The notes under the pieces are model-generated. The model saw nothing but the letters and a program-made list of their open reading frames with translations. It was not told the DNA's origin and made no database searches. From Chiloscyllium plagiosum (lineage: Eukaryota), in the NCBI RefSeq assembly GCF_004010195.1, contig NC_057760.1:4047507-4111506 (forward strand): a stretch of DNA of 64,000 nucleotides. Direction: 5' to 3'. Shown piece by piece: positions 1 through 64,000 of the stretch (positions are counted from its first letter, which is position 1; each line of letters begins with the position of its first letter). The translations under genes were made by a program, and so were the position numbers.

Positions 1-921
1 GTCTTGCACCCTAAAGCTACAGTCTGGGTTCCCATGCCCCTGCAGAGTTAGTTTAAATCCCCCTCCCCAAGAGCACTAGCAAACCTCCCCCCAAGGATAC
101 TGGCGCCCCTCAGGTTCGGGTATAGGCCATCCTGTTTATAGAGGTCCCACCTTCCCCAGAAAGAATCCCAGTTATCCAGATACCGGAATCCCTCCCTCCT
201 GCACCATCCCTGTAGCCACGCATTTAACTGTTCTCTCTCCCTATTCCTCGACTCTCTATCACGTGGCACCGGTAACAAACCAGAGACAACAACTCTTTGT
301 TCTAACTCTGAGCTTCCAACCTAGCTCCCTAACATCCTCAGCCCTCCTCCTACCTATGTCGTTGGTGCCAATGTGGACCACGACTTCGGGCTGCTCCCCC
401 TCCCCCTTAAGGACTCGGAAAACACGATCAGCGACGTCACGCATCCTTGCACCTGGGAGGCAACATGCCAAACGTGAGTCTCTCTCGCCCCCATAGAACC
501 GCCTATCTGTGCCCCGAACTATCGAGTCCCCAATAACTATTGCTCTGCTCTTCTCCACCCTTCCCTTCTGAGCAACGGGGACAGTCTCCGTGCCAGAGGC
601 CTGAACCCCATTGCTTACCCCTGGTAAGTCCCGTCCCCCCCTACAAGTATCCAAAACGGTATACTTGTTCTTGAGGGGAAGGGCTGCAGGGGGTCCCTGC
701 ACTGGCTGCTTCCTCCCAGTCCGCCTCACTGTCACCCATCTGTCTGCAATCTTTGGAGTTACTACTTCCCTAAAACTCCGATCTATGACCCCCTCTGCCT
801 CCCAAATGATCCTAAGTTCATCCAACGCCAGCTCCAGTTCCCTAACACGATCTTGGAGGAGCTGGAGATGGGTGCACTTCCTGCAAGTGTAATCAGCAGG
901 GATGACCATGGCATCCCTCAT
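1..921 (-). mobile_element. CR1 LINE ORF1 remnant (CxxC/leucine zipper plus SGNH esterase), frameshifted
   Basis: ORFs 259-921 and 48-278 show YTCRKC, LELALDEL, IGDSIVRG, VVVHIGTND and WGRWDLYKQDGL, typical of CR1 ORF1 esterase. Confidence 0.88.
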
Positions 922-924
922 GTC

Positions 925-2320
925 TTCTACCTTTGAGTCAGTTCTGTATCCAAATGGCTAGTTCTCCCTGTATTCCATGAGATCTAACCTTGCTAAGCAG
1001 TCTTCCATGGTGAACCTTGTCGAAGGCCTTCCATCTAGATCACATCTACTGCTCTGCCCTCATCAATCTTCTTTATTACTTCTTCAAAAAACTCAATCAA
1101 GTCTGTGAGACATGATTTCCCATGCACAAAGCCATGTTGACTATCCCGAATCAGTCCTTGCCTTTCCAAATACATCTACATCCTGTCCCTCAGGATTTCC
1201 TCCGACAACCTGCCCACCACCGAGGTCAGGCTCACTGGTCTATAGTTCCCAGGTTTGTCCTTACCGCCCTTCTTAAACAGTGGCACCACGTTTGCCAACC
1301 TTCAGTCTTCTGGCACCTCATCTGTGATTATCGACGATACAAATATCTCAGCAAGAGGCCCAGCAATCACTTCTCTAGCTCCCCACAGAGTTGTCGGGTA
1401 CACCTGGTCAGGTCCTGGGGATTTATCCACTTTTAACTGTTTTGAGACATCCAGCACTCCCTCCTCTGTAACCTGGACATTTTGCAAGATGTCACCATCT
1501 ATTTCCCCACAGTTTGCATCTTCCATATACTTTTTCACAGTAGAAACTGATGCAAAATATTCATTTAGTATTCCCCCCATTTTCTGTGGCTCCACACAAA
1601 GTCCGCCTTGCTAATCTTTGAGGTGCCCTATTGTCTCCCTAGTTACCCTTTTGTCCTTAATATATTTGTAAAAACCCTTTGGATTCTCCTTAATTCTATT
1701 TGCCAAAGCTCTCTCATGTCCCCATTTTGCCCTCCCGATTTCCCTCTTAAGTATACTCCTACTTTCTTTATACTCTAAGGATTCACTCAATCTATCCTGT
1801 CTATACCTGATATATGCTTCCTTCTTTTTCTTAACCAAACCCTCAATTGCCATTTCTTTGCCCATCTCTCCAATCTATCAATATTCTGCTGTATTCTGAC
1901 AGTCCTCTTCACTATCTGCTACTCCACCAATCTTAGTGTCATCCACAAACTTGCTAATAAGGCAACCTACACCTTCCTCCAAATCATTTATGTATATCAC
2001 AAACAACAGTGGTCCTAGCACGGATCCCTGTGGACCACCACTGGTCACAGGTCTCCATTTTGAGAAGCTCCCTTTCACTATTACCCTCTGTCTCCTGTTT
2101 CCCAACCACTTTTCTATCTATCTAGCTGGAACACCCTGGCCCCCATGCTATTTCACCTTTTTCATCAACTCACCGCGGGGAACCTTATCAAACGCCTTAC
2201 TAAAGTCCACGTGTGTGACATGTACACCCCTTCCCTCGTCAATCAACTTTGTCACCTCTTCAAAGAATTCTATTAGGTTTGTAAGTCATGACCTTCCCTG
2301 CACAAAACCATACTGCCTAG
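925..2320 (-). mobile_element. CR1 LINE ORF2 (RT) fragments, rearranged and decayed
   Basis: Translations KSPGPDQVYP, IKENPKGFYKYIK and PQGSVLGPLLFVIYINDL...KFVDDTKIGG, with stops and frameshifts. Confidence 0.88.
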
Positions 2321-2344
2321 CTGGGACTTTTTTCACTGCAGCAT

Positions 2345-3300
2345 AGGAGATTGAGGAGTGACTTTATACAGGTTTATAAAATCATGACGGGTATTTATAA
2401 AAGCAGAGATGTACTACTAAGACTTTATAAAGCTCTGGTTAGGCCCCATTTGGAGTACTGTGTCCAGTTTTGGTCCCCACACCTCAGGAAGGACATACTG
2501 GCACTGGAACGTGTCCAGCGGAGATTCACACGGATGATCCCTGGAATGACAGGTCTAACATATGAGGAACGGCTGAGGATACTGGGATTGTATTCGTTGG
2601 AGTTTAGAAGATTAAGGGGAGACTTAATAGAGACGTACAAAATAATACATGGCTTGGAAAAGGTGGATGCTAGGAAATTGTTTCTGTTAGACGAGGAGAC
2701 TAGGACCCGTGGACACAGCCTTAGAATTAGAGGGGGTCATTTCAGAACAGAAATGCGGAGACATTTCTTCAGCCAGAGAGTGGTGGGCCTGTGGAATTCA
2801 TTGCCACGGAGTGCAGTGGAAGCCGGGACGCTAAATGTCTTCAAGGCCGAGATTGATAATTCCTCTAGACATAAAGAATCTAAGGGCTACGGGGAGAACG
2901 CTGGTAAGTGGAGCTGAAATGCGCATCAGCCATGATTGAATGGCAGAGTGGACTCGATGGGCCGAATGGCCTTACTTCCACTCCTATGTCTTATGGTCTA
3001 ATAAGGTGAATAGCAACAGCGTTTTCTCTAGGATAGAGGAGTTCAAAATTAGAGGGCTTTTTTTTTTTAAGGCAAGAGGAGCAAGATTTAAAAAAAGACT
3101 TTGCACAAAGGTGATTCAAACGGGCAATGAACTGCCAAGGAAGTGGCAGCTTCAGATACAGTTATAACATTTAAAAGTCATCTGGATAGGAAAGGTTTAG
3201 AGGGAACTCGGCCAAATGCAGGAAGATGGGACCAGTTTACTTTGGCAAACTTGGTTGCCATGAAAGAGTTGGACCAAAGGGCCCATTTCCATGCTGAGAC
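2345..3300 (+). mobile_element. CR1 LINE 3' ends (younger copy ~2392-3000 nested in an older one)
   Basis: ORF 2351-2917 RPHLEYCVQFWSP...RRLRGDLIETYK...FFSQRVV, followed by a CR1 3' UTR. Confidence 0.88.
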
Positions 3301-3485
3301 TTTATTAGTGTGCTGAATTGAACGTTTTGAGATTTTCCTCCAATTCTCAAGCCAGTACTTATCCATGATTACCCACTATTTTATAACTGTCCCTGATGAG
3401 TTGTGTTCAGTCATTATTGAAATCAAAGGCAAACATTTAATAAGGTTGACAGTGACATATCCATTTCATCAGGACTCGCACTAAC

Positions 3486-3608
3486 CTCTGCCACTGATAC
3501 CTCCTCGTCCAGGTGGACCTCCTCGGCCCAGGCCTCCTCGACCTCTCATTCCACCACGTTTTAATCCTAATCGTGGAACTCCACCACGTCCTCGGTTTGG
3601 ACCCTGAC
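3486..3608 (-). CDS. CHTOP: CHTOP coding exon 5 (RG/RGG-rich GAR region)
   Basis: ttag|GTCAG acceptor, AG|gttagt donor, 123 nt, phase 1-1; encodes GQGPNRGRGGVPRLGLKRGGMRGRGGLGRGGPPGRGGISGR. Confidence 0.93.
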
Positions 3609-3999
3609 CTAAGGCCATAACAAAATACAGAAAGAATAAGGCAATTATAATTATGAAGCCGCTAACTTCTTGGTAAAGACAGATGTAAAACATTAATTTA
3701 ATATTGCAGCCATGCCCCCATCTCCATATGCAAATCCCCTTAAATTTAAAACTGGCCCTCTCCTCTTTACCTCTCTGTTTCTATGTCTACATAGATACTT
3801 TGGGACCCCAGGCTATGTTGGTCGACAGTCTTGTCTCACAATTCCTCTTTGGATCTATATGATGTTTTATCACCTCCTGATTCTTGTGTATTCCTCTTGG
3901 TTTTCAATTATATTTTCTGCCTGACACCTGTCATAATCATACTTTTTCTTCTTCATTTCAACTTCTGTCATTCCAGGAGATCTAGATTTGTTCGTTCAA

Positions 4000-4850
4000 C
4001 CTTTCCCTTTTGTGCACTAAAACTATCCTAGCTGATACTGTAGTAGTTGAAATCCCTTATTTTATGCCTCTCTGTAATTTACAAATCTAATCCTTCATCT
4101 CTCCATAATAGTTTGGCAGCCTAAAGTAGACATTTGACGGTCTGCTTGCCTATGAGATCAACATGACCTCATTTGATGATCCTTCCAAGATATCAACCAC
4201 CTTCACTGATTCGGAGCAATATTGAGACTCTTTGCCAAACCCCAACCCTTGCAAAATCTACCCTGTCTGCATGCTGTAACCAGCAATATTCAGTTGTCAA
4301 ACCGGTCACCTGCAAGTTGCAGTCATACTCCAACATAGCTGTATTATACTCCTGCATACTTCTTGAAACACAATATGCTTGAACCTTCAGCCCATCTTGC
4401 TTATTTCTGACTCTTTAAATTAATATATTTCACTTGGCCTCATTAAACTTCTTTTTTCCTTATCAAGTGTATGTTTTCTCAGCCTTCTAGACTCGCTCAG
4501 TTGTAGTTTAACTTCTAATTCTACATCAGCTTCTCTTTCCTCTGAATTAATTGACAGGATTCCATTTCCCTCCCAATCTAGTTTAAATCCACCTCAATAA
4601 TATCAGCAAACCATCCTGCAAAGATACTAATCCCACTCCAGTGCAGATATAACCTGTCCAACTTTCACAGTTCCCAACATGCTCAGAAACAGAGCTAATG
4701 CCTAAAGAATCTAAAGCCCTCCCTCTTGCTTCATCGCTCAATCCTTCTAGTCTTGTAGTCACTACTGTGTGGAAACAAGGAGATCATAACCTTTGAAGTC
4801 TTGTTTTGCAATTTCCTACCTTAGTCCCTGAAGTCTGCTTGCAGAAAGGT
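4000..4850 (-). mobile_element. Old, highly decayed CR1 ORF1/endonuclease remnant
   Basis: Patches resemble the CR1 ORF1 end (tagtttaaatcc...cagcaaac, as at 48-85) and endonuclease region; no long ORF. Confidence 0.45.
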
Positions 4851-5095
4851 AGACCAGTACTATAAGTTACCTCGCATGTTCTCAACATGTCCCAAACATT
4901 TCAGTTCATCAGGTAGTTTTCAATGCAGTAAAATCAGGGCAACAGTCTACCTTGACCCTAATTAACTTGGGTTCAGTCGCACCAACTGATTTCAGAGGCA
5001 ATGGGTCCGCAACTCCATCATGGATTACATCAGCAACCACTTATATCCAACTCAATGTACTGCAGTGACCTCTTGACGACCAGAATATTACCTAC

Positions 5096-5261
5096 CTCGA
5101 AGAGGAAGCCCTCCTCTCGCACCTCCGCGTCCACCACGGCCAAGACGCACGCCTCCTCTTGGTGATCCCCGGCCAATAATTGGTCCTCGGGCCAAAGTTC
5201 CCACTGGTCGCCCCAATCGTGCTTGGATGTTGCTCTTACCTAGACGCTGTTTCAGACTCTT
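5096..5261 (-). CDS. CHTOP: CHTOP coding exon 4 (tandem CAG/AAG acceptor; start 5261 or 5258)
   Basis: (K)[25 protein letters not shown]...LPLR matches vertebrate CHTOP; G|gtaggt donor; 166 nt, phase 0-1. Confidence 0.95.
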
Positions 5262-5842
5262 CTGGGCCATAAAGTCACAAAATTAACTTTTCAAATACAG
5301 ATATAATTCAAGATCGACACAATTGTGTTCTGTACTTTGTAGAGTATGCTGATAAACGCAGTTTCACATTCATAAGCAACATGAACACAGAAGCAGGAGT
5401 AAGCCATTCAGCCCTTCTGAGTATATGCCACCATTCAATAAGATCAGGGCTTAATGGCTCTGGTCTCAAATCCACCTAACAGCCTACAGTCCATTAGCCT
5501 TAACTTCATCTATCAAAGACTAAATGTATTCAAGACTGCATTAGATAAAGACCCAGCCTCCACCACTTTCAGGGGAAGGCAATTCCACACAAATGACCAT
5601 GAAAAAAAAAATTGCTCTCACCTCAAAGTTAAAGGTAAACTTATGCTTAAACAGCATCTCCAATTTCTTGTTTTTCTATAAAGAGAACTTCCTCTCAGAC
5701 ACAGTGCTGCCAACTTCCCTCGGCATATTGTTTCAAGAACATCTCTCGTTTTTGTGCATTTCAATAGAAATAGACCCACCCTGTTGAAACTTTTGTCCTT
5801 AGAAGCCCTTCATCACATGATAAAATAAAGCCTTTTCTTTAT

Positions 5843-6950
5843 AAAGGGAATACAGGGAGAACTAGACATTTGGATACAGAACTGGCTCAAAGGTAGAAGA
5901 CAGAGGGTGGTGGTGGAGGGTTGCTTTTCAAACTGGAGGCCTGTGACCAGTGGAGTGCCACAAGGATCAGTGCGGGATCCTCTACTTTTTTTTCATTTAC
6001 ATAAATGATTTGGATGCGAGCATAAGAGATACAGTAAGTTTGCAGATGACACCAAATTGGAGGTGGACAGCGAAGAAGGTTACCTCAGATTACAACAGGA
6101 TCTGGACCAGATGGGCCAATGGGCTGAGAAGTAGCAGATGGAGTTTAATTCAGATAAATGCGAGGTGCTGCATTTTGAGAAAGCAAATCTTAGCAAGACT
6201 TATACACTTAATGGTAAGGTCCTAGGGAGTGTTGCTGAACAAAGAAACCTTGGAGTGCAGGTTCATAGCTCCTTGAAAGTGGAGTTGAAGGTAGATAGGA
6301 TAGTGAAGGTGGTGTTTGGTATGCTTTCCTTTATTGGTCAGAGTATTGAGTACATGAGTGGGGAGGTCATGTTGCGGTTGTACAGGACTTTGGTTAGGTC
6401 ATTGTTGGAATATTGCATGCAATTCTGGTCTCCTTCCTATTGGAAAGATGTTGTGCAACTTGAAAGGGCTCAGAAAAGATTTACAAGGATCTTGCCAGGG
6501 TTGGAGGATTTGAGCTATAGGGAGAGGCTGAACAGGATGGGGCTGTTTTCCCTGGAGCGTCGGCAGCTGAGGGGTGACCTTATAGAGGTATACAAAATTA
6601 TGAGGGGCATAGGTAGGATAAATAGACAAAGTCTTTTCCCCGGGATCGGGGAGTCCAGAACAAGAGGGCATAGGTTTAGGGTGAGAGGGGAAAGATATAA
6701 AAGAGACCTAAGGGGCAACTTTTTCACGCAGAGGGTGGTACGTGTATGGAATGAGCTGCCAGAGGATGTGGTGGAGGCTGGTACAATTGCAACATTTAAG
6801 AGGTATTTGGATGGGTATATGAATAGGAATGGTTGGGAGGGATATGGGCCGGGTGCTGGCAGGTGGGACTAGATTGGGTTGGGATATCTGGTCGGCGTGG
6901 ACATGTTGTACCGAAGGGTCTGTTTCCATGCTGTACATCTCTATGACTCT
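5843..6950 (+). mobile_element. 5'-truncated CR1/HER1 LINE (RT C-terminus and 3' UTR)
   Basis: ORF 6138-6872 MEFNSDKCEVLHF...RGDLIEVYKIMRG; tail ccgaagggtctgtttccatgctgtacatctctatgactct. Confidence 0.92.
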
Positions 6951-7077
6951 ACCTAATCTATGAAGACCCACACGATTTTGAATACTTTTATCAGATTTCC
7001 TGAGCTTTTTTTCTACATGGAAAAACAGTGTTCCTCCTCTCAACTGTCTTCATAATTGAAACTCCTCATCTCTGGAA

Positions 7078-8530
7078 CCAAAGAACAAAGAATTGTACAG
7101 CACAGGAAAAGGCCCTTTGGCCCACCTCGCCTGCATTGACATGATGCCTTTCTAAACAAAAAGCCTGTCTCTATGTGGTCCATATCCCTCTAACCCCTGC
7201 CTGTTCATGTATCTGTAGAGATCCCTCTCAAAACTCCGCTAACGTATCGACTTCTATTACCTCCAAATGCAGCACATTTGAGGCACTTACTCACTTGTAG
7301 AAAGAATTTACTTTTCACCTCTCCTTTAAAACCACCCCCCAACCCTTTTTCAACCCTGGGAAAAAAACTGACTAACCATGCCTCTCAATTTTGTAAACTT
7401 CTAACAAGTCGTTTTTCAGCCTCCAACATTTAAGTCAAAACTAGCCAAGTTTGTCCAATCTTTCTTCATAGCTAATACACTCCAAACCTTGTCTGTACTT
7501 TCGCCAAAGCCTCCACATTGTTCTGGTAGTGTGGCGACCAGAACTGCATGCAGTATTCCAAACATCGTCTAAGATCTTTATAGGTGCAATGTGACTTGCT
7601 AATTTTTATACTCTCATGCCCAAACCAATGAAAGCAAGGATGCCATACACTTACTTGACAATGTTATGCACTTCCATTTTTGCTTCCAGGCAACTGTGGA
7701 CCTGTATGCCCAGATCCCTCTATGATAATGGTTCTAACGGTTCTGCCATTTCTTCTATACTTCCCTCCTGCATTAGAACTTCCAAAATGCATTGCCTTGC
7801 ATTTGCCCAGATTAAATTTCACTTGACATTTTTCTACCCACGTCTCCAACCTATCTATATCTGCTGTATCCTCTGGCAATCCTCTATCTGCAACTCACCC
7901 AAATCTTTGTTCATCACAAACTTACCAATCATAACACATACATTCTTCTCAGAATCATTGATATATATTACAAACAGCAGGGGTCCCAGCACTGGTCACA
8001 GATCTCCAGTCAGAAAAGCATCTTTCCACCATTACTCTGTCTTCTATGACCAAGCCGGTTCAGTAGCCATCTTAAAGCTCACTGGATGTCATGTTAATTC
8101 ACCTTCTATATCAGCATGCTATGAAAAGACTTTGTCAAAAGGTCTTGCTAAAGTCCACATAGGCAACCCGATCCAGCTGCTTGTCTTCAATCATTTTTGT
8201 CACTTCCTCCAAAAACTAAATGAAGTTTGTGAGACAGGATGTTCCCAATATAAAGCTATGCTGCCCACCTCGAAGTACATACTTTCCCAATGCAAGTAAA
8301 TCCTGTCCTCAAGAATTTTCTCTAATAATTTCCTTACCCACTGACCCAGCTCAATGACTTGTAATTTCCTGGATTATCCTTGTTACCTTTCTTCAACAAA
8401 GGAACAATATTGCCCATTCTCTGTCCTCTGTGGTTAAACACGTTACGAAGATTACAATTCCTCCCTCAGTATTCAGAGATAGATCCCATCATGTCCTAGG
8501 GACTTGTCTGCCTTAATGCTTTTCAGAATA
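7078..8530 (-). mobile_element. Decayed CR1 LINE
   Basis: Minus-strand DIDRLETWVEKCQVKFNLGKCKAMHFG; CR1 tail (aagaacaaagaa...cacaggaaaaggccc) at 7080. Confidence 0.82.
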
Positions 8531-8964
8531 ACCAACCACTTTTTTTTTTAAAAAAACATCAACATAGCCTCAACTCACCATCCATCAAATTCTCCTCCTT
8601 AAATTATATCGTGCTCTATATTGTGCTGCATCCTTGGATAATTTTCCTCACTTTTCATCATTTGACTAATTTTCATGTCACCTGCAAACTTCCAAACCAG
8701 ACCATCTACATTTTCACCCAAATCACTTACAAATATTACAAACAGATTTGATTCTTGGAGAACAAGACTGGTTTGAAACTCATGACTGCAACGACAAGGT
8801 CAGCAGATATAAGGGAGCACCACCACCTGCAAGTTCAACCACCATCCCGACATGAAAATATAGTGCCATTCCTTCAGTGATACTGGGTCAAAATCTCATA
8901 ACACAAAGCCTACTTACAGCAATTCAAGAAATCTTTTCGCCATTAATTTATAAAAGATGATGTA

Positions 8965-11640
8965 GGAATAAAGGAGGTAGAATAAAGGAGAACCCTAAAA
9001 CTTTCTATAGATATGTGAGGAATAAAAGGATGACTAGGGTAGGGAATATGGCCTCTCAAAGACAGAAGTGGGAAGTTATGTGTGGACCCTGTGGAGATCA
9101 GAAAGATGCTAAACAAAGATTTCTCATCTGTTTTTACTGAAGGAAAGGAGAATATTGTAGAAGAGAAGACTGAGATAAAGTCTATTAAAGGGCTGGAGGT
9201 TAGTAAGGAGGTGTTATCAATTCTAGAAGATGTGCAAGTAGATAAGTCCCTTGGGCCAGATGGGATTTTTCCGAGAATTCTCTGGGAAGCTAGGAAGGAG
9301 ATGGCCGAGCCTTAGGCTTTGATCTTGGAGTCATCATTGATCAAAGATGGCTTTGATCAATCTTTGGTTGATTGATCAGGTTTAGTACCAGAAAATTGAA
9401 AATGTTGTGCCCTTGTTCAAGGGCAGTAGAGATAACCCAAGTAATTATAGACTAGTGAGCCTTATGTCTGTTGTAGAAAAAGTTTCGGAAAGGATTAGAA
9501 GAGATAGGATTTATCATCTAGCAAGCAACAATTTGATTGGAAATAGTCAACATGGATTTGTCAAGTGTCTCACAAACATGGATAAAAGCAAATTATTGCA
9601 GCTGCTGGAATCTGAAACCAAAAAAAAAGAGAAAACGTTGGAAAATTTCAGCAAGTCTAGCAGCATCTGTAAGGAGAGAAAAGAGCTGACGTTTCAAGTC
9701 TAACTGACCCTTTGTCAAAGCTTAAGGAGAAATAGGGAGGTAAGTATACTAGACTGAGAGAAGGTGAGTCATGGCTCCAGAAGCAAAGGTAGCAATAAAG
9801 AGGTGACAATGAGTGCATAGAGGGATTATAGGGAGATTAGGAGCTGCAATGTTTCAGTGAAGCTCAACGCAAACTGGAGGAACAGCATCTCATCTTCCGA
9901 CTAGGCACGTTACAGTTTGCCAGTCTCAACATTGAATTCAACAACTTCAGATGATTATCCCATCTCGACCCCTCTGTTTTCATTCTGCTCCGTAATTTTA
10001 TTTAATTTTTTTTAACATATATTTCTTTCACTGTTCTGTACCTCTTATTTCTTGATGGTCTCTTTCTCTCGCTCCCCACTCTCTCATCACCTTTTTCCTC
10101 TCTTCCCCCTTTGCTACCCTTCTCCCGTTTTCCATTTTGTCTCTGCTTCACCCATCACCCCCATCCCCCACATATTTTGTCACATAGCACTGGCTTCAGC
10201 CTTGGTCATTCACAGCCCCTAATCTCCCTATAATCTCTCTATGCACTATCATTGTCACCTCTTTATTGCTACCTTTGCTTCTGGAGCCATGACTCACCTT
10301 CTCTCAGCCTCGTATAAATACCTCCCTATTTCTCCTTTTTTTAAGCTTTGACAAAGGGTCAAAGTTTAGACTCTAAACTTCAGCTCTTTTCTCTCCTTAC
10401 AGATGCTACAAGACTTGCTGAGAATTTCCAACATTTTCGCTTTTTTGGTCTCACAAACATGAGTTTTTTGAGAAGGTGACCAAGCATGTGGATAAGGGTA
10501 GGGCAGTTGACGTGGTGTACATGGACTTCAGCAAAACCTTTGATAAGGTTCCGCATGATAGGCTATTGGAGAAAATGCAGAAGCTTGGGATTGAAGGTGA
10601 TTTAGCAGTTTGGATTAGAAACTGGCTTTCTGTAAGGAGGCAATGAGCTGAGGTTGATGGAAAATATTCAGCCTGGAGTCCAGTTACTAGTGGTGTGCCA
10701 CAAGGATCTGTTTTGGGATCATTGCTATTTGTCATTTTTATAAACGACTTGAACACAGGCATATGTGGATGGGTTAGTAAGTTTGCAGATGGAACCACAG
10801 TCGGTGGAGTGGTTGACAGTGTGGAAGAATGTTGCAGGGGGACTTGGATAAACTGCAGAACTGGGCTGAAAGGTGGCAAATGGATTTAATGCAGATAAAT
10901 GTGAGGTGATTCATTTGGGAAGAATAACAGGAAGCAGAATACTGGGTCAATGGAAAGATTCTTGGTTGTGTGGATGTGCAGAGGGATCTTGGTGTCAATG
11001 TACATAGATCCCTGAAAGTTGCCACTCAGGTTGATAGTGCTGTTAAGGCAGCATACAGTGTATTACGTTTTATTGGTAGAGGGATTGAGTTCCGGAGCCA
11101 TGATGTCATGCTGCAACTGTACAAAATGCTAATGCGGCCACACTTGGAATATTATGCGTAGTTCTGTTCGCCCCATTACAGGAAGGATGCGGGAGCATTG
11201 GAAAAAGGTGCAGAGGAGATTTACCAGGATGTTGCCTGGTCTGAAGCAAAGGTCCGATGAGGAAAGGCTGAGGGACTTGGGTGTGTTCTCACTGGAGAGA
11301 AGGCGGCTAAGACGCAACTTAATAGACATGCAAGATGATCAGAGGATTAGATAGGGAAGACAGTAAAAGTCTTATTCCTAGGATGATGACGTCAGCTTGT
11401 ACAAGGGGGCACAGCTGCAAATTGAGGGGTGATAGATTTAAGACAGATGTTAGAAGCAGGTTCTTCACTCAGAGGTAAGGGTGTAGGATAGCCTGCCTGC
11501 CAATGTAGTTAACTCAGCCACATTAGGGACAATTAAACAGTCCTTGGATAAGCATATGGATGATGGGATAGTCTAGGGTGATGGGCTTAGATTAGTTGAG
11601 GGCTGGACAGCCTGTTCTGCACTGTATCGTTCGATGTCCT
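8965..11640 (+). mobile_element. CR1 LINE ORF2 remnant interrupted by a Penelope-like insertion (9581-10447)
   Basis: KSLGPDGIFPRIL, NYRLVSL, QHGFVK before the insertion; DFSKTFDKVPH, PQGSVLG and KFADGT after it. Confidence 0.9.
9581..10447. mobile_element. Penelope-like (Neptune-type) 3' fragment with ~230-bp inverted arms
   Basis: 9847-9954 encodes QCFSEAQRKLEEQHLIFRLGTLQFASLNIEFNNFR* (GIY-YIG C-terminus); arms ~9615-9846 and ~10213-10447 are reverse complements; flanking direct repeat gtctcacaaacatg at 9567-9580 and 10448-10461. Confidence 0.85.
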
Positions 11641-13184
11641 AAGACTTGTATAACACTAGAAGGTGAAATAGGTCATTCAGCCCTTTAAGTCTGCTCCACC
11701 ATTCCATGAAATCATGGCTGATCTGATGATCCTCAACTCTATTTTTCTGCTTTTTCCCCATAAACCCTCTATTTCCTTACTGATTAAAAGTCAGTCTATC
11801 TTAATGTGAATATCCTGAATGGTCCAGCCTCAACATCTCTCTGGCGATGTTAACATTCACAACACAAGAAATTCCCCCTCATTTGTCTCTTAAATGTGAG
11901 ACCCCTTATTGTGAAATCATGCCATGCAGTCTTAGACTCTCCCACACAGGAAACAAATTTTCCACAATTACCGTCAATAAATTCACTCATTCTTCTAAAC
12001 TCCAATAAGAATAGGGCCTCTCTACTCAACCTCTTCGTATAACATTCCCTCCAGACCTCATATCAGCCTTGTGAACCTTCTCTGAATGACTCAATTGCTT
12101 AGATAAGGAATTATGAACAAGTTCTGAAGGATCACTGGACCCAAAACGCTATCTGATTTCTCTCCAGATGTCACCAGATCTGCTGAGATGTTCCACCAAT
12201 TTGAATTACAGCATCCTCAGTCCTTTCGGGTTTTTGTTGAGTCGTTTTACCAATGCCCTGTATATTTTAGCAAAGCCTCCTTATTTTTAATATGCTTTGA
12301 AGAAGGTTCACAGGACTGAAACATTAACTGATGTCTCTCCACAGATGCTGCCAGACCTGTTGATTTTTCCAGCAAACTGATTTCCAGCGTCTGCAAGTTT
12401 GTTTTTATTTTCTCCCCCATTTTCATATTGCATTCCCATTGAAGTAAAGGCCAACATTGTATTGCCTTCCCCATTACTTGCTGAATTGAGCTACGTAACA
12501 TGCTAAAGGGGATTGACAAAATAGACTTAGAGATAATGTTTCTCTTTGTGGTGAATTCTAGAATCAGGTCATAGTTTTAGGATAAAGGATGGCAAATTGA
12601 AAACAAAGATGAGGAGAATACAGTGGATGCCAGGACACTGAGTACATGTAAAGAGAGGATGGATTTTTCAATTAGTATAGGGCTGAAGTGTTATGAAGAA
12701 AGTAGAGTTGAGGCAGAGAGGAAAGTAACCATGGTAGTCACAGAGTCATAGATATATACAGCATGGAAACAGATCCTTCGGTCCAATATTAAATTGCAGA
12801 GGGGATTTGATGGGCTGAATGGCTTCCTCCTATGTTCTAACTAAGATGCTTTTTATTTGTGATTCACTCACAAGGACCTTCCCCCATCACCGTGTTTTAT
12901 CTTCCCATAGCCTGTCTTCATTTAAATATTCAGTTCAATACTTTCTGTCCAAGTGTATAACCTCACATTTACTCTCAATATTCTAACCAAACAGAACTGG
13001 ACTAATCAATATTACGGATATAAGGGCAAAGCAAAATTTGAGAATTCTTATCATATCAAATTACAATGTACAAGTTTGTCAGAAAGAGTGGGATTGTCTG
13101 GATAAAGTGATAGGATGTGTTGAGAAAACAGTAGTTCTCCAAATGGTAGTCAAAATATAAGTCAGATTCGTACAATGTATAAAC

Positions 13185-13925
13185 ACAGCCTTCGATCCAA
13201 CTAGTCCACATCAACTATGCTCCCAAATTAGTCCCATTTTACTGCGTATACAAGTCTTGCCCTTGTTTTACCAAAATGCAGTACCTCGACTTTTTCCAAA
13301 TTAACTTCACCTGCCACTCCTCAGCCCATTGACCCAATTGATCAAGATCTCTTTGTCATCTTGGATAGCCCTCTTCACTGTCCACTACCACCAATTTTGG
13401 TGCCATCCACAAACTTACTAGCCAGGCTTCCTATATTCTAATCCAAAATCATTTATATAAACAAAAGTGGACCCAGCACAGATCCCTGTGGATCACTGCT
13501 GGTCACAGGCCTCCAGTCCGAAAAACAACTCTCCACTACCAACATATGTCTCCTACTGCAAATCCACTTGGCAAGCTCACCCTGAATCGCATGTGATTTG
13601 ACTTTGATAAAGTTTGATAAACTAATTAAAGGCTTTACTGAAAGGCCAAGTAAACAATGTCTACCGCTCTGCCCTCAATCCTTTTGGTTCCTTCCTCAAA
13701 AAAACTCAAGTTTGACAGATACGATTTCCTTTGCACAAGACCATGCTGACTATCCCTAATCATTTCTTGCCTCATCAAATACATGTAAATTCTATCTTTC
13801 AGATTCACCTTCAACAATTTACCCACCACTGACGGTAGACTCTCAGGTCTACATTCCCAGGCTTCTCCTGACAGCCTTTCTTAAATAAAGGCACATTAGC
13901 CACTCTCCAGTCTGCTGGCATATTA
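13185..13925 (-). mobile_element. Decayed CR1 LINE RT fragment
   Basis: Minus ORF 13635-13829 DSQHGLVQRKS...GRAVDIVYL. Confidence 0.8.
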
Positions 13926-14043
13926 ATCTTAGTAATAATCAAATTTTCAGGATTTTAGCAACTGAACAGGTGTTGAGACAGCTTGTTTTGAGGAGATTAA
14001 GGGAACTAGTCTGTACTGTTCAGAGTTTTGAAATCAGAATTGA

Positions 14044-15385
14044 TGGATGTAGGTTTGCTCGCTGAGCTGGAAGGTTTGTTTTCAGACGAGTCATCACCAT
14101 AATAGTTATCATCAGTGTGCCTCTAAATGAAGCACTGGTGGCATGGCCTACTTTGTATTTGTGTTTAGGTTTCCTTGGGTTGGTGACATCATTTCCTGTT
14201 GTGATGTAATTTCCTGTTCTTTTTCTCAGGGGCCGGTAAATGGGATCCAAGTCAATGTGTTTTTTGATAGAGTTACGGTTGGAATTCCATGCTTCTAGGA
14301 ATTCTTGTGCTTGTCTCTGTTTGGCCTGTCCTAGGATGGATGTGTTGTCCCAGTCGAAGTGGTGTCCTTCCTCATCTGTATGTAAAGATACTAGTGAGAG
14401 TGGGTCATGTGTTTTTGTGGCGAGTTGATGTTCATGTATCCTGGTCACTAGTTTTCTGCCTGTTTGCCACAGTTCTTGCAAGGTATTTTGTAAATGACGT
14501 TAGTTTTGTTTGTTGTCTGTATAAGGTCTTTCAAGTTCATTAGCTGCTGTTTTACTGTGTTGGTGGATTTGCGAGCTCCCATGATGCCAAGAAGTTTGAG
14601 TAGTCTGGCAGTCATTTCCGAGACATCTTTGATGTAGGGGAGAGTGACTAGGATTTCTGGACGTGTTTTATCTGCTTGTTGGATGTGTTGCATCAATAAT
14701 ACCCTTACTGGCGTGACGGTATTGACCCACTCTCACCACTTCCATCCTAGGACAAACCAAACAGAGCCACGCACAAGATTAGATTAGATTAGATTAGATT
14801 AAATTAGATTAGATTACTTACAGTGTGGAAACAGGCCCTTCGGCCCAACAAGTCCACACCGACCCGCCGAAGCGCAAACCACCCATACCCCTACATTTAC
14901 CCCTTACCTAACATTACGGACAATTTAACATGGCCAATTCACCTAACCTGCACATCTTTTGGACTGTGGGAGGAAACCGGAGCTCCCGGAGGAAACCCAC
15001 GCAGACAAGGGGAGAATGTGCAAACTCCACACAGTCAGTCGCCTGAGGCGGGAATTGAACCCAGGTCTCTGGTGCTGTGAAGCAGCAGTGCTAACCACTG
15101 TGCCGCCCAATTCCTAGACGAATGGCATTTCAACCAGAACTCCAACGAACACATTGACTCGGACCTCATTTACCACCCCCTGAGAAAAAGAACAGGAAAT
15201 GACATCACCAACCCAAGGAAACCCAAACAAATAGAAAGCAGACTGTGTCACCAGTGCTTCACCCGAAGGCTCATGGATGTTACCTAGTATGGTGATGAAA
15301 CATCTGAAAACGAACCTTCCAGTTCAGCAAACAAACCTACATCCAGAACCTTAATCTGAGCTACAAATTTTCTCAAAACTTGCTA
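14044..15385. mobile_element. Penelope-like (Poseidon-type) element, two 3' arms in inverted tails-out orientation
   Basis: Minus 14044-14696: LPYIKDVSE, NVIYKIPCKNC, RIHEHQLA, EFLEAW (GIY-YIG). Plus 14735-15385 repeats the same 3' end and is interrupted by an HE1 SINE. Confidence 0.88.
14776..15108 (-). mobile_element. HE1 SINE (V-SINE superfamily) nested in the Penelope-like element
   Basis: tRNA-like head (cagtggttagc, ggttcaattccc), V-domain tgtgtggagtttgcacattctccc...gggtttcctccggg, (TAATC)n tail. Confidence 0.93.
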
Positions 15386-15884
15386 TCAGTTGATCTCAAT
15401 AAAATTTGCAATATTCTTATTAGGCATGACAGGTTACTTGAACAATTTCCCTGTTTGCTAAGTCTAGAATCAGGGATCTCAGAATAAAGGAGAAGGTGAA
15501 TTGAGACTGAGATGAGAAAATTTCTTCACTCAGCAGGTGGTGAATACATCAGAGCTGTGGAAGCTCAGTAATCACGTTCAATCCAGAAAGCAATACGAAT
15601 TTAAGAACATCAACGGATATGAAAAAAGTGCTGGAAAATGGATTTGAAGCAGATGTGTCGCAATTTAAATGAATAGTGTAACAGACCCACGCTGATTTGC
15701 CTTCTCCTATTCCTACAGTCTCATGATGATGAGACAAGAAAACCTTTAAAACATTAATGCCTGGTACTCGAAATTCACAAGTAAGCCCCTCTCATCACCA
15801 CAGCTGAACCCTTGTCACAAGAAATTAAATCTTTGATTTACAGGATTCCCAGGAAATACCTTTAAAACTTAATGCACAAAATAT

Positions 15885-16205
15885 GGGCAGTGGCTAGGCC
15901 AGCATTTATCAGCTATCCATAATGACCCAGAGGTCAGTTAAGAATCAGCCACATTATTCAAAATCTGGAGTCACATGTAAGCCAGACCAGTTTCCTTCCC
16001 TAAAGGACCCAGTGAATTCTATAGGATTTTAATGACAGTCAACAACTGTCTCATAGTCATTGTTAGATTTGAACTCCAGATTATTTTGCATTGAAAACAG
16101 ATTTTACCATTAGCTATGGTGGGATTTGAACCCAACTTCCCAGAATATTATCGGGGTCTCTGGATTAATAGTCCAGCAAGACTACCATCAGGGACATTGC
16201 CTCTA
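15885..16205 (-). mobile_element. tRNA-derived SINE with L2-like tail (same family as 53293-53622)
   Basis: Reverse complement of ggactattaatccagagacc...ttcaaatcccacc...cctttagggaaggaaactgg...tacatgtgactccaga. Confidence 0.72.
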
Positions 16206-17316
16206 CATAGTTTTACATACATAGAAGAGCTGCTAAAATGCAAAATTAAACCACAAAATGCATAACCACAACAAAATATGCAAAAGTATTCATGTACAAT
16301 CACCCTGAAAATGACTCACTAGCATGAGTCACCAAATCACCAAGTTTCTGACAAATTAGTCATGTTCTAACAGATAGAGAAACATTAAATGCTTGTATTA
16401 GTTCAAATAGAAAAACTTTGAGAATCTGTATTTACAAAGATAACTTATGACCTGCCAGAGCAAAAGAAAATTCATGTTTCTCCTCACAATCACAACACAG
16501 ACCATCAACTTCTGAGATTTTGTACACCTTTATTAGGTTTTTCCCCTGATCTTCTTGGCTTCCCTCCCTTTCCAAAATGGGTTATTTTTTTATGTATTTC
16601 ACGTTAACGTCTGTACAAATTTGAGCTAAAGTACTTCCCCTAATTGGGAGAAAGACTTATACTCACTGAAGCCATGTCATTCTGAAGCCTTGCATTTTCT
16701 CCAAAGTTTACACTTTAGAAATCTTTTCCTTCAATACAATTTGAACCCAGTGAGAAGTCACATCGTACCATACTCTCAGGGTTGGGGAGCAGATTTGTAC
16801 AGTTGTTTTTATCCTCCCACCTAAAAAATACACCCTCAAAGATATCACTTTAACTTAATACTGAATGACTATTGTCCTTGAACTACTATATAAATGGTAA
16901 CATTTCTTTAGTGATTTAGGTGAATTTGAAATGCTTCTACATATTAAATTGCTATCAGCACCTGAAATCATGGAAAAAAGTATCAAGATCCAAAAGCTTC
17001 CAGAAAAAAGTAGTGGTCAGTCAGTAAGGCTCATGATTCAGTATTCTCATGTCTGCAATTCTCCATAAGAGCTCCTTTGATTTCAATATAGCTGAAGACG
17101 AAGTCACTATACAGTTCCTTCCATGGAGGAAGGAAACGAGGAAAAGGTGCTATCACTCACATTAATTTTTACATTCGGATTAACAGCTGGTTGGAGAGTA
17201 CGACCATCGGATGTAGAGCAGCAGACCATTTTGAGAAAGCAAACTGGAGAATGACGCATGCCATGGAAATCCTGAGATGATGGAGAAGAAAACGTCACCG
17301 GGAAGTTGTTGCTCAC

Positions 17317-17467
17317 CTGCTTCAACTTGAGCGCAGCTTGGACAGAGGGCCTGTTCTCCATTTGCTGCGCCAAACGGCGGTTTCTGGCACTTGCCAGTTG
17401 CTGCTGCTGCATCGTTGCTCGAATGCTCACCGTTGGAGGCTGTTTGTTCTTCAGCATGTTGGTAAAG
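17317..17467 (-). CDS. CHTOP: CHTOP coding exon 3
   Basis: [50 protein letters not shown]; gaag| acceptor, CAG|gtgagc donor; 151 nt, phase 2-0. Confidence 0.97.
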
Positions 17468-20400
17468 CTTCAAGGTTGAACAGAAGTGGTTTAAACAGGT
17501 TTTAATACACAGAACTCAAAGGCAATTCGAGCCCCTCAGCTATGGTGCCCCAGTTCCCACTGAAACCTTTCAGTATAGAGATATGTGGCACATTTTCTTT
17601 TCTTGTTAAAATGTGTTCATTCCCCTGATTCTGGGATTGCAACAACTGCAGGCTGAGTTATCAGAGAAAAAAAAAGGGCAACATTTAATGCAAGAAAAAT
17701 CAAAGCAGCAAGATGAAAACATGAATGGAAAAAAGAGAAAGTGTGAAGTGTTTGTGGAAAGGATTGAAAGGCACAGCAAAAGAAAATATTAATCATCAAC
17801 AACTCAAAACTATCTACTGGGCTCACACCCATTCATTTTGGGCACAGGCTTTCCAAAAGGTAAATATTCTGCAAAGGAAGGATTTTTAAAATTTTGCTTC
17901 TATATCTTATTCACATATCTGTATCCTTCACATGGATTTGATGACCGTATCAGCTGGTATAGTTATTAAGTATCAGACATAAGGAATCTTCCAAAATTTC
18001 TAATAACTTCACTACCAAATACACAGCAGCAACATCTTGTCAAAAACTGCCAAACTGAAATAAAATCTCTAACCACTTTTAACTGTCAAACCAAACGTTC
18101 AACAAGATTATTGAAACAATGCTCAAAACAAAACTAATCAGGCAAATATTTGTTTTGACTGTGAGCACAAAATATACTTCTCACTACTGGATTAGTGACA
18201 AACCAGTCCCAATGGCTCAAGTTTTAAAGATAGTGAGCCAGAGAGAATACTACACTCCTAGGTTAGGAAAAACTTGTTCAGTTTCCCCGACTAATGATTG
18301 ATGTCGTCACTGGAAATTAAGCTTCATAAATATATTGTAATACACTTTAACACTTGGAGCTTAGAAACAAGCTATCTGCCCTCTTGATGTTTATGCCCCA
18401 TTTAAGTTTCCTTCTATTTATCACGTAACTTTGTTAACATATTCAGCTTTTCCTCATGTTTCACTCAACTTTCCCAGGTAATGCATGTCCTTGCTACCCT
18501 TCCCACCTAAATATACCAACTTCATTTGCCAAATACACATCCATTTTCACAAAGTCATTCCTATTTTCTTCATTTTGTTAAATTTTTAGATTGCACTTCC
18601 AATTCAAGACTAATTTATGTAAACAGTGAAGTAATCCCAACAGAATGCAGCTTCCAACATTTCTGTCAGTCTGAGAGGGCATTCTGTGACTTGCCCTAAT
18701 TCCATCTTCTGATCTAAAACTTGACCCTGCGTAACAACTAAATGAAAGCCATGTGAATATAGAGAACTGATTAGTTTAATCCATTCCACTACTTCCAATA
18801 ATTCAGTTGATCAAACCTTCCATAATTCACACCATTAGATTTTCAGTTTCTGTATGATTTGAACGCATTTGAATAAGGATTCTATCGACTACCCTGCTTC
18901 TAAAGTGACACGTATTATCTGTAGTTCCTTAAGCTTCATTGATCGCCTTTAATTAAAAGAAATGTATTAAGTATTCACTATATTATTTTAAAATTACTTA
19001 ATTAAATTTAATTATGGTTCGGCTGTCACCTTTCTCACCTCTTATCTTATGAATATCTCACCTTTTCGTTTATCTTTATTTTGGATTATGGGTCAATATT
19101 GTTTTAAAACACCAAGGACTGTGGGAAGAAATGCTGCACCTCTGAAAATAAGTTATTTGCACTCAGTGAGAATTGTGTTTGTACTGCTTTGTTCAAGACA
19201 TTTGGGGAAGGGGTATGGGGTCAGTGAGTGGACAGGGGGAGGGGGAAAGAGAGAAGAGGAATGGGAAGAATAAGATGGCATAGAACCAGGGTGTGGACAC
19301 TAAATGAAATTCAGTGAACAACAGATCACCAATTGGTTTGCAATTGTGATCAGGTTCAGATGACAGAATTCACCATCTTGGCGGCAACTCCATGATCACC
19401 TCCCAGGTAAGTGAATAGACTGAGTGCTTACGATTGAGGGGAAGTAAAATCCAGACCTGGAAAACAGGTTCTGTGTCACTCTCTCTCTGCAGAAAGAATC
19501 TCGGAGTCTAAAGGAAAGCCAATTACATTTTCCTATTAGATGCCATAAGTTGCCTTTAAACAATCTTCAAGAGACTGTGAACTCAGTGTACAAATCACCT
19601 TGTGCCTCCTGCAAGCCTGGAAAAAGGGGAGTGAAGAGGTGGCTTTGGTAAGCAAAAGGAATGTCATTGAACCTTGTGGATTGATGCTATTGGATTGAGT
19701 TTTCCAGAATTTTTTCCTGGACTCAATCAATTTTTCTTTTTTGTTTCTCTGTGCGTCCAAGAGTCTTCAATGGGGGTTAAGTTGTAACTAATACAGCCAT
19801 ATTTCAATAGTTCATAGGTTCATTTACTAATGGCTAGAACTTAATATAGGAACCTGGTCAGTGTTTACTGTTAACCTGATCCCATTAAGCTGTTTCTTTT
19901 TTCAGTTAATTCACTCATGAGAGATGGGTGCACTTTTGGCTGGAAGCTTTTATTTCCCCTCCTTAGTTGCCCTGGAGATAGGGGTTTTAGGCTGCATTCT
20001 TAAACTGCTTTAGTCCTTATGCTGTAGATAAACACAAACTGACTTCGTGGAAGGAGTTCCAGGGTTCTGACCCAGGTTTCCAAGGACTGTGTGCATTTGA
20101 TTAAATCATTTCACTTTTGCAGTGTCCCTCTAGAAGCCATGGGGCTCAAACATCAGCACAATTTCCCAGGTTGTAGGTTGTAACAAAGTGCAAATGTAAT
20201 CTATGTGGACCAGGAATTGTATCCAAAGTTTTATGAATTTATAAATTTTCTTCCATTAATATTTTTACTTCTTGATGCTCTTTGATCTCCTCTTTCAATA
20301 TCACCCCTGCCACAAAAATTACTTAGGCCATGTTTCTACAAGTACTTTTGAGTTGTTGAAAGGGTGCTGGCAAGGTTTCTTTGTTGCTGTCGGCACCACA

Positions 20401-21885
20401 TTTATCAACTGAGCAACACTTTTCTCTTCTACAGAATGAAGTGTTGAAGCCTTTGATGTATTCTTGCATATCTCCTGATGAGTGCAAGATGAAAAGCTTC
20501 AACCGCATGTCTATTTTTCATTCCTCAATAACTTGACTGTTTATTTTTGCCCTGCCTTTTAGATTTATTTCTCCATTAGGTGTACATTGATACATAATAA
20601 TTATTCCCCACAGATAAGACACAAAATTTTAAAACTTAGACATTTTGTATTTGTTTTTGCTTTGGTTTCAATTTATTTTTTTTGACGTGTGCTATTTGAT
20701 ATTTATTTGATATTCATTTGATATCTCCGCTTTCCAGTGGGTTATATTTCTCAACACTACGGATCATGGAAAATATATTCAACTGCAGCTATGTCATCAT
20801 CAATAATTCTTTCCAGTTGATTTGTATTAATTTCATTCTTCTAAAAATCATTGATCAAGATTTATTTTCAACCTTGCTATTCTGAGACCACTGCTGTCTA
20901 GATGTGCCCCAAGCTCACTTCTCATTTATTTTGGCTTGTTTCCCATTACTATATCCAGCAAAGCTCCCTCTTTATTGGACTTTTTACATGATGGCTGCAA
21001 AAGAAACCCTGTACCTTGTAACAATTCTATTTTCTGTACACCTTTCATTAGCGTGTATCGCTACTCTTCCCATTAACAAATGCCAGCCCAGCTCAAACTG
21101 AAAACATGGATGCTGGGGCGCCTAATAACATTCAATCAACAAAGAACTGATGCCTTTGCAAAAACTTGCGAAAAAGAGAGAGTTGAGAGTACTTTACTGT
21201 AACAGTTGGCAACTGCATTAAGAAGCCAATGAGCAAAAAGACGGCAATAAAGTGGAGGAGTTGTTGGTTAGCCAACATCTATGTTTTAAGAAAGATCAGA
21301 TCATTTTTACAAGTGAAGAAGAAACAGCTGAAAGAGAGAAAGCATACCATGAAGCAGATTGTATGTCACTTACAAGACCCCAGGTGCATACAGGAGGTCT
21401 TTGGACTTGATCGATAGTGCCCACCAGCTGCCTCTTACAGATCAGACCACACAGCACAGCTGATGTGTCTGTCAAGGACAGGACAGGGAGGCTGTTGCAG
21501 CCCAGATTAACTAGTCACCACTGCTGTAGTTTCTGTTGAAATTTATGCAAAACCACAAATAAGAGCAGGAAGGGGATGCACAAAACTGTGCCAATCTTAC
21601 CACTAGGGTCATTGCCACAAAACCACATTCTTATAATCAGCTTGTTCTTACGTTCAGCGAAACAGCCCCGCATCATTCTACCACCTAGGTCACCGTCCTT
21701 CACAAAACGTTTTTTTGCATCTGATAACTGCTTTATTAAGTGCCATCAACTACTGGAGCAGTAATATTTAAGAGAAGAGCAACATTCTCCTATGGTGAAT
21801 CCCTGGAAATCATTGTGCACTTATATATTCTGCAATTGCTAATCAGCTACATGATTGGCACTTGAAATGTTGTCGGCTGCCTCAC

Positions 21886-21950
21886 CGCTCGTTCAGTGAC
21901 ATCTTGGTTGTGCTTTTCAGCACAATCTTTGGTGTTGATGGGGCAGACAT
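21886..21950 (-). CDS. CHTOP: CHTOP first coding exon (exon spans 21886-21967; ATG at 21950)
   Basis: [22 protein letters not shown] (human [22 protein letters not shown]); ctctcacag acceptor, CG|gtgagg donor; 65 coding nt join exon 3 in frame. Confidence 0.96.
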
Positions 21951-23264
21951 TATGAGACTTTGATGCTCTGTGAGAGAAAAAAGAATCATAATCAGAACAT
22001 ACCAATAGCTGAGATCTTCATGATTAATCTCTACTCATTCATATAAAACATATTATTGACAATCTTGAAAATTTACACTTTGTAACTGAACTATATTGAT
22101 AACTAGCTAGAATGTTATGCAAAGATAGTTCTCAACACTAGCAATGCATGTCAATACGTAGTCAGTGTGGCTCCTCGTTTTAGAGCAGAATCTTTATTCA
22201 ACTGCTAAAGTGGATCACAAAAACATGTACATGCTCACTGTAATATTTTCAGAGTGAATGACAATTACTTTCATTTATTTTAAAGTCAACTGCTAATCAG
22301 CCACAGGATTGGTATTTCATTTTGTCAACTGTTTCACCTCTCACTAATTCTAAAAATAGTATAGCTTGTAATATCCTGAAGTGAGCTTCATGCATATACA
22401 AGCTCAGGACATATTTCATAATCCAAACTCAAACCAACTTTATCACTGTCGCTGCAAAACTCATCAGGCTTGGTCATGCACACACAATTGTCAGTGCCAG
22501 GCTGTTATCACAGTTAGCATTAGATTGATTAAAACATCAAGGGCAAAAAATTGTCTCTATATACCAATATCTTGACAATGCGCACAGTCTACTTATCTCT
22601 CAGTCAGCACAGTCTCAATCAGTATGGACTCCCACTACCTTAAATCAAGGCTCAGAGTTCCATGCATCTCATTCAACATCTTAACAAGATCTTTCTATAC
22701 TTCCATTCATGTGAGAATGTGTAAAGGCTATGAGCAGGTAGGGAAAGAGTTATGTTTTGAGTTTTGTTAAACAAGAGGTTCAGCTGAGCATGACTTAGAT
22801 CAGATAAGAACTTAGTTAGCAATGGGGTGCTGGCAGCAAGGGTAATAGGTTAACAAGGTGGAAAAGCATTCATTATTTAAAGCCATTTAACAATATTTGA
22901 AGCACAGTATGTAATGTCCGTTTAACAAAGTGAAACATATTCATTATGTAAAGCCAGTTAAGGTTAAGAAGATTCATTGTGTAACACCAGAAGGCTTGAT
23001 CTTTGCCATTGACACTCAATGATTCTAACGGTCACCCAATCAATATGTACGTTGTGTTATCTGGATGCTCATCCCTGTAAAATGGCTAGACAATTCATTT
23101 AGAAATTGCTGTTCCAGAGAAGACAATGAACTCATATCTCAGTGCACATGGGTGATTGTTCTCTCTCCTTCCAGGGCCAGAATAAAGTCAAGTAAAACCA
23201 TACTGTCTCTCTGAGCGTTTTACTTCGACTGAAGAGATAATGGGACAACAATACAAGTGTATAG

Positions 23265-25949
23265 CAATTTTTGAGAAGATTTGTAGCTCAGGTTGGGGTT
23301 CTGAATGTAGGTTTGCCCACTGAGCTAGAAGCTTCATTTCCACCCTACTAGGTAACATCTTCAGTGGGCCTCCAGGCAAAGCACTGTTGATAATTCCTGC
23401 TTTCTATGTTTGGGTTTCTTTGGGTTGGTGATATCATTTCCTGTTCTTTTTCTAAAGGGGTGGTAGATGGGGGTCTAACTCTATGTGTTTGTTGATAGAG
23501 TTCCGATTGGAATGTCATGCTTCTAGGAATTCTCATGCATGTCTGTTTGGCTGGTCCCAGAATGGATTTTTTGTCCTAGTCGAAGTGGTGGCCTTCCTCT
23601 TCTGTATGTAAGGATACTAGGGAGAGGATCATGTCGTTTTGTGGCTAGCTGATGTTCATGTATCCTGGTGGCTATTTGCTCATTCGTCCAATGTAGTGTA
23701 TGTTACAGTCCTTGCATGGTATTTTGTAAATGACATTAGTTTTGCTTATTGTCTGTATCGGGTCTTTCAAGTTCATTAGCTGCTGTTTTATAGTGTGTTG
23801 GTGGGTTTGTGGGGTACATTGGTGCCAAGGGGTATGAGTAGTCTGGCAGTCATTTCCGAGATGCCTTTGATGTCGGGGACAGTGGCTAGGGGTTCTGGAT
23901 GCATTTTGCCTACTTGTTTGGATTTGTTGCTGAGAAATCTACGGATAGGGTTCATTGGGTACCCATTCTTTATGAAAACACTGTATAGGTGATTTTTCCT
24001 CTGCTCTGCGCTGCAGTGTGTGGTGGCTCGATGGAATAATGTTCTGATGCAGCTTTGTTTGTGGATGTTGGGGCGATTGCTTCTGTAGTTCAATATTTGG
24101 TCCGTATGTATTGTTTTCCAATAGATTCTGGTTTGAAGCTCCCCATTGGCTGTTCGCTCTATCTGAAGAAGCGTGGTGTGTTGTATCCATCTGGTTTCAC
24201 TTTTTGGAAGTCTGTCTTATTTATTGAAATTCAACTGCATTGAAAAGGCGAATGCACTACTTACAGATACCATCACTTACCAACAAGTAGCAATACACCC
24301 AACCCCACAACGAGAGAACTGAATCTCAGCCCTACTCAAAAACTTCAGAAATCTGGGAGAAATAAATAAGACTGACTAGCAAAAAATGAAACCAGACGGA
24401 TCCAACAGACCACACTTCTACGGATTACCCAAAATTCACAAACCAGGAGCCCCCCTCAGACCCATAGTCTCGCTACCTGGAACACCAACTTACAGATTGG
24501 CCAAGGAGCTACACCAAAGACTAAAACACTTAGTAGAAGACTCACACCATTCCATCCACTCCACCCAAGAATTTCTGAAGACCAAAGACACTAAAATAGA
24601 AGAGGATGAAATAATGGTGTACTTTAATGCAACAGCCCTGTTTACATCAATCAACATTAACCTGGCCAAGGAAACACTGACTACACTATTAGACCCAAAG
24701 ACACATACACTAAACACCACAAACCTCATCAGCAAGGACAGCATCGTCAAGCTAGTAGACCTATGCCTTACCACACACTTCACCTTCAACAACAAAATCT
24801 ACAGACAAACCAATGGAACACCCATGGGATCTCCTATTTCAGGGTTCTCAGCAGAGGCAGTAATGCAGAGACTTGAACAAACAGCTCTGCCAATCATCCA
24901 ACGCAAACTTTGGGTCAGCTACATGGATGGCACCTTTGTCATCACGAAACGAAACAAATTAGAGGAAACCTTCAAGACCATCAATAATACCCTTACTGGC
25001 ATAAAATTCACTAAAGAGGAGGAAAACAACAAACTGCCTATCCTAGATGTCACGGTAGAGCGAACAGCCAATGGGGAACTTCAAACCAGGGTCTACAGGA
25101 AAACACCACATACGGACCAAATATTGAACTACAGAAGCAATCACCCCAACATCCACAAACAAAGCTGTATCAGAACATTATTCCAACAAGCCACCACACA
25201 CTGCAGCACAGATGAACTATGCAGAGCAGAGGAAAATCATCTATATAGTGTATTCAAAAAGAACGGGTACCCATGAACACTGTCTGCAGATTTCTCTGCG
25301 ACAAATCCAAACAAGAAGACAAAACACATCCAGTAACCGTAGCCACTCTCCGCTACATGGAAATGACTGCCAGACTACTCAGACCCCTTCGCATCATAGT
25401 AGCCCACAAACCCACCAACACATTATAAAACAGCAACTAATGAACTTGAAAGAGCCTACACAAGCAAAACTAATGTTATTTACAAAATACTGTGCAAGGA
25501 CTGTAACAAATACTACATTGGACAAACAGGCAGAAAACAAGCTACCAGGATACATGAACATCAACTAGCCACAAAACAACATGACCCTCTCTCACTAGTA
25601 TTCTTACTGACCGGGGAAGGCAGGCTACCACTTCAACTGGGACAACAATTCCATTCTAGGACAAGCCAAACAGAGACACGCACCAGAATTCCTAGAAGCA
25701 TGGCATTCCAACTGGAATTCCATCAACAAACACATGGAGTTAGACCCCATCTACCACGGAGAAAAAAAAAACAGGAAATGACATCACCAGAGGAAATGAC
25801 ATCACCAACCCAAAGAAACCCAAACATATAAATAGAAAGCAGGAATCAAAGTGCTTCGCCCGGAGGCCCACTGAAAATGTTACCTAGTAGGGTGATGAAA
25901 CGTCTGGAAATGAACTTCCCAGCTCAGCGAGCAAACCTACATCCAGAAC
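23265..25949. mobile_element. Penelope-like (Poseidon-type) element: plus-strand RT/GIY-YIG arm (24240-25949) and inverted minus arm (23265-24160)
   Basis: ORF 24386-25276 FYGLPKIHKPGAPLRPIVS, ALFTSI, QTNGTPMGSPIS, YMDGTF, VYRKTPHT; GIY-YIG YIGQTG downstream; near-identical 3' ends point outward; flanks acaagtgtatag (23253-23264) and acaaatgtatag (25948-25959). Confidence 0.93.
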
Positions 25950-26289
25950 AAATGTATAGGAATACAAGTTCCAACAAATTCTTGGCATTGACACCCTCCA
26001 GATCCCTGCTCCTAATCTATTCATCATAATCCCATTCCTTCATAAAACCCAACCTTCACTGTGTTCACAACATAAACCTTCTGCCCTCCGAAGCTAAACG
26101 ATGTGTGCTCAGTAAAGGACGTAAATTTAACTCCCTCTGCCTTCCCCAGAATGTATTTCCTACACAGCATGACACGGAATTCTTGATTCATCCTTTGCAT
26201 GACCCAATTCTTTAGGTCAGATCATTTCCTGCTCCATCCCTCCACCCATACACTACACTCTTACCTCATAACTATTCTTCACCTTTCAA

Positions 26290-27240
26290 GAGGAATTGCT
26301 GGCACGATACTGCCACCTCAGGTTCTCGCCCTCCTTCACCAACTCCCACTAATTGTCTTCTGAACTTGCTGTGCTCCATTGCCTCAGGTATAACCCTGAC
26401 CTTGCCATGAAAGCTGCCAACAACAGATGATTACAGTACCATCTGTGTACTGACCTCTACCTTGCTGAGTGTCAGCATTAAAACTGTCACTTTTCCTCTC
26501 TTGACTGTAAACCACCACTGAAGATGAAATCATTGTTTTCAAAACTGTGAATGACCTCATCATTGTCTGGAATCCCCTTCAAGGTCTTGGCAAATCTATG
26601 GTTTCAGCCAACCACACCAAACTTATTTCTTCCTATCTTGAATGCTTTGCTCCCTTCCTACCTACATACACAATCCTTTTGATGCTCGACAACATTTCAA
26701 CAATTATCTGGCCCTACCTGCCCATTGATGATCAAAGTCCAATCTTTCGGCACCAAGCCACAATGACACTCATATAGCTTTTCACTTCTTCCTTGAAAGG
26801 AGGCCCAAACAAACCTGATTCTCCAACACTACCACTATCCTCACCCTACATTCTGCGGAACTTGTATCACTTATTGAATGATGTTTCCTTTAACTTATGT
26901 CACTTTTCTTCAAATAATAAGTGCGACCACGAGGACCGCAGTAATGTTCATTTTTCTGTGGGGTTGTGGAACCCTCCTTGTTTCAAGGCTTATGTCCGAA
27001 ACGCAACTCTCTTACTCCTTGGATGCTGTCTGGCCTGTTGTTCTTTTCCAGGGCCACCATTTTCGATTCTGACTCTCCAGCATCTGCACTCCTCACTTTC
27101 TCCTTGCTTTAGTTCCACTCCAACAATTTTCTTCTCACTGAATTGATGACTATAACTAGTGCCATTTCCTATCTTCATCCAGAAACACCACAACTGATAA
27201 ACCGGTCCTCTAATTTCCACCCTTCTCTTAGCCTCACTTG
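26290..27240 (+). mobile_element. Highly decayed Penelope-like RT remnant with a nested pLTR fragment (26985-27103)
   Basis: Traces of AELVxxLNxFSFNxxHFLQ and FHPSL; nested ggcttatgtccgaaac...ctcactttctcc terminus. Confidence 0.55.
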
Positions 27241-27642
27241 GGTTTTTAAAAATTCCCTCTTAGGTGTCCGTCACTGTCAAGGTTGGCATTTATTGCCGAT
27301 CCCTAGTTCTCCTAGAACTGATTGGCTCTTCAAGCCATTTCAGAAGGCAGTTAAAAGTTAACCATATCACCATGGTCTGAAGTCGCATGTAAACCAAACC
27401 AGTTAAGGACGTCATTTTTCAATCCCTAAACAAAACGATTAACAAATGAAATGAGCTTTTGATGAGAATAGACAATGGTTAAATGATTATCATGAGACTT
27501 GGGGGAAAAGTAACGTGAGTTTTCAATATATCCCATTCCCCCTTTGTCAGTGAAATCTCTCACAGAAGGAGCAGAGATAAGCCATTCAAACTTTTGAGCC
27601 TGCTCTGCCCTTCAATGGCTGATCTTCAAACTGAGCCACTGT

Positions 27643-27943
27643 GAGGTGGCACGGTGGCTCAGTGGTTAGCACCGCTGCATCACAGCACCAGGGTCCCAGG
27701 TTCAATTCCCGCCTTGGGCGACTGTCTGTGTGGAGTTTGCACATTCTCCCCGTGTCTGTGTGGGTTTCCTCCGGGTGCTCCGGTTTCCTCCCACAGTCAC
27801 AAAGATGTGTAGGTCAGGTGAATTAGCTGTGCTATAATTGCCCAGTGTTCAGAAATGGGTCTGGATGGGTTACTCTTTCGAGGGTCAGTGTGGACTGGTT
27901 GGGCCAAAGGGCCTGTTTCCACACTGTAGGGAATCTAATCTAA
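27643..27943 (+). mobile_element. HE1 SINE
   Basis: ggcacggtggctcagtggttagc head, ggttcaattccc B box, V-domain, aatctaatcta tail. Confidence 0.93.
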
Positions 27944-27989
27944 TAATATGCTAATCCCACTCTACCCCACAACTCAGTTCTTTTTTCCA

Positions 27990-28262
27990 GAGCTATATAT
28001 ATAAAACTCCTCCTTCAGAACACAATATTTCAGTCTCAACCACGTTCTGCGGAGGTGAATTCCACAAATTCACCACTCTCCAGATGAAGACATTTCTCCA
28101 AGCGATCATGAAAGATTGATTTCTTATCCTTAAGCTATCACCCCTGGTCTGGACACTCCCAACATTGAGAAGAATTGTTCCTGCATCTAACCAGTCTAGT
28201 CCTGTCAGAATTTTAAGTTTCTCTGAGATACCTTCCTCCCTGATTCCACCGCCCGCCCCCCA

Positions 28263-28298
<36 letters not shown>

Positions 28299-29620
28299 AA
28301 AATATAAAATCGAAGCCTTCTGAACACCAGTGAATACAATCCTAATCAACTCAAATCTCTTATCATTATCGGTCTTGCCATTCCAGGAAACTATTTGGTA
28401 CACCTTCATTGCACTGCCTTGATAGCAAGAGCATTCTTCCTCGGATAAGGAAACTAACACTGCACATGATAGCCCAGATGTGGCCTCACCAAAACTCTGC
28501 AGAATTGCTGCAAAACATCCAAGTTCCTGTACTCAAACCCTTTCACTATGAAGGCCAAGATATCATTTGACTTCTTTACGGTCTGCTGCACTTGCACACT
28601 CACTTTTAACAACTGCTACATGACAACCTATTGAACTTTCCCTTTTTTCAAATTACAACCAAATAATAATTTTCCATTCTTTTTTATTGCTACCAAAGTG
28701 GATAACCTCACATTTATCCAAATTATGCTGCATATGCCATGAGCATTCGCATTCTCATTGCCTGTCCAAATCACACTGCAATATGCCTGCATTCTCATTA
28801 CAGCTTACCCTTCCACCCAGATTTGTCATCTGCAAATTGAGAGATATTACATTTAGTTGTGTCATGTACATCATTAACACATTGTGAATACTTGGGGTCC
28901 TAGTGCCGATCCCTGCATACACCACTGGTCACTGCCTCCTTTCAGAAAAAGATCCACTTATTCCCACTGTTTCCGGTCTGCTAACCAGTTTCCTATCCAT
29001 CTCAAAATATCACTCCCAATCCTATGCACTTTAATTTTACCCATTAATCTCTTATGTGGGACTTTGTCAAATCCATTGGCTCCCCATCATTAAGTCTACT
29101 GGTTACATCCTCAAAGAATTCCAGTAATTTGTCAAGTATGATTTCCCTTTTGTAAACAAAAGCACAAATTGCGAGAGAAACTTAGCAGTCTGGAATGAAG
29201 TGGACAGAAAACAGAGACAACATTTTGGGTCCGTTCAGTCACTGGCCAGATTTCCAACATCTGCAGTTTCTTTGTTTTTTCCCCTTTTTGTAAATCCACG
29301 CTGACTGCGTCTGTTTTTATGACTGTTTCCCACGTGCTCTACTATGAAACAGATTCCAGCATCTTGCCCAATACCAACATCCAACTCACTGGCTACTATG
29401 ATTCTCCTTTCTCATCACTTCCTTTTTTAAATACAGGGGTTATGGTAGCTACCCTTCAATCTGTAGGAAGTGCTCCAGTGTCTAAAGAATCTTGAAAGAT
29501 ACCCGCCAATGCATCCACTATTTCTGTGGCCACTTCCTTACGTATTCTGCGGTGAAGATTATCTGGCCATGGGAATTTGTCAGCCTTCAATCCTATCAAT
29601 TACTCCAACACCATTTCTTC
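27990..29620 (-). mobile_element. Decayed CR1 LINE, with a TA microsatellite and a small Penelope-like insertion (29157-29281)
   Basis: Minus-strand RVVNLWNS, gatttgtcatctgcaaa (FADDT reverse), ccacataagagatt; the insertion is flanked by cccttttgtaaa and ccctttttgtaaa. Confidence 0.75.
28266..28296. repeat. (TA)n microsatellite
   Basis: Direct reading, about 15 units. Confidence 0.97.
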
Positions 29621-29629
29621 ACAAATAAA

Positions 29630-29939
29630 GATTAGATGAGATTAGAGTGTGGAAACAGGCCCTTCGGCCCAACAAGTCCACACCGACACACGGAAGCACA
29701 ACCCACCCATACCCCTACATTTACCCCTTACCTAACACTACAGGCAATTTAGCATGGCCAATTCACCTGACCTGCACATCTTTGGACTGTGGGAGGAAAC
29801 CGGAGCACCCGGAGGAAACCCACACAGACACGGGGAGAACGTGCAAACTCCACACAGTCAGTCGCCTGAGGCGGGAATTGAACCCACGTCGCCGGCGCTG
29901 TGAGGCAGCAGTGCTAACCACTGTGCCACCGTGCCGCCC
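29630..29939 (-). mobile_element. HE1 SINE, full length
   Basis: Reverse complement begins gggcggcacggtggcacagtggttagcactgctgcc; short cacaaat duplication on both sides. Confidence 0.94.
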
Positions 29940-29943
29940 ACAA

Positions 29944-30121
29944 ATGTGTTGTTGGAAAAGCGCAGCATCTAAGGAGCAGGAGAATCGACATTTCGGTGAA
30001 GAAGGGCTCATGCCCGAAATGTCGATCCTCCTGCTCCTTGGATGCTGCCTGACCTGCTGCGCTTTTCCAACAACACATTTTCAGCTCTGATCTCCAGCAT
30101 CTGCAGTCCTCACTTTCTCCT
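29944..30121 (+). mobile_element. Miniature fold-back Penelope-like pLTR element with near-complete hammerhead motif
   Basis: Inverted arms; tgaagaagggctcatgcccgaaatgtcga core (C3 lost at the junction); ends cctcactttctcc. Confidence 0.82.
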
Positions 30122-31788
30122 GGAAGAATGAAATGATTGCCAAACATAATTCTTAGTTCCCTAACAAATTCCTTGAACCCACACCAGTCTCCTTTCTTAC
30201 TACAATTACAATTCCCTTAGCCTAACCTTCCATGGCAATTGTGATCACCAACCTCCACCATTCTAACATTCCCATTGCCTTCTCTTCTGTTGCACTTGCT
30301 CCTCCCAACCTTGTTCTATTGTATAAAGCCCAGCAGTTTTCTGCTTCTCTCTTCAGTTATAAAGAAATCTCACATCAGATTCAAAATGTTCACAATTTCT
30401 CTTACCACAGATAATGCCAAACCTGCTCAATTTCTCCAGCACTGTTTTTATTCAAGAACTTGGCACATATTATCTGTTGCCAATTCTTCATCTCCTTCTC
30501 CGCAACAGTTGTGAATTCTTCATGGCTAAATGCAGCAATACTGAGGAAAATAAGTTTCCCATGAGACTATGTTGAAAGAACAAGCTACAGCCTACATACG
30601 AGACTCAAGGGATATCAGACTCATTTCAAACACAACAAATGGGACAAGTCAGCTCTTTTTGAATATCTTCAACTGAATAACCATATCACCCAACGGTTAA
30701 CTCTCAGAACTTCTCTTTCCTGTCTCAGTGACATACAAAGTGGGATAGGATGGAGATGAAAATTATCAAACCCTAACTCCAACCACAATTCAAACTTCTC
30801 ATTCATTGAAATAAACACTACCAACGAGTCAGCCCAGTCAACCAACCATCATGAAAAAAATGCCAATGTGAACACATTTATTACATAAACCATGTCCTGA
30901 TTACGTTACAGTATGATTCTACCTATACCTGTATTGCCAATGAGTACCATTTTTGTTTGTTCCAGTTAGTTCTCCAGATGATGGACAGAGTCTTTGGACT
31001 TGAAAGATTAACTGTGTGTAATAACCCAGGAAGCCCGATTGGAGAGTAATGTCATTTATTGTTGAACACCAAAACAGAATCACTATTCAGTGTCCATAGG
31101 CTAGTTCCAGGCCAGGACAGACAGGTCGACAGCCCTATCCCTGGGTCTGCTTTATAGATATTTTTCTAATCAACTTGTTCAGAGATGTTATGACACGTCT
31201 CTAGAGCAGGTGGGATTTGAATCCAGGTCGCTTGGCTCAGAGGTAGGGACACTAACACTGTGACACAAGAGCTGTGTTTTTAAAAAATATATCCACATGT
31301 GCTCTTACACACAACTGAATGGCTTTCCCACCACCAAATGACCTGTACCTTTTTTTCTTGTTTTTAAACTATTAACTGCCATCAGTACGACAACAATGTA
31401 GTCAATTTTAAATTTACATGCAAAGCATGTTGAAGGCAATGCAAGTGATCAAAAGGAGGTGGTAGAGATGGGGGAAGGGATTGCATATGCTTCACCCATT
31501 TCTCCCATCAACCTGCCTCAAATGTTATTACTGTACACACCATTGGAGCAGGTGTGACTTCGGTGTCTCAGACTTGGTGCATTGATACCACTTTGCACCA
31601 CAAGAGGGCCCTTGCAAAGTTGTAGGTGATGCGTACCAGCTTGTCAGGTCATTGCCTGTTACCAAGGGAACTCTTATTCAACAAGCTCCACAGGGAGATT
31701 ACTTGGTAATTCCCCACGGGTTTTGCAGTTGTTACCATGCTTTATTTCACTCTCTATAGATGCTATCAAGTCTGCAGACTTTCTTCAG

Positions 31789-31910
31789 CATGATGTGGAG
31801 GTGCCGGTGTTGGACTGGGGTAGACAAAGTTATAGTCCAACAGCTTTATTTGAAAGTACTAGTTTTCAGCTCTGAAAGCTAGGACTTCCAAATAAACCTG
31901 TTGGACTACA
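31789..31910. mobile_element. Miniature fold-back Penelope-like pLTR element (family of 40395-40846)
   Basis: tagtccaacagctttatttgaaagtactagttttcag / ctgaaagctaggacttccaaataaacctgttggacta inverted arms. Confidence 0.7.
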
Positions 31911-32740
31911 GGTTGGACCGAAGGGTCTGTTTCCATGCTGTACATGTCTATGACTATGTATTGGGCTTAACTCGATCCCACAGATCTTCTAACTCAACAT
32001 ACTAGTGTGATCTGGGCTCAAACGCCTGGCCTGTGTTAACAATACATTTAGTGCCAACAAATACAATAAGAATCAACTCTTAGTGTGGCAAATAGGAATA
32101 CATGTGTTAAAAGTGCTGATTGCCATGATTAAAAAAAATTGTCCTCGAATTCCTGGATCCAACAGCAAAACAAGCAGAACCTATACTATGACAGTCACAA
32201 TATGTGTCCTGTGAACTGCAATACTGCATCTGGAGATTTCCCATGGAATAAAACTGCAATGGCATAGCACAACACTGCATGTTCAAAATCTGTTTTAATA
32301 CCCATTGGGAGAAGTGCAACATTTAATCTATTCTTCTCAACTTAAGATGGATCTGGAAAAAGAATTTGGAGCTGTTTAACATAGGCGATGGGGCATAAGG
32401 AACCATTTAACTACCTTTAGAAAAGTTAATATTCATTGCCTTCAATGTGATTTATTAATGACGTGGGAAATACTACCCGACTCTTACACAGCAAAATCAC
32501 TAACTCGCCACTTTCTCACCTCCTTATAGCCGATTTGACTGTAACCTGGTCTTAGTGGTGATCGGAAGGTCATCAAGTCCTGACACCACGTCGCTGATCT
32601 CAAAGCACCAGCTTCAAGGCAACTTCAGCCCAAGAGGTTGATTTTAAATTTTATATTGCTTAATATGTCTTTATATATACTATCTGTATACAGTGCACGA
32701 GCTTGATCAAGCAGCTTTAACTTGTGGTGGGTTCCTATCT

Positions 32741-32866
32741 GGTGGCATGGTGGCACAGTGGTTAAGTGCTAGGTCCTTATTGCACCAAGGACACAGGTTC
32801 GATTACAGCCTTGGGTGACTGACTGCGTGGAGTTGGTACATTCTCCCCATGTCTGCGTGGGTTAGT
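32741..32866 (+). mobile_element. 5' half of an HE1 SINE
   Basis: ggtggcatggtggcacagtggtta...ggttcgatt...gtggagttggtacattctccccatgtctgcgtgggtt. Confidence 0.8.
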
Positions 32867-33284
32867 CATGGGGGGGGGGGGGAGGAGAAGAGGAAAGAAG
32901 AGAGAAAGAAATCCCATGCAGTGTTACCGGAGTGGGGTGGGAGACTCTTCGTGGAGTTGCAGCAGTATATGGATGCAGTGACGCCTTATCTTCCACATGT
33001 CAGTGTGAAACGCGGACCCTCAAACCAACTGTGGTGCAAGTGAAATTCAATCAATACTTAAACGTCTCTTTCTACTAAATGGGAAAAAAAACGCAGGTAT
33101 GCTGCGATAACGAGTCACAGTTGGAATAACACAACTCACAGCTGTCCCTATTTGAATGCTGGCAATTTATAAATCTCAAAATCAACAGCATCTGCATGCA
33201 ACTAAACCAGGCTTCAGGAATGAAGACAAATGAGCAAGCCTGGGAGGGCCTCAAAATGGAACAATTCACATCATCCCACCCACA

Positions 33285-33380
33285 CCCCCCAGCTCCCACC
33301 CACCTCCCTCCCGGTCTGAGCCTGACCCCGAACCCCCCCAGCTCCACCCCGCCCTCCCTCCCGGTCTGAGCCTCACCCCC
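33285..33380. repeat. C-rich ~50-bp tandem repeat running into the assembly gap
   Basis: ctccctcccggtctgagcct recurs 50 bp apart (about 33304 and 33354). Confidence 0.75.
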
Positions 33381-34349
33381 NNNNNNNNNNNNNNNNNNNN
33401 NNNNNNNNNNNNNNNNNNNNNNNNNNNNNNNNNNNNNNNNNNNNNNNNNNNNNNNNNNNNNNNNNNNNNNNNNNNNNNNNNNNNNNNNNNNNNNNNNNNN
33501 NNNNNNNNNNNNNNNNNNNNNNNNNNNNNNNNNNNNNNNNNNNNNNNNNNNNNNNNNNNNNNNNNNNNNNNNNNNNNNNNNNNNNNNNNNNNNNNNNNNN
33601 NNNNNNNNNNNNNNNNNNNNNNNNNNNNNNNNNNNNNNNNNNNNNNNNNNNNNNNNNNNNNNNNNNNNNNNNNNNNNNNNNNNNNNNNNNNNNNNNNNNN
33701 NNNNNNNNNNNNNNNNNNNNNNNNNNNNNNNNNNNNNNNNNNNNNNNNNNNNNNNNNNNNNNNNNNNNNNNNNNNNNNNNNNNNNNNNNNNNNNNNNNNN
33801 NNNNNNNNNNNNNNNNNNNNNNNNNNNNNNNNNNNNNNNNNNNNNNNNNNNNNNNNNNNNNNNNNNNNNNNNNNNNNNNNNNNNNNNNNNNNNNNNNNNN
33901 NNNNNNNNNNNNNNNNNNNNNNNNNNNNNNNNNNNNNNNNNNNNNNNNNNNNNNNNNNNNNNNNNNNNNNNNNNNNNNNNNNNNNNNNNNNNNNNNNNNN
34001 NNNNNNNNNNNNNNNNNNNNNNNNNNNNNNNNNNNNNNNNNNNNNNNNNNNNNNNNNNNNNNNNNNNNNNNNNNNNNNNNNNNNNNNNNNNNNNNNNNNN
34101 NNNNNNNNNNNNNNNNNNNNNNNNNNNNNNNNNNNNNNNNNNNNNNNNNNNNNNNNNNNNNNNNNNNNNNNNNNNNNNNNNNNNNNNNNNNNNNNNNNNN
34201 NNNNNNNNNNNNNNNNNNNNNNNNNNNNNNNNNNNNNNNNNNNNNNNNNNNNNNNNNNNNNNNNNNNNNNNNNNNNNNNNNNNNNNNNNNNNNNNNNNNN
34301 NNNNNNNNNNNNNNNNNNNNNNNNNNNNNNNNNNNNNNNNNNNNNNNNN
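33381..34349. other. Assembly gap (969 N)
   Basis: Run of N. Confidence 1.
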
Positions 34350-34689
34350 ATCCTGAGCACCCCTGCCCCCCCTCCCAAAATGAGACCCTTTGATTACCCC
34401 AGCCCAGCTTCGAAAAGGAGATTCCTTTATTCCCGATTGCCCACCACCTTCCCCGTTGTCTTGCCCCAGCCCATCCCCACTCTTATACATCTCTCAGCCC
34501 ACTTGAATTGAATTTTTTGTCACATATACCAAGGCACCCTCCCACATTACAGATGAAGAGCTAATGCCAAAAATATCAATTTTCCTGCTCCTTGGATGCT
34601 GCATGACAAGCTGTGCTTTTCCAGCGGCACACTTTTTGACTCTTATCTCTTGCACTTGCGGTCCTCACTTTCTCCAAGATCATTGTATC

Positions 34690-37190
34690 TGTGCTAACCA
34701 CTGGAGTGGTCCCTTAGGACTGGCGAGTAGCTAATGTTGGGATCTCTCTGTTTAAGGAGGGAAATAGGAATAATAGAGGAAACTATAGACCAGTGAGTCT
34801 CAGATTGGTGGTTAGGAAGCTATTGGAGAGAATTCTTCAAGATATGATTTGCACATATTTGGAAAAGCATGGTCTAATTAGGGACAGTCAACATAACTGT
34901 TCGGAGCAGGTCGTGTCTTACTAACTTCATTGAATTTACCAAGGAGCGAAGGAGGCAATCGATGTGGGTAGAGCAGTGGATGCTATCTACATGGATATTA
35001 CCAAGGTTGCTCATAGTAGGCTTATTCAGAAGATTAAGATGCATAGGATTCACGGTGACTTGGGCTGCCCATTGAAAGAAGAGGGTAGTGGTGGAAGGGT
35101 GACTAGTGGTCTTCCGCAGGGATCTGTACTGGGGCCTCCGCTGTTTGTGATTTTTTTTCTCTATTAAGGACGTGGCTGAAAGCATAGACGAGTAGGTTAG
35201 TATGTTTGGAAGATAAGTGGAGTTGTGGATAATGTAGAAGGTTGGCAAACTATACAGCAGGATATAGATCAGTTGCAGATATAGGTGGAGAAATAGCAGA
35301 TGGAGTTTAATCCAGCCAAGTGTGAGGTGCGACACTTTGGGAGATCAAATGTTAACAAAAAATATACAGTTAACAGCAGGACTCTTAACAGCATTGATGT
35401 ACAGAGGGATCTTGGGGATCAAATCCCTAGTTCCCTGAAAGTGGCCACGCAAATAGATAGGGTGGTAAAGGCAGCATACAGCATGGTTGCCTTTATTGGT
35501 CAGGGAACTGAGTACAAGAGTCAGGATGTCATGTTGCAGCTTCATAAGACTTTGGTTGGGCCACATTTAGAGTATTGCGTTCAATTCTGATCGCCACATT
35601 ACAGGAAGGATGTGGAGGCTTTGCAGAAGAGGTTTACAAGGATGCTGCCTAGATTAGAGGGTTTCAGCTACAAGGAGAGGCTAGAAAAACTCTTTCCTAT
35701 GGACTCTGTGGAGGGGAGACTTAATAGAAGTCGATAGAATTGAGCTGCATAGATATGATTGACTGTCAGAATCTTTTCCTCCCAGAGGTGAAATGTCTAA
35801 TATTCGGGGGCACGCATTTAAGGCGAGAGGAAGAAAGTTCAAAGGAGACATGAGGAGCAACTGTTTTACACTGGGTGGTAGGTGTATGGAATGCACTGCC
35901 AGGGTTGGTGGTGGAGAAGGCAGATACAACAGGGACATTTAAGAGACTTTTATTAGGGACATAAGTATGCAAGGAACAGAGATACCTAGACCAAGAGCTG
36001 GCAAAAGAGATTAAATTAATATGGCATCATGTATGGCACAACATTATAGGCCCAAGGGCTAGTTCCTGGGCTGCACTGTTCTATGTACTGCTGAAGCTTA
36101 CAAGGTCTGGTCAGACTGCATTTGGAGTATAACGAGCAGTTTTGGGCACCATAGCTAAGGAAGGATGTGCTGGTGATGGTGAGGGTCCAGAGATGGTTAA
36201 TAATAACGATGCCGGGAATGACGGACTTGTCATAAGAGAAGCAGTGAGGACTTTGGGTCCATGCTCGGGAGTTTAGGAAAATGAGGAATCTCATTGAAAA
36301 ATACAGACATCTGAGATATCTAGATAGACTGGTCATGGAGAAGATGTTTCCGTTAGTTGGACAGACCCAACAGAATAGCCACAGAGTGAAGGGCTTGGAC
36401 CCTTTGGAACTGAAACGAAGGGAATGTCTTCAGCCAGGGGATGGTTAGTTTGTAGAACTCCGTGCCACAGAAGGCTGTAGAGGTAAAGTCATTGCATGTA
36501 TTTAAGATGGAAATAGTTAGGTTCTTGATTAGTAAGGGCATTAAGGATTACAGAGAGAATGCAATTGAGAAACACATTAGCCATGATGGAGCAGACTCAA
36601 TAGGCCAAAGGGCCCAATTCTGCTCCTACAGCATATGGTTTACGACTGATGGCCAGTTATTTTTTTCTTGGTTGCCGCAGACATAACGGGCTGAATGGTC
36701 TTGTTCAATAACTAATGTTTCTATGATTTTGGTTTCCTTATTTGGGAAAGGATACAACTGCTTTAAAAGCAGTTCAGAAAAAAGTCATTCGACTCATTCC
36801 AGGGGATGTAGGGCTTATTTTGTGAAGAAACATTCACAGGTCAGGCTGATATCCATTGGAGTTTAGAAGGTCGAGACACATTCTTATCAAAACATAACAT
36901 TTCAGGGGGACTCAAGACAACATTTCCTCTGGCAGAGGAGACCAGAACTAGGTGATAACAGTTTAATTAGAGCTCTCCTCTTGAAGATGGATGCAGAGTT
37001 TCTTTACCTCTTTCCCAAAACATAGCAGAGGTTGGGTATTCAAATTTATTCAAAAACTGAGTTTTTTTTAAACAGAGATAATATGTGCTATGTAGAACAG
37101 ACAGTAAAGTGGTGCTGTGACCATGACCAAATCACCCTTGATTTTATTGAACAGCGAAGTAGAGGTAAATGGCCTATTTTTTGATTATTG
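34690..37190 (+). mobile_element. Cluster of three decayed CR1 fragments (about 34690-36090, 36095-36640, 36720-37190)
   Basis: GRAVDAIYMD, PQGSVLGP, MEFNPAKCEV...PHLEYCVQF and repeated CR1 3' UTRs. Confidence 0.8.
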
Positions 37191-37689
37191 CTAAGCATCA
37201 ACTACCCCACACTTCTCAACAATACATCTCACTTCACTCTTCTTCTCACTAAGTAAAACTCTGTCTCAACACCTCAAAATAAGTTATCCCCACTCAGTAA
37301 AACTCCATGTATCTGCAATAAGTCATTCTCCTCAGTAAAACTCCACACCACGACAAAATACCTTCACAAAAACACCTCACCTCTGTCCAAAATCCCACTC
37401 ACCCGAACCCCTCAACACCCCACCTGATCACCACAATCTCCTTTTCTCCTCTACCTCATCATCTCCTTAAGCCAATCACAGACCTCCCTCCCTAGGAAGC
37501 CAAATCTCTTGCCCTTTAACCCCAAACCTCTACTCTCCATTCCTCATCTTTCGACTCCCATAACTTACATCCCAGATATTTCCCCTCTGCTCATTTTGGT
37601 CCTATAAATCTTCCCTTCTCTATCCTTTCTCAATCAATTCTCCTCCCTAATTCTTGATCCCCAAATCTCTCCTGCCAAAAACACAGCCA

Positions 37690-38440
37690 AGGCCTCAGCC
37701 ACTTTAGCTGTTTCAGTGACATCTGTCCTTCAACAGGAGGGATGTTTGCTGATGATGACACCAAGTTCAAGTTATTTCTAATGAGCTAATCCAGCAATCA
37801 TCCCTTGATATTCAATGGCTTACCATCACTGAATCGTACCCCTCAATATCAATATCTTAGCACTTACCACTGACTCAAAAGTGAATTGGACTTGCCATCT
37901 AAATACAATGGCTACAAAGGTCAGAAGTTAGGAATCCTGCAGTGAGGAACTCACCTCCCATCTTCCCAAAACCTGTCCACCATTGATCAAGCACAAGTTA
38001 GGAGTGTAATGGAATATTCACCATTTCCGGGATGGGAACAACACAAGAAACTTGACACCATCCAGGACAAAGCAGCCTGTTTAATTATTTCTGGCTGTGG
38101 TGCCAATCAGTCTCTCCACCCCCGACACTCAGTAATGCATTGTGTACCATCAAGAAGATGCACTGCAGCAAATCATTAAAGAACCTTACAAAGCAAGGAG
38201 TCATACAGCATGGAAGCAGACCCTTCAGTCCATCTCATCCATGCTCACCATATTCCCAAACTAAACGAGTCCCATTTGCTTGAAACAAAAAGAGCAGATA
38301 CATGGGAACACCACCACTTGCAAGTTCACCTACTATCCTGACATGGAAATATAGTGCCACTCCTTCAGTGATACTGGGTCAAAATCCCAAACAACACGGA
38401 AAGCCTACCTACAAGCAATTCAAGAAATGTCTTCACCATT
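37690..38440 (+). mobile_element. Old L2-like LINE 3' remnant
   Basis: tttgctgatgat (FADD), AQVRSVMEYS, KLDTIQDKAACLI, then caccaccacttgcaagttc...actgggtcaaaatcc. Confidence 0.65.
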
Positions 38441-39705
38441 AATTTGTCAAAAAAGATGTAAGACTTATACAACACAAAGATGAAAATAGGTCATTCAGCC
38501 CTTCCAATTCTGCCCCACCATTCAATGAGATCGTGGCTGATCTGATAACCCTCAAATCTATTTTTCTCCTTTTCCCCATAAACTCTCTATTCCCTTACTG
38601 ATTAAAAATCTGTCTACATCAACCTTTAATATACTTAATGATCCAGCCCTAACAGCTCTGTGGCAAGGAATTCCACACATTCACAACACAAGAAATTCCC
38701 TCTCATTTGTCTCTTAAATGTGAGATCCCTTCTTTTGAAATTGTGCCATGTGGTCTTAGACTCTCCCACAAGAGGAAACAACTACCCTGTCAATAAGATC
38801 ACCTCTCATTGTTCCCATTGTTGGAGTTTAGATGAATCTACTCAATCTCTTCTCATAATGTCCTCAGACTGCACAGCAGTCAAGTAAACGTTCTCTGGAC
38901 AGCCTCAATTGTTTAAATAAAGAATAACGAAAAAGTTCTGAAGATAGATCACCGACCCAAACCGTGAACTCTGATTTGCCTCCACAGATGCTGCTAGAAC
39001 TTGCTGAACTTTCCGACCAATTTGTTTTTGTTTCTGATTTACAACATCTGCAATTCTTTCAGTTTTTAGCCTTGTATTAAAATGCTGTTTAGCACACTAG
39101 TTGGCCTTCAACGGGGTTATTCATTTGTTTTTAAGGTGATAGATTTGTGGAATTCAGTCACAGAGTGCAGTGGATGCCAGAACACATTTAAAGGAGATAG
39201 ACAGAATTTTTTAGTTATTAATGGGTTGAAAAGTTATGAAGGAAAGTGGAGTTGATTCCAGAAATAAATCAACCATGACGGTATTGAATGGCGGAGGGCC
39301 TCGATAGGTTGAATTGCCACCTCCATTTCTTATGTTCCAGTTTTGCTGCTTTTTTTGTGATCCATTCATAAGTTCACACCGGCCTCAACCCCTCTGTTTT
39401 ACCCCTTCTGCAACCCTGCTCTCCATTTACACACAAAACTCCTCGATGCTGACTGTCAGAGTAGATAACCTCACATTTGCGCACAGTATTCCAACTGACA
39501 ACATATTGCGCACCTTCTCACGGAGCATTTAGGGAGGGGCAATAAACACATGGCCCAGCCGGTGATGCCGACCCCCATCATCCTCGATATGGGCCTGGAA
39601 TTAAAAGCACCTTCCACCGGGCGGACAACGCCGCTGTCGGCCACCGATGAGAGACTCAAGGAAGAGAAGAAGGCCGGAGCGACAACAGGCAGCCTCGGGC
39701 CTTAC

Positions 39706-39800
39706 CTGGTACGGGCAGAGCCGAGCCATACTGCCGCTGGCGGAGCTGAACAGCGGAATCCATGCGGCCAAGAAAGGAATCAGAACAAGTCGCAAGCAGG
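39706..39800 (-). other. CHTOP: Putative CHTOP first exon (5' leader; 5' boundary approximate)
   Basis: Consensus CAG|gtaagg donor at 39705 inside the CpG island, facing away from the E-box promoter. Confidence 0.7.
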
Positions 39801-39980
39801 AGGAATGATCACGTGGGGTAGCTGAGGGACGGAGATTGATCACGTGGGAGCGCGGTGACGGCTTGGGAAGGTCACGTGGGAGCGCAAGCAATTCAAGGAA
39901 AAGGCGGCGGGGGCGTGGTCGAACACGGAAATGTCACGTGGGGCGCGGTGACGTCTGTTCTGGTCACGTGGTCCGGTGGG
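39800..39980. promoter_or_regulatory. Bidirectional CHTOP/GBA1 CpG-island promoter with five TCACGTGG E-box/CLEAR-like motifs
   Basis: CACGTG at 39810, 39841, 39873, 39935 and 39965; GC box ggggcgtgg ~39910; ETS-like cggaaat ~39926; CRE-like tgacgtct 39949; the only clearly CpG-rich non-repeat stretch (~39550-40170). Confidence 0.85.
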
Positions 39981-40043
39981 GCTGGCTCTCACTGACCCCG
40001 GATTTCTCTTGAGTTTTTTTCAAAGATCGGATTCCTGTCAATC

Positions 40044-40167
40044 AGCGCTGAGGAAGTGCCGCACTGTCGGAGGGTCCGTGCTGAGGGAGCGCCGCACTGT
40101 CGGAGGGTCAGTGCTGAGGGAGCGCCGCACTGTCGGAGGGTCAGCGCTGAGGGAGCGTCGGAGGGTC
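40044..40167. repeat. 33-bp minisatellite, ~3.7 copies
   Basis: Unit agtgctgagggagcgccgcactgtcggagggtc. Confidence 0.95.
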
Positions 40168-40394
40168 TGACCTAGCCTGTATTGACCCTCTGACTGTGCA
40201 GCATTCCTCAGTCTGCTCTTCTGATGGACCGCCATGTGCTCGGACACTGCACTGGATGCTCTGATGGAGAATATCTGTGAAAGCCTTTAGATCAGCCTTT
40301 GTGCGCTAACCTGCGGATGTTTACCACAATACTACCAGTGCACTGACACTGAACCCAGTCACAAAGGATAGTCAGTTTCTACATTGATGAGGAA

Positions 40395-40846
40395 GTGCAG
40401 TGTTGGACTGTGCTGCACAAAGTTAGAAACCACAAAACGGCAGGTTATCATCCAACAGGTTTATTTGGCAGTACAAGCTTTCAGAGCACTGCTCCTTTGT
40501 CAGGTAGCTAGTGGAGCAGGATCATAGGACACAATTTATAAAAGAACATAATGTCATACGACCGATGCGATATATTAAACAAACAGAGATTGCTGTTAAG
40601 TCTTAATCATTAATTAAGTCTTCATGAGTCAAAACCTACAACCCATTCTAAATGATTAAGATTTAACAGCAATCTAGGTTTGTTCAATACATTGCATCAA
40701 TTGTCTGACTCTTTGATCTTTTACTATAAATTCTGTGTCCTATGATCCTGCCCCACTAGCTACCTGACATAGGAGCAGCACTCTGAAAGCTTGTACTACT
40801 ATATAAACCTGTTGGTTGACAATCTGGTGTTCTGTGATTTGTAACT
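40395..40846. mobile_element. Fold-back Penelope-like pLTR element (~190-bp imperfect arms), with decayed hammerhead motifs in both arms
   Basis: Arms ~40421-40611 and ~40652-40846 are reverse complements; cctgaca(a/t)aggagcag..ctctgaaagctt on each strand. Confidence 0.75.
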
Positions 40847-41211
40847 AAATCTGTATATTGTCCAGTCTTGCTCCTGGTAATTCCTTATACTTGGCTGTAC
40901 ACTATAAAACCATAACAGTTTTAGACCATAAGACATTGGAGCAGAATTGGGCCTTGCAGCCCACAGAATCTGCTCCATCATTCAGTCATGGCTGATATGT
41001 TCCTCAACCCTATTTTCCTGCCTTATCCCCATAACCCTTGACACCCTTACTAATTAAAGATATAGCTAACTCTGTTTTAAATACAATTAATGACTTTGTT
41101 TTGGATTACAGCTTTTAACATTTTTCCCGGTATCTTTCTGTTCAGTTAGGATACCGTGAGGTACTGAAGAAACTGCAACAAAGAGAAACTATATCAGTTT
41201 CCTCCTCCAAG

Positions 41212-41272
41212 ATGCCCAGCGTTTGTTTCTTTTTATGTTTTCTGCCTTTCTGGCCAATCCTTCCAGTCTCAG
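41212..41272 (+). CDS. GBA1: GBA1 signal-peptide exon (human exon 2 equivalent; exon starts 41146 or 41150)
   Basis: aagATG; MPSVCFFLCFLPFWPILPVS is hydrophobic; G|gtgagg phase-1 donor joins the next exon as A-GKPC. Confidence 0.85.
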
Positions 41273-42037
41273 GTGAGGAATTGACATGTAAACAAAGTTG
41301 ACAGTAATGTTTCACAGATTAGTGCAGGCACTGAGTCTTGTTCAGCAAACTGATTGGAAACAGTCTGCAAGATAAGTGCAAACAGGATGATTATTTCAAA
41401 CCAGGCTCCTCAGTGGCCCCTGTAGACTGATGTAGATCCAAATTAGTTTGGGTTAGAGCTAGTTCAACTGGGATATTAGTTCAGAAAGCCAAATCCATCT
41501 TGGCATCAGAAGTTGCATTCAGTATTGAGGACTGAAATGTGTGGATTCATTGCATCTGACCTGACCCCACTGGAATGCAGAATTTCTCAGTCGCATGGGA
41601 TCTGAAAATGGCCATACCCCTTATGAACAGATTTTCAGAAATCCCCTCCGACTGTATCTTTTGTTCTGGGCTGGCAGGTGTTGCACATGTTACACGACCT
41701 CATGCTCGTTTCCCAGTCTGTACGTTCCTGAATGTGTTCCCAGCAGCCTGATAAGCCAAATGGGACGGCTTTCCGTCCATGAGATTGGACATCACTGGGA
41801 GATCCTGAGGAAATTTGAGAATATCTGTGGAGGAGAATCAAAGATTCTAGGAACTTGGGGAGAAGAGAAGAAATCTTTTCTCATAGGATTGAGAGTCATC
41901 AAAGCTCTGAGTCAAAAGGTATTAAATATTTTTAAGGCAGATGTAAATAGATTCTTGTCAAGCAAAAAGTGAAAAGTTATGGATTAGTGGGAATGTGGAG
42001 CAATCATATTAGCTTGGATCTGTGTGAATAATCAACT

Positions 42038-42198
42038 CGGAGAAAGTGAGAACTGCAGATGCTGGAGATCAGAGCTGAAAAATGTGTTGCTGGAAAAGCG
42101 CAGCAGGTCAGGAAGGGCTTATGCCCGAAACGTCGATTCTCCTACTCCTTGGATGCTGCCTGACCTGCGCTTTTCCAGCAACACATTTTTCAGCTCTG
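42038..42198. mobile_element. Miniature fold-back Penelope-like pLTR element
   Basis: ggagaaagtgagaactgcagatgctgg terminus, inverted arms, gaagggcttatgcccgaaacgtcga; flanking direct repeat tctgtgtgaataat at 42019-42032 and 42195-42208. Confidence 0.85.
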
Positions 42199-42498
42199 TG
42201 TGAATAATGGATTGGCCTTGATGGTCTACCTCTGCTCCAAGTTCATTTTATTTCAAGGACCTTCCCTATTGGATCACTGTGACGTTTTTATATTTTGTAC
42301 AAGTTTCAGCCCAAGGCTCTGAAATTATAGTTGTAAAACCTGCTAAATCTCATCTGATGAATTACTATTTGAGTCATGTACCAAAATGTCATTAGTGCCT
42401 GGAACATTACCTTAGTGAAAGGTGGCACCTTTGAAGAGTAGGGAAGGGATAAAAATGGGACAGACTGTTGTTGTAACTGTTTACGTTTCTCTTCTCAG

Positions 42499-42690
42499 CT
42501 GGTAAACCGTGTGATGCCACGAGTTTTGGGGGTAGCTCAGTGGTTTGTATTTGCAATGCGACATACTGCGATACAATGGATCCACTGGTGTTGCCAGAGA
42601 AAGGCCATTACCTTTTGTATGAAACCACTAAGGCTGGTAAAAGGCTTGAGAGCAAAATCGGAAATATCCTAACAAACACAAAACAGGAAG
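42499..42690 (+). CDS. GBA1: GBA1 exon 3 equivalent (192 nt)
   Basis: GKPCDATSFGGSSVVCICNATYCD...YETTKAGKRLE; canonical splice sites; size matches human. Confidence 0.97.
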
Positions 42691-43549
42691 GTAATGTTTG
42701 TAGTTGCTGCTTTTCTTTGTTTGGTTTCATGGGATGGTTTGCCACCATTAATTACCTGTCCCTCATTGTCCTTGAGATGCCTTCTGGAATCTCTGCAGAG
42801 TACTTTGCTGAAAGGCCATAATCGAAAGCAATAATTAGTTGAAGTGAATCATTTCAGATATTCCTTTGTGAACAATTATTTTTGCGTCTACCTTCATTCA
42901 GTTCATAAAAATAGAGAATTGTACTGACGAGGAAAACTCCCTGCAGCCTTGAACAAAGTCAATTGCATTGTTCACTTCCAGTATTCCCTCTGTGTGTCCA
43001 GTGAGACATTCCATCATTGTTGGAACTTACTCGCCTCCTTGCTCATGTTTTCATCTCTAGTTTGAACTAAACCAGACCTCTTCTGGATAGTCATCTTATC
43101 TTTTCCCTCATAAGCTTAAATTCCATAATTATTCTTAATAATTTTTATCGATGCACAAAGAAAGCACCCTATCCGGATACATCATAACTCCGTATGGCAA
43201 CTGGTGTGCCCAACATTGCAAGAAATTACAGAACTCGGAAACAGTAAAGACAGCAGATGCTGGAAGTCAGAGTCAATAGATGTGAGGCTGGAAAAGCGCA
43301 GCAGGTCAAAGAGTTGTAAACACAGCCCAGTCCATTAAGAAAAACAGCATTCCTTCCATTGACTCTACCTTGGGAAAGCAGCCAGTTTAACCAAAGATTC
43401 CTCCCACCCTGGTTATATTCTCTTCCAGCCTCTTCCATTAGGCATCATACTTCTCCTGTTGATCTTCTCTGCACCTTCTCCATGCCTGTGATACTAGATT
43501 CTGCATTCTCTTCTATTACCCAAATGTACTTAATGAAATACATGTTATC

Positions 43550-43868
43550 ATAGAACCCTTACAGTGTGGAAAGAGGACATTTGGCCCATTGAGTCCACAC
43601 TGATTCTCCAAAGAGGATCCCACCCACACCCACCCCAAGCCTGTAACCATGCATTTCTGATAGCTAACCCACGTAGCCTGCACATCCCTGGATCTATGGG
43701 ACAATTTACCATGGCCAAAGCACCTAACCTCTGGGAGAAAACCGGACCACCCCGAGGAAACTCACGTCGACAAGGGGAGAATGTGCAAACTCCGCACACA
43801 AGCTGTATTGAACCCAGCTCCCTGGTACCGTGAGGCAGCAGGGCTAAACAGTGAGTCACCCGTGCCAT
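43550..43868 (-). mobile_element. Diverged HE1/V-SINE
   Basis: ggggagaatgtgcaaactcc, gtgaggcagcagggctaaac and tail segments. Confidence 0.75.
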
Positions 43869-44745
43869 AGATTTGTTGGGTTGGCACTCAAAACAATTTT
43901 CACTATATCTTGGTACATGTGACAATAAATCAAATTGAATTTTGGAGGTGATGGCGTATTGGTATTATCACTAGTCTATTAATCCAGAGACCCAGGCCAT
44001 GTTCTTGGATCAGTTTGAGTGCTACCATGGCAGATGGTTGAAATGAATTGGCCAGTTTTCCTTTAATCCAAAGGATTCTTTCTTTTGCTGTCAGTCTGCC
44101 ATGTGGAACCTTATTAAAAGCCTTGCTGAAGTCCAAATAGAATACATGAAAAACATTACCTCAACCCCACACCTTCAAAAATTCAACCAAGTTGGTCGTA
44201 CATGACCACCCCACCTTAACATCACCCTTCTGACTGTTCTTGATTCCCTGCCTTTCCAAATGTAGATTAGTTATGTTCCTCTGAACTGCTTCCAGCAGTT
44301 TCCCAAATGTTGATGCTAGATTAACTGGCCTGTAATTTCCTTGTTTATCCCTTGCTTCCTTTTTAAATTACAGTACCATATTGGCTGTCTTTCAGTCCTT
44401 TGGCACCTACCCCATAGTCAGAGGAATTGAAAATTATTGCTAGTGCTCTTGTTATTTTCTCCTTTTGACTCACACAACAACCTGGGATACATTTTGTGTG
44501 GCCCTGGAGATTTAATCTTTTAAGCATGCCAGAGGACTCAGAACCTCCTCTCTGACGATGCTAATTTCTTCAAATGTATCGCAGTCCTCCTCCTTGATTT
44601 TTATATCCATGTCATCCCTCTCGCTAGTGAACACTGACACAAAGTATTAGTTTAGAAATCTACCTATATTCTCTGACTGCACACACAAATTACCACTGTG
44701 GCCCTTAATGGGCTCTAGTCTTTCCCTTGTTTTCCTTTTATCTCA

Positions 44746-47700
44746 GTGTTTAGGGGAACATTGGGACCGGTTCTGGGGAAGGTGGGACTATTACAAAATG
44801 GACGGTCTACATCTGAACCAGACTGGAACCAATGTCCTTGGGGGAGTTTTTGCTACTGCTGTTGGGGAGATTTTAAACTAATGTGGCAGGGGACTGGGAA
44901 CCAGAAGAGAAAACAAGTAAGCAGCGAGGTGGAGACTGGAGACTGTAAGAATTATGAAGATAGCAGTAATAAAGGGAAGAGTAGGCAGAGAGCAGATGAG
45001 CGCAAAAAAACTGGTGGCATGGAATGCATCTACTTTAATGCAAGGAGTATAGTGTGTAAGGCAGATGAACTTAGGGCTTGGATTGGTGCCTGGGAGTATG
45101 ATGATATTGCAATCACAGAGACTTGGTTGAAGGAAGGGCATAATGATTAGCAATTAAATGTTCCAGGATACAGACGCTTCAGACAGGACAGGGAGGGAAG
45201 TGAAAGGGATGGGGGGGGGAGGTGCATTGCTGGTTAAGGACGATATCACGGCTGTGCTAAAGGAGCACACTATGGAGGTTTTGGGTAGTGAGGCATAATG
45301 GGTGGAGCTGAGAAATAAGAAGGGTGCAGTTACATTATTGGGGCTGTATTACAGGCTTCCCAACAGTGAGCGTGAGGTAGAAGAACAAATAGGCAAACAG
45401 ATTATGGAAAGATGTAGAGGCAATAGGATAATGGTGATGGGAGACTTTAATTTTCCCAACATTGACTGGGATACACTTAACGTCAGAGGTCTAGATGGGG
45501 TAGAATTTGTAAGAAGCGTCCAGGAGAGTTTTCTAGAGCAATATGTCAATAGTCCGACGAAGGAAGGAGCTATATTGGACCTGGTATTGGGGAATGAGCC
45601 AGGACAGGTGATAGAAGTTGCGGTGGGGGATTTCTTTGGGAACAGTGACCACAATTCTGTAAGTTTTAGAATACTGGTAGATAAAGAAGAGAGTGGTCCT
45701 AAGGGAAGAGTACTAAACTGGGCCAGGGCCAATTATATCAAAATTAAGCAGGAGCTGGGAAATGTGGATTGGACACAGCTATTTGAAGGGAAGTCCACAT
45801 TTGAGATGTGGGAGGCTTTCAAAGACAGTGCAGGATAGGCATGTCCTGTTGAAGGCAACGAATAGGAAGGGCAAGATTCGTGAACCGTGGATGACAGGAG
45901 AAATTGTACGACTAGCCAAGAGGAAAAGGGAAGCATACATAAGGTCTACGCAGCTAAGAACAGAATGGGCCCTGGAAGAATATCGCAAGAGTAGAATAAG
46001 TCTTAAACAAAGAATCAAGCGGGTTAAAAGGAGTCATGAAATAGCATTAGCGAGCATTTTATTCTTATATAAGAAGCAAGCAGGTAACTAGAGAAAGGAT
46101 TGGTCCACTAAAGGATAACGAAGGAAGACTGTGGGTCGAACCTGAGAGAATGGGTGAGATTCTGAATGATTACTTTGCATCAGGGTTCACTGAGGAGAGG
46201 AACATGATCAACGTTGAGATTAGAGATAGAAGTTTGATTAGTCTGGATCACGTTGACATAAGTAGGGAAGATGTGTTGGATAGGCTAGAGGTTATTAGGA
46301 TGGACAAATCCCCAGGACCGGATGAGATCTATCCCAGGTTGCTGAGGGAGGCGAGAGAGGAAATAGCTGGGACCCTGACAGATATCTTTGTGGCATCCTT
46401 AAAGACAGGTGAGGTGCCGGAGGACTGGAGGGTTGCTCATGTTGTCCCCCTGTATAAGAAGGGTAGTAGGGATATTCCGGGTAACTATAGACCAGTGAGC
46501 TGACGTTGGTGGTGGGAAAGATGCTGGAGAAGGTACTGAGGGATAGGATCTGTTTATATTTAGAAAAGAATGGGCTTATCAGTGATAGGCAACATGGGTT
46601 TTGTACAGGGGAGATTGTGCCTTACCAACTTAATAGAGTTCTTCAAGGAAGTGACCAAGTTGATAGATGAAGGAAGGGCTGTTGATGTCATATATATGGA
46701 CTTTAGTAAGGTGTTTGATAAGGTTCCCCATGGCAGACTAATGGAGAAAGTGAAGTCATATGGTGTGCAGGGTGTTCTAGCTAGGTGGATAAATAACTGT
46801 TTGAGCAACAGGAGACAGAGAGTAGTAGTTGAAGGGAATTTCTTGAAATGGAGAAAGGTGACCAGTGTGTTTCACAGGGGTCAGTGTTGGGGCTACTGTT
46901 GTTTGTGATAAACATAAATGATCTGGAAGAGGGCACTGTTGGTATGACCAGTAAGTTTGCAGATGACACAAAGATTGGTGGAGTAGCAGAAAGCATAAGG
47001 GACTGTCAGAGAATACAGGAGGATATAGATAGACTGGAGAGTTGGGTGGAAAAGTGGCAGATGGCTTTCAATCCAGACAAATGTGAGATGATGCATTTAG
47101 GCAAGATTAATTCCAGAGCGAATTATACAATGAACGGAAAAGCTATGGGAAAAGTTGATGGGCAGAGACTACTGGGAGTGTAGGTCCATTGTATCCTGAA
47201 GGTTGCTGCACAGGTGGATAGAATGGTCAAGAAGGCACATAGTATGCTTGCCTTCATTGGACGGGGTTTTGAATATAAGAGCTGGTAAGTCATGTTAAAA
47301 TTGTACAAGATATTGGTTCGGCCACATTTAGAACACTGTGTACAGTTCTGGTCCGCACATTACCAAAAGGATGTGGACGCTTTGGAGAGAGTGCAAAGAA
47401 GGTTTACAAGGATGTTGCCTGGTATGGAAGGTGCTAGCTATGGAGAGAGGTTGAGTAGGTCAGGTTTATTTTCATTAGAAAAAAGGAGATTGAGGAGGGG
47501 ACCTGATTGAGGTTTATAAAATCATGAAGGGTATAGACCGGGTGGAGAGAGACAAGCTTTTTCCCAGGGTGAAGGATTCAATAACGAGAGGTCACACTTT
47601 CAAGGTGAGAGGTGGAAAGTTCAAGGGGGATACACGCGGCTAGTACTTCACACACCGGGTGGTGGGTGTTTTGGAACATGTTGCCAGCAGAGGTGGTAGA

Positions 47701-47873
47701 GGGAGGCACAGTAGATTCATTTAAGATGTGCCCAGATAAATGCATGAGTAGGTGGGGAGCAGAGGGATACAGATGCTTTGGAATTGACCGACAGGTTTAG
47801 ACAGTACATTTGGATCGGCTCAGGCTTGGCGGGCCGAAGGGCCTGTCCCTGGGTTGTAAATTTTCTTTGTTCT
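44746..47873 (+). mobile_element. CR1 LINE, ~3.1 kb (end of ORF1, APE endonuclease, RT, 3' UTR), inactivated; nested in an older minus-strand CR1 (~44050-48270)
   Basis: CIYFNARSI, AITETWL, MGDFNFP, SDHNSV, KSPGPD, DFSKVFDKVPH, KFADDTKIGG; several frameshifts and stops. Confidence 0.94.
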
Positions 47874-49616
47874 TTGGAAAAAATGTCATGGAAAGTTCCC
47901 TTAGTTTATGTACCATTATCCTTTCATGTCCCCAGTTTGCACTCCTGATTTCCTTTTCAAGTTCCCCCTTGTATTTTCTAGACTCCTTCAAGGGCTTCTG
48001 CTGTTTTGGGCCATTAGGATCAGTCGTAAGCATACCTTTTTAATCCATATATCCCTCGATTTGTTGGTCCCACCCTTTATCTTTTATTTGAACATGTTGG
48101 CCCTGTACTTTTCCTATTTCCCTCTTGATTGCATCCCACTGCTTTGACATAGATTTTCCTGGAAGTATCTGCTCCCAAGTTTCTCTGGTCAAATCACATC
48201 TGATCTCATTAAAATAAGCCTACTCCCATTTAAAATTTTGATTTCCTGGTCTTTAAAAAATCTTCCTTTTCCCAGACAACAGAGTATTCCCTCGATTCCA
48301 TTGACGTCTTACTTCCATAATCACCTCCAGATTGCAACCCCTAAGATATCTGCACAACTCCGATGCAGGGATAGGTTAGGGAGAATTGAGTCTAGTTGGG
48401 ATGCTCTTCAGAGGATTGGTGTGGATTCAATGGGCTGAACAATTTGCTTCCATGCTGTAAGGATTCTGTGGTGCTATTAATTCTAGACTTTATACATCCA
48501 TGCTTTTCTTGGCTCTACTGTTGGTGGTCGTACTATCGGCTGCCCGGGTCCTGAGCTCTGGCATTACTTCCCTAAATCTCTGTCTGTCTGTCACCTTTTA
48601 AAATGCTTTTCAATTTATTTGTTTACTTGATTCGAGTTCACTGTAGTCAGACAACCTCAAGCAGTGACTTCTCTTCCTGTCTTTGCAGATTTACCTCCAG
48701 AATTCCTTGGGGATTGAGCTTTTGGTTCCTCATATTTTTTACGCATGTGCTGATTCGTGGAATTAAAACACCGCATCAAGTTCCACTGACATGTTGATGA
48801 TGATGACATGTTCCACTGCCCCTCACCCACTGCTGTTGACATCTTCTCTGTATCAGATTGGTCAGGCTTCGTGTTTGACATGAGACGTTTGATGAACTCA
48901 ACCTCCTTCAGTGAATCATAGAGGAGCTTGAAGCCATAGTCCTTTGCCCCAGCCATAAGCTCTGGCCTTGCAACATCAACATCCCCTGTTTTCTTGGTTG
49001 CTGCGTCAGGCTGAAACTGACAGGGTGCAGCATCTGTAAACCGAGGTGAATCAGAATCTGATTCTGAAGACTACATGTATATCTTCACTCCCTTAGTCCA
49101 TTGCTGTCTGACCTTCTTTCTCTGCTTCACTGAGCTGCTGCTAAAATCCTCATTCCTGCAGGTCTCCTGTTCTTATATTCCCTTTAGTTGCCCTTCTGTA
49201 ATGTCCTTCCTCAGAAAACTGATCATTCAGAAAATTGCTAATATTTTTAGTCAACCTGTTCAGGGATGTTATAGTGCATGTCAGGAACAGGTGGGGCTTG
49301 AGCCAGGGCCTTCTGGCTCAGAGACAGATATACTACCACTGTACCTTCTTTATGTATTCTATCTCATTCAGTGCTGTCCAAGTTCATTCACACTGGCTTC
49401 CTATCCCCAATGCATTGATTTAAATTTGTCATTGTTTTCAAATTCCTTTCAGGGTTGTGTCTCTGTGACCAACTCCAATTTCAGATACCTTCACATGTCC
49501 TTCAGTCTAATTCTAGCCTCTTAGAAGTCAGTGGTAACAAATTGAATACTACTGAGCTTTCCTTGAAATCCAACTCCTTATTTCCAGTGCCCTAAATGAC
49601 AGCCTTGTTCCCCTAG

Positions 49617-49763
49617 GTTTGCAGCTGACTTTTGATGTGAGGAAGAAATACCAGCAGATGAAAGGTTTTGGAGGTGCGATCACTGATGCTGCAGCTATCA
49701 ACATTCTCTCACTTTCTGCTGGGTCCCAGGAAAATCTTCTCCGATCCTACTTTTCCGAAGAAG
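49617..49763 (+). CDS. GBA1: GBA1 exon 4 equivalent (147 nt)
   Basis: [52 protein letters not shown] boundaries. Confidence 0.97.
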
Positions 49764-49915
49764 GTTTGTGTGGATCAAAATTAAAGCATGCTGCAAAAGA
49801 CCAGGAATTATTAACAGGCCCCTGTGTGGTTATATCTTCCTTGTCATAGCGTCCACAGAAAAGCTCAGCTTTGGAAACACTGACACATTCATCTTGCCAA
49901 TTTTTCCGAATGCAG

Positions 49916-50049
49916 GAATTGAGTACAATATTATCCGTGTACCGATGGCGAGCTGTGATTTTTCAACACGTGTGTACACTTATGATGACCATTCTGGAGA
50001 CCTGGATCTGCAACACTTCAGTTTGACAGAGGAAGACACCAAAATGAAG
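49916..50049 (+). CDS. GBA1: GBA1 exon 5 equivalent (134 nt)
   Basis: [24 protein letters not shown]...EEDTKMK. Confidence 0.97.
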
Positions 50050-50350
50050 GTTAAATGCTTGCCCTTCTTTGCACGTTTGATAGGAACAATTGGACATTTG
50101 GGAGGGAAGGGATAGTGTCAGCCTTAGCCTTCCTGCGACAGCAGCCTTTCCCTGATTTGGCTTCTTCCGTCTCTCCCACATTGCCTCTCCTTCCTCTGTT
50201 TTCATGTCCTTTCTACCACTGCCCCCTCACATTTCCCCCCCTTGCCCTTCCCTCAGTGTCTTCCTTCAGTGCCTCCTCCTGTTCTCCCCTTCACGCCCAT
50301 CCCCTGGTGTTCCTCATCTCCTGAGCTCACTCAGCTCCCCTTTATCCTAT

Positions 50351-50560
50351 GGAGGAGAAAGTGAGGTCTGCAGATGCTGGAGATCAAAGTTGAAACTTTA
50401 TTGCTGGAACAGCACAGCAGGTCAGGCAGCATCCAGGGAACAGGCGATTCGACGTTTTGGGCACAGGCCCTTCTTCAGGAAGGGCCTGTGCCCGAAACGT
50501 CGAATCTCCTGTTCCCTGGATGCTGCCTGACCTGCTGTGCTGTTCCAGCAATAAAGTTTC
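50351..50560. mobile_element. Miniature fold-back Penelope-like pLTR element
   Basis: 82-bp arms 50392-50473 and 50479-50560; flanking direct repeat tcccctttatcctat at 50336-50350 and 50559-50573. Confidence 0.88.
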
Positions 50561-50713
50561 CCCTTTATCCTATCCCTTCTCTTCTTTCCATTGCCATTTG
50601 TCTAGCCATTTTCCTGCATTTTTATAAGCCCAAGAATTGACCTTAGCATAACTCCACTGGTGGAATGTGAACACTCCCATTCAAATCTGATCTTTTTTTT
50701 CTTCTCCAACTAG

Positions 50714-50886
50714 ATCCCAATTATTCAAGCGGCCAAAGCAGTCTCCAAACGTCCCATGTCCTTGTTTGCGAGTCCATGGACTGCTCCACCCTGGATGAAA
50801 ACAAGCAATTCAACAATTGGGAAGGGGACTTTGAAGGGGAAGCCTGGAGGAAAATACTACAAGTCATGGGCAAAGTATTTCATCAG
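50714..50886 (+). CDS. GBA1: GBA1 exon 6 equivalent (173 nt)
   Basis: IPIIQAAKAVSKRPMSLFASPWTAPPWMKTSNSTIGKGTLKGKPGGKYYKSWAKYFI; read manually (not in the ORF track). Confidence 0.96.
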
Positions 50887-51706
50887 GTGAAACAGACACT
50901 TTTATCTCCCTGCCCAAGGTGCACTGGGACAAATCGGTTTGAATCTCTTTCAGGGCCTTTTGGGAGAAGGCGATGCTGTGCAAATCAGTTTGAGAACTGG
51001 CAGCTCATTGGTAACTGTGATTTGGTTTGTGTGGTTTTGTTCTTTAAGATGAAAATCTGTTGAATGGAAAAGGTCAAGTGCAGATGAAAAGTAAACACAT
51101 TTAAAAATTTTTTTTTGCTTTTTTTCACCTGTCTGGTCTCTAACCTGAGCATTTCTTGTGTCAAGTTGTAAGTCTCTTTGTACACAAATGAACAGTCAGA
51201 AATATCGATCCATTTCTCAGAGGGTGCACACATATAAAGTGACTGATTTCTGAGTATAACACTGTATTCTCTTCCTGTGTCCTGTCACTCCTTGAACGTT
51301 TCCAAAGGCCATATTTTACCTGGAAGGGATCAAGTCCTTTAACCAATTTTACACATAAATCCCTACATATTCCCTCCCTGCCACATGCTGGGAACACACA
51401 GCGTGTGATTGATGGTTCACTTCAGAGCTTTAAACTCAGCTGCTGGTTTTGAATTAGGTTCTCAACAGAAAAGGCAACAATTTTTGAGTTCCTAATCAAA
51501 AGTATATTCTTGTGGAAGAATAAAATTTAATTGAATTTGGTATTGACAATTTCCCATCAATCTTGTTTCACAAACTCTATTCTCCCCTCTTCCCCCATTC
51601 GCCCCATCCCGCCCCCCTTGCTTTCTCTCGGTTTTTTTTCCTGCTGCTCTTTCTTTTGCTCATAGTTTACTTCTCCATCTCTCTTTTCATCCCTCTCTCT
51701 TTCCAG

Positions 51707-51944
51707 GTTTCTGGATGAATATGCAAAACACAACCTCACATTTTGGGCATTGACAGCACAGAATGAGCCCACCACAGGAATGCTGACTGATTATAGCTTC
51801 CAGTGCATGGGCTTTACAGCAGAGATGCAGCGAGATTTCATTCTGCTTGACCTTGGGCCTGCATTACAGAGCAGTGCTCACAAGGACGTGCAGCTTATGA
51901 TCCTTGATGATCAAAGACTCTTGTTGCCCTATTGGGCAAACGTG
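51707..51944 (+). CDS. GBA1: GBA1 exon 7 equivalent (238 nt), acid/base Glu (E235) at 51765-51767
   Basis: [24 protein letters not shown]...[14 protein letters not shown]. Confidence 0.97.
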
Positions 51945-52496
51945 GTGAGTGTGATTTGAGATGAACTCTCAAAAACAACAGCTACATTTGAATGGGTATG
52001 AAGAGCAGCTTCTTGTTGGTAACCTGTTAAGCTATTCAGTATAAAGAATGCTTCTTTGCTGTATACATCTGCAAATACTGAACTTTGCCGGCAACACAGA
52101 TTCCAGTCAAATGAAACAGTGTTGAAATGACCATTGCAGAGCACCAGTTCAGGAGTGTTGGTATGGATGGTCTTGAAATGTGTGCAAGGGACTATGGTAA
52201 TGGGAGGGATGGGCAGGGCCAAGGCCAAGAGGTGGCTGCTCAGGAGAATGGACAAGACCAGGACACCCAGCTGAGAGTCTTGTGGGGAAGGAGATTGATT
52301 GCATGCATGGGTATGCACACCAAGCATTTAGTGCACATTTTGTCCTGATCTGAACCCCAACAATGAATGAAAAGCAAGTGCAGTCATTTGGAAACCTTCA
52401 GAGTCTGAAGGTGTTTTATGCAGTCTGTCCAACACTGAATGTCACAAAGATTCTGCAACACTGACATTAAAACATCTTTTCTCCCTATCCCACTAG

Positions 52497-52721
52497 GTCT
52501 TGAGTGATGTGCGTGTTGCTCAGTATGTACATGGCGTTGCAGTGCACTGGTACCTCGATATGCTGACTCCAGCTGACAAAACTCTGGGCAGCACACAGGA
52601 GCTTTTCCCAGAATATTACCTGTTTTCCACAGAGGCCTGCACTGGATACTTGCCGTGGGAACACACAGTGCAATTGGGAAGTTGGGAGCGAGGTGCCATG
52701 TACAGCTATGACATGATTCAG
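52497..52721 (+). CDS. GBA1: GBA1 exon 8 equivalent (225 nt), nucleophile Glu (E340) at 52632-52634
   Basis: VLSDVRVAQYVHGVAVHWYLD...LFSTEACTG...LGSWERG...DMIQ. Confidence 0.97.
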
Positions 52722-53292
52722 GTCAGTGGGTGAGAGGGAGAATGGGAAATGAACTGAAATGAGTTGAGCAAGAATGAGCCATGAGTCCTCCTGTGTGGAG
52801 CCCCCAGGTGGTGATGGTTAGACTCTGCAATGTGAACTACAGTAAGTTTGGTACAGTTTTGGATTTGTGATGGGTATGTTATAGAGTCATAGAGATTGTC
52901 TGAAGGGGAATAAACCTAAGTATTACCATTTAGCCCCTCTCCAGTGTCTTGTAAATAGTGTCCTCGGCAGAAGCTGTTCAGTTAACCTCTACGCCATCAG
53001 ACAACAGAGATCAAAACTTCACTGGCTTTTCTGTGGTCATCAGCCACAGCTGCAAAGCATGAACATGGAGATAGAAAACCCAGTGAAAGTGGTACTGGTG
53101 AAAACTAAGGAGAGAAGCAGACCGGAGAGCTTTCAGCAAGGTTGGGGGGGGGGGGGGAGGGGGGAGGGGTAAGGATCACATTTGAGAAAATGTGATTAAA
53201 TTGAATAGTGAAGATATGAGACTAGAGAAAGTTGGCCATCGGGGCAATGATCAGAGTACGACAGAAAAGGATGGGGCAGAGGCATAGTCAAT

Positions 53293-53622
53293 GGGGAGGT
53301 GATGGCCTAGTGATATTATCACTGGACTGTTAATCCAGATACCCAGATAATGTTCTAGGGACCTGCGTTCAAATCCCACCACGGCAGATGGTACAGTTTG
53401 AATTCAATAAATATCTTGAATTAAGAATCTAATGATAACCGTGAATTCTTTGCCAATTGTCAGAAAAACCCATCTGGTTCACTCACTTCCTTTAAGGAAG
53501 GAAACTGCCATCCTGACCTAGTCTGGCCTCCATGTGACTCTAGACCCACAGCAATGTGATTGGCTCTTAACTGCCCTCTGGGCAATAAATACTTCATAGC
53601 CATCACATGAATGAATTAAAAA
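53293..53622 (+). mobile_element. tRNA-derived SINE with L2-like tail
   Basis: A box tggcctagtg, B box gttcaaatccc, body aaaacccatctggttcact...aaggaaggaaactgcc, tail catgaatgaattaaaaaa; related fragments at 15885, 27270 and 43944. Confidence 0.8.
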
Positions 53623-54370
53623 ACAGCATCATCAGATGATGCTGTTGATTACAACATTGACAACTCAGGGCTCTGTATTTGAATGGACTCTAGAATCTGG
53701 AATAAGACTGATGAATTGAGAACAGTAAATCGAAAAAAAACAAGTGTGATATAGTCACAATTGCAGGAACATCCAATGTCAGAATTGTTAAAGTATAAGG
53801 AGGCCATTTGGCCCATTGTATTTGTGGTGCCTCTCTAAGCAAGCATCTTGTAGTGCCATTCACTTGCTTGCTCCCTTTAGGCTCCGGAATTTGTTCATTT
53901 CTGATTCTCTTTTGAAAGTGCCTGTTGGCTCCTCCAGACACTGGGGTGGTGCATTCCAGACCTTAATGGATCCTAATGTGAATCCAGTCTGTCAATGAGA
54001 GAGAATCAAGGCACCTTTCTTTCTCAATGGGAGTTTTGGCCAGTGAAGAACCCCACAATAAACTTTCCGGCCAGTTCGATAAACATCTGTGAATCTAACC
54101 ATTTTGTGCCACTCAGCCAGTTTTATATCCATGTTGCTCTGGTCCCTTTTATTCAATGAGCTCTAATTTTGCTCACAAGTTCATTTGCAGCATTGCATCA
54201 AATGTCTTATATATACCAGATCCACAGCACTGCCTTGATTGACCCTCTCTGTTATCTCTTCAATCAATTCCAGAAAATTAGTTAAATGTGAGTTTCCTTT
54301 AGGAATCTGATTGAAGGTAGAGAGAAGATATGGTGTACATGGATTTTAGCAAGGCGTTTGATAAGATTTC

Positions 54371-54579
54371 TTCGAGGAGAAAGTGAGGTCTGCAGATGCT
54401 GGAGATCAAAGTTGAAACTTTATTGCTGGAACAGCACAGCAGGTTAGGCAGCATCCAGGGAACAGGAGATTCGACGTTTCGGGCACGTTCCTGAAGAAGG
54501 GCCTGTGCCCGAAACGTCGAATCTCCTGTTCCCTGGATGCTGCCTGACCTGCTGTGCTGTTCCAGCAATAAAGTTTCAA
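54371..54579. mobile_element. Miniature fold-back Penelope-like pLTR element
   Basis: 75-bp arms 54412-54486 and 54505-54579; flanking direct repeat gtttgataagatttc at 54356-54370 and 54580-54594. Confidence 0.9.
54487..54522 (+). ncRNA. Minimal type I hammerhead ribozyme motif (Penelope-type), predicted cleavage after C54518
   Basis: GUUC-CUGAAGA-A-GGGC-CUGU-GCCC-GAAA-C-GUC-GAAU: intact core, 4-bp helix II, helix I GUUC/GAAU, palindromic ACGU in place of helix III. Confidence 0.72.
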
Positions 54580-56290
54580 GTTTGATAAGATTTCCCATTT
54601 TAGGCTCATTCAGGAGTAAGGAGGCAAGGGATACAGGGAAATCTGGCTGTCTGGATACTGAATTGGCTGGCCCATTGAAAACAGAGGGTGGTAGTAGATG
54701 GAAAGTATTCAGCCTGGAGCTCGGTGACCAGTGGTGTTCCATAGGGATCTGTTCTGGGGCCTCTGCTCTTTGTGATTTTTTTTTATATAAACGACTTGGA
54801 TGAGAAAGTGCAAGGGTAGGTTAGTAAGTTTGCCGATGACAAGACGCTTGGTGGAGTTGTGGATAGTGTGGAGGACTGTTGTCAATTGCAAAGGACGTTG
54901 ACAGGATGCAGAGCTGGACTGAGAAATAGCAGATGGTATTCAACCTGGAAGAGTGGAAGATCAAATCTGAATGCAGATTACAGGGTTAAAGACAGGATTC
55001 TTGGCAGTGTGGAGGAACAGAGGGATCTTGGGGTCCACGTCCATAGATCCCTCAAAGTTGCCACCCAAGTTGATAGGATTGTAAAAATGCAAATGTCATG
55101 TTGGCTTTCATCAGCAGGGGATTGAGTTTGAGCCATGAGGTTATGCCGCAGCTCTATAAAGCCCTGGTCAGACCACCCTTGGAATATTGTGTTCGGTTCT
55201 AGTCTCCTCGTTATAGGAATGATGTGGAAGTTTTAGAGAGGGATCAGAGGAGATTGACCAGGATGCTGCCTGGACTTGAGGGCATGTCTTATGAAGAAAG
55301 GTTGAGGGAACTAGAGCTTTTTTCATTGGAGTGAAGAAGGGTGAGAGGCAACTTGATAGAGGTGTACAAGATGATGAGGGGCATAGGTAGAGCGAATAGT
55401 CCAAGACTTGTTTCCAGGGCTGAAATGGCAATCACAAGAGGCCATAATTTTAAGGTGATTAGAGGAAGGTTTAGGGGAGATGTTAGAGGTAGGTGCTTTG
55501 CACAGATAGGACTCTTGAATAGGCACATGGATGATAATAAAATGAAGGGTATGTAGGTTAGGCTGATCTTCGATTTTGATAAAAGGTCAGCACAACATGG
55601 TTTCAGTATAAAGGATACAAATGACATCTCAGAAATAATTGTGAATCCTCTGTGATTTAAACAACTAAAAATGTCAGGGAAAGGATACTGAGATGGTCAT
55701 TTCAACTAAAAGCTAACCAACAATAGACTTCACCCAAAAAAGAAGTGACTGATGAGATTGAGATTAACTTTTCCAGAATCTAGGGAATTTTGCAAGGTCC
55801 ATTTAGATTGGAAATTAGTGGATATGATTCCTCTATTCAAGAAACTGGAGAGTTAGAAAGCAAGAAATAGCAGGCCAGATAGCTTAACATCTGACATAAG
55901 AAAAATTCTAGAATCTATTGTTAGAGATACAGCAGGACATTTTGAAAGTCTCAAAGCAATCAGGGAGAGTAATTTTATGAAGGAGAAATCACATTTGACT
56001 TATTTATTGGAGTTCATTTGAGTTCATCGCAGACATTGGTCGATAATGGGAGCCTGTACTTGGATTTGCAGAGTAAATGTTACTGTAACAAGAGCTGGAG
56101 GTCTAGGATGTAACATATTAGCATAGGTAAAGGACTGCTTTGCTGAGCAATGAAGGTTTACAATATATCATTATTATTTGGGAGTTGGGGTCTAAAGCAG
56201 AGGTAAAAATGCTGCCAACTGGGACTAGATTAATTTAGGGTATCTGGTAGGACTGGGTGAGTAGGACTGAGGGGTATGTTTCCATGCTGT

Positions 56291-57190
56291 ATTGATTAGG
56301 GACTGCCAGCACGGATTTGTGAAGGGTAGGTCTTGCCTTACAAGTCTTATTGAATTCTTTGAGGAGGTGACCAAATATGTGGATGAGGGTAGAGCAGTGG
56401 ATGTAGTATACATGGATTTTAGTAAGGCATTTGATAAGGTTCCCCATGGTAGGCTTATGCGGAAAGTCAGGAGGCACGGGATAGAGGGAAATTTGGCCAA
56501 TTGGATAGAAAACTGGCTAACCGGACGAAGGCAGAGAGTGGTGGTAGATGGTAAATACTCAGCCTGGAGCACAGTTACATTTGGAAGGACAAATAAGAAT
56601 GCAGAATACAGGGTTAACGGTAGGGTTCTTAGTAAGATGGAGGCGCAGAGGGATCTTGGGGTCTACGTTCGTAGATCTTTGAAAGTTGCCTCTCAGGTGG
56701 ATAGAGCTTGTAAGAAGGCCTATGATGTATTAGCGTTCATTAACAGAGAGATTGAATTCAAGAGTCGTGAGGTGATGTTGCAGCTGTACAGGATCTTGGT
56801 TAGGCCACATTTGGAGTACTGTGTGCAGTTCTGGTCGCCTCGCTTTAGGAAAGATGTGGAAGCTTTGGAGAGGGTGCAGAGAAGATTTACCAGGATGTTG
56901 CCTGGAATGGAGAATAGGTAGTACGAGGATAGGTTGAGAGTGCTAGGCCTCTTCTCATTGGAACGGCGAAGGATTAGGGGTGACTTGATAGAGGTTTATA
57001 AGATGATCAGAGGAATAGATAGAGTAGACAGTCAGAAACTTTTTCTCCGGGTACAACAGAGTGTTACAAGGGGACATAAAAGGGGACCTTTAAGCTGCAA
57101 TTGGATGGGTGCTTAAGCTAGGACAAATACTCGGCACAACATCGTGGGCCGAAGGGCCTGTTCTGTGCTGTATTGTTCTATGTTCTATAT
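56291..57190 (+). mobile_element. Relatively young CR1 fragment with internal deletions
   Basis: ORF 56292-56921 QHGFVKGRSCLT...DFSKAFDKVPH jumps to FGRTNK, lacking the PQGS/FADD segment. Confidence 0.9.
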
Positions 57191-57515
57191 CTCTATGACT
57201 CTGTGGGTTTTATGAAGGTGACTTGTGTTTTTTTTATAATGGTCAGGAACTTTTTTTTAGAAATGTTAAAATAGCATTTCCAAGAAATTGAGTTACTTCG
57301 ACTAAATGAGCAGACATACTGAGATAATTGCTGAAGGGGAAATCGTGCCTGACAAATCTACTAGAATTATTGAGTAGATATCCCCTTTGCCTTCGAAAAT
57401 GAAGCAAATTTGTTTGAAGTTTTTGGAATTCTGTTCCCCAGAGATTGGTGAAGGTGGGTCATTGGACACTTTTTTTTTAAAGTAGAGGTAGACAGATTCT
57501 TGAACAATTAGGGAG

Positions 57516-58226
57516 TGTTACAACACTGGGTAAATTCTCCTGCTCACTATAAACCAGCAACACAAAAGAATTATCCCGTGCAGTAATTTGTGGAAAGTAT
57601 AAGAGGCCAAGAACTATTTAAAGTAAAAATTAGCAACTTTATTTCTTAAAGTATAACAGGGAATAATTAACGAACAACTATTTACAACTCCTTCCTCTAA
57701 CCTATCATTTATCTTCCCTTCTGTAATACTAGTCTGATAAAACTCCCGATTACGATTTACAAAACATGATTTACGATTTTCTTATCTCCAAACCAGGCAG
57801 TTTTCAGTGTTATCTGTATTCCTAACATCTTTTTTTCTTGGGGGTTCTGCTTCACAGGTTGCTGATTGATAAAGTACCTTTAAGAGAGCTATTTTTCAGT
57901 TCATCATTTACATGCTGGTAGCTTGGTAGTTCTCCTCTCAACTGTTCAATTTTCCCTGGTCTTATACCCCCAAAGCATCAGATTATATCAGTGGCTTTTA
58001 AGATTGTAAATAGACTAAATTCAAATTGGATTGGAGTTTGGTATTTTTTGGGATTGACCTAATTCGAATCTGTTTTAGTCGTTTCCAGGCAACCAGCTAT
58101 CCTAGCTACCCCAGTAGCTGGACCATATGTTACATTGTATCTTTTTTCAGAACGCTTGGTGCTGTCAGGTAGTCTTTGCTAGTTTTTAACTCTTTTAAAG
58201 GTACAGTACAGCATTTCTTCGTAAGA
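57516..58226 (-). mobile_element. Probable solo LTR (~710 bp) inserted in a CR1 3' UTR
   Basis: Termini tgttac...gtaaga (near TG..CA inverted ends); minus-strand TATA-like ggggtataag (~57965) and AATAAA (~57640); CR1 tail sequence resumes on both sides. Confidence 0.55.
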
Positions 58227-58394
58227 GGGGCTGAAGATGGTTGGGGATAGGTGGAAATATGGAGCTCAGGCACAAAGAGATCAATTGTGATCCTTAGTTT
58301 TATCCGTCTGCACCTGGACCTCAATGAAGTTTGGGCACAGTATACTGAATTCTTCTTCTGTGCCATCGCCTCTATGCCCATTTCTTTGAATAGA

Positions 58395-59915
58395 AGTCCT
58401 CTGCTTCTCCCACAGATCTCTGCTCCTCAGATGCTGCCTGAACTGCTGTGCTTTTCCAGCACCACTCTAATGCAGAATCTGGTTTCCAGCATCTGCAGTT
58501 ATTGTTTTTGCCACGGATCTCTTCACCCACCTCCAACACATTCCCTCCACTTGGGCTCTCTTTCTGGCCTTTAACCTGCACTCAGTCTGTTCATTAAGAA
58601 GATTCAACATGATGTTGGTCAGCTTAATCTCTCTGTCCACCCTGCTCCTCCCCCCCACCCCCCTGGTATATCTCTTGTATATCAATGACATCATTGCTGC
58701 TTCCCTGTTTTGTCTGGAATTGGAAAAGTTTATCCATTTTCACTTGCAGTTTCCACCCTGCTTTCATCTTCACCTAGACCATCTCTGATTTGCTTCTTTT
58801 CCATCACCGATATCTCTGTTTTCATTTCTGGGGAAAAGCTGGCTGCCAATGTTCACAATGTAACCACCGACTCCCACTGTACTTTGTACATCCTCACAAT
58901 ATGCTTCCTGTGAAGACCCTATTTCAAGCTCCTAGTTTCTCCATCTCTGTTGGATCTGTTCCGATGAGGCCAGTTTCTCCAAGGGAGCCTCCAAAAGCTC
59001 CACCTTTTTCCTTGAACAAGGATTCCCCGTCAGCATAGTTGATCAGGCTCTCAGTCATGTCTGACTAATCTCCCATACTTCAGCCGTCCCACAACAGCGA
59101 TCGTGTCTCTCTGATCCTTACGTATCACCCCACCAGTCTTCACAGCTAAAGGATCATTAACTGCCATATCTGCCACTTCCAGTGGGATGCCACCACCAGA
59201 CTAATATCCCCCTTCCCTCCCTTGTCAGTCTTCCACAAGGACTGTTGCCTCTGGAACACCTTGGTCCACTCCTCTTACACTCCCAACATCTTCCCATACT
59301 GTCTATGTAACTTTTAAGATGCAATATCTACCTGCTTACTTCCTCTCTACTCATTATCCAAGGTCCAGATGAAGCAGTGATTTACCTGCACTTCACTCAA
59401 TCTAGTCTACTATATTCACTGCTCACAATGTGGTCTGCTCTACACTGGGAAAAGAAACGCAGGCTGGGTGACTGTTTTCCACAGAATGTGATCCTGAGCT
59501 TGCTGATGCCTGTCACCTCAACACACCACTGTATTCCCTGTCCAAATTCTCTGTTATGGTCTTGCTGCAGTGTTCCAGAGCGGGAGTGCAAGCTCATGTT
59601 CCGCTTGAGAACCCTGCAATCTCCATACTGAGTTCAATAATTTTGGGGCTTGAGTACCTTCTCCTATGTCCTTACTCATTCCCCACACCAGGCCTTGTCA
59701 TCACATGGGCTGCTGTCACAAACAACCCATTCTCAGTCATGAATGGTCCCCATTACCAGAGATTGATTCTTCCAGGTTGACCCCTCTCTGTTTCTTTGTC
59801 TGTCCAACTTATTTTATTTCTTTGTCTCTGGGCTCCATCTTCACCTATCATTTACTCTTCCCCTTTTCAGATAAACCTATTGGACTATAACTTGGTTTTG
59901 TGTGATTTTTGACCC
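58395..59915 (+). mobile_element. Decayed Penelope-like (Neptune-type) element: pLTR tail, RT and GIY-YIG remnants
   Basis: Traces of YINDII, FHP, DISVFISG, TDSH, FLHLCWICSDE and FTCTSLNLVYYIHCSQCGLLYTG; pLTR gatgctgcctgaactgctgtgcttttccagc at 58430. Confidence 0.78.
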
Positions 59916-60015
59916 TGTTGGGTATAAACGAGGCTTGAAACACAAATAGCCTTTCTCTGCTCCTTATATTGTTATTGAGTGTTCATCTTTGTGTTGTTTC
60001 TACCACATGTTGCAG

Positions 60016-60179
60016 AATCTGAATAATTATGTAACTGGTTGGACAGACTGGAACATTGCATTGAATTTGCAAGGTGGCCCGAACTGGGTGAAAAACTTTG
60101 CTGACAGTCCAGTCATAGTGAACAGTCATCAGGACACCTTCTACAAACAACCTATGTTCTACCACATGGCCCACTTCAG
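60016..60179 (+). CDS. GBA1: GBA1 exon 9 equivalent (164 nt)
   Basis: [55 protein letters not shown]370, V394 and D409 conserved. Confidence 0.97.
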
Positions 60180-60394
60180 GTAGAAGCCATTTATCTGACT
60201 CATGGTGTAATTCTGCAGGGCCTGGTGTTTGCACAAGTGCATTTGTTGTACAAGTTAACACTTCTTAAAGGGAGTTAATGTTTGAGCTGTAGTGTGATGT
60301 CTCACTATCTCTGGCTGTAGTATCAGTTAATGGGAGCCTCCCACTGTCTCCTCCCAGAGGCACACTTACCTTCTCTATCTCTTCTTGGTCATAA

Positions 60395-61290
60395 TTAGAA
60401 CAGTACAGGCCCTTCGCCGCTCGATGTTCTGCTGACCTTTGATCAAACTAACCTACATACCCTTCATTTTACTACCATCCATGTGCCTATTCAAGAGTCG
60501 CTTAAATGTCCCTAATATATCTGACTCTCCTACCACCATTGGCAGTGCATTCCACACACCTACCACTCTGTGTAAATAATCTACTTCTGACATTTCCCTT
60601 AAGCCTTCCGACAATCACCTTGCAATTATGCCCTGGTTTAGCCATTTCTGCCCTGGGATCAAGTCTCTGACTATTCACTCTATCTATGCCTCTCATCATC
60701 TTGTACACCTCTATCAAGTTGCCTCTCACCCTGCTTCAGTCCAATGAGAAAAACCTTAGCCCACTCAACCTTTTTTCATAAAACATGCCCTCCAGTCCAG
60801 GCAGCATCCTGGTAAATCTCCTTTGCACCCTCTCTTCCACATCTTTCCTATAGTGAGGCAACCAGAATTGAACACAATATTCCAAGTGTGGTCTAACCAG
60901 GGCTTTATAGAGCTGCAGCATAACCTCTCAGCTCTTAAACTCAATCCCCCTACTAATGAAAGCCAACACACCATACTCCTAAGCAACCCTGTCAACTTGG
61001 ATGGCAACTTTGAGGTATCTATGGACGTGGACTCCCAGATTCCACTTCTAAGAATCCTGCCTTTATCCCTGTAATCTGCATTCAAATTCCACCTTCCAAA
61101 ATGAATCACTTCACACTTTTCCAGGTTGAACTCGATCTGCCACTTGTCAGCCCAGCTCTGCATCCTGTTAATGTTCCCGTTGCAACCTACAATAGTCCTC
61201 TGTACAGTCCACCACTCCACCAACCTTTGTGTCATCAGCAAACTTAGTAACCCACCCTTCCACTTCCTCATCCAAGTCACTTATAAAAAT
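60395..61290 (-). mobile_element. CR1 LINE 3' remnant
   Basis: Minus ORFs RPHLEYCVQFW and RGNLIEVYKMMRG. Confidence 0.88.
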
Positions 61291-61299
61291 CACAAGTTA

Positions 61300-61660
61300 A
61301 AAGTGGAGAGTCAAAAAGTGTGGTGCTGGAAAAGCACAGCAGGTTAGGCAGCATCTGAGTCAACATTTTGGGCATAAGCCCTTCATTGGGACTGCGGGGA
61401 GGCCTAAGGAGTCTGAAAGATAATAGGAGGGAGTTAGGGTTGCCGTTGGGGGTGGGGGGGAGGAAGTGGGGGGTGGATAGGTGGGAAGGAAGATGGACAT
61501 GAACAAGTTCAAGAGAGCAGTGCCAAGTTGGAGGGTTGGATCTGGGATAAGGTGGGAGGAGGGGAGATGAGGAAATTGGTGAAATCGATGTTGATCCCTT
61601 GTGGTTGCAGGGTCCCATGGTGGAAGATGAGGCATCCTTTCTCCAGGTGTTGGTTGGTTG
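61300..61660 (-). mobile_element. Penelope-like 3' end (GIY-YIG tail, pyrimidine-rich UTR, pLTR)
   Basis: Minus LEKGCLIFH..TLQPQGINIDFTNF, then aatgaagggcttatgcccaaaatgttga (decayed hammerhead) and the pLTR tail. Confidence 0.75.
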
Positions 61661-61899
61661 GCTAGGATTTGGCAGGGGATATTTGGTTTGTAGGTTAATT
61701 TGATCTTAGAGTAGAATAAAAGGTCAGCACAACATCAAGGGCCAAAGAATCTGTACTGTACTGTTGTGTATTCTTAAAGGGGCAACCCCTTATTCTGAGA
61801 CTCTCCCACAAAGGGAGCATAATAAATAAAACCAGGTAAATATTCCTGTTAATGAAATTCCAATACGGTCCAGTGTCATAAGCCTTTGTTTATATCGAG

Positions 61900-62600
61900 A
61901 ATACATTCCATTTGCAATCATCAATCCAAATTGATGGTGAGGAGGAAGGTTACAGGGCAATATAAACATGTTGGACCCCTGGGCAGATTAGAGGCTGATA
62001 GAATTTAACCCGATTAATTGTGAGCACTTTGAAGAAGTAACAAGACATGAGAGTATTCCATGAATAGCAGGACACTAGGAAGTTAAGAGGAACAGAGAGT
62101 TCTTGGGGCTTATGTCCATATATCCCTGAAGGTGGCAAGATGGGTTAATATTAACTAGGAGAAAGTGAGGACTGCAGATGCTGGAGATCAGAGCTGAAAA
62201 ATGTGTTGCTGGAAAAGCGCAGCAGGTCAGGCAGCATCCAAGGAGCAGGAGAATCGACGTTTCGGGCACGCTTGCCTTTATCAGGAGTGGCATAGCTTGT
62301 GGAAACAAGGAAGTTATCTTGGAGCTGTACCTAACTTTGGTGAGGCCACAGCTGGAGTACTGTGTGCTGCTCTGGTCATCATGCTGTAGAAAGGATTTGA
62401 TTGTACTGGAGGGGGATGCGGAGGTGATTCTCCAGAATGTTCCCTGAGATGGAGCCTTTCAACATTGGTGAGAGGGCGCGTAAGTTTGAGTTGTTTTCTT
62501 TGGAGCAGAGAAGGCGAACAGGGGACCTGATTGAGTGGATAAGATTGATGGGCTGGGCATGGTTGATCGAGAGCAGTCGTTCCCCAGAGAGAGAGAGATA
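61900..62600 (+). mobile_element. Old CR1 remnant containing a single-arm Penelope-like pLTR (62158-62269)
   Basis: LELYLTLVRPQLEYCV; inserted ggagaaagtgaggactgcagatgctgg...gacgtttcgggca. Confidence 0.8.
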
Positions 62601-62803
62601 GATCAAAGTGTTTGTATCATTCAGTCTTCACGATGACAGAGGTAGGTCTTGCGAGAACATAGCTACCACCTGCCTGAAATGGGGAATAAAGAAAGTTATT
62701 AAATGGAGAGCAAAGAAAGTTCTTTTCCTGCCTTACAGTAAAGTGGGCCTGTGTTGAGCTTCAGGTGGCCTTCACTCTGATGCACATGTTCTTTTCTCTG
62801 CAG

Positions 62804-62920
62804 TAAATTTGTTCCTGAGGGTTCTCGACGAGTCGGCCTTGATCCCAATGCTGTTACTGAGCTGGAATCTGTGGCTTTTCTCCGCCCAGATGGATGTGCA
62901 GTCGTCAATGTCCTGAACTG
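62804..62920 (+). CDS. GBA1: GBA1 exon 10 equivalent (117 nt); final exon outside the window
   Basis: KFVPEGSRRVGLDPNAVTELESVAFLRPDGCAVVNVLN; ctgcag| acceptor, TG|gtgaga donor; L444 conserved. Confidence 0.95.
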
Positions 62921-63184
62921 GTGAGAAGCAGCTGTCACAATTTAAACACTCCATTTGTTCTCAGAGTTAGTACAACACAGGAAGAGGCCAGTCTGCTCAT
63001 CATATTTGCACTTGTAAACACGGCTCTAATTATATGAATCTAATTTTCCAGTCCTTGGCCCAGAGCCCTGGAGATTTTGGCAGCACGAGTGAATATTTAA
63101 AAATGCTTTGAGTTTGTCTGACTCACCCTTCTGACAGCCAGAGAGTTCCAGACATTTGCAGTCCTCTTGAGTGAAAATATTTCT

Positions 63185-64000
63185 TAATGATCAGGGAGAA
63201 GGGAAGGCCGATCAGGGATAGTGGAGGGAACTTGTGCGTGGAGCCTAAGCAGATAGGGGAAGCCCACAATGAGTTTTTTGCTTCAGTTTTCAACAAAGGG
63301 ACCTTGTTGTGAATGAAAACTTTGAGGAGCTGGGATACAGGCTTGACCAGATAAAGATTGATGAAGTTGATGTGCTGGAAATTTTGGAAAACATTAAGAT
63401 TGATAAGTCCCCAGGGCCAGACCAGATTTATCATAGGCTGCTCTGGGAAGCAAGAAAGGAGGTTGCTAAACCACTGCCAAGGATATTTGCTTCCTCACTC
63501 TCCACAGGAGTCGAACCGGAGGATTGGAAGGAGGCGAATGTTGTTCCTCTTTTCAAGAAGGATAATAGGGAAATCCTTGGCAATTACAGACCAGTCAGTC
63601 TTATGTCTGTGGTCAGCAAAGCTTTGGAAAGAATTCTCAGGAATAGGATTTATCACTATTTGGCAAAGCATAGTGTGATTAAAGGCAGTCAGCATGGCTT
63701 TGTGAGGGGCAGGTCATGCCTCTCAAATCTTATTTAGTTCTTTGAGGAGGTGTCAAGACAGGTTGACGAAGGTCGAGCAGTGGATGTGGTGTATATGGAC
63801 TTCAGCAAGGCATTTGATAAGGTTCCCCATGGTAGGCTCATTCATAAAGTCAGGAAGTATGGGATACTGGGAGATTTGGCTATCTGGATTCCGAATTGGC
63901 TGGCTGACAGAAGGCAGAGAGTGGTTATAGATGGAAAGTATTCTGCCTGGAGGTCATGTTGAGTGGGGGTCCCGCAGGGCTCTGTTCTTGGGCCTCTGCT
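63185..64000 (+). mobile_element. CR1 LINE ORF2 fragment running off the window
   Basis: KSPGPDQIY, NYRPVSL, QHGFVRGRSCL, DFSKAFDKVPH, PQGSVLGP. Confidence 0.92.

What the first reader, a model, noticed from the sequence alone, without database searches (positions are those of the whole stretch)
42019..54594. Family of miniature fold-back, hammerhead-bearing Penelope-derived elements with 14-15 bp target duplications
Seen: 160-210 bp non-coding palindromic insertions at 42038-42198, 50351-50560, 54371-54579 and 29944-30121, plus single arms at 26985, 34552, 43232 and 62158. Each has one complete terminus (ggagaaagtgagg..tgcagatgctgg) and an opposite arm about 30-40 nt shorter. Exact flanking direct repeats are tctgtgtgaataat (14), tcccctttatcctat (15) and gtttgataagatttc (15). 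In each palindromic copy the inversion point lies in or beside the hammerhead core (cTGAAGAaGGGCnnnnGCCCGAAACGTC). Two subfamilies are distinguishable (CUGU loop with gttgaaactttattg; UCAU/UUAU loop with gctgaaaaatgtg). Known: Penelope-like pLTRs carry minimal type I hammerheads. Inference: these MITE-looking units are retrotransposition products in which cDNA synthesis stops or switches at the ribozyme fold, forming a non-autonomous ribozyme-hairpin family that may be poorly described in sharks.
Basis: partly seen in the sequence, partly recalled or inferred. Interest (0 to 1): 0.78.

Follow-up and report, generated by a model that had tools for sequence, protein, structure and literature searches.

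The report
Head-to-head Penelope retroelement stubs
These 160-210-base hairpins in a shark-type genome are real insertions made of two head-to-head end pieces of a Penelope-like jumping gene, a layout already described, and were likely made when each side of the cut DNA primed its own short copy.

Summary
Three hairpins (42033-42194, 50351-50558, 54371-54579) have exact 14/15/15-bp target duplications; 1500 random position pairs gave at most 10. The fourth (29942-30121) has none.

Each hairpin is two 3' ends of a Penelope-like element (PLE) joined head-to-head, with a 41-43-nt tail on one arm only. This is the published PLE layout (PMC3846280, PMC8557442). A copy at 61307-61660 links this terminus to the C-terminus of a shark RT/GIY-YIG protein. 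Three other PLE families in the window share the layout, three of their four inserts inverting far upstream of the hammerhead.

It is not a self-copying hairpin family: all four junctions differ, and public contigs give 107 joint forms. Only one hairpin keeps an intact ribozyme core, predicted to be buried in duplex.

Inner ends do cluster at the hammerhead (9 of 14 arms) and avoid its cut site (0 of 14). A second hot spot lies about 17 nt past the cut.

Likely mechanism: both strands of a staggered cut prime separate cDNAs on uncut RNA. The scan noted this before on other shark DNA (57 notes).

The parts
42033..42194 (.). Hairpin 1 (UUAU-loop subfamily): antisense arm with tail 42033-42113, sense tail-less arm from 42113; TSD 42019-42032 / 42195-42208
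50351..50558 (.). Hairpin 2 (CUGU-loop subfamily): antisense tail arm 50351-50481, sense arm 50479-50558, 3 shared letters at the turn; TSD 50336-50350 / 50559-50573
   Evidence: flank contigs in run X4
54371..54579 (.). Hairpin 3 (CUGU-loop subfamily): antisense tail arm 54371-54486, sense arm 54487-54579; TSD 54356-54370 / 54580-54594; inserted in a LINE RT remnant
54491..54518 (+). Only intact minimal type I hammerhead core among the four hairpins (C3 at 54491, predicted cut after 54518); predicted to be paired with the opposite arm
   Evidence: stem II; whole-insert fold; descriptor from PMC4209133
29942..30121 (.). Hairpin 4: tail-less antisense arm 29942-29996, sense tail arm 29997-30121; no TSD; abuts another repeat (SINE-like, label recalled) at 29941
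62152..62269 (-). Solo tail-bearing arm, inner end about +14, in a LINE remnant, no TSD
26987..27104 (+). Solo decayed arm with tail, inner end about +10
34530..34675 (+). Solo decayed arm with tail, inner end at or somewhat upstream of the core (uncertain)
43232..43308 (-). Solo decayed arm with tail, inner end about +53
58416..58500 (+).
61307..61660 (-). Longer family copy: ORF C-terminus (about 61652-61530), 3' UTR, decayed hammerhead (about 61389), tail-less arm; links the terminus to an RT/GIY-YIG ORF
9581..10447 (.). Control, sister PLE family: same head-to-head layout, 14-bp TSD (9567-9580 / 10448-10461), 38-nt one-sided tail, ORF C-terminus at 9850-9951, inversion about 140 nt upstream of the hammerhead-like motif on one arm and about 500 nt on the other
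23261..25949 (.). Control, another PLE family: inverted pair with RT remnants, inversion inside the RT region, possible 12-bp TSD with one mismatch
40390..40846 (.). Control, a further hammerhead-like-motif family (PLE by layout only): inverted pair, one arm about 30 nt longer, inversion more than 100 nt upstream of the motif; a short copy at 31797-31908 inverts inside the motif; no TSD found

Best explanation
The hairpins are the shortest class of insertion of an endonuclease-bearing Penelope-like retroelement: two end pieces joined head-to-head between 14-15-bp target duplications, likely made one insertion at a time when both strands of a staggered cut each primed a short cDNA on uncut element RNA. 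Inferred steps: the RT/GIY-YIG protein nicks the two strands 14-15 bp apart; one 3' end primes at the outer internal start (arm with tail), the other at an inner start about 35-43 nt further in, helped by 2-6 matching letters (arm without tail); both cDNAs stop early, most often at the front of the hammerhead, probably because the RNA begins there; their free ends are joined by end-joining. The stubs are dead-on-arrival products, not a separate mobile unit.
For: Shown: both outer ends of every hairpin are the element's 3' end and the inner ends are ragged. TSDs of 14, 15, 15. Two discrete termini genome-wide: loose ends at 50352-50353 in 768 contigs of run X4 and at 50352-50354 in 905 of X11, and a second cluster at 50401-50402 (254 and 216) whose loose consensus stays element-like for about 11-16 letters (24 of 353 rows shown). 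Link to an RT/GIY-YIG ORF: 26 of 42 residues identical to the C-terminus of whale-shark protein P0011, which has GIY-YIG above Pfam's cut-off and RVT_1 below it. Matching letters between target and element at the tail-less end in 4 of 4 inserts with exact TSDs: 4, 2, 6 after one mismatch, and 5 of the first 6 in the sister family. In 42033 and 54371 each arm holds sequence the other lacks. 0 of 14 inner ends at the cut site. From the literature: the Anolis PLE protein nicks and extends both strands from two internal starts that bound the 30-40-bp tail, uses uncut RNA and is predicted to be a dimer (PMC11167929); inverted 5'-truncated copy, one-sided tail and TSD are standard (PMC3846280, PMC8557442).
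Against: No full-length copy of this family was found, so the ORF link rests on one decayed copy and a two-step protein search. 2 of 4 hairpins (29942, 50351) also fit a snap-back, and both arms of 29942 share two changes not seen in the 62157 copy, which fits one template copied twice or later arm-to-arm repair. PMC11167929 reports initiation without homology to the cut DNA, whereas the inner junctions here show microhomology. No RNA 5' end was mapped. In D. virilis the start site is 46 bp before a 75-bp intron (PMC2377424) that ends at the hammerhead (PMC4209133), so start and ribozyme need not abut. Sister families in the window do not stop at the hammerhead. The n of 14 is small, positions were read by eye and the -5..+20 window was chosen afterwards.
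Confidence: 0.62

Rival explanations
1. Same PLE origin, but the hairpin forms by self-priming before integration (a strand folds back and copies itself, as proposed on an antisense template in PMC3846280) and the endonuclease then trims the two ends unevenly, leaving the tail on one side.
For: Published proposal for head-to-head PLE palindromes; PMC8557442 ascribes the tail to endonuclease resolution. Arms are 95-98% complementary in the two young copies; 3 shared letters at the turn in 50351; shared variants in both arms of 29942.
Against: Does not predict target-to-element microhomology at the tail-less end (4 of 4). The tail ends were later matched to RT start sites in vitro (PMC11167929). 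Snap-back of a target-primed cDNA is excluded in 42033, 54371 and the 9581 and 23261 controls; only a hairpin made before integration survives.
Confidence: 0.22
2. One reading: reverse transcriptase stalls or falls off at the folded (or protein-bound) hammerhead, which sets where the arms end.
For: 9 of 14 inner ends within -5..+20; three ends at +14, +15 and +19 lie on the side of stem II that RT meets first; 5 of 15 shown joints restart at the core front.
Against: Five of the nine ends lie at -4..+6, after RT has passed stem II. The motif folds no better than shuffles (z -0.05 to 0.92). 10 of 15 shown joints lie at +40..+50. Sister families pass their hammerhead-like motif by 100-1500 nt. 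This rival concerns only the stop position and can combine with the best explanation.
Confidence: 0.25
3. A non-autonomous ribozyme-hairpin element is transcribed and re-inserted as a unit by the PLE protein.
For: High copy number (23,750 contigs laid in X4); some junctions recur, up to summed depth 333 in 3 contigs against 9-10 for the unique flanks in X4; pLTRs can act in cis on non-coding cargo (PMC3846280).
Against: 4 of 4 junctions differ in the window; 107 joint forms, none dominant among the 15 shown; 3 of 4 hairpins lack a whole core and the fourth is predicted to be buried in an 82-bp duplex; the same layout occurs at 0.1-2.7 kb with ORF remnants.
Confidence: 0.08
4. A MITE of a DNA transposon.
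For: Short, non-coding, palindromic, with TSDs.
Against: Ends are not terminal inverted repeats (one arm 41-43 nt longer), TSD length varies (14, 15), the centre varies, solo arms are commoner than hairpins (6 against 4), and the terminus is linked to an RT/GIY-YIG ORF end.
Confidence: 0.02

Closest known systems
Insertion unit of endonuclease-bearing Penelope-like elements: pLTR, adjacent inverted 5'-truncated pLTR, one-sided tail, TSD (Pen2a_Av of Adineta vaga, PMC3846280; overview PMC8557442)
   Same: Head-to-head inverted ends, tail on one arm only, variable TSD, hammerhead in the pLTR; solo pLTRs and opposite-strand hammerhead pairs 100-700 bp apart are also reported (PMC3846280, PMC4209133).
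   Different: Here both arms are cut down to 45-130 nt with no ORF; TSDs are 14-15 bp against 8-10 in the Adineta examples; the tail is 35-43 nt against 31; inner ends cluster at the hammerhead.
Neptune/Nematis-type PLE ORF (whale-shark protein P0011)
   Same: [quoted passage not shown]
   Different: No RT tree was built and no full-length element was seen; clade assignment rests on the linker motif of the relative.
Poseidon of Anolis carolinensis (PAc, PMC11167929)
   Same: Two internal RT starts bounding a 30-40-nt tail about 100 nt past the hammerhead; uncut RNA is the substrate; both strands are extended.
   Different: Other clade; that paper does not explain inverted pairs or TSD length and reports no homology at priming.
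Non-LTR retrozymes (bioRxiv 10.64898/2026.07.22.740005)
   Same: Non-coding, PLE-pLTR-derived, type I hammerhead.
   Different: Retrozymes are head-to-tail tandem units each with a whole hammerhead; these are head-to-head pairs with mostly broken cores.

Membership tests
EN+ Penelope-like element insertion | Terminus belongs to an element with RT and C-terminal GIY-YIG | tested here: met
   61307-61660 joins arm, decayed hammerhead and ORF end; 26/42 identical to P0011 C-terminus; P0011 GIY-YIG 23.2 bits (cut-off 22.6), RVT_1 22.7 bits (cut-off 29.6). One decayed copy only.
EN+ Penelope-like element insertion | Minimal type I hammerhead in the pLTR (CUGANGA, extra base, G10.1-C11.1, GAAA, palindromic 15.2-16.2, short stem I) | tested here: met
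   All present at 54487-54521 (descriptor PMC4209133). Rfam gave no hammerhead hit; cleavage not assayed.
EN+ Penelope-like element insertion | Inverted 5'-truncated copy joined head-to-head | tested here: met
   4 of 4 hairpins
EN+ Penelope-like element insertion | 30-40-bp tail on one end only | tested here: met
   41, 43, 41 nt from the TSD edge, 35-41 net of microhomology; two end clusters in public contigs
EN+ Penelope-like element insertion | Variable-length TSD | tested here: met
   14, 15, 15 in 3 of 4 hairpins, none in 6 solo arms
Neptune/Nematis clade | CX2-5CxxC linker between RT and EN | tested here: inconclusive
   Present in relative P0011; that part of the ORF is absent from the window
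Neptune/Nematis clade | RT phylogeny | not tested
   No RT of this family in the window; no tree built
MITE (DNA transposon) | Terminal inverted repeats at both ends | tested here: not met
   One arm 41-43 nt longer
MITE (DNA transposon) | Fixed TSD length and uniform copy structure | tested here: not met
   14 and 15 bp; four different centres; 107 joint forms
Non-LTR retrozyme | Head-to-tail tandem units, each with a whole hammerhead | tested here: not met
   Head-to-head pairs; 1 of 4 with a whole core
Non-LTR retrozyme | Circular RNA from self-cleavage | not testable with these tools
   No suitable RNA run; 0 of 14 copies begin at the cut site
Named Dfam/Repbase family | Match to a deposited consensus | not testable with these tools
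   Neither library is available

The most novel reading that the evidence does not exclude
The stubs are natural snapshots of the unresolved PLE integration reaction: a dimeric RT/GIY-YIG enzyme cuts 14-15 bp apart and primes both target strands at two starts held about 41 nt apart on the RNA leader, the inner one by microhomology, and the cDNAs run off the RNA 5' end just in front of an uncut hammerhead. One mechanism would then explain inverted pLTR, one-sided tail and TSD. All three inserts with TSDs are compatible with a spacing of exactly 41 nt (n = 3).
Probability: 0.4. Interest if true: 0.6.

Novelty: new member of a known kind. Interest (0 to 1): 0.3.

Why it matters
As an element it is ordinary: a shark-lineage PLE family in a published layout. 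Its use is as data. How PLEs form inverted ends and the tail is stated to be open (PMC8557442, PMC11167929), and hundreds to many thousands of short, young inserts with clean TSDs allow two-sided priming, self-priming and RNA run-off to be told apart by counting junctions. Such stubs look like MITEs or miRNA hairpins to pipelines (miRNA models below cut-off) and are predicted to form long duplex RNA in introns.

Tried and rejected
No whole genome is held, so no genome-wide table of copies. Pattern scans found nothing in metagenome, viral or prokaryote contigs. Rfam: no hammerhead family at E <= 1 for the window or E <= 10 for 54440-54620, only hairpin-shaped miRNA models below cut-off. Single arms fold no better than shuffles. 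Direct word-indexed search with the ORF-end peptide found nothing; ESM Atlas no usable hit; 4 of the 8 HMMER hits were Ig/PKD repeat proteins and were dropped as chance. The arm's open frame found only two predicted isoforms ending in the repeat, so an ORF start inside the arm was not shown. Empty-site test failed for want of cover: runs X5, X10 and X11 had next to no contigs on the flanks of 50351 at 93% likeness. No RNA holder listed; no pile of read ends in RNA run X21, a poly(A) single-cell library that cannot map such ends. Ribozyme cleavage as the source of 5' ends rejected (0 of 14). Snap-back of one target-primed cDNA rejected for 42033 and 54371. Supplement 2 of PMC11167929 gave only figure labels; its genomic end profiles and the bioRxiv supplements were not seen and may bear on novelty.
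Full report
Observation. Three hairpins have exact flanking repeats of 14, 15 and 15 bp, whereas 1500 random position pairs searched with the same slack gave at most 10. The 54371 copy interrupts a LINE reverse-transcriptase remnant (CR1-type, label recalled; a paralogue scores as RVT_1), and two paralogues in the window carry the target motif once, so that repeat is a real duplication. The inserts are 42033-42194, 50351-50558 and 54371-54579. The fourth hairpin, 29942-30121, and the six solo arms have no TSD. In run X4, a second sample of the same organism label, unique contigs cover both flanks of the 50351 copy and reach 23-24 letters into it; that is under the tool's 31-letter rule for bridging, so it is supportive only. 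The first hairpin lies just upstream of, and the next two between or after, exons of a glucosylceramidase gene on the + strand. Protein hits name Chiloscyllium and Rhincodon, so the host is shark-like; I did not identify it.

Anatomy. Read on the hammerhead strand and numbered from C3, the family runs: core (+1 to +28, predicted cut after +28), about 60 nt, an inner terminus at about +85 to +90, then a tail to about +128 to +131. Each hairpin has the two 3' ends outward and the ragged 5' ends joined in the middle. One arm has the tail, the other lacks 41, 43 and 41 nt counted from the TSD edge. Both termini show genome-wide: in contigs laid on one arm, loose ends sit at 50352-50353 in 768 contigs of X4 and at 50352-50354 in 905 of X11, with a second cluster at 50401-50402 (254 and 216) (24 of 353 rows shown). 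The position of the second cluster is partly set by subfamily divergence; its loose consensus stays element-like for about 11-16 letters, which puts the real end near 50386-50391.

Link to a Penelope-like ORF. The copy at 61307-61660 (minus strand) has a tail-less arm, a decayed hammerhead, about 140 nt of 3' UTR and the end of an ORF. That peptide found four short relatives among eight hits (the other four were Ig/PKD repeat proteins and were dropped). [quoted passage not shown] The window peptide is 26 of 42 identical to its C-terminus. The linker is the mark of Neptune and Nematis (PMC8557442, passages). No full-length element of the family was seen.

Not a self-copying hairpin. The four junctions differ: inner ends +53/+6, -3/+6, +15/-4 and +2/+19. 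Contigs laid on the whole 50351 hairpin gave 107 joint forms; the deepest of the 15 shown reach 333 (3 contigs, X4) and 328 (2 contigs, X11) against 9-10 for the unique flanks in X4. Depth is no copy number, but no junction dominates among those shown. Only 54371 keeps a whole core, and the insert is predicted to fold into an 82-bp duplex that pairs its 3' half. Three other families in the window have the same layout: 9581-10447 (14-bp TSD, 38-nt tail, ORF end 53% identical to P0011, inversion 140 and 500 nt upstream of the hammerhead-like motif), 23261-25949 (inversion inside RT) and 40390-40846 with a short copy at 31797-31908 (inversion over 100 nt upstream, and inside the motif). So inversion does not need the ribozyme.

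The pile-up at the hammerhead is real for this family. 9 of 14 inner ends fall within -5..+20 and none within +24..+34 (p about 0.001 for a 110-nt span, but positions were read by eye, three old copies are uncertain and the window was chosen afterwards). In one search, 5 of 15 shown joints restart at the core front with 2-8 extra letters where listed, 10 lie at +40..+50, and none at the cut; joints far upstream cannot be seen with this reference. The template was therefore uncut RNA, as found in vitro (PMC11167929). Five of the nine ends lie at -4..+6, past stem II, and the motif folds no better than shuffles, which favours run-off at the RNA's 5' end over stalling, though ends at +14, +15 and +19 fit a stall. 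A splice site at the ribozyme's edge, as in D. virilis (PMC4209133, PMC2377424), is a third possibility. None was tested directly.

Mechanism. A staggered cut 14-15 bp wide leaves two 3' overhangs. If each primes a cDNA, one at the outer and one at the inner start, and the free ends are joined, the product is what is seen. In 42033 and 54371 each arm holds sequence the other lacks, which excludes snap-back of one target-primed cDNA; 29942 and 50351 fit either route. The target matches the element's next letters at the tail-less end in 4 of 4 inserts with exact TSDs (4; 2; 6 after a mismatch; 5 of 6). The Anolis protein nicks and extends both strands from two starts that bound the tail and is predicted to be a dimer (PMC11167929), but that paper reports no homology at priming. 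The published alternative is self-priming on an antisense template (PMC3846280), which survives if the hairpin forms before integration and is trimmed. I put PLE insertion product at about 0.95, two-sided priming at about 0.62 and run-off as the cause of the pile-up at about 0.55.

What is known. PMC3846280 (passages and Discussion) describes an inverted pLTR, a 31-bp one-sided tail and 8-10-bp TSDs. PMC8557442 (passages) and PMC8969392 (passages) give it as the standard layout. PMC4209133 (parts 1-2 of 4) defines the minimal hammerhead and notes opposite-strand pairs and many solo motifs. PMC11167929 was read in parts 1-2 of 4, the retrozyme preprint in parts 1-3 of 5, PMC2377424 and PMC5625713 as passages. 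Searches for a description of this family in sharks, for twin priming in PLEs and for inverted or solo pLTRs returned none that describes it, judged from listings; subscription journals, Dfam and Repbase were not searched. The scan's own index holds 57 notes with these words in at least 13 genomes and many in this genome. My two-cDNA reading was noted before I saw them; the run-off reading had occurred to me from the papers but was not in my notes, and several notes state it. They are not independent evidence.

Verdict. Real, correctly assigned to Penelope-like elements, but a known insertion layout at its shortest, not a new non-autonomous ribozyme family. The value lies in the junction statistics as a test of how PLEs integrate.

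Noticed in passing
window 50351-50478, run X21 against X4: 9 of the 12 letter changes that are under 1% in DNA contigs and over tenfold commoner in RNA reads are A>G or T>C (19 of 40 shown rows are of these types). A weak hint of A-to-I editing of this family; DNA and RNA are from different samples. PMC5625713 names Penelope as heavily edited in lizard.
   Followed up: partly
P0001, P0002: Two predicted FUBP3-like isoforms of Chiloscyllium plagiosum end in a translated copy of this arm: exonisation or an annotation artefact.
   Followed up: no
window 50351-50386 (joints): Contigs in X4 and X11 go back 36 letters from 50386 to 50351, i.e. tandem duplication of the tail alone at other loci.
   Followed up: no
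window 50427-50440 joined to 50513-50523: A second inversion hot spot where both arms end near +45, about 17 nt past the hammerhead cut site, recurring in both organism labels.
   Followed up: partly
runs X4, X11, X15: Contigs at least 99% alike to the CUGU-loop subfamily number 2782 in X4 (organism A), 151 in X11 (organism B) and 1090 in X15 (organism C): a lineage-specific expansion is likely.
   Followed up: no
window 9581-10447, 23261-25949, 40390-40846, 31797-31908, 14020-14690: At least three further PLE-type families, four of these five inserts in the same inverted, one-sided-tail layout; the first has a 14-bp TSD inside a LINE remnant.
   Followed up: partly
window 42477-42700 and 49890-50065 (+): Exons of a glucosylceramidase (GBA1-like) gene.
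   Followed up: partly
window 33381-34349: 969-base assembly gap flanked by C-rich tandem-like sequence, 180 bases from the 34530 solo arm.
   Followed up: no
window 39075-38960 and 12371-12276: Further solo arms of the 9581 family.
   Followed up: no
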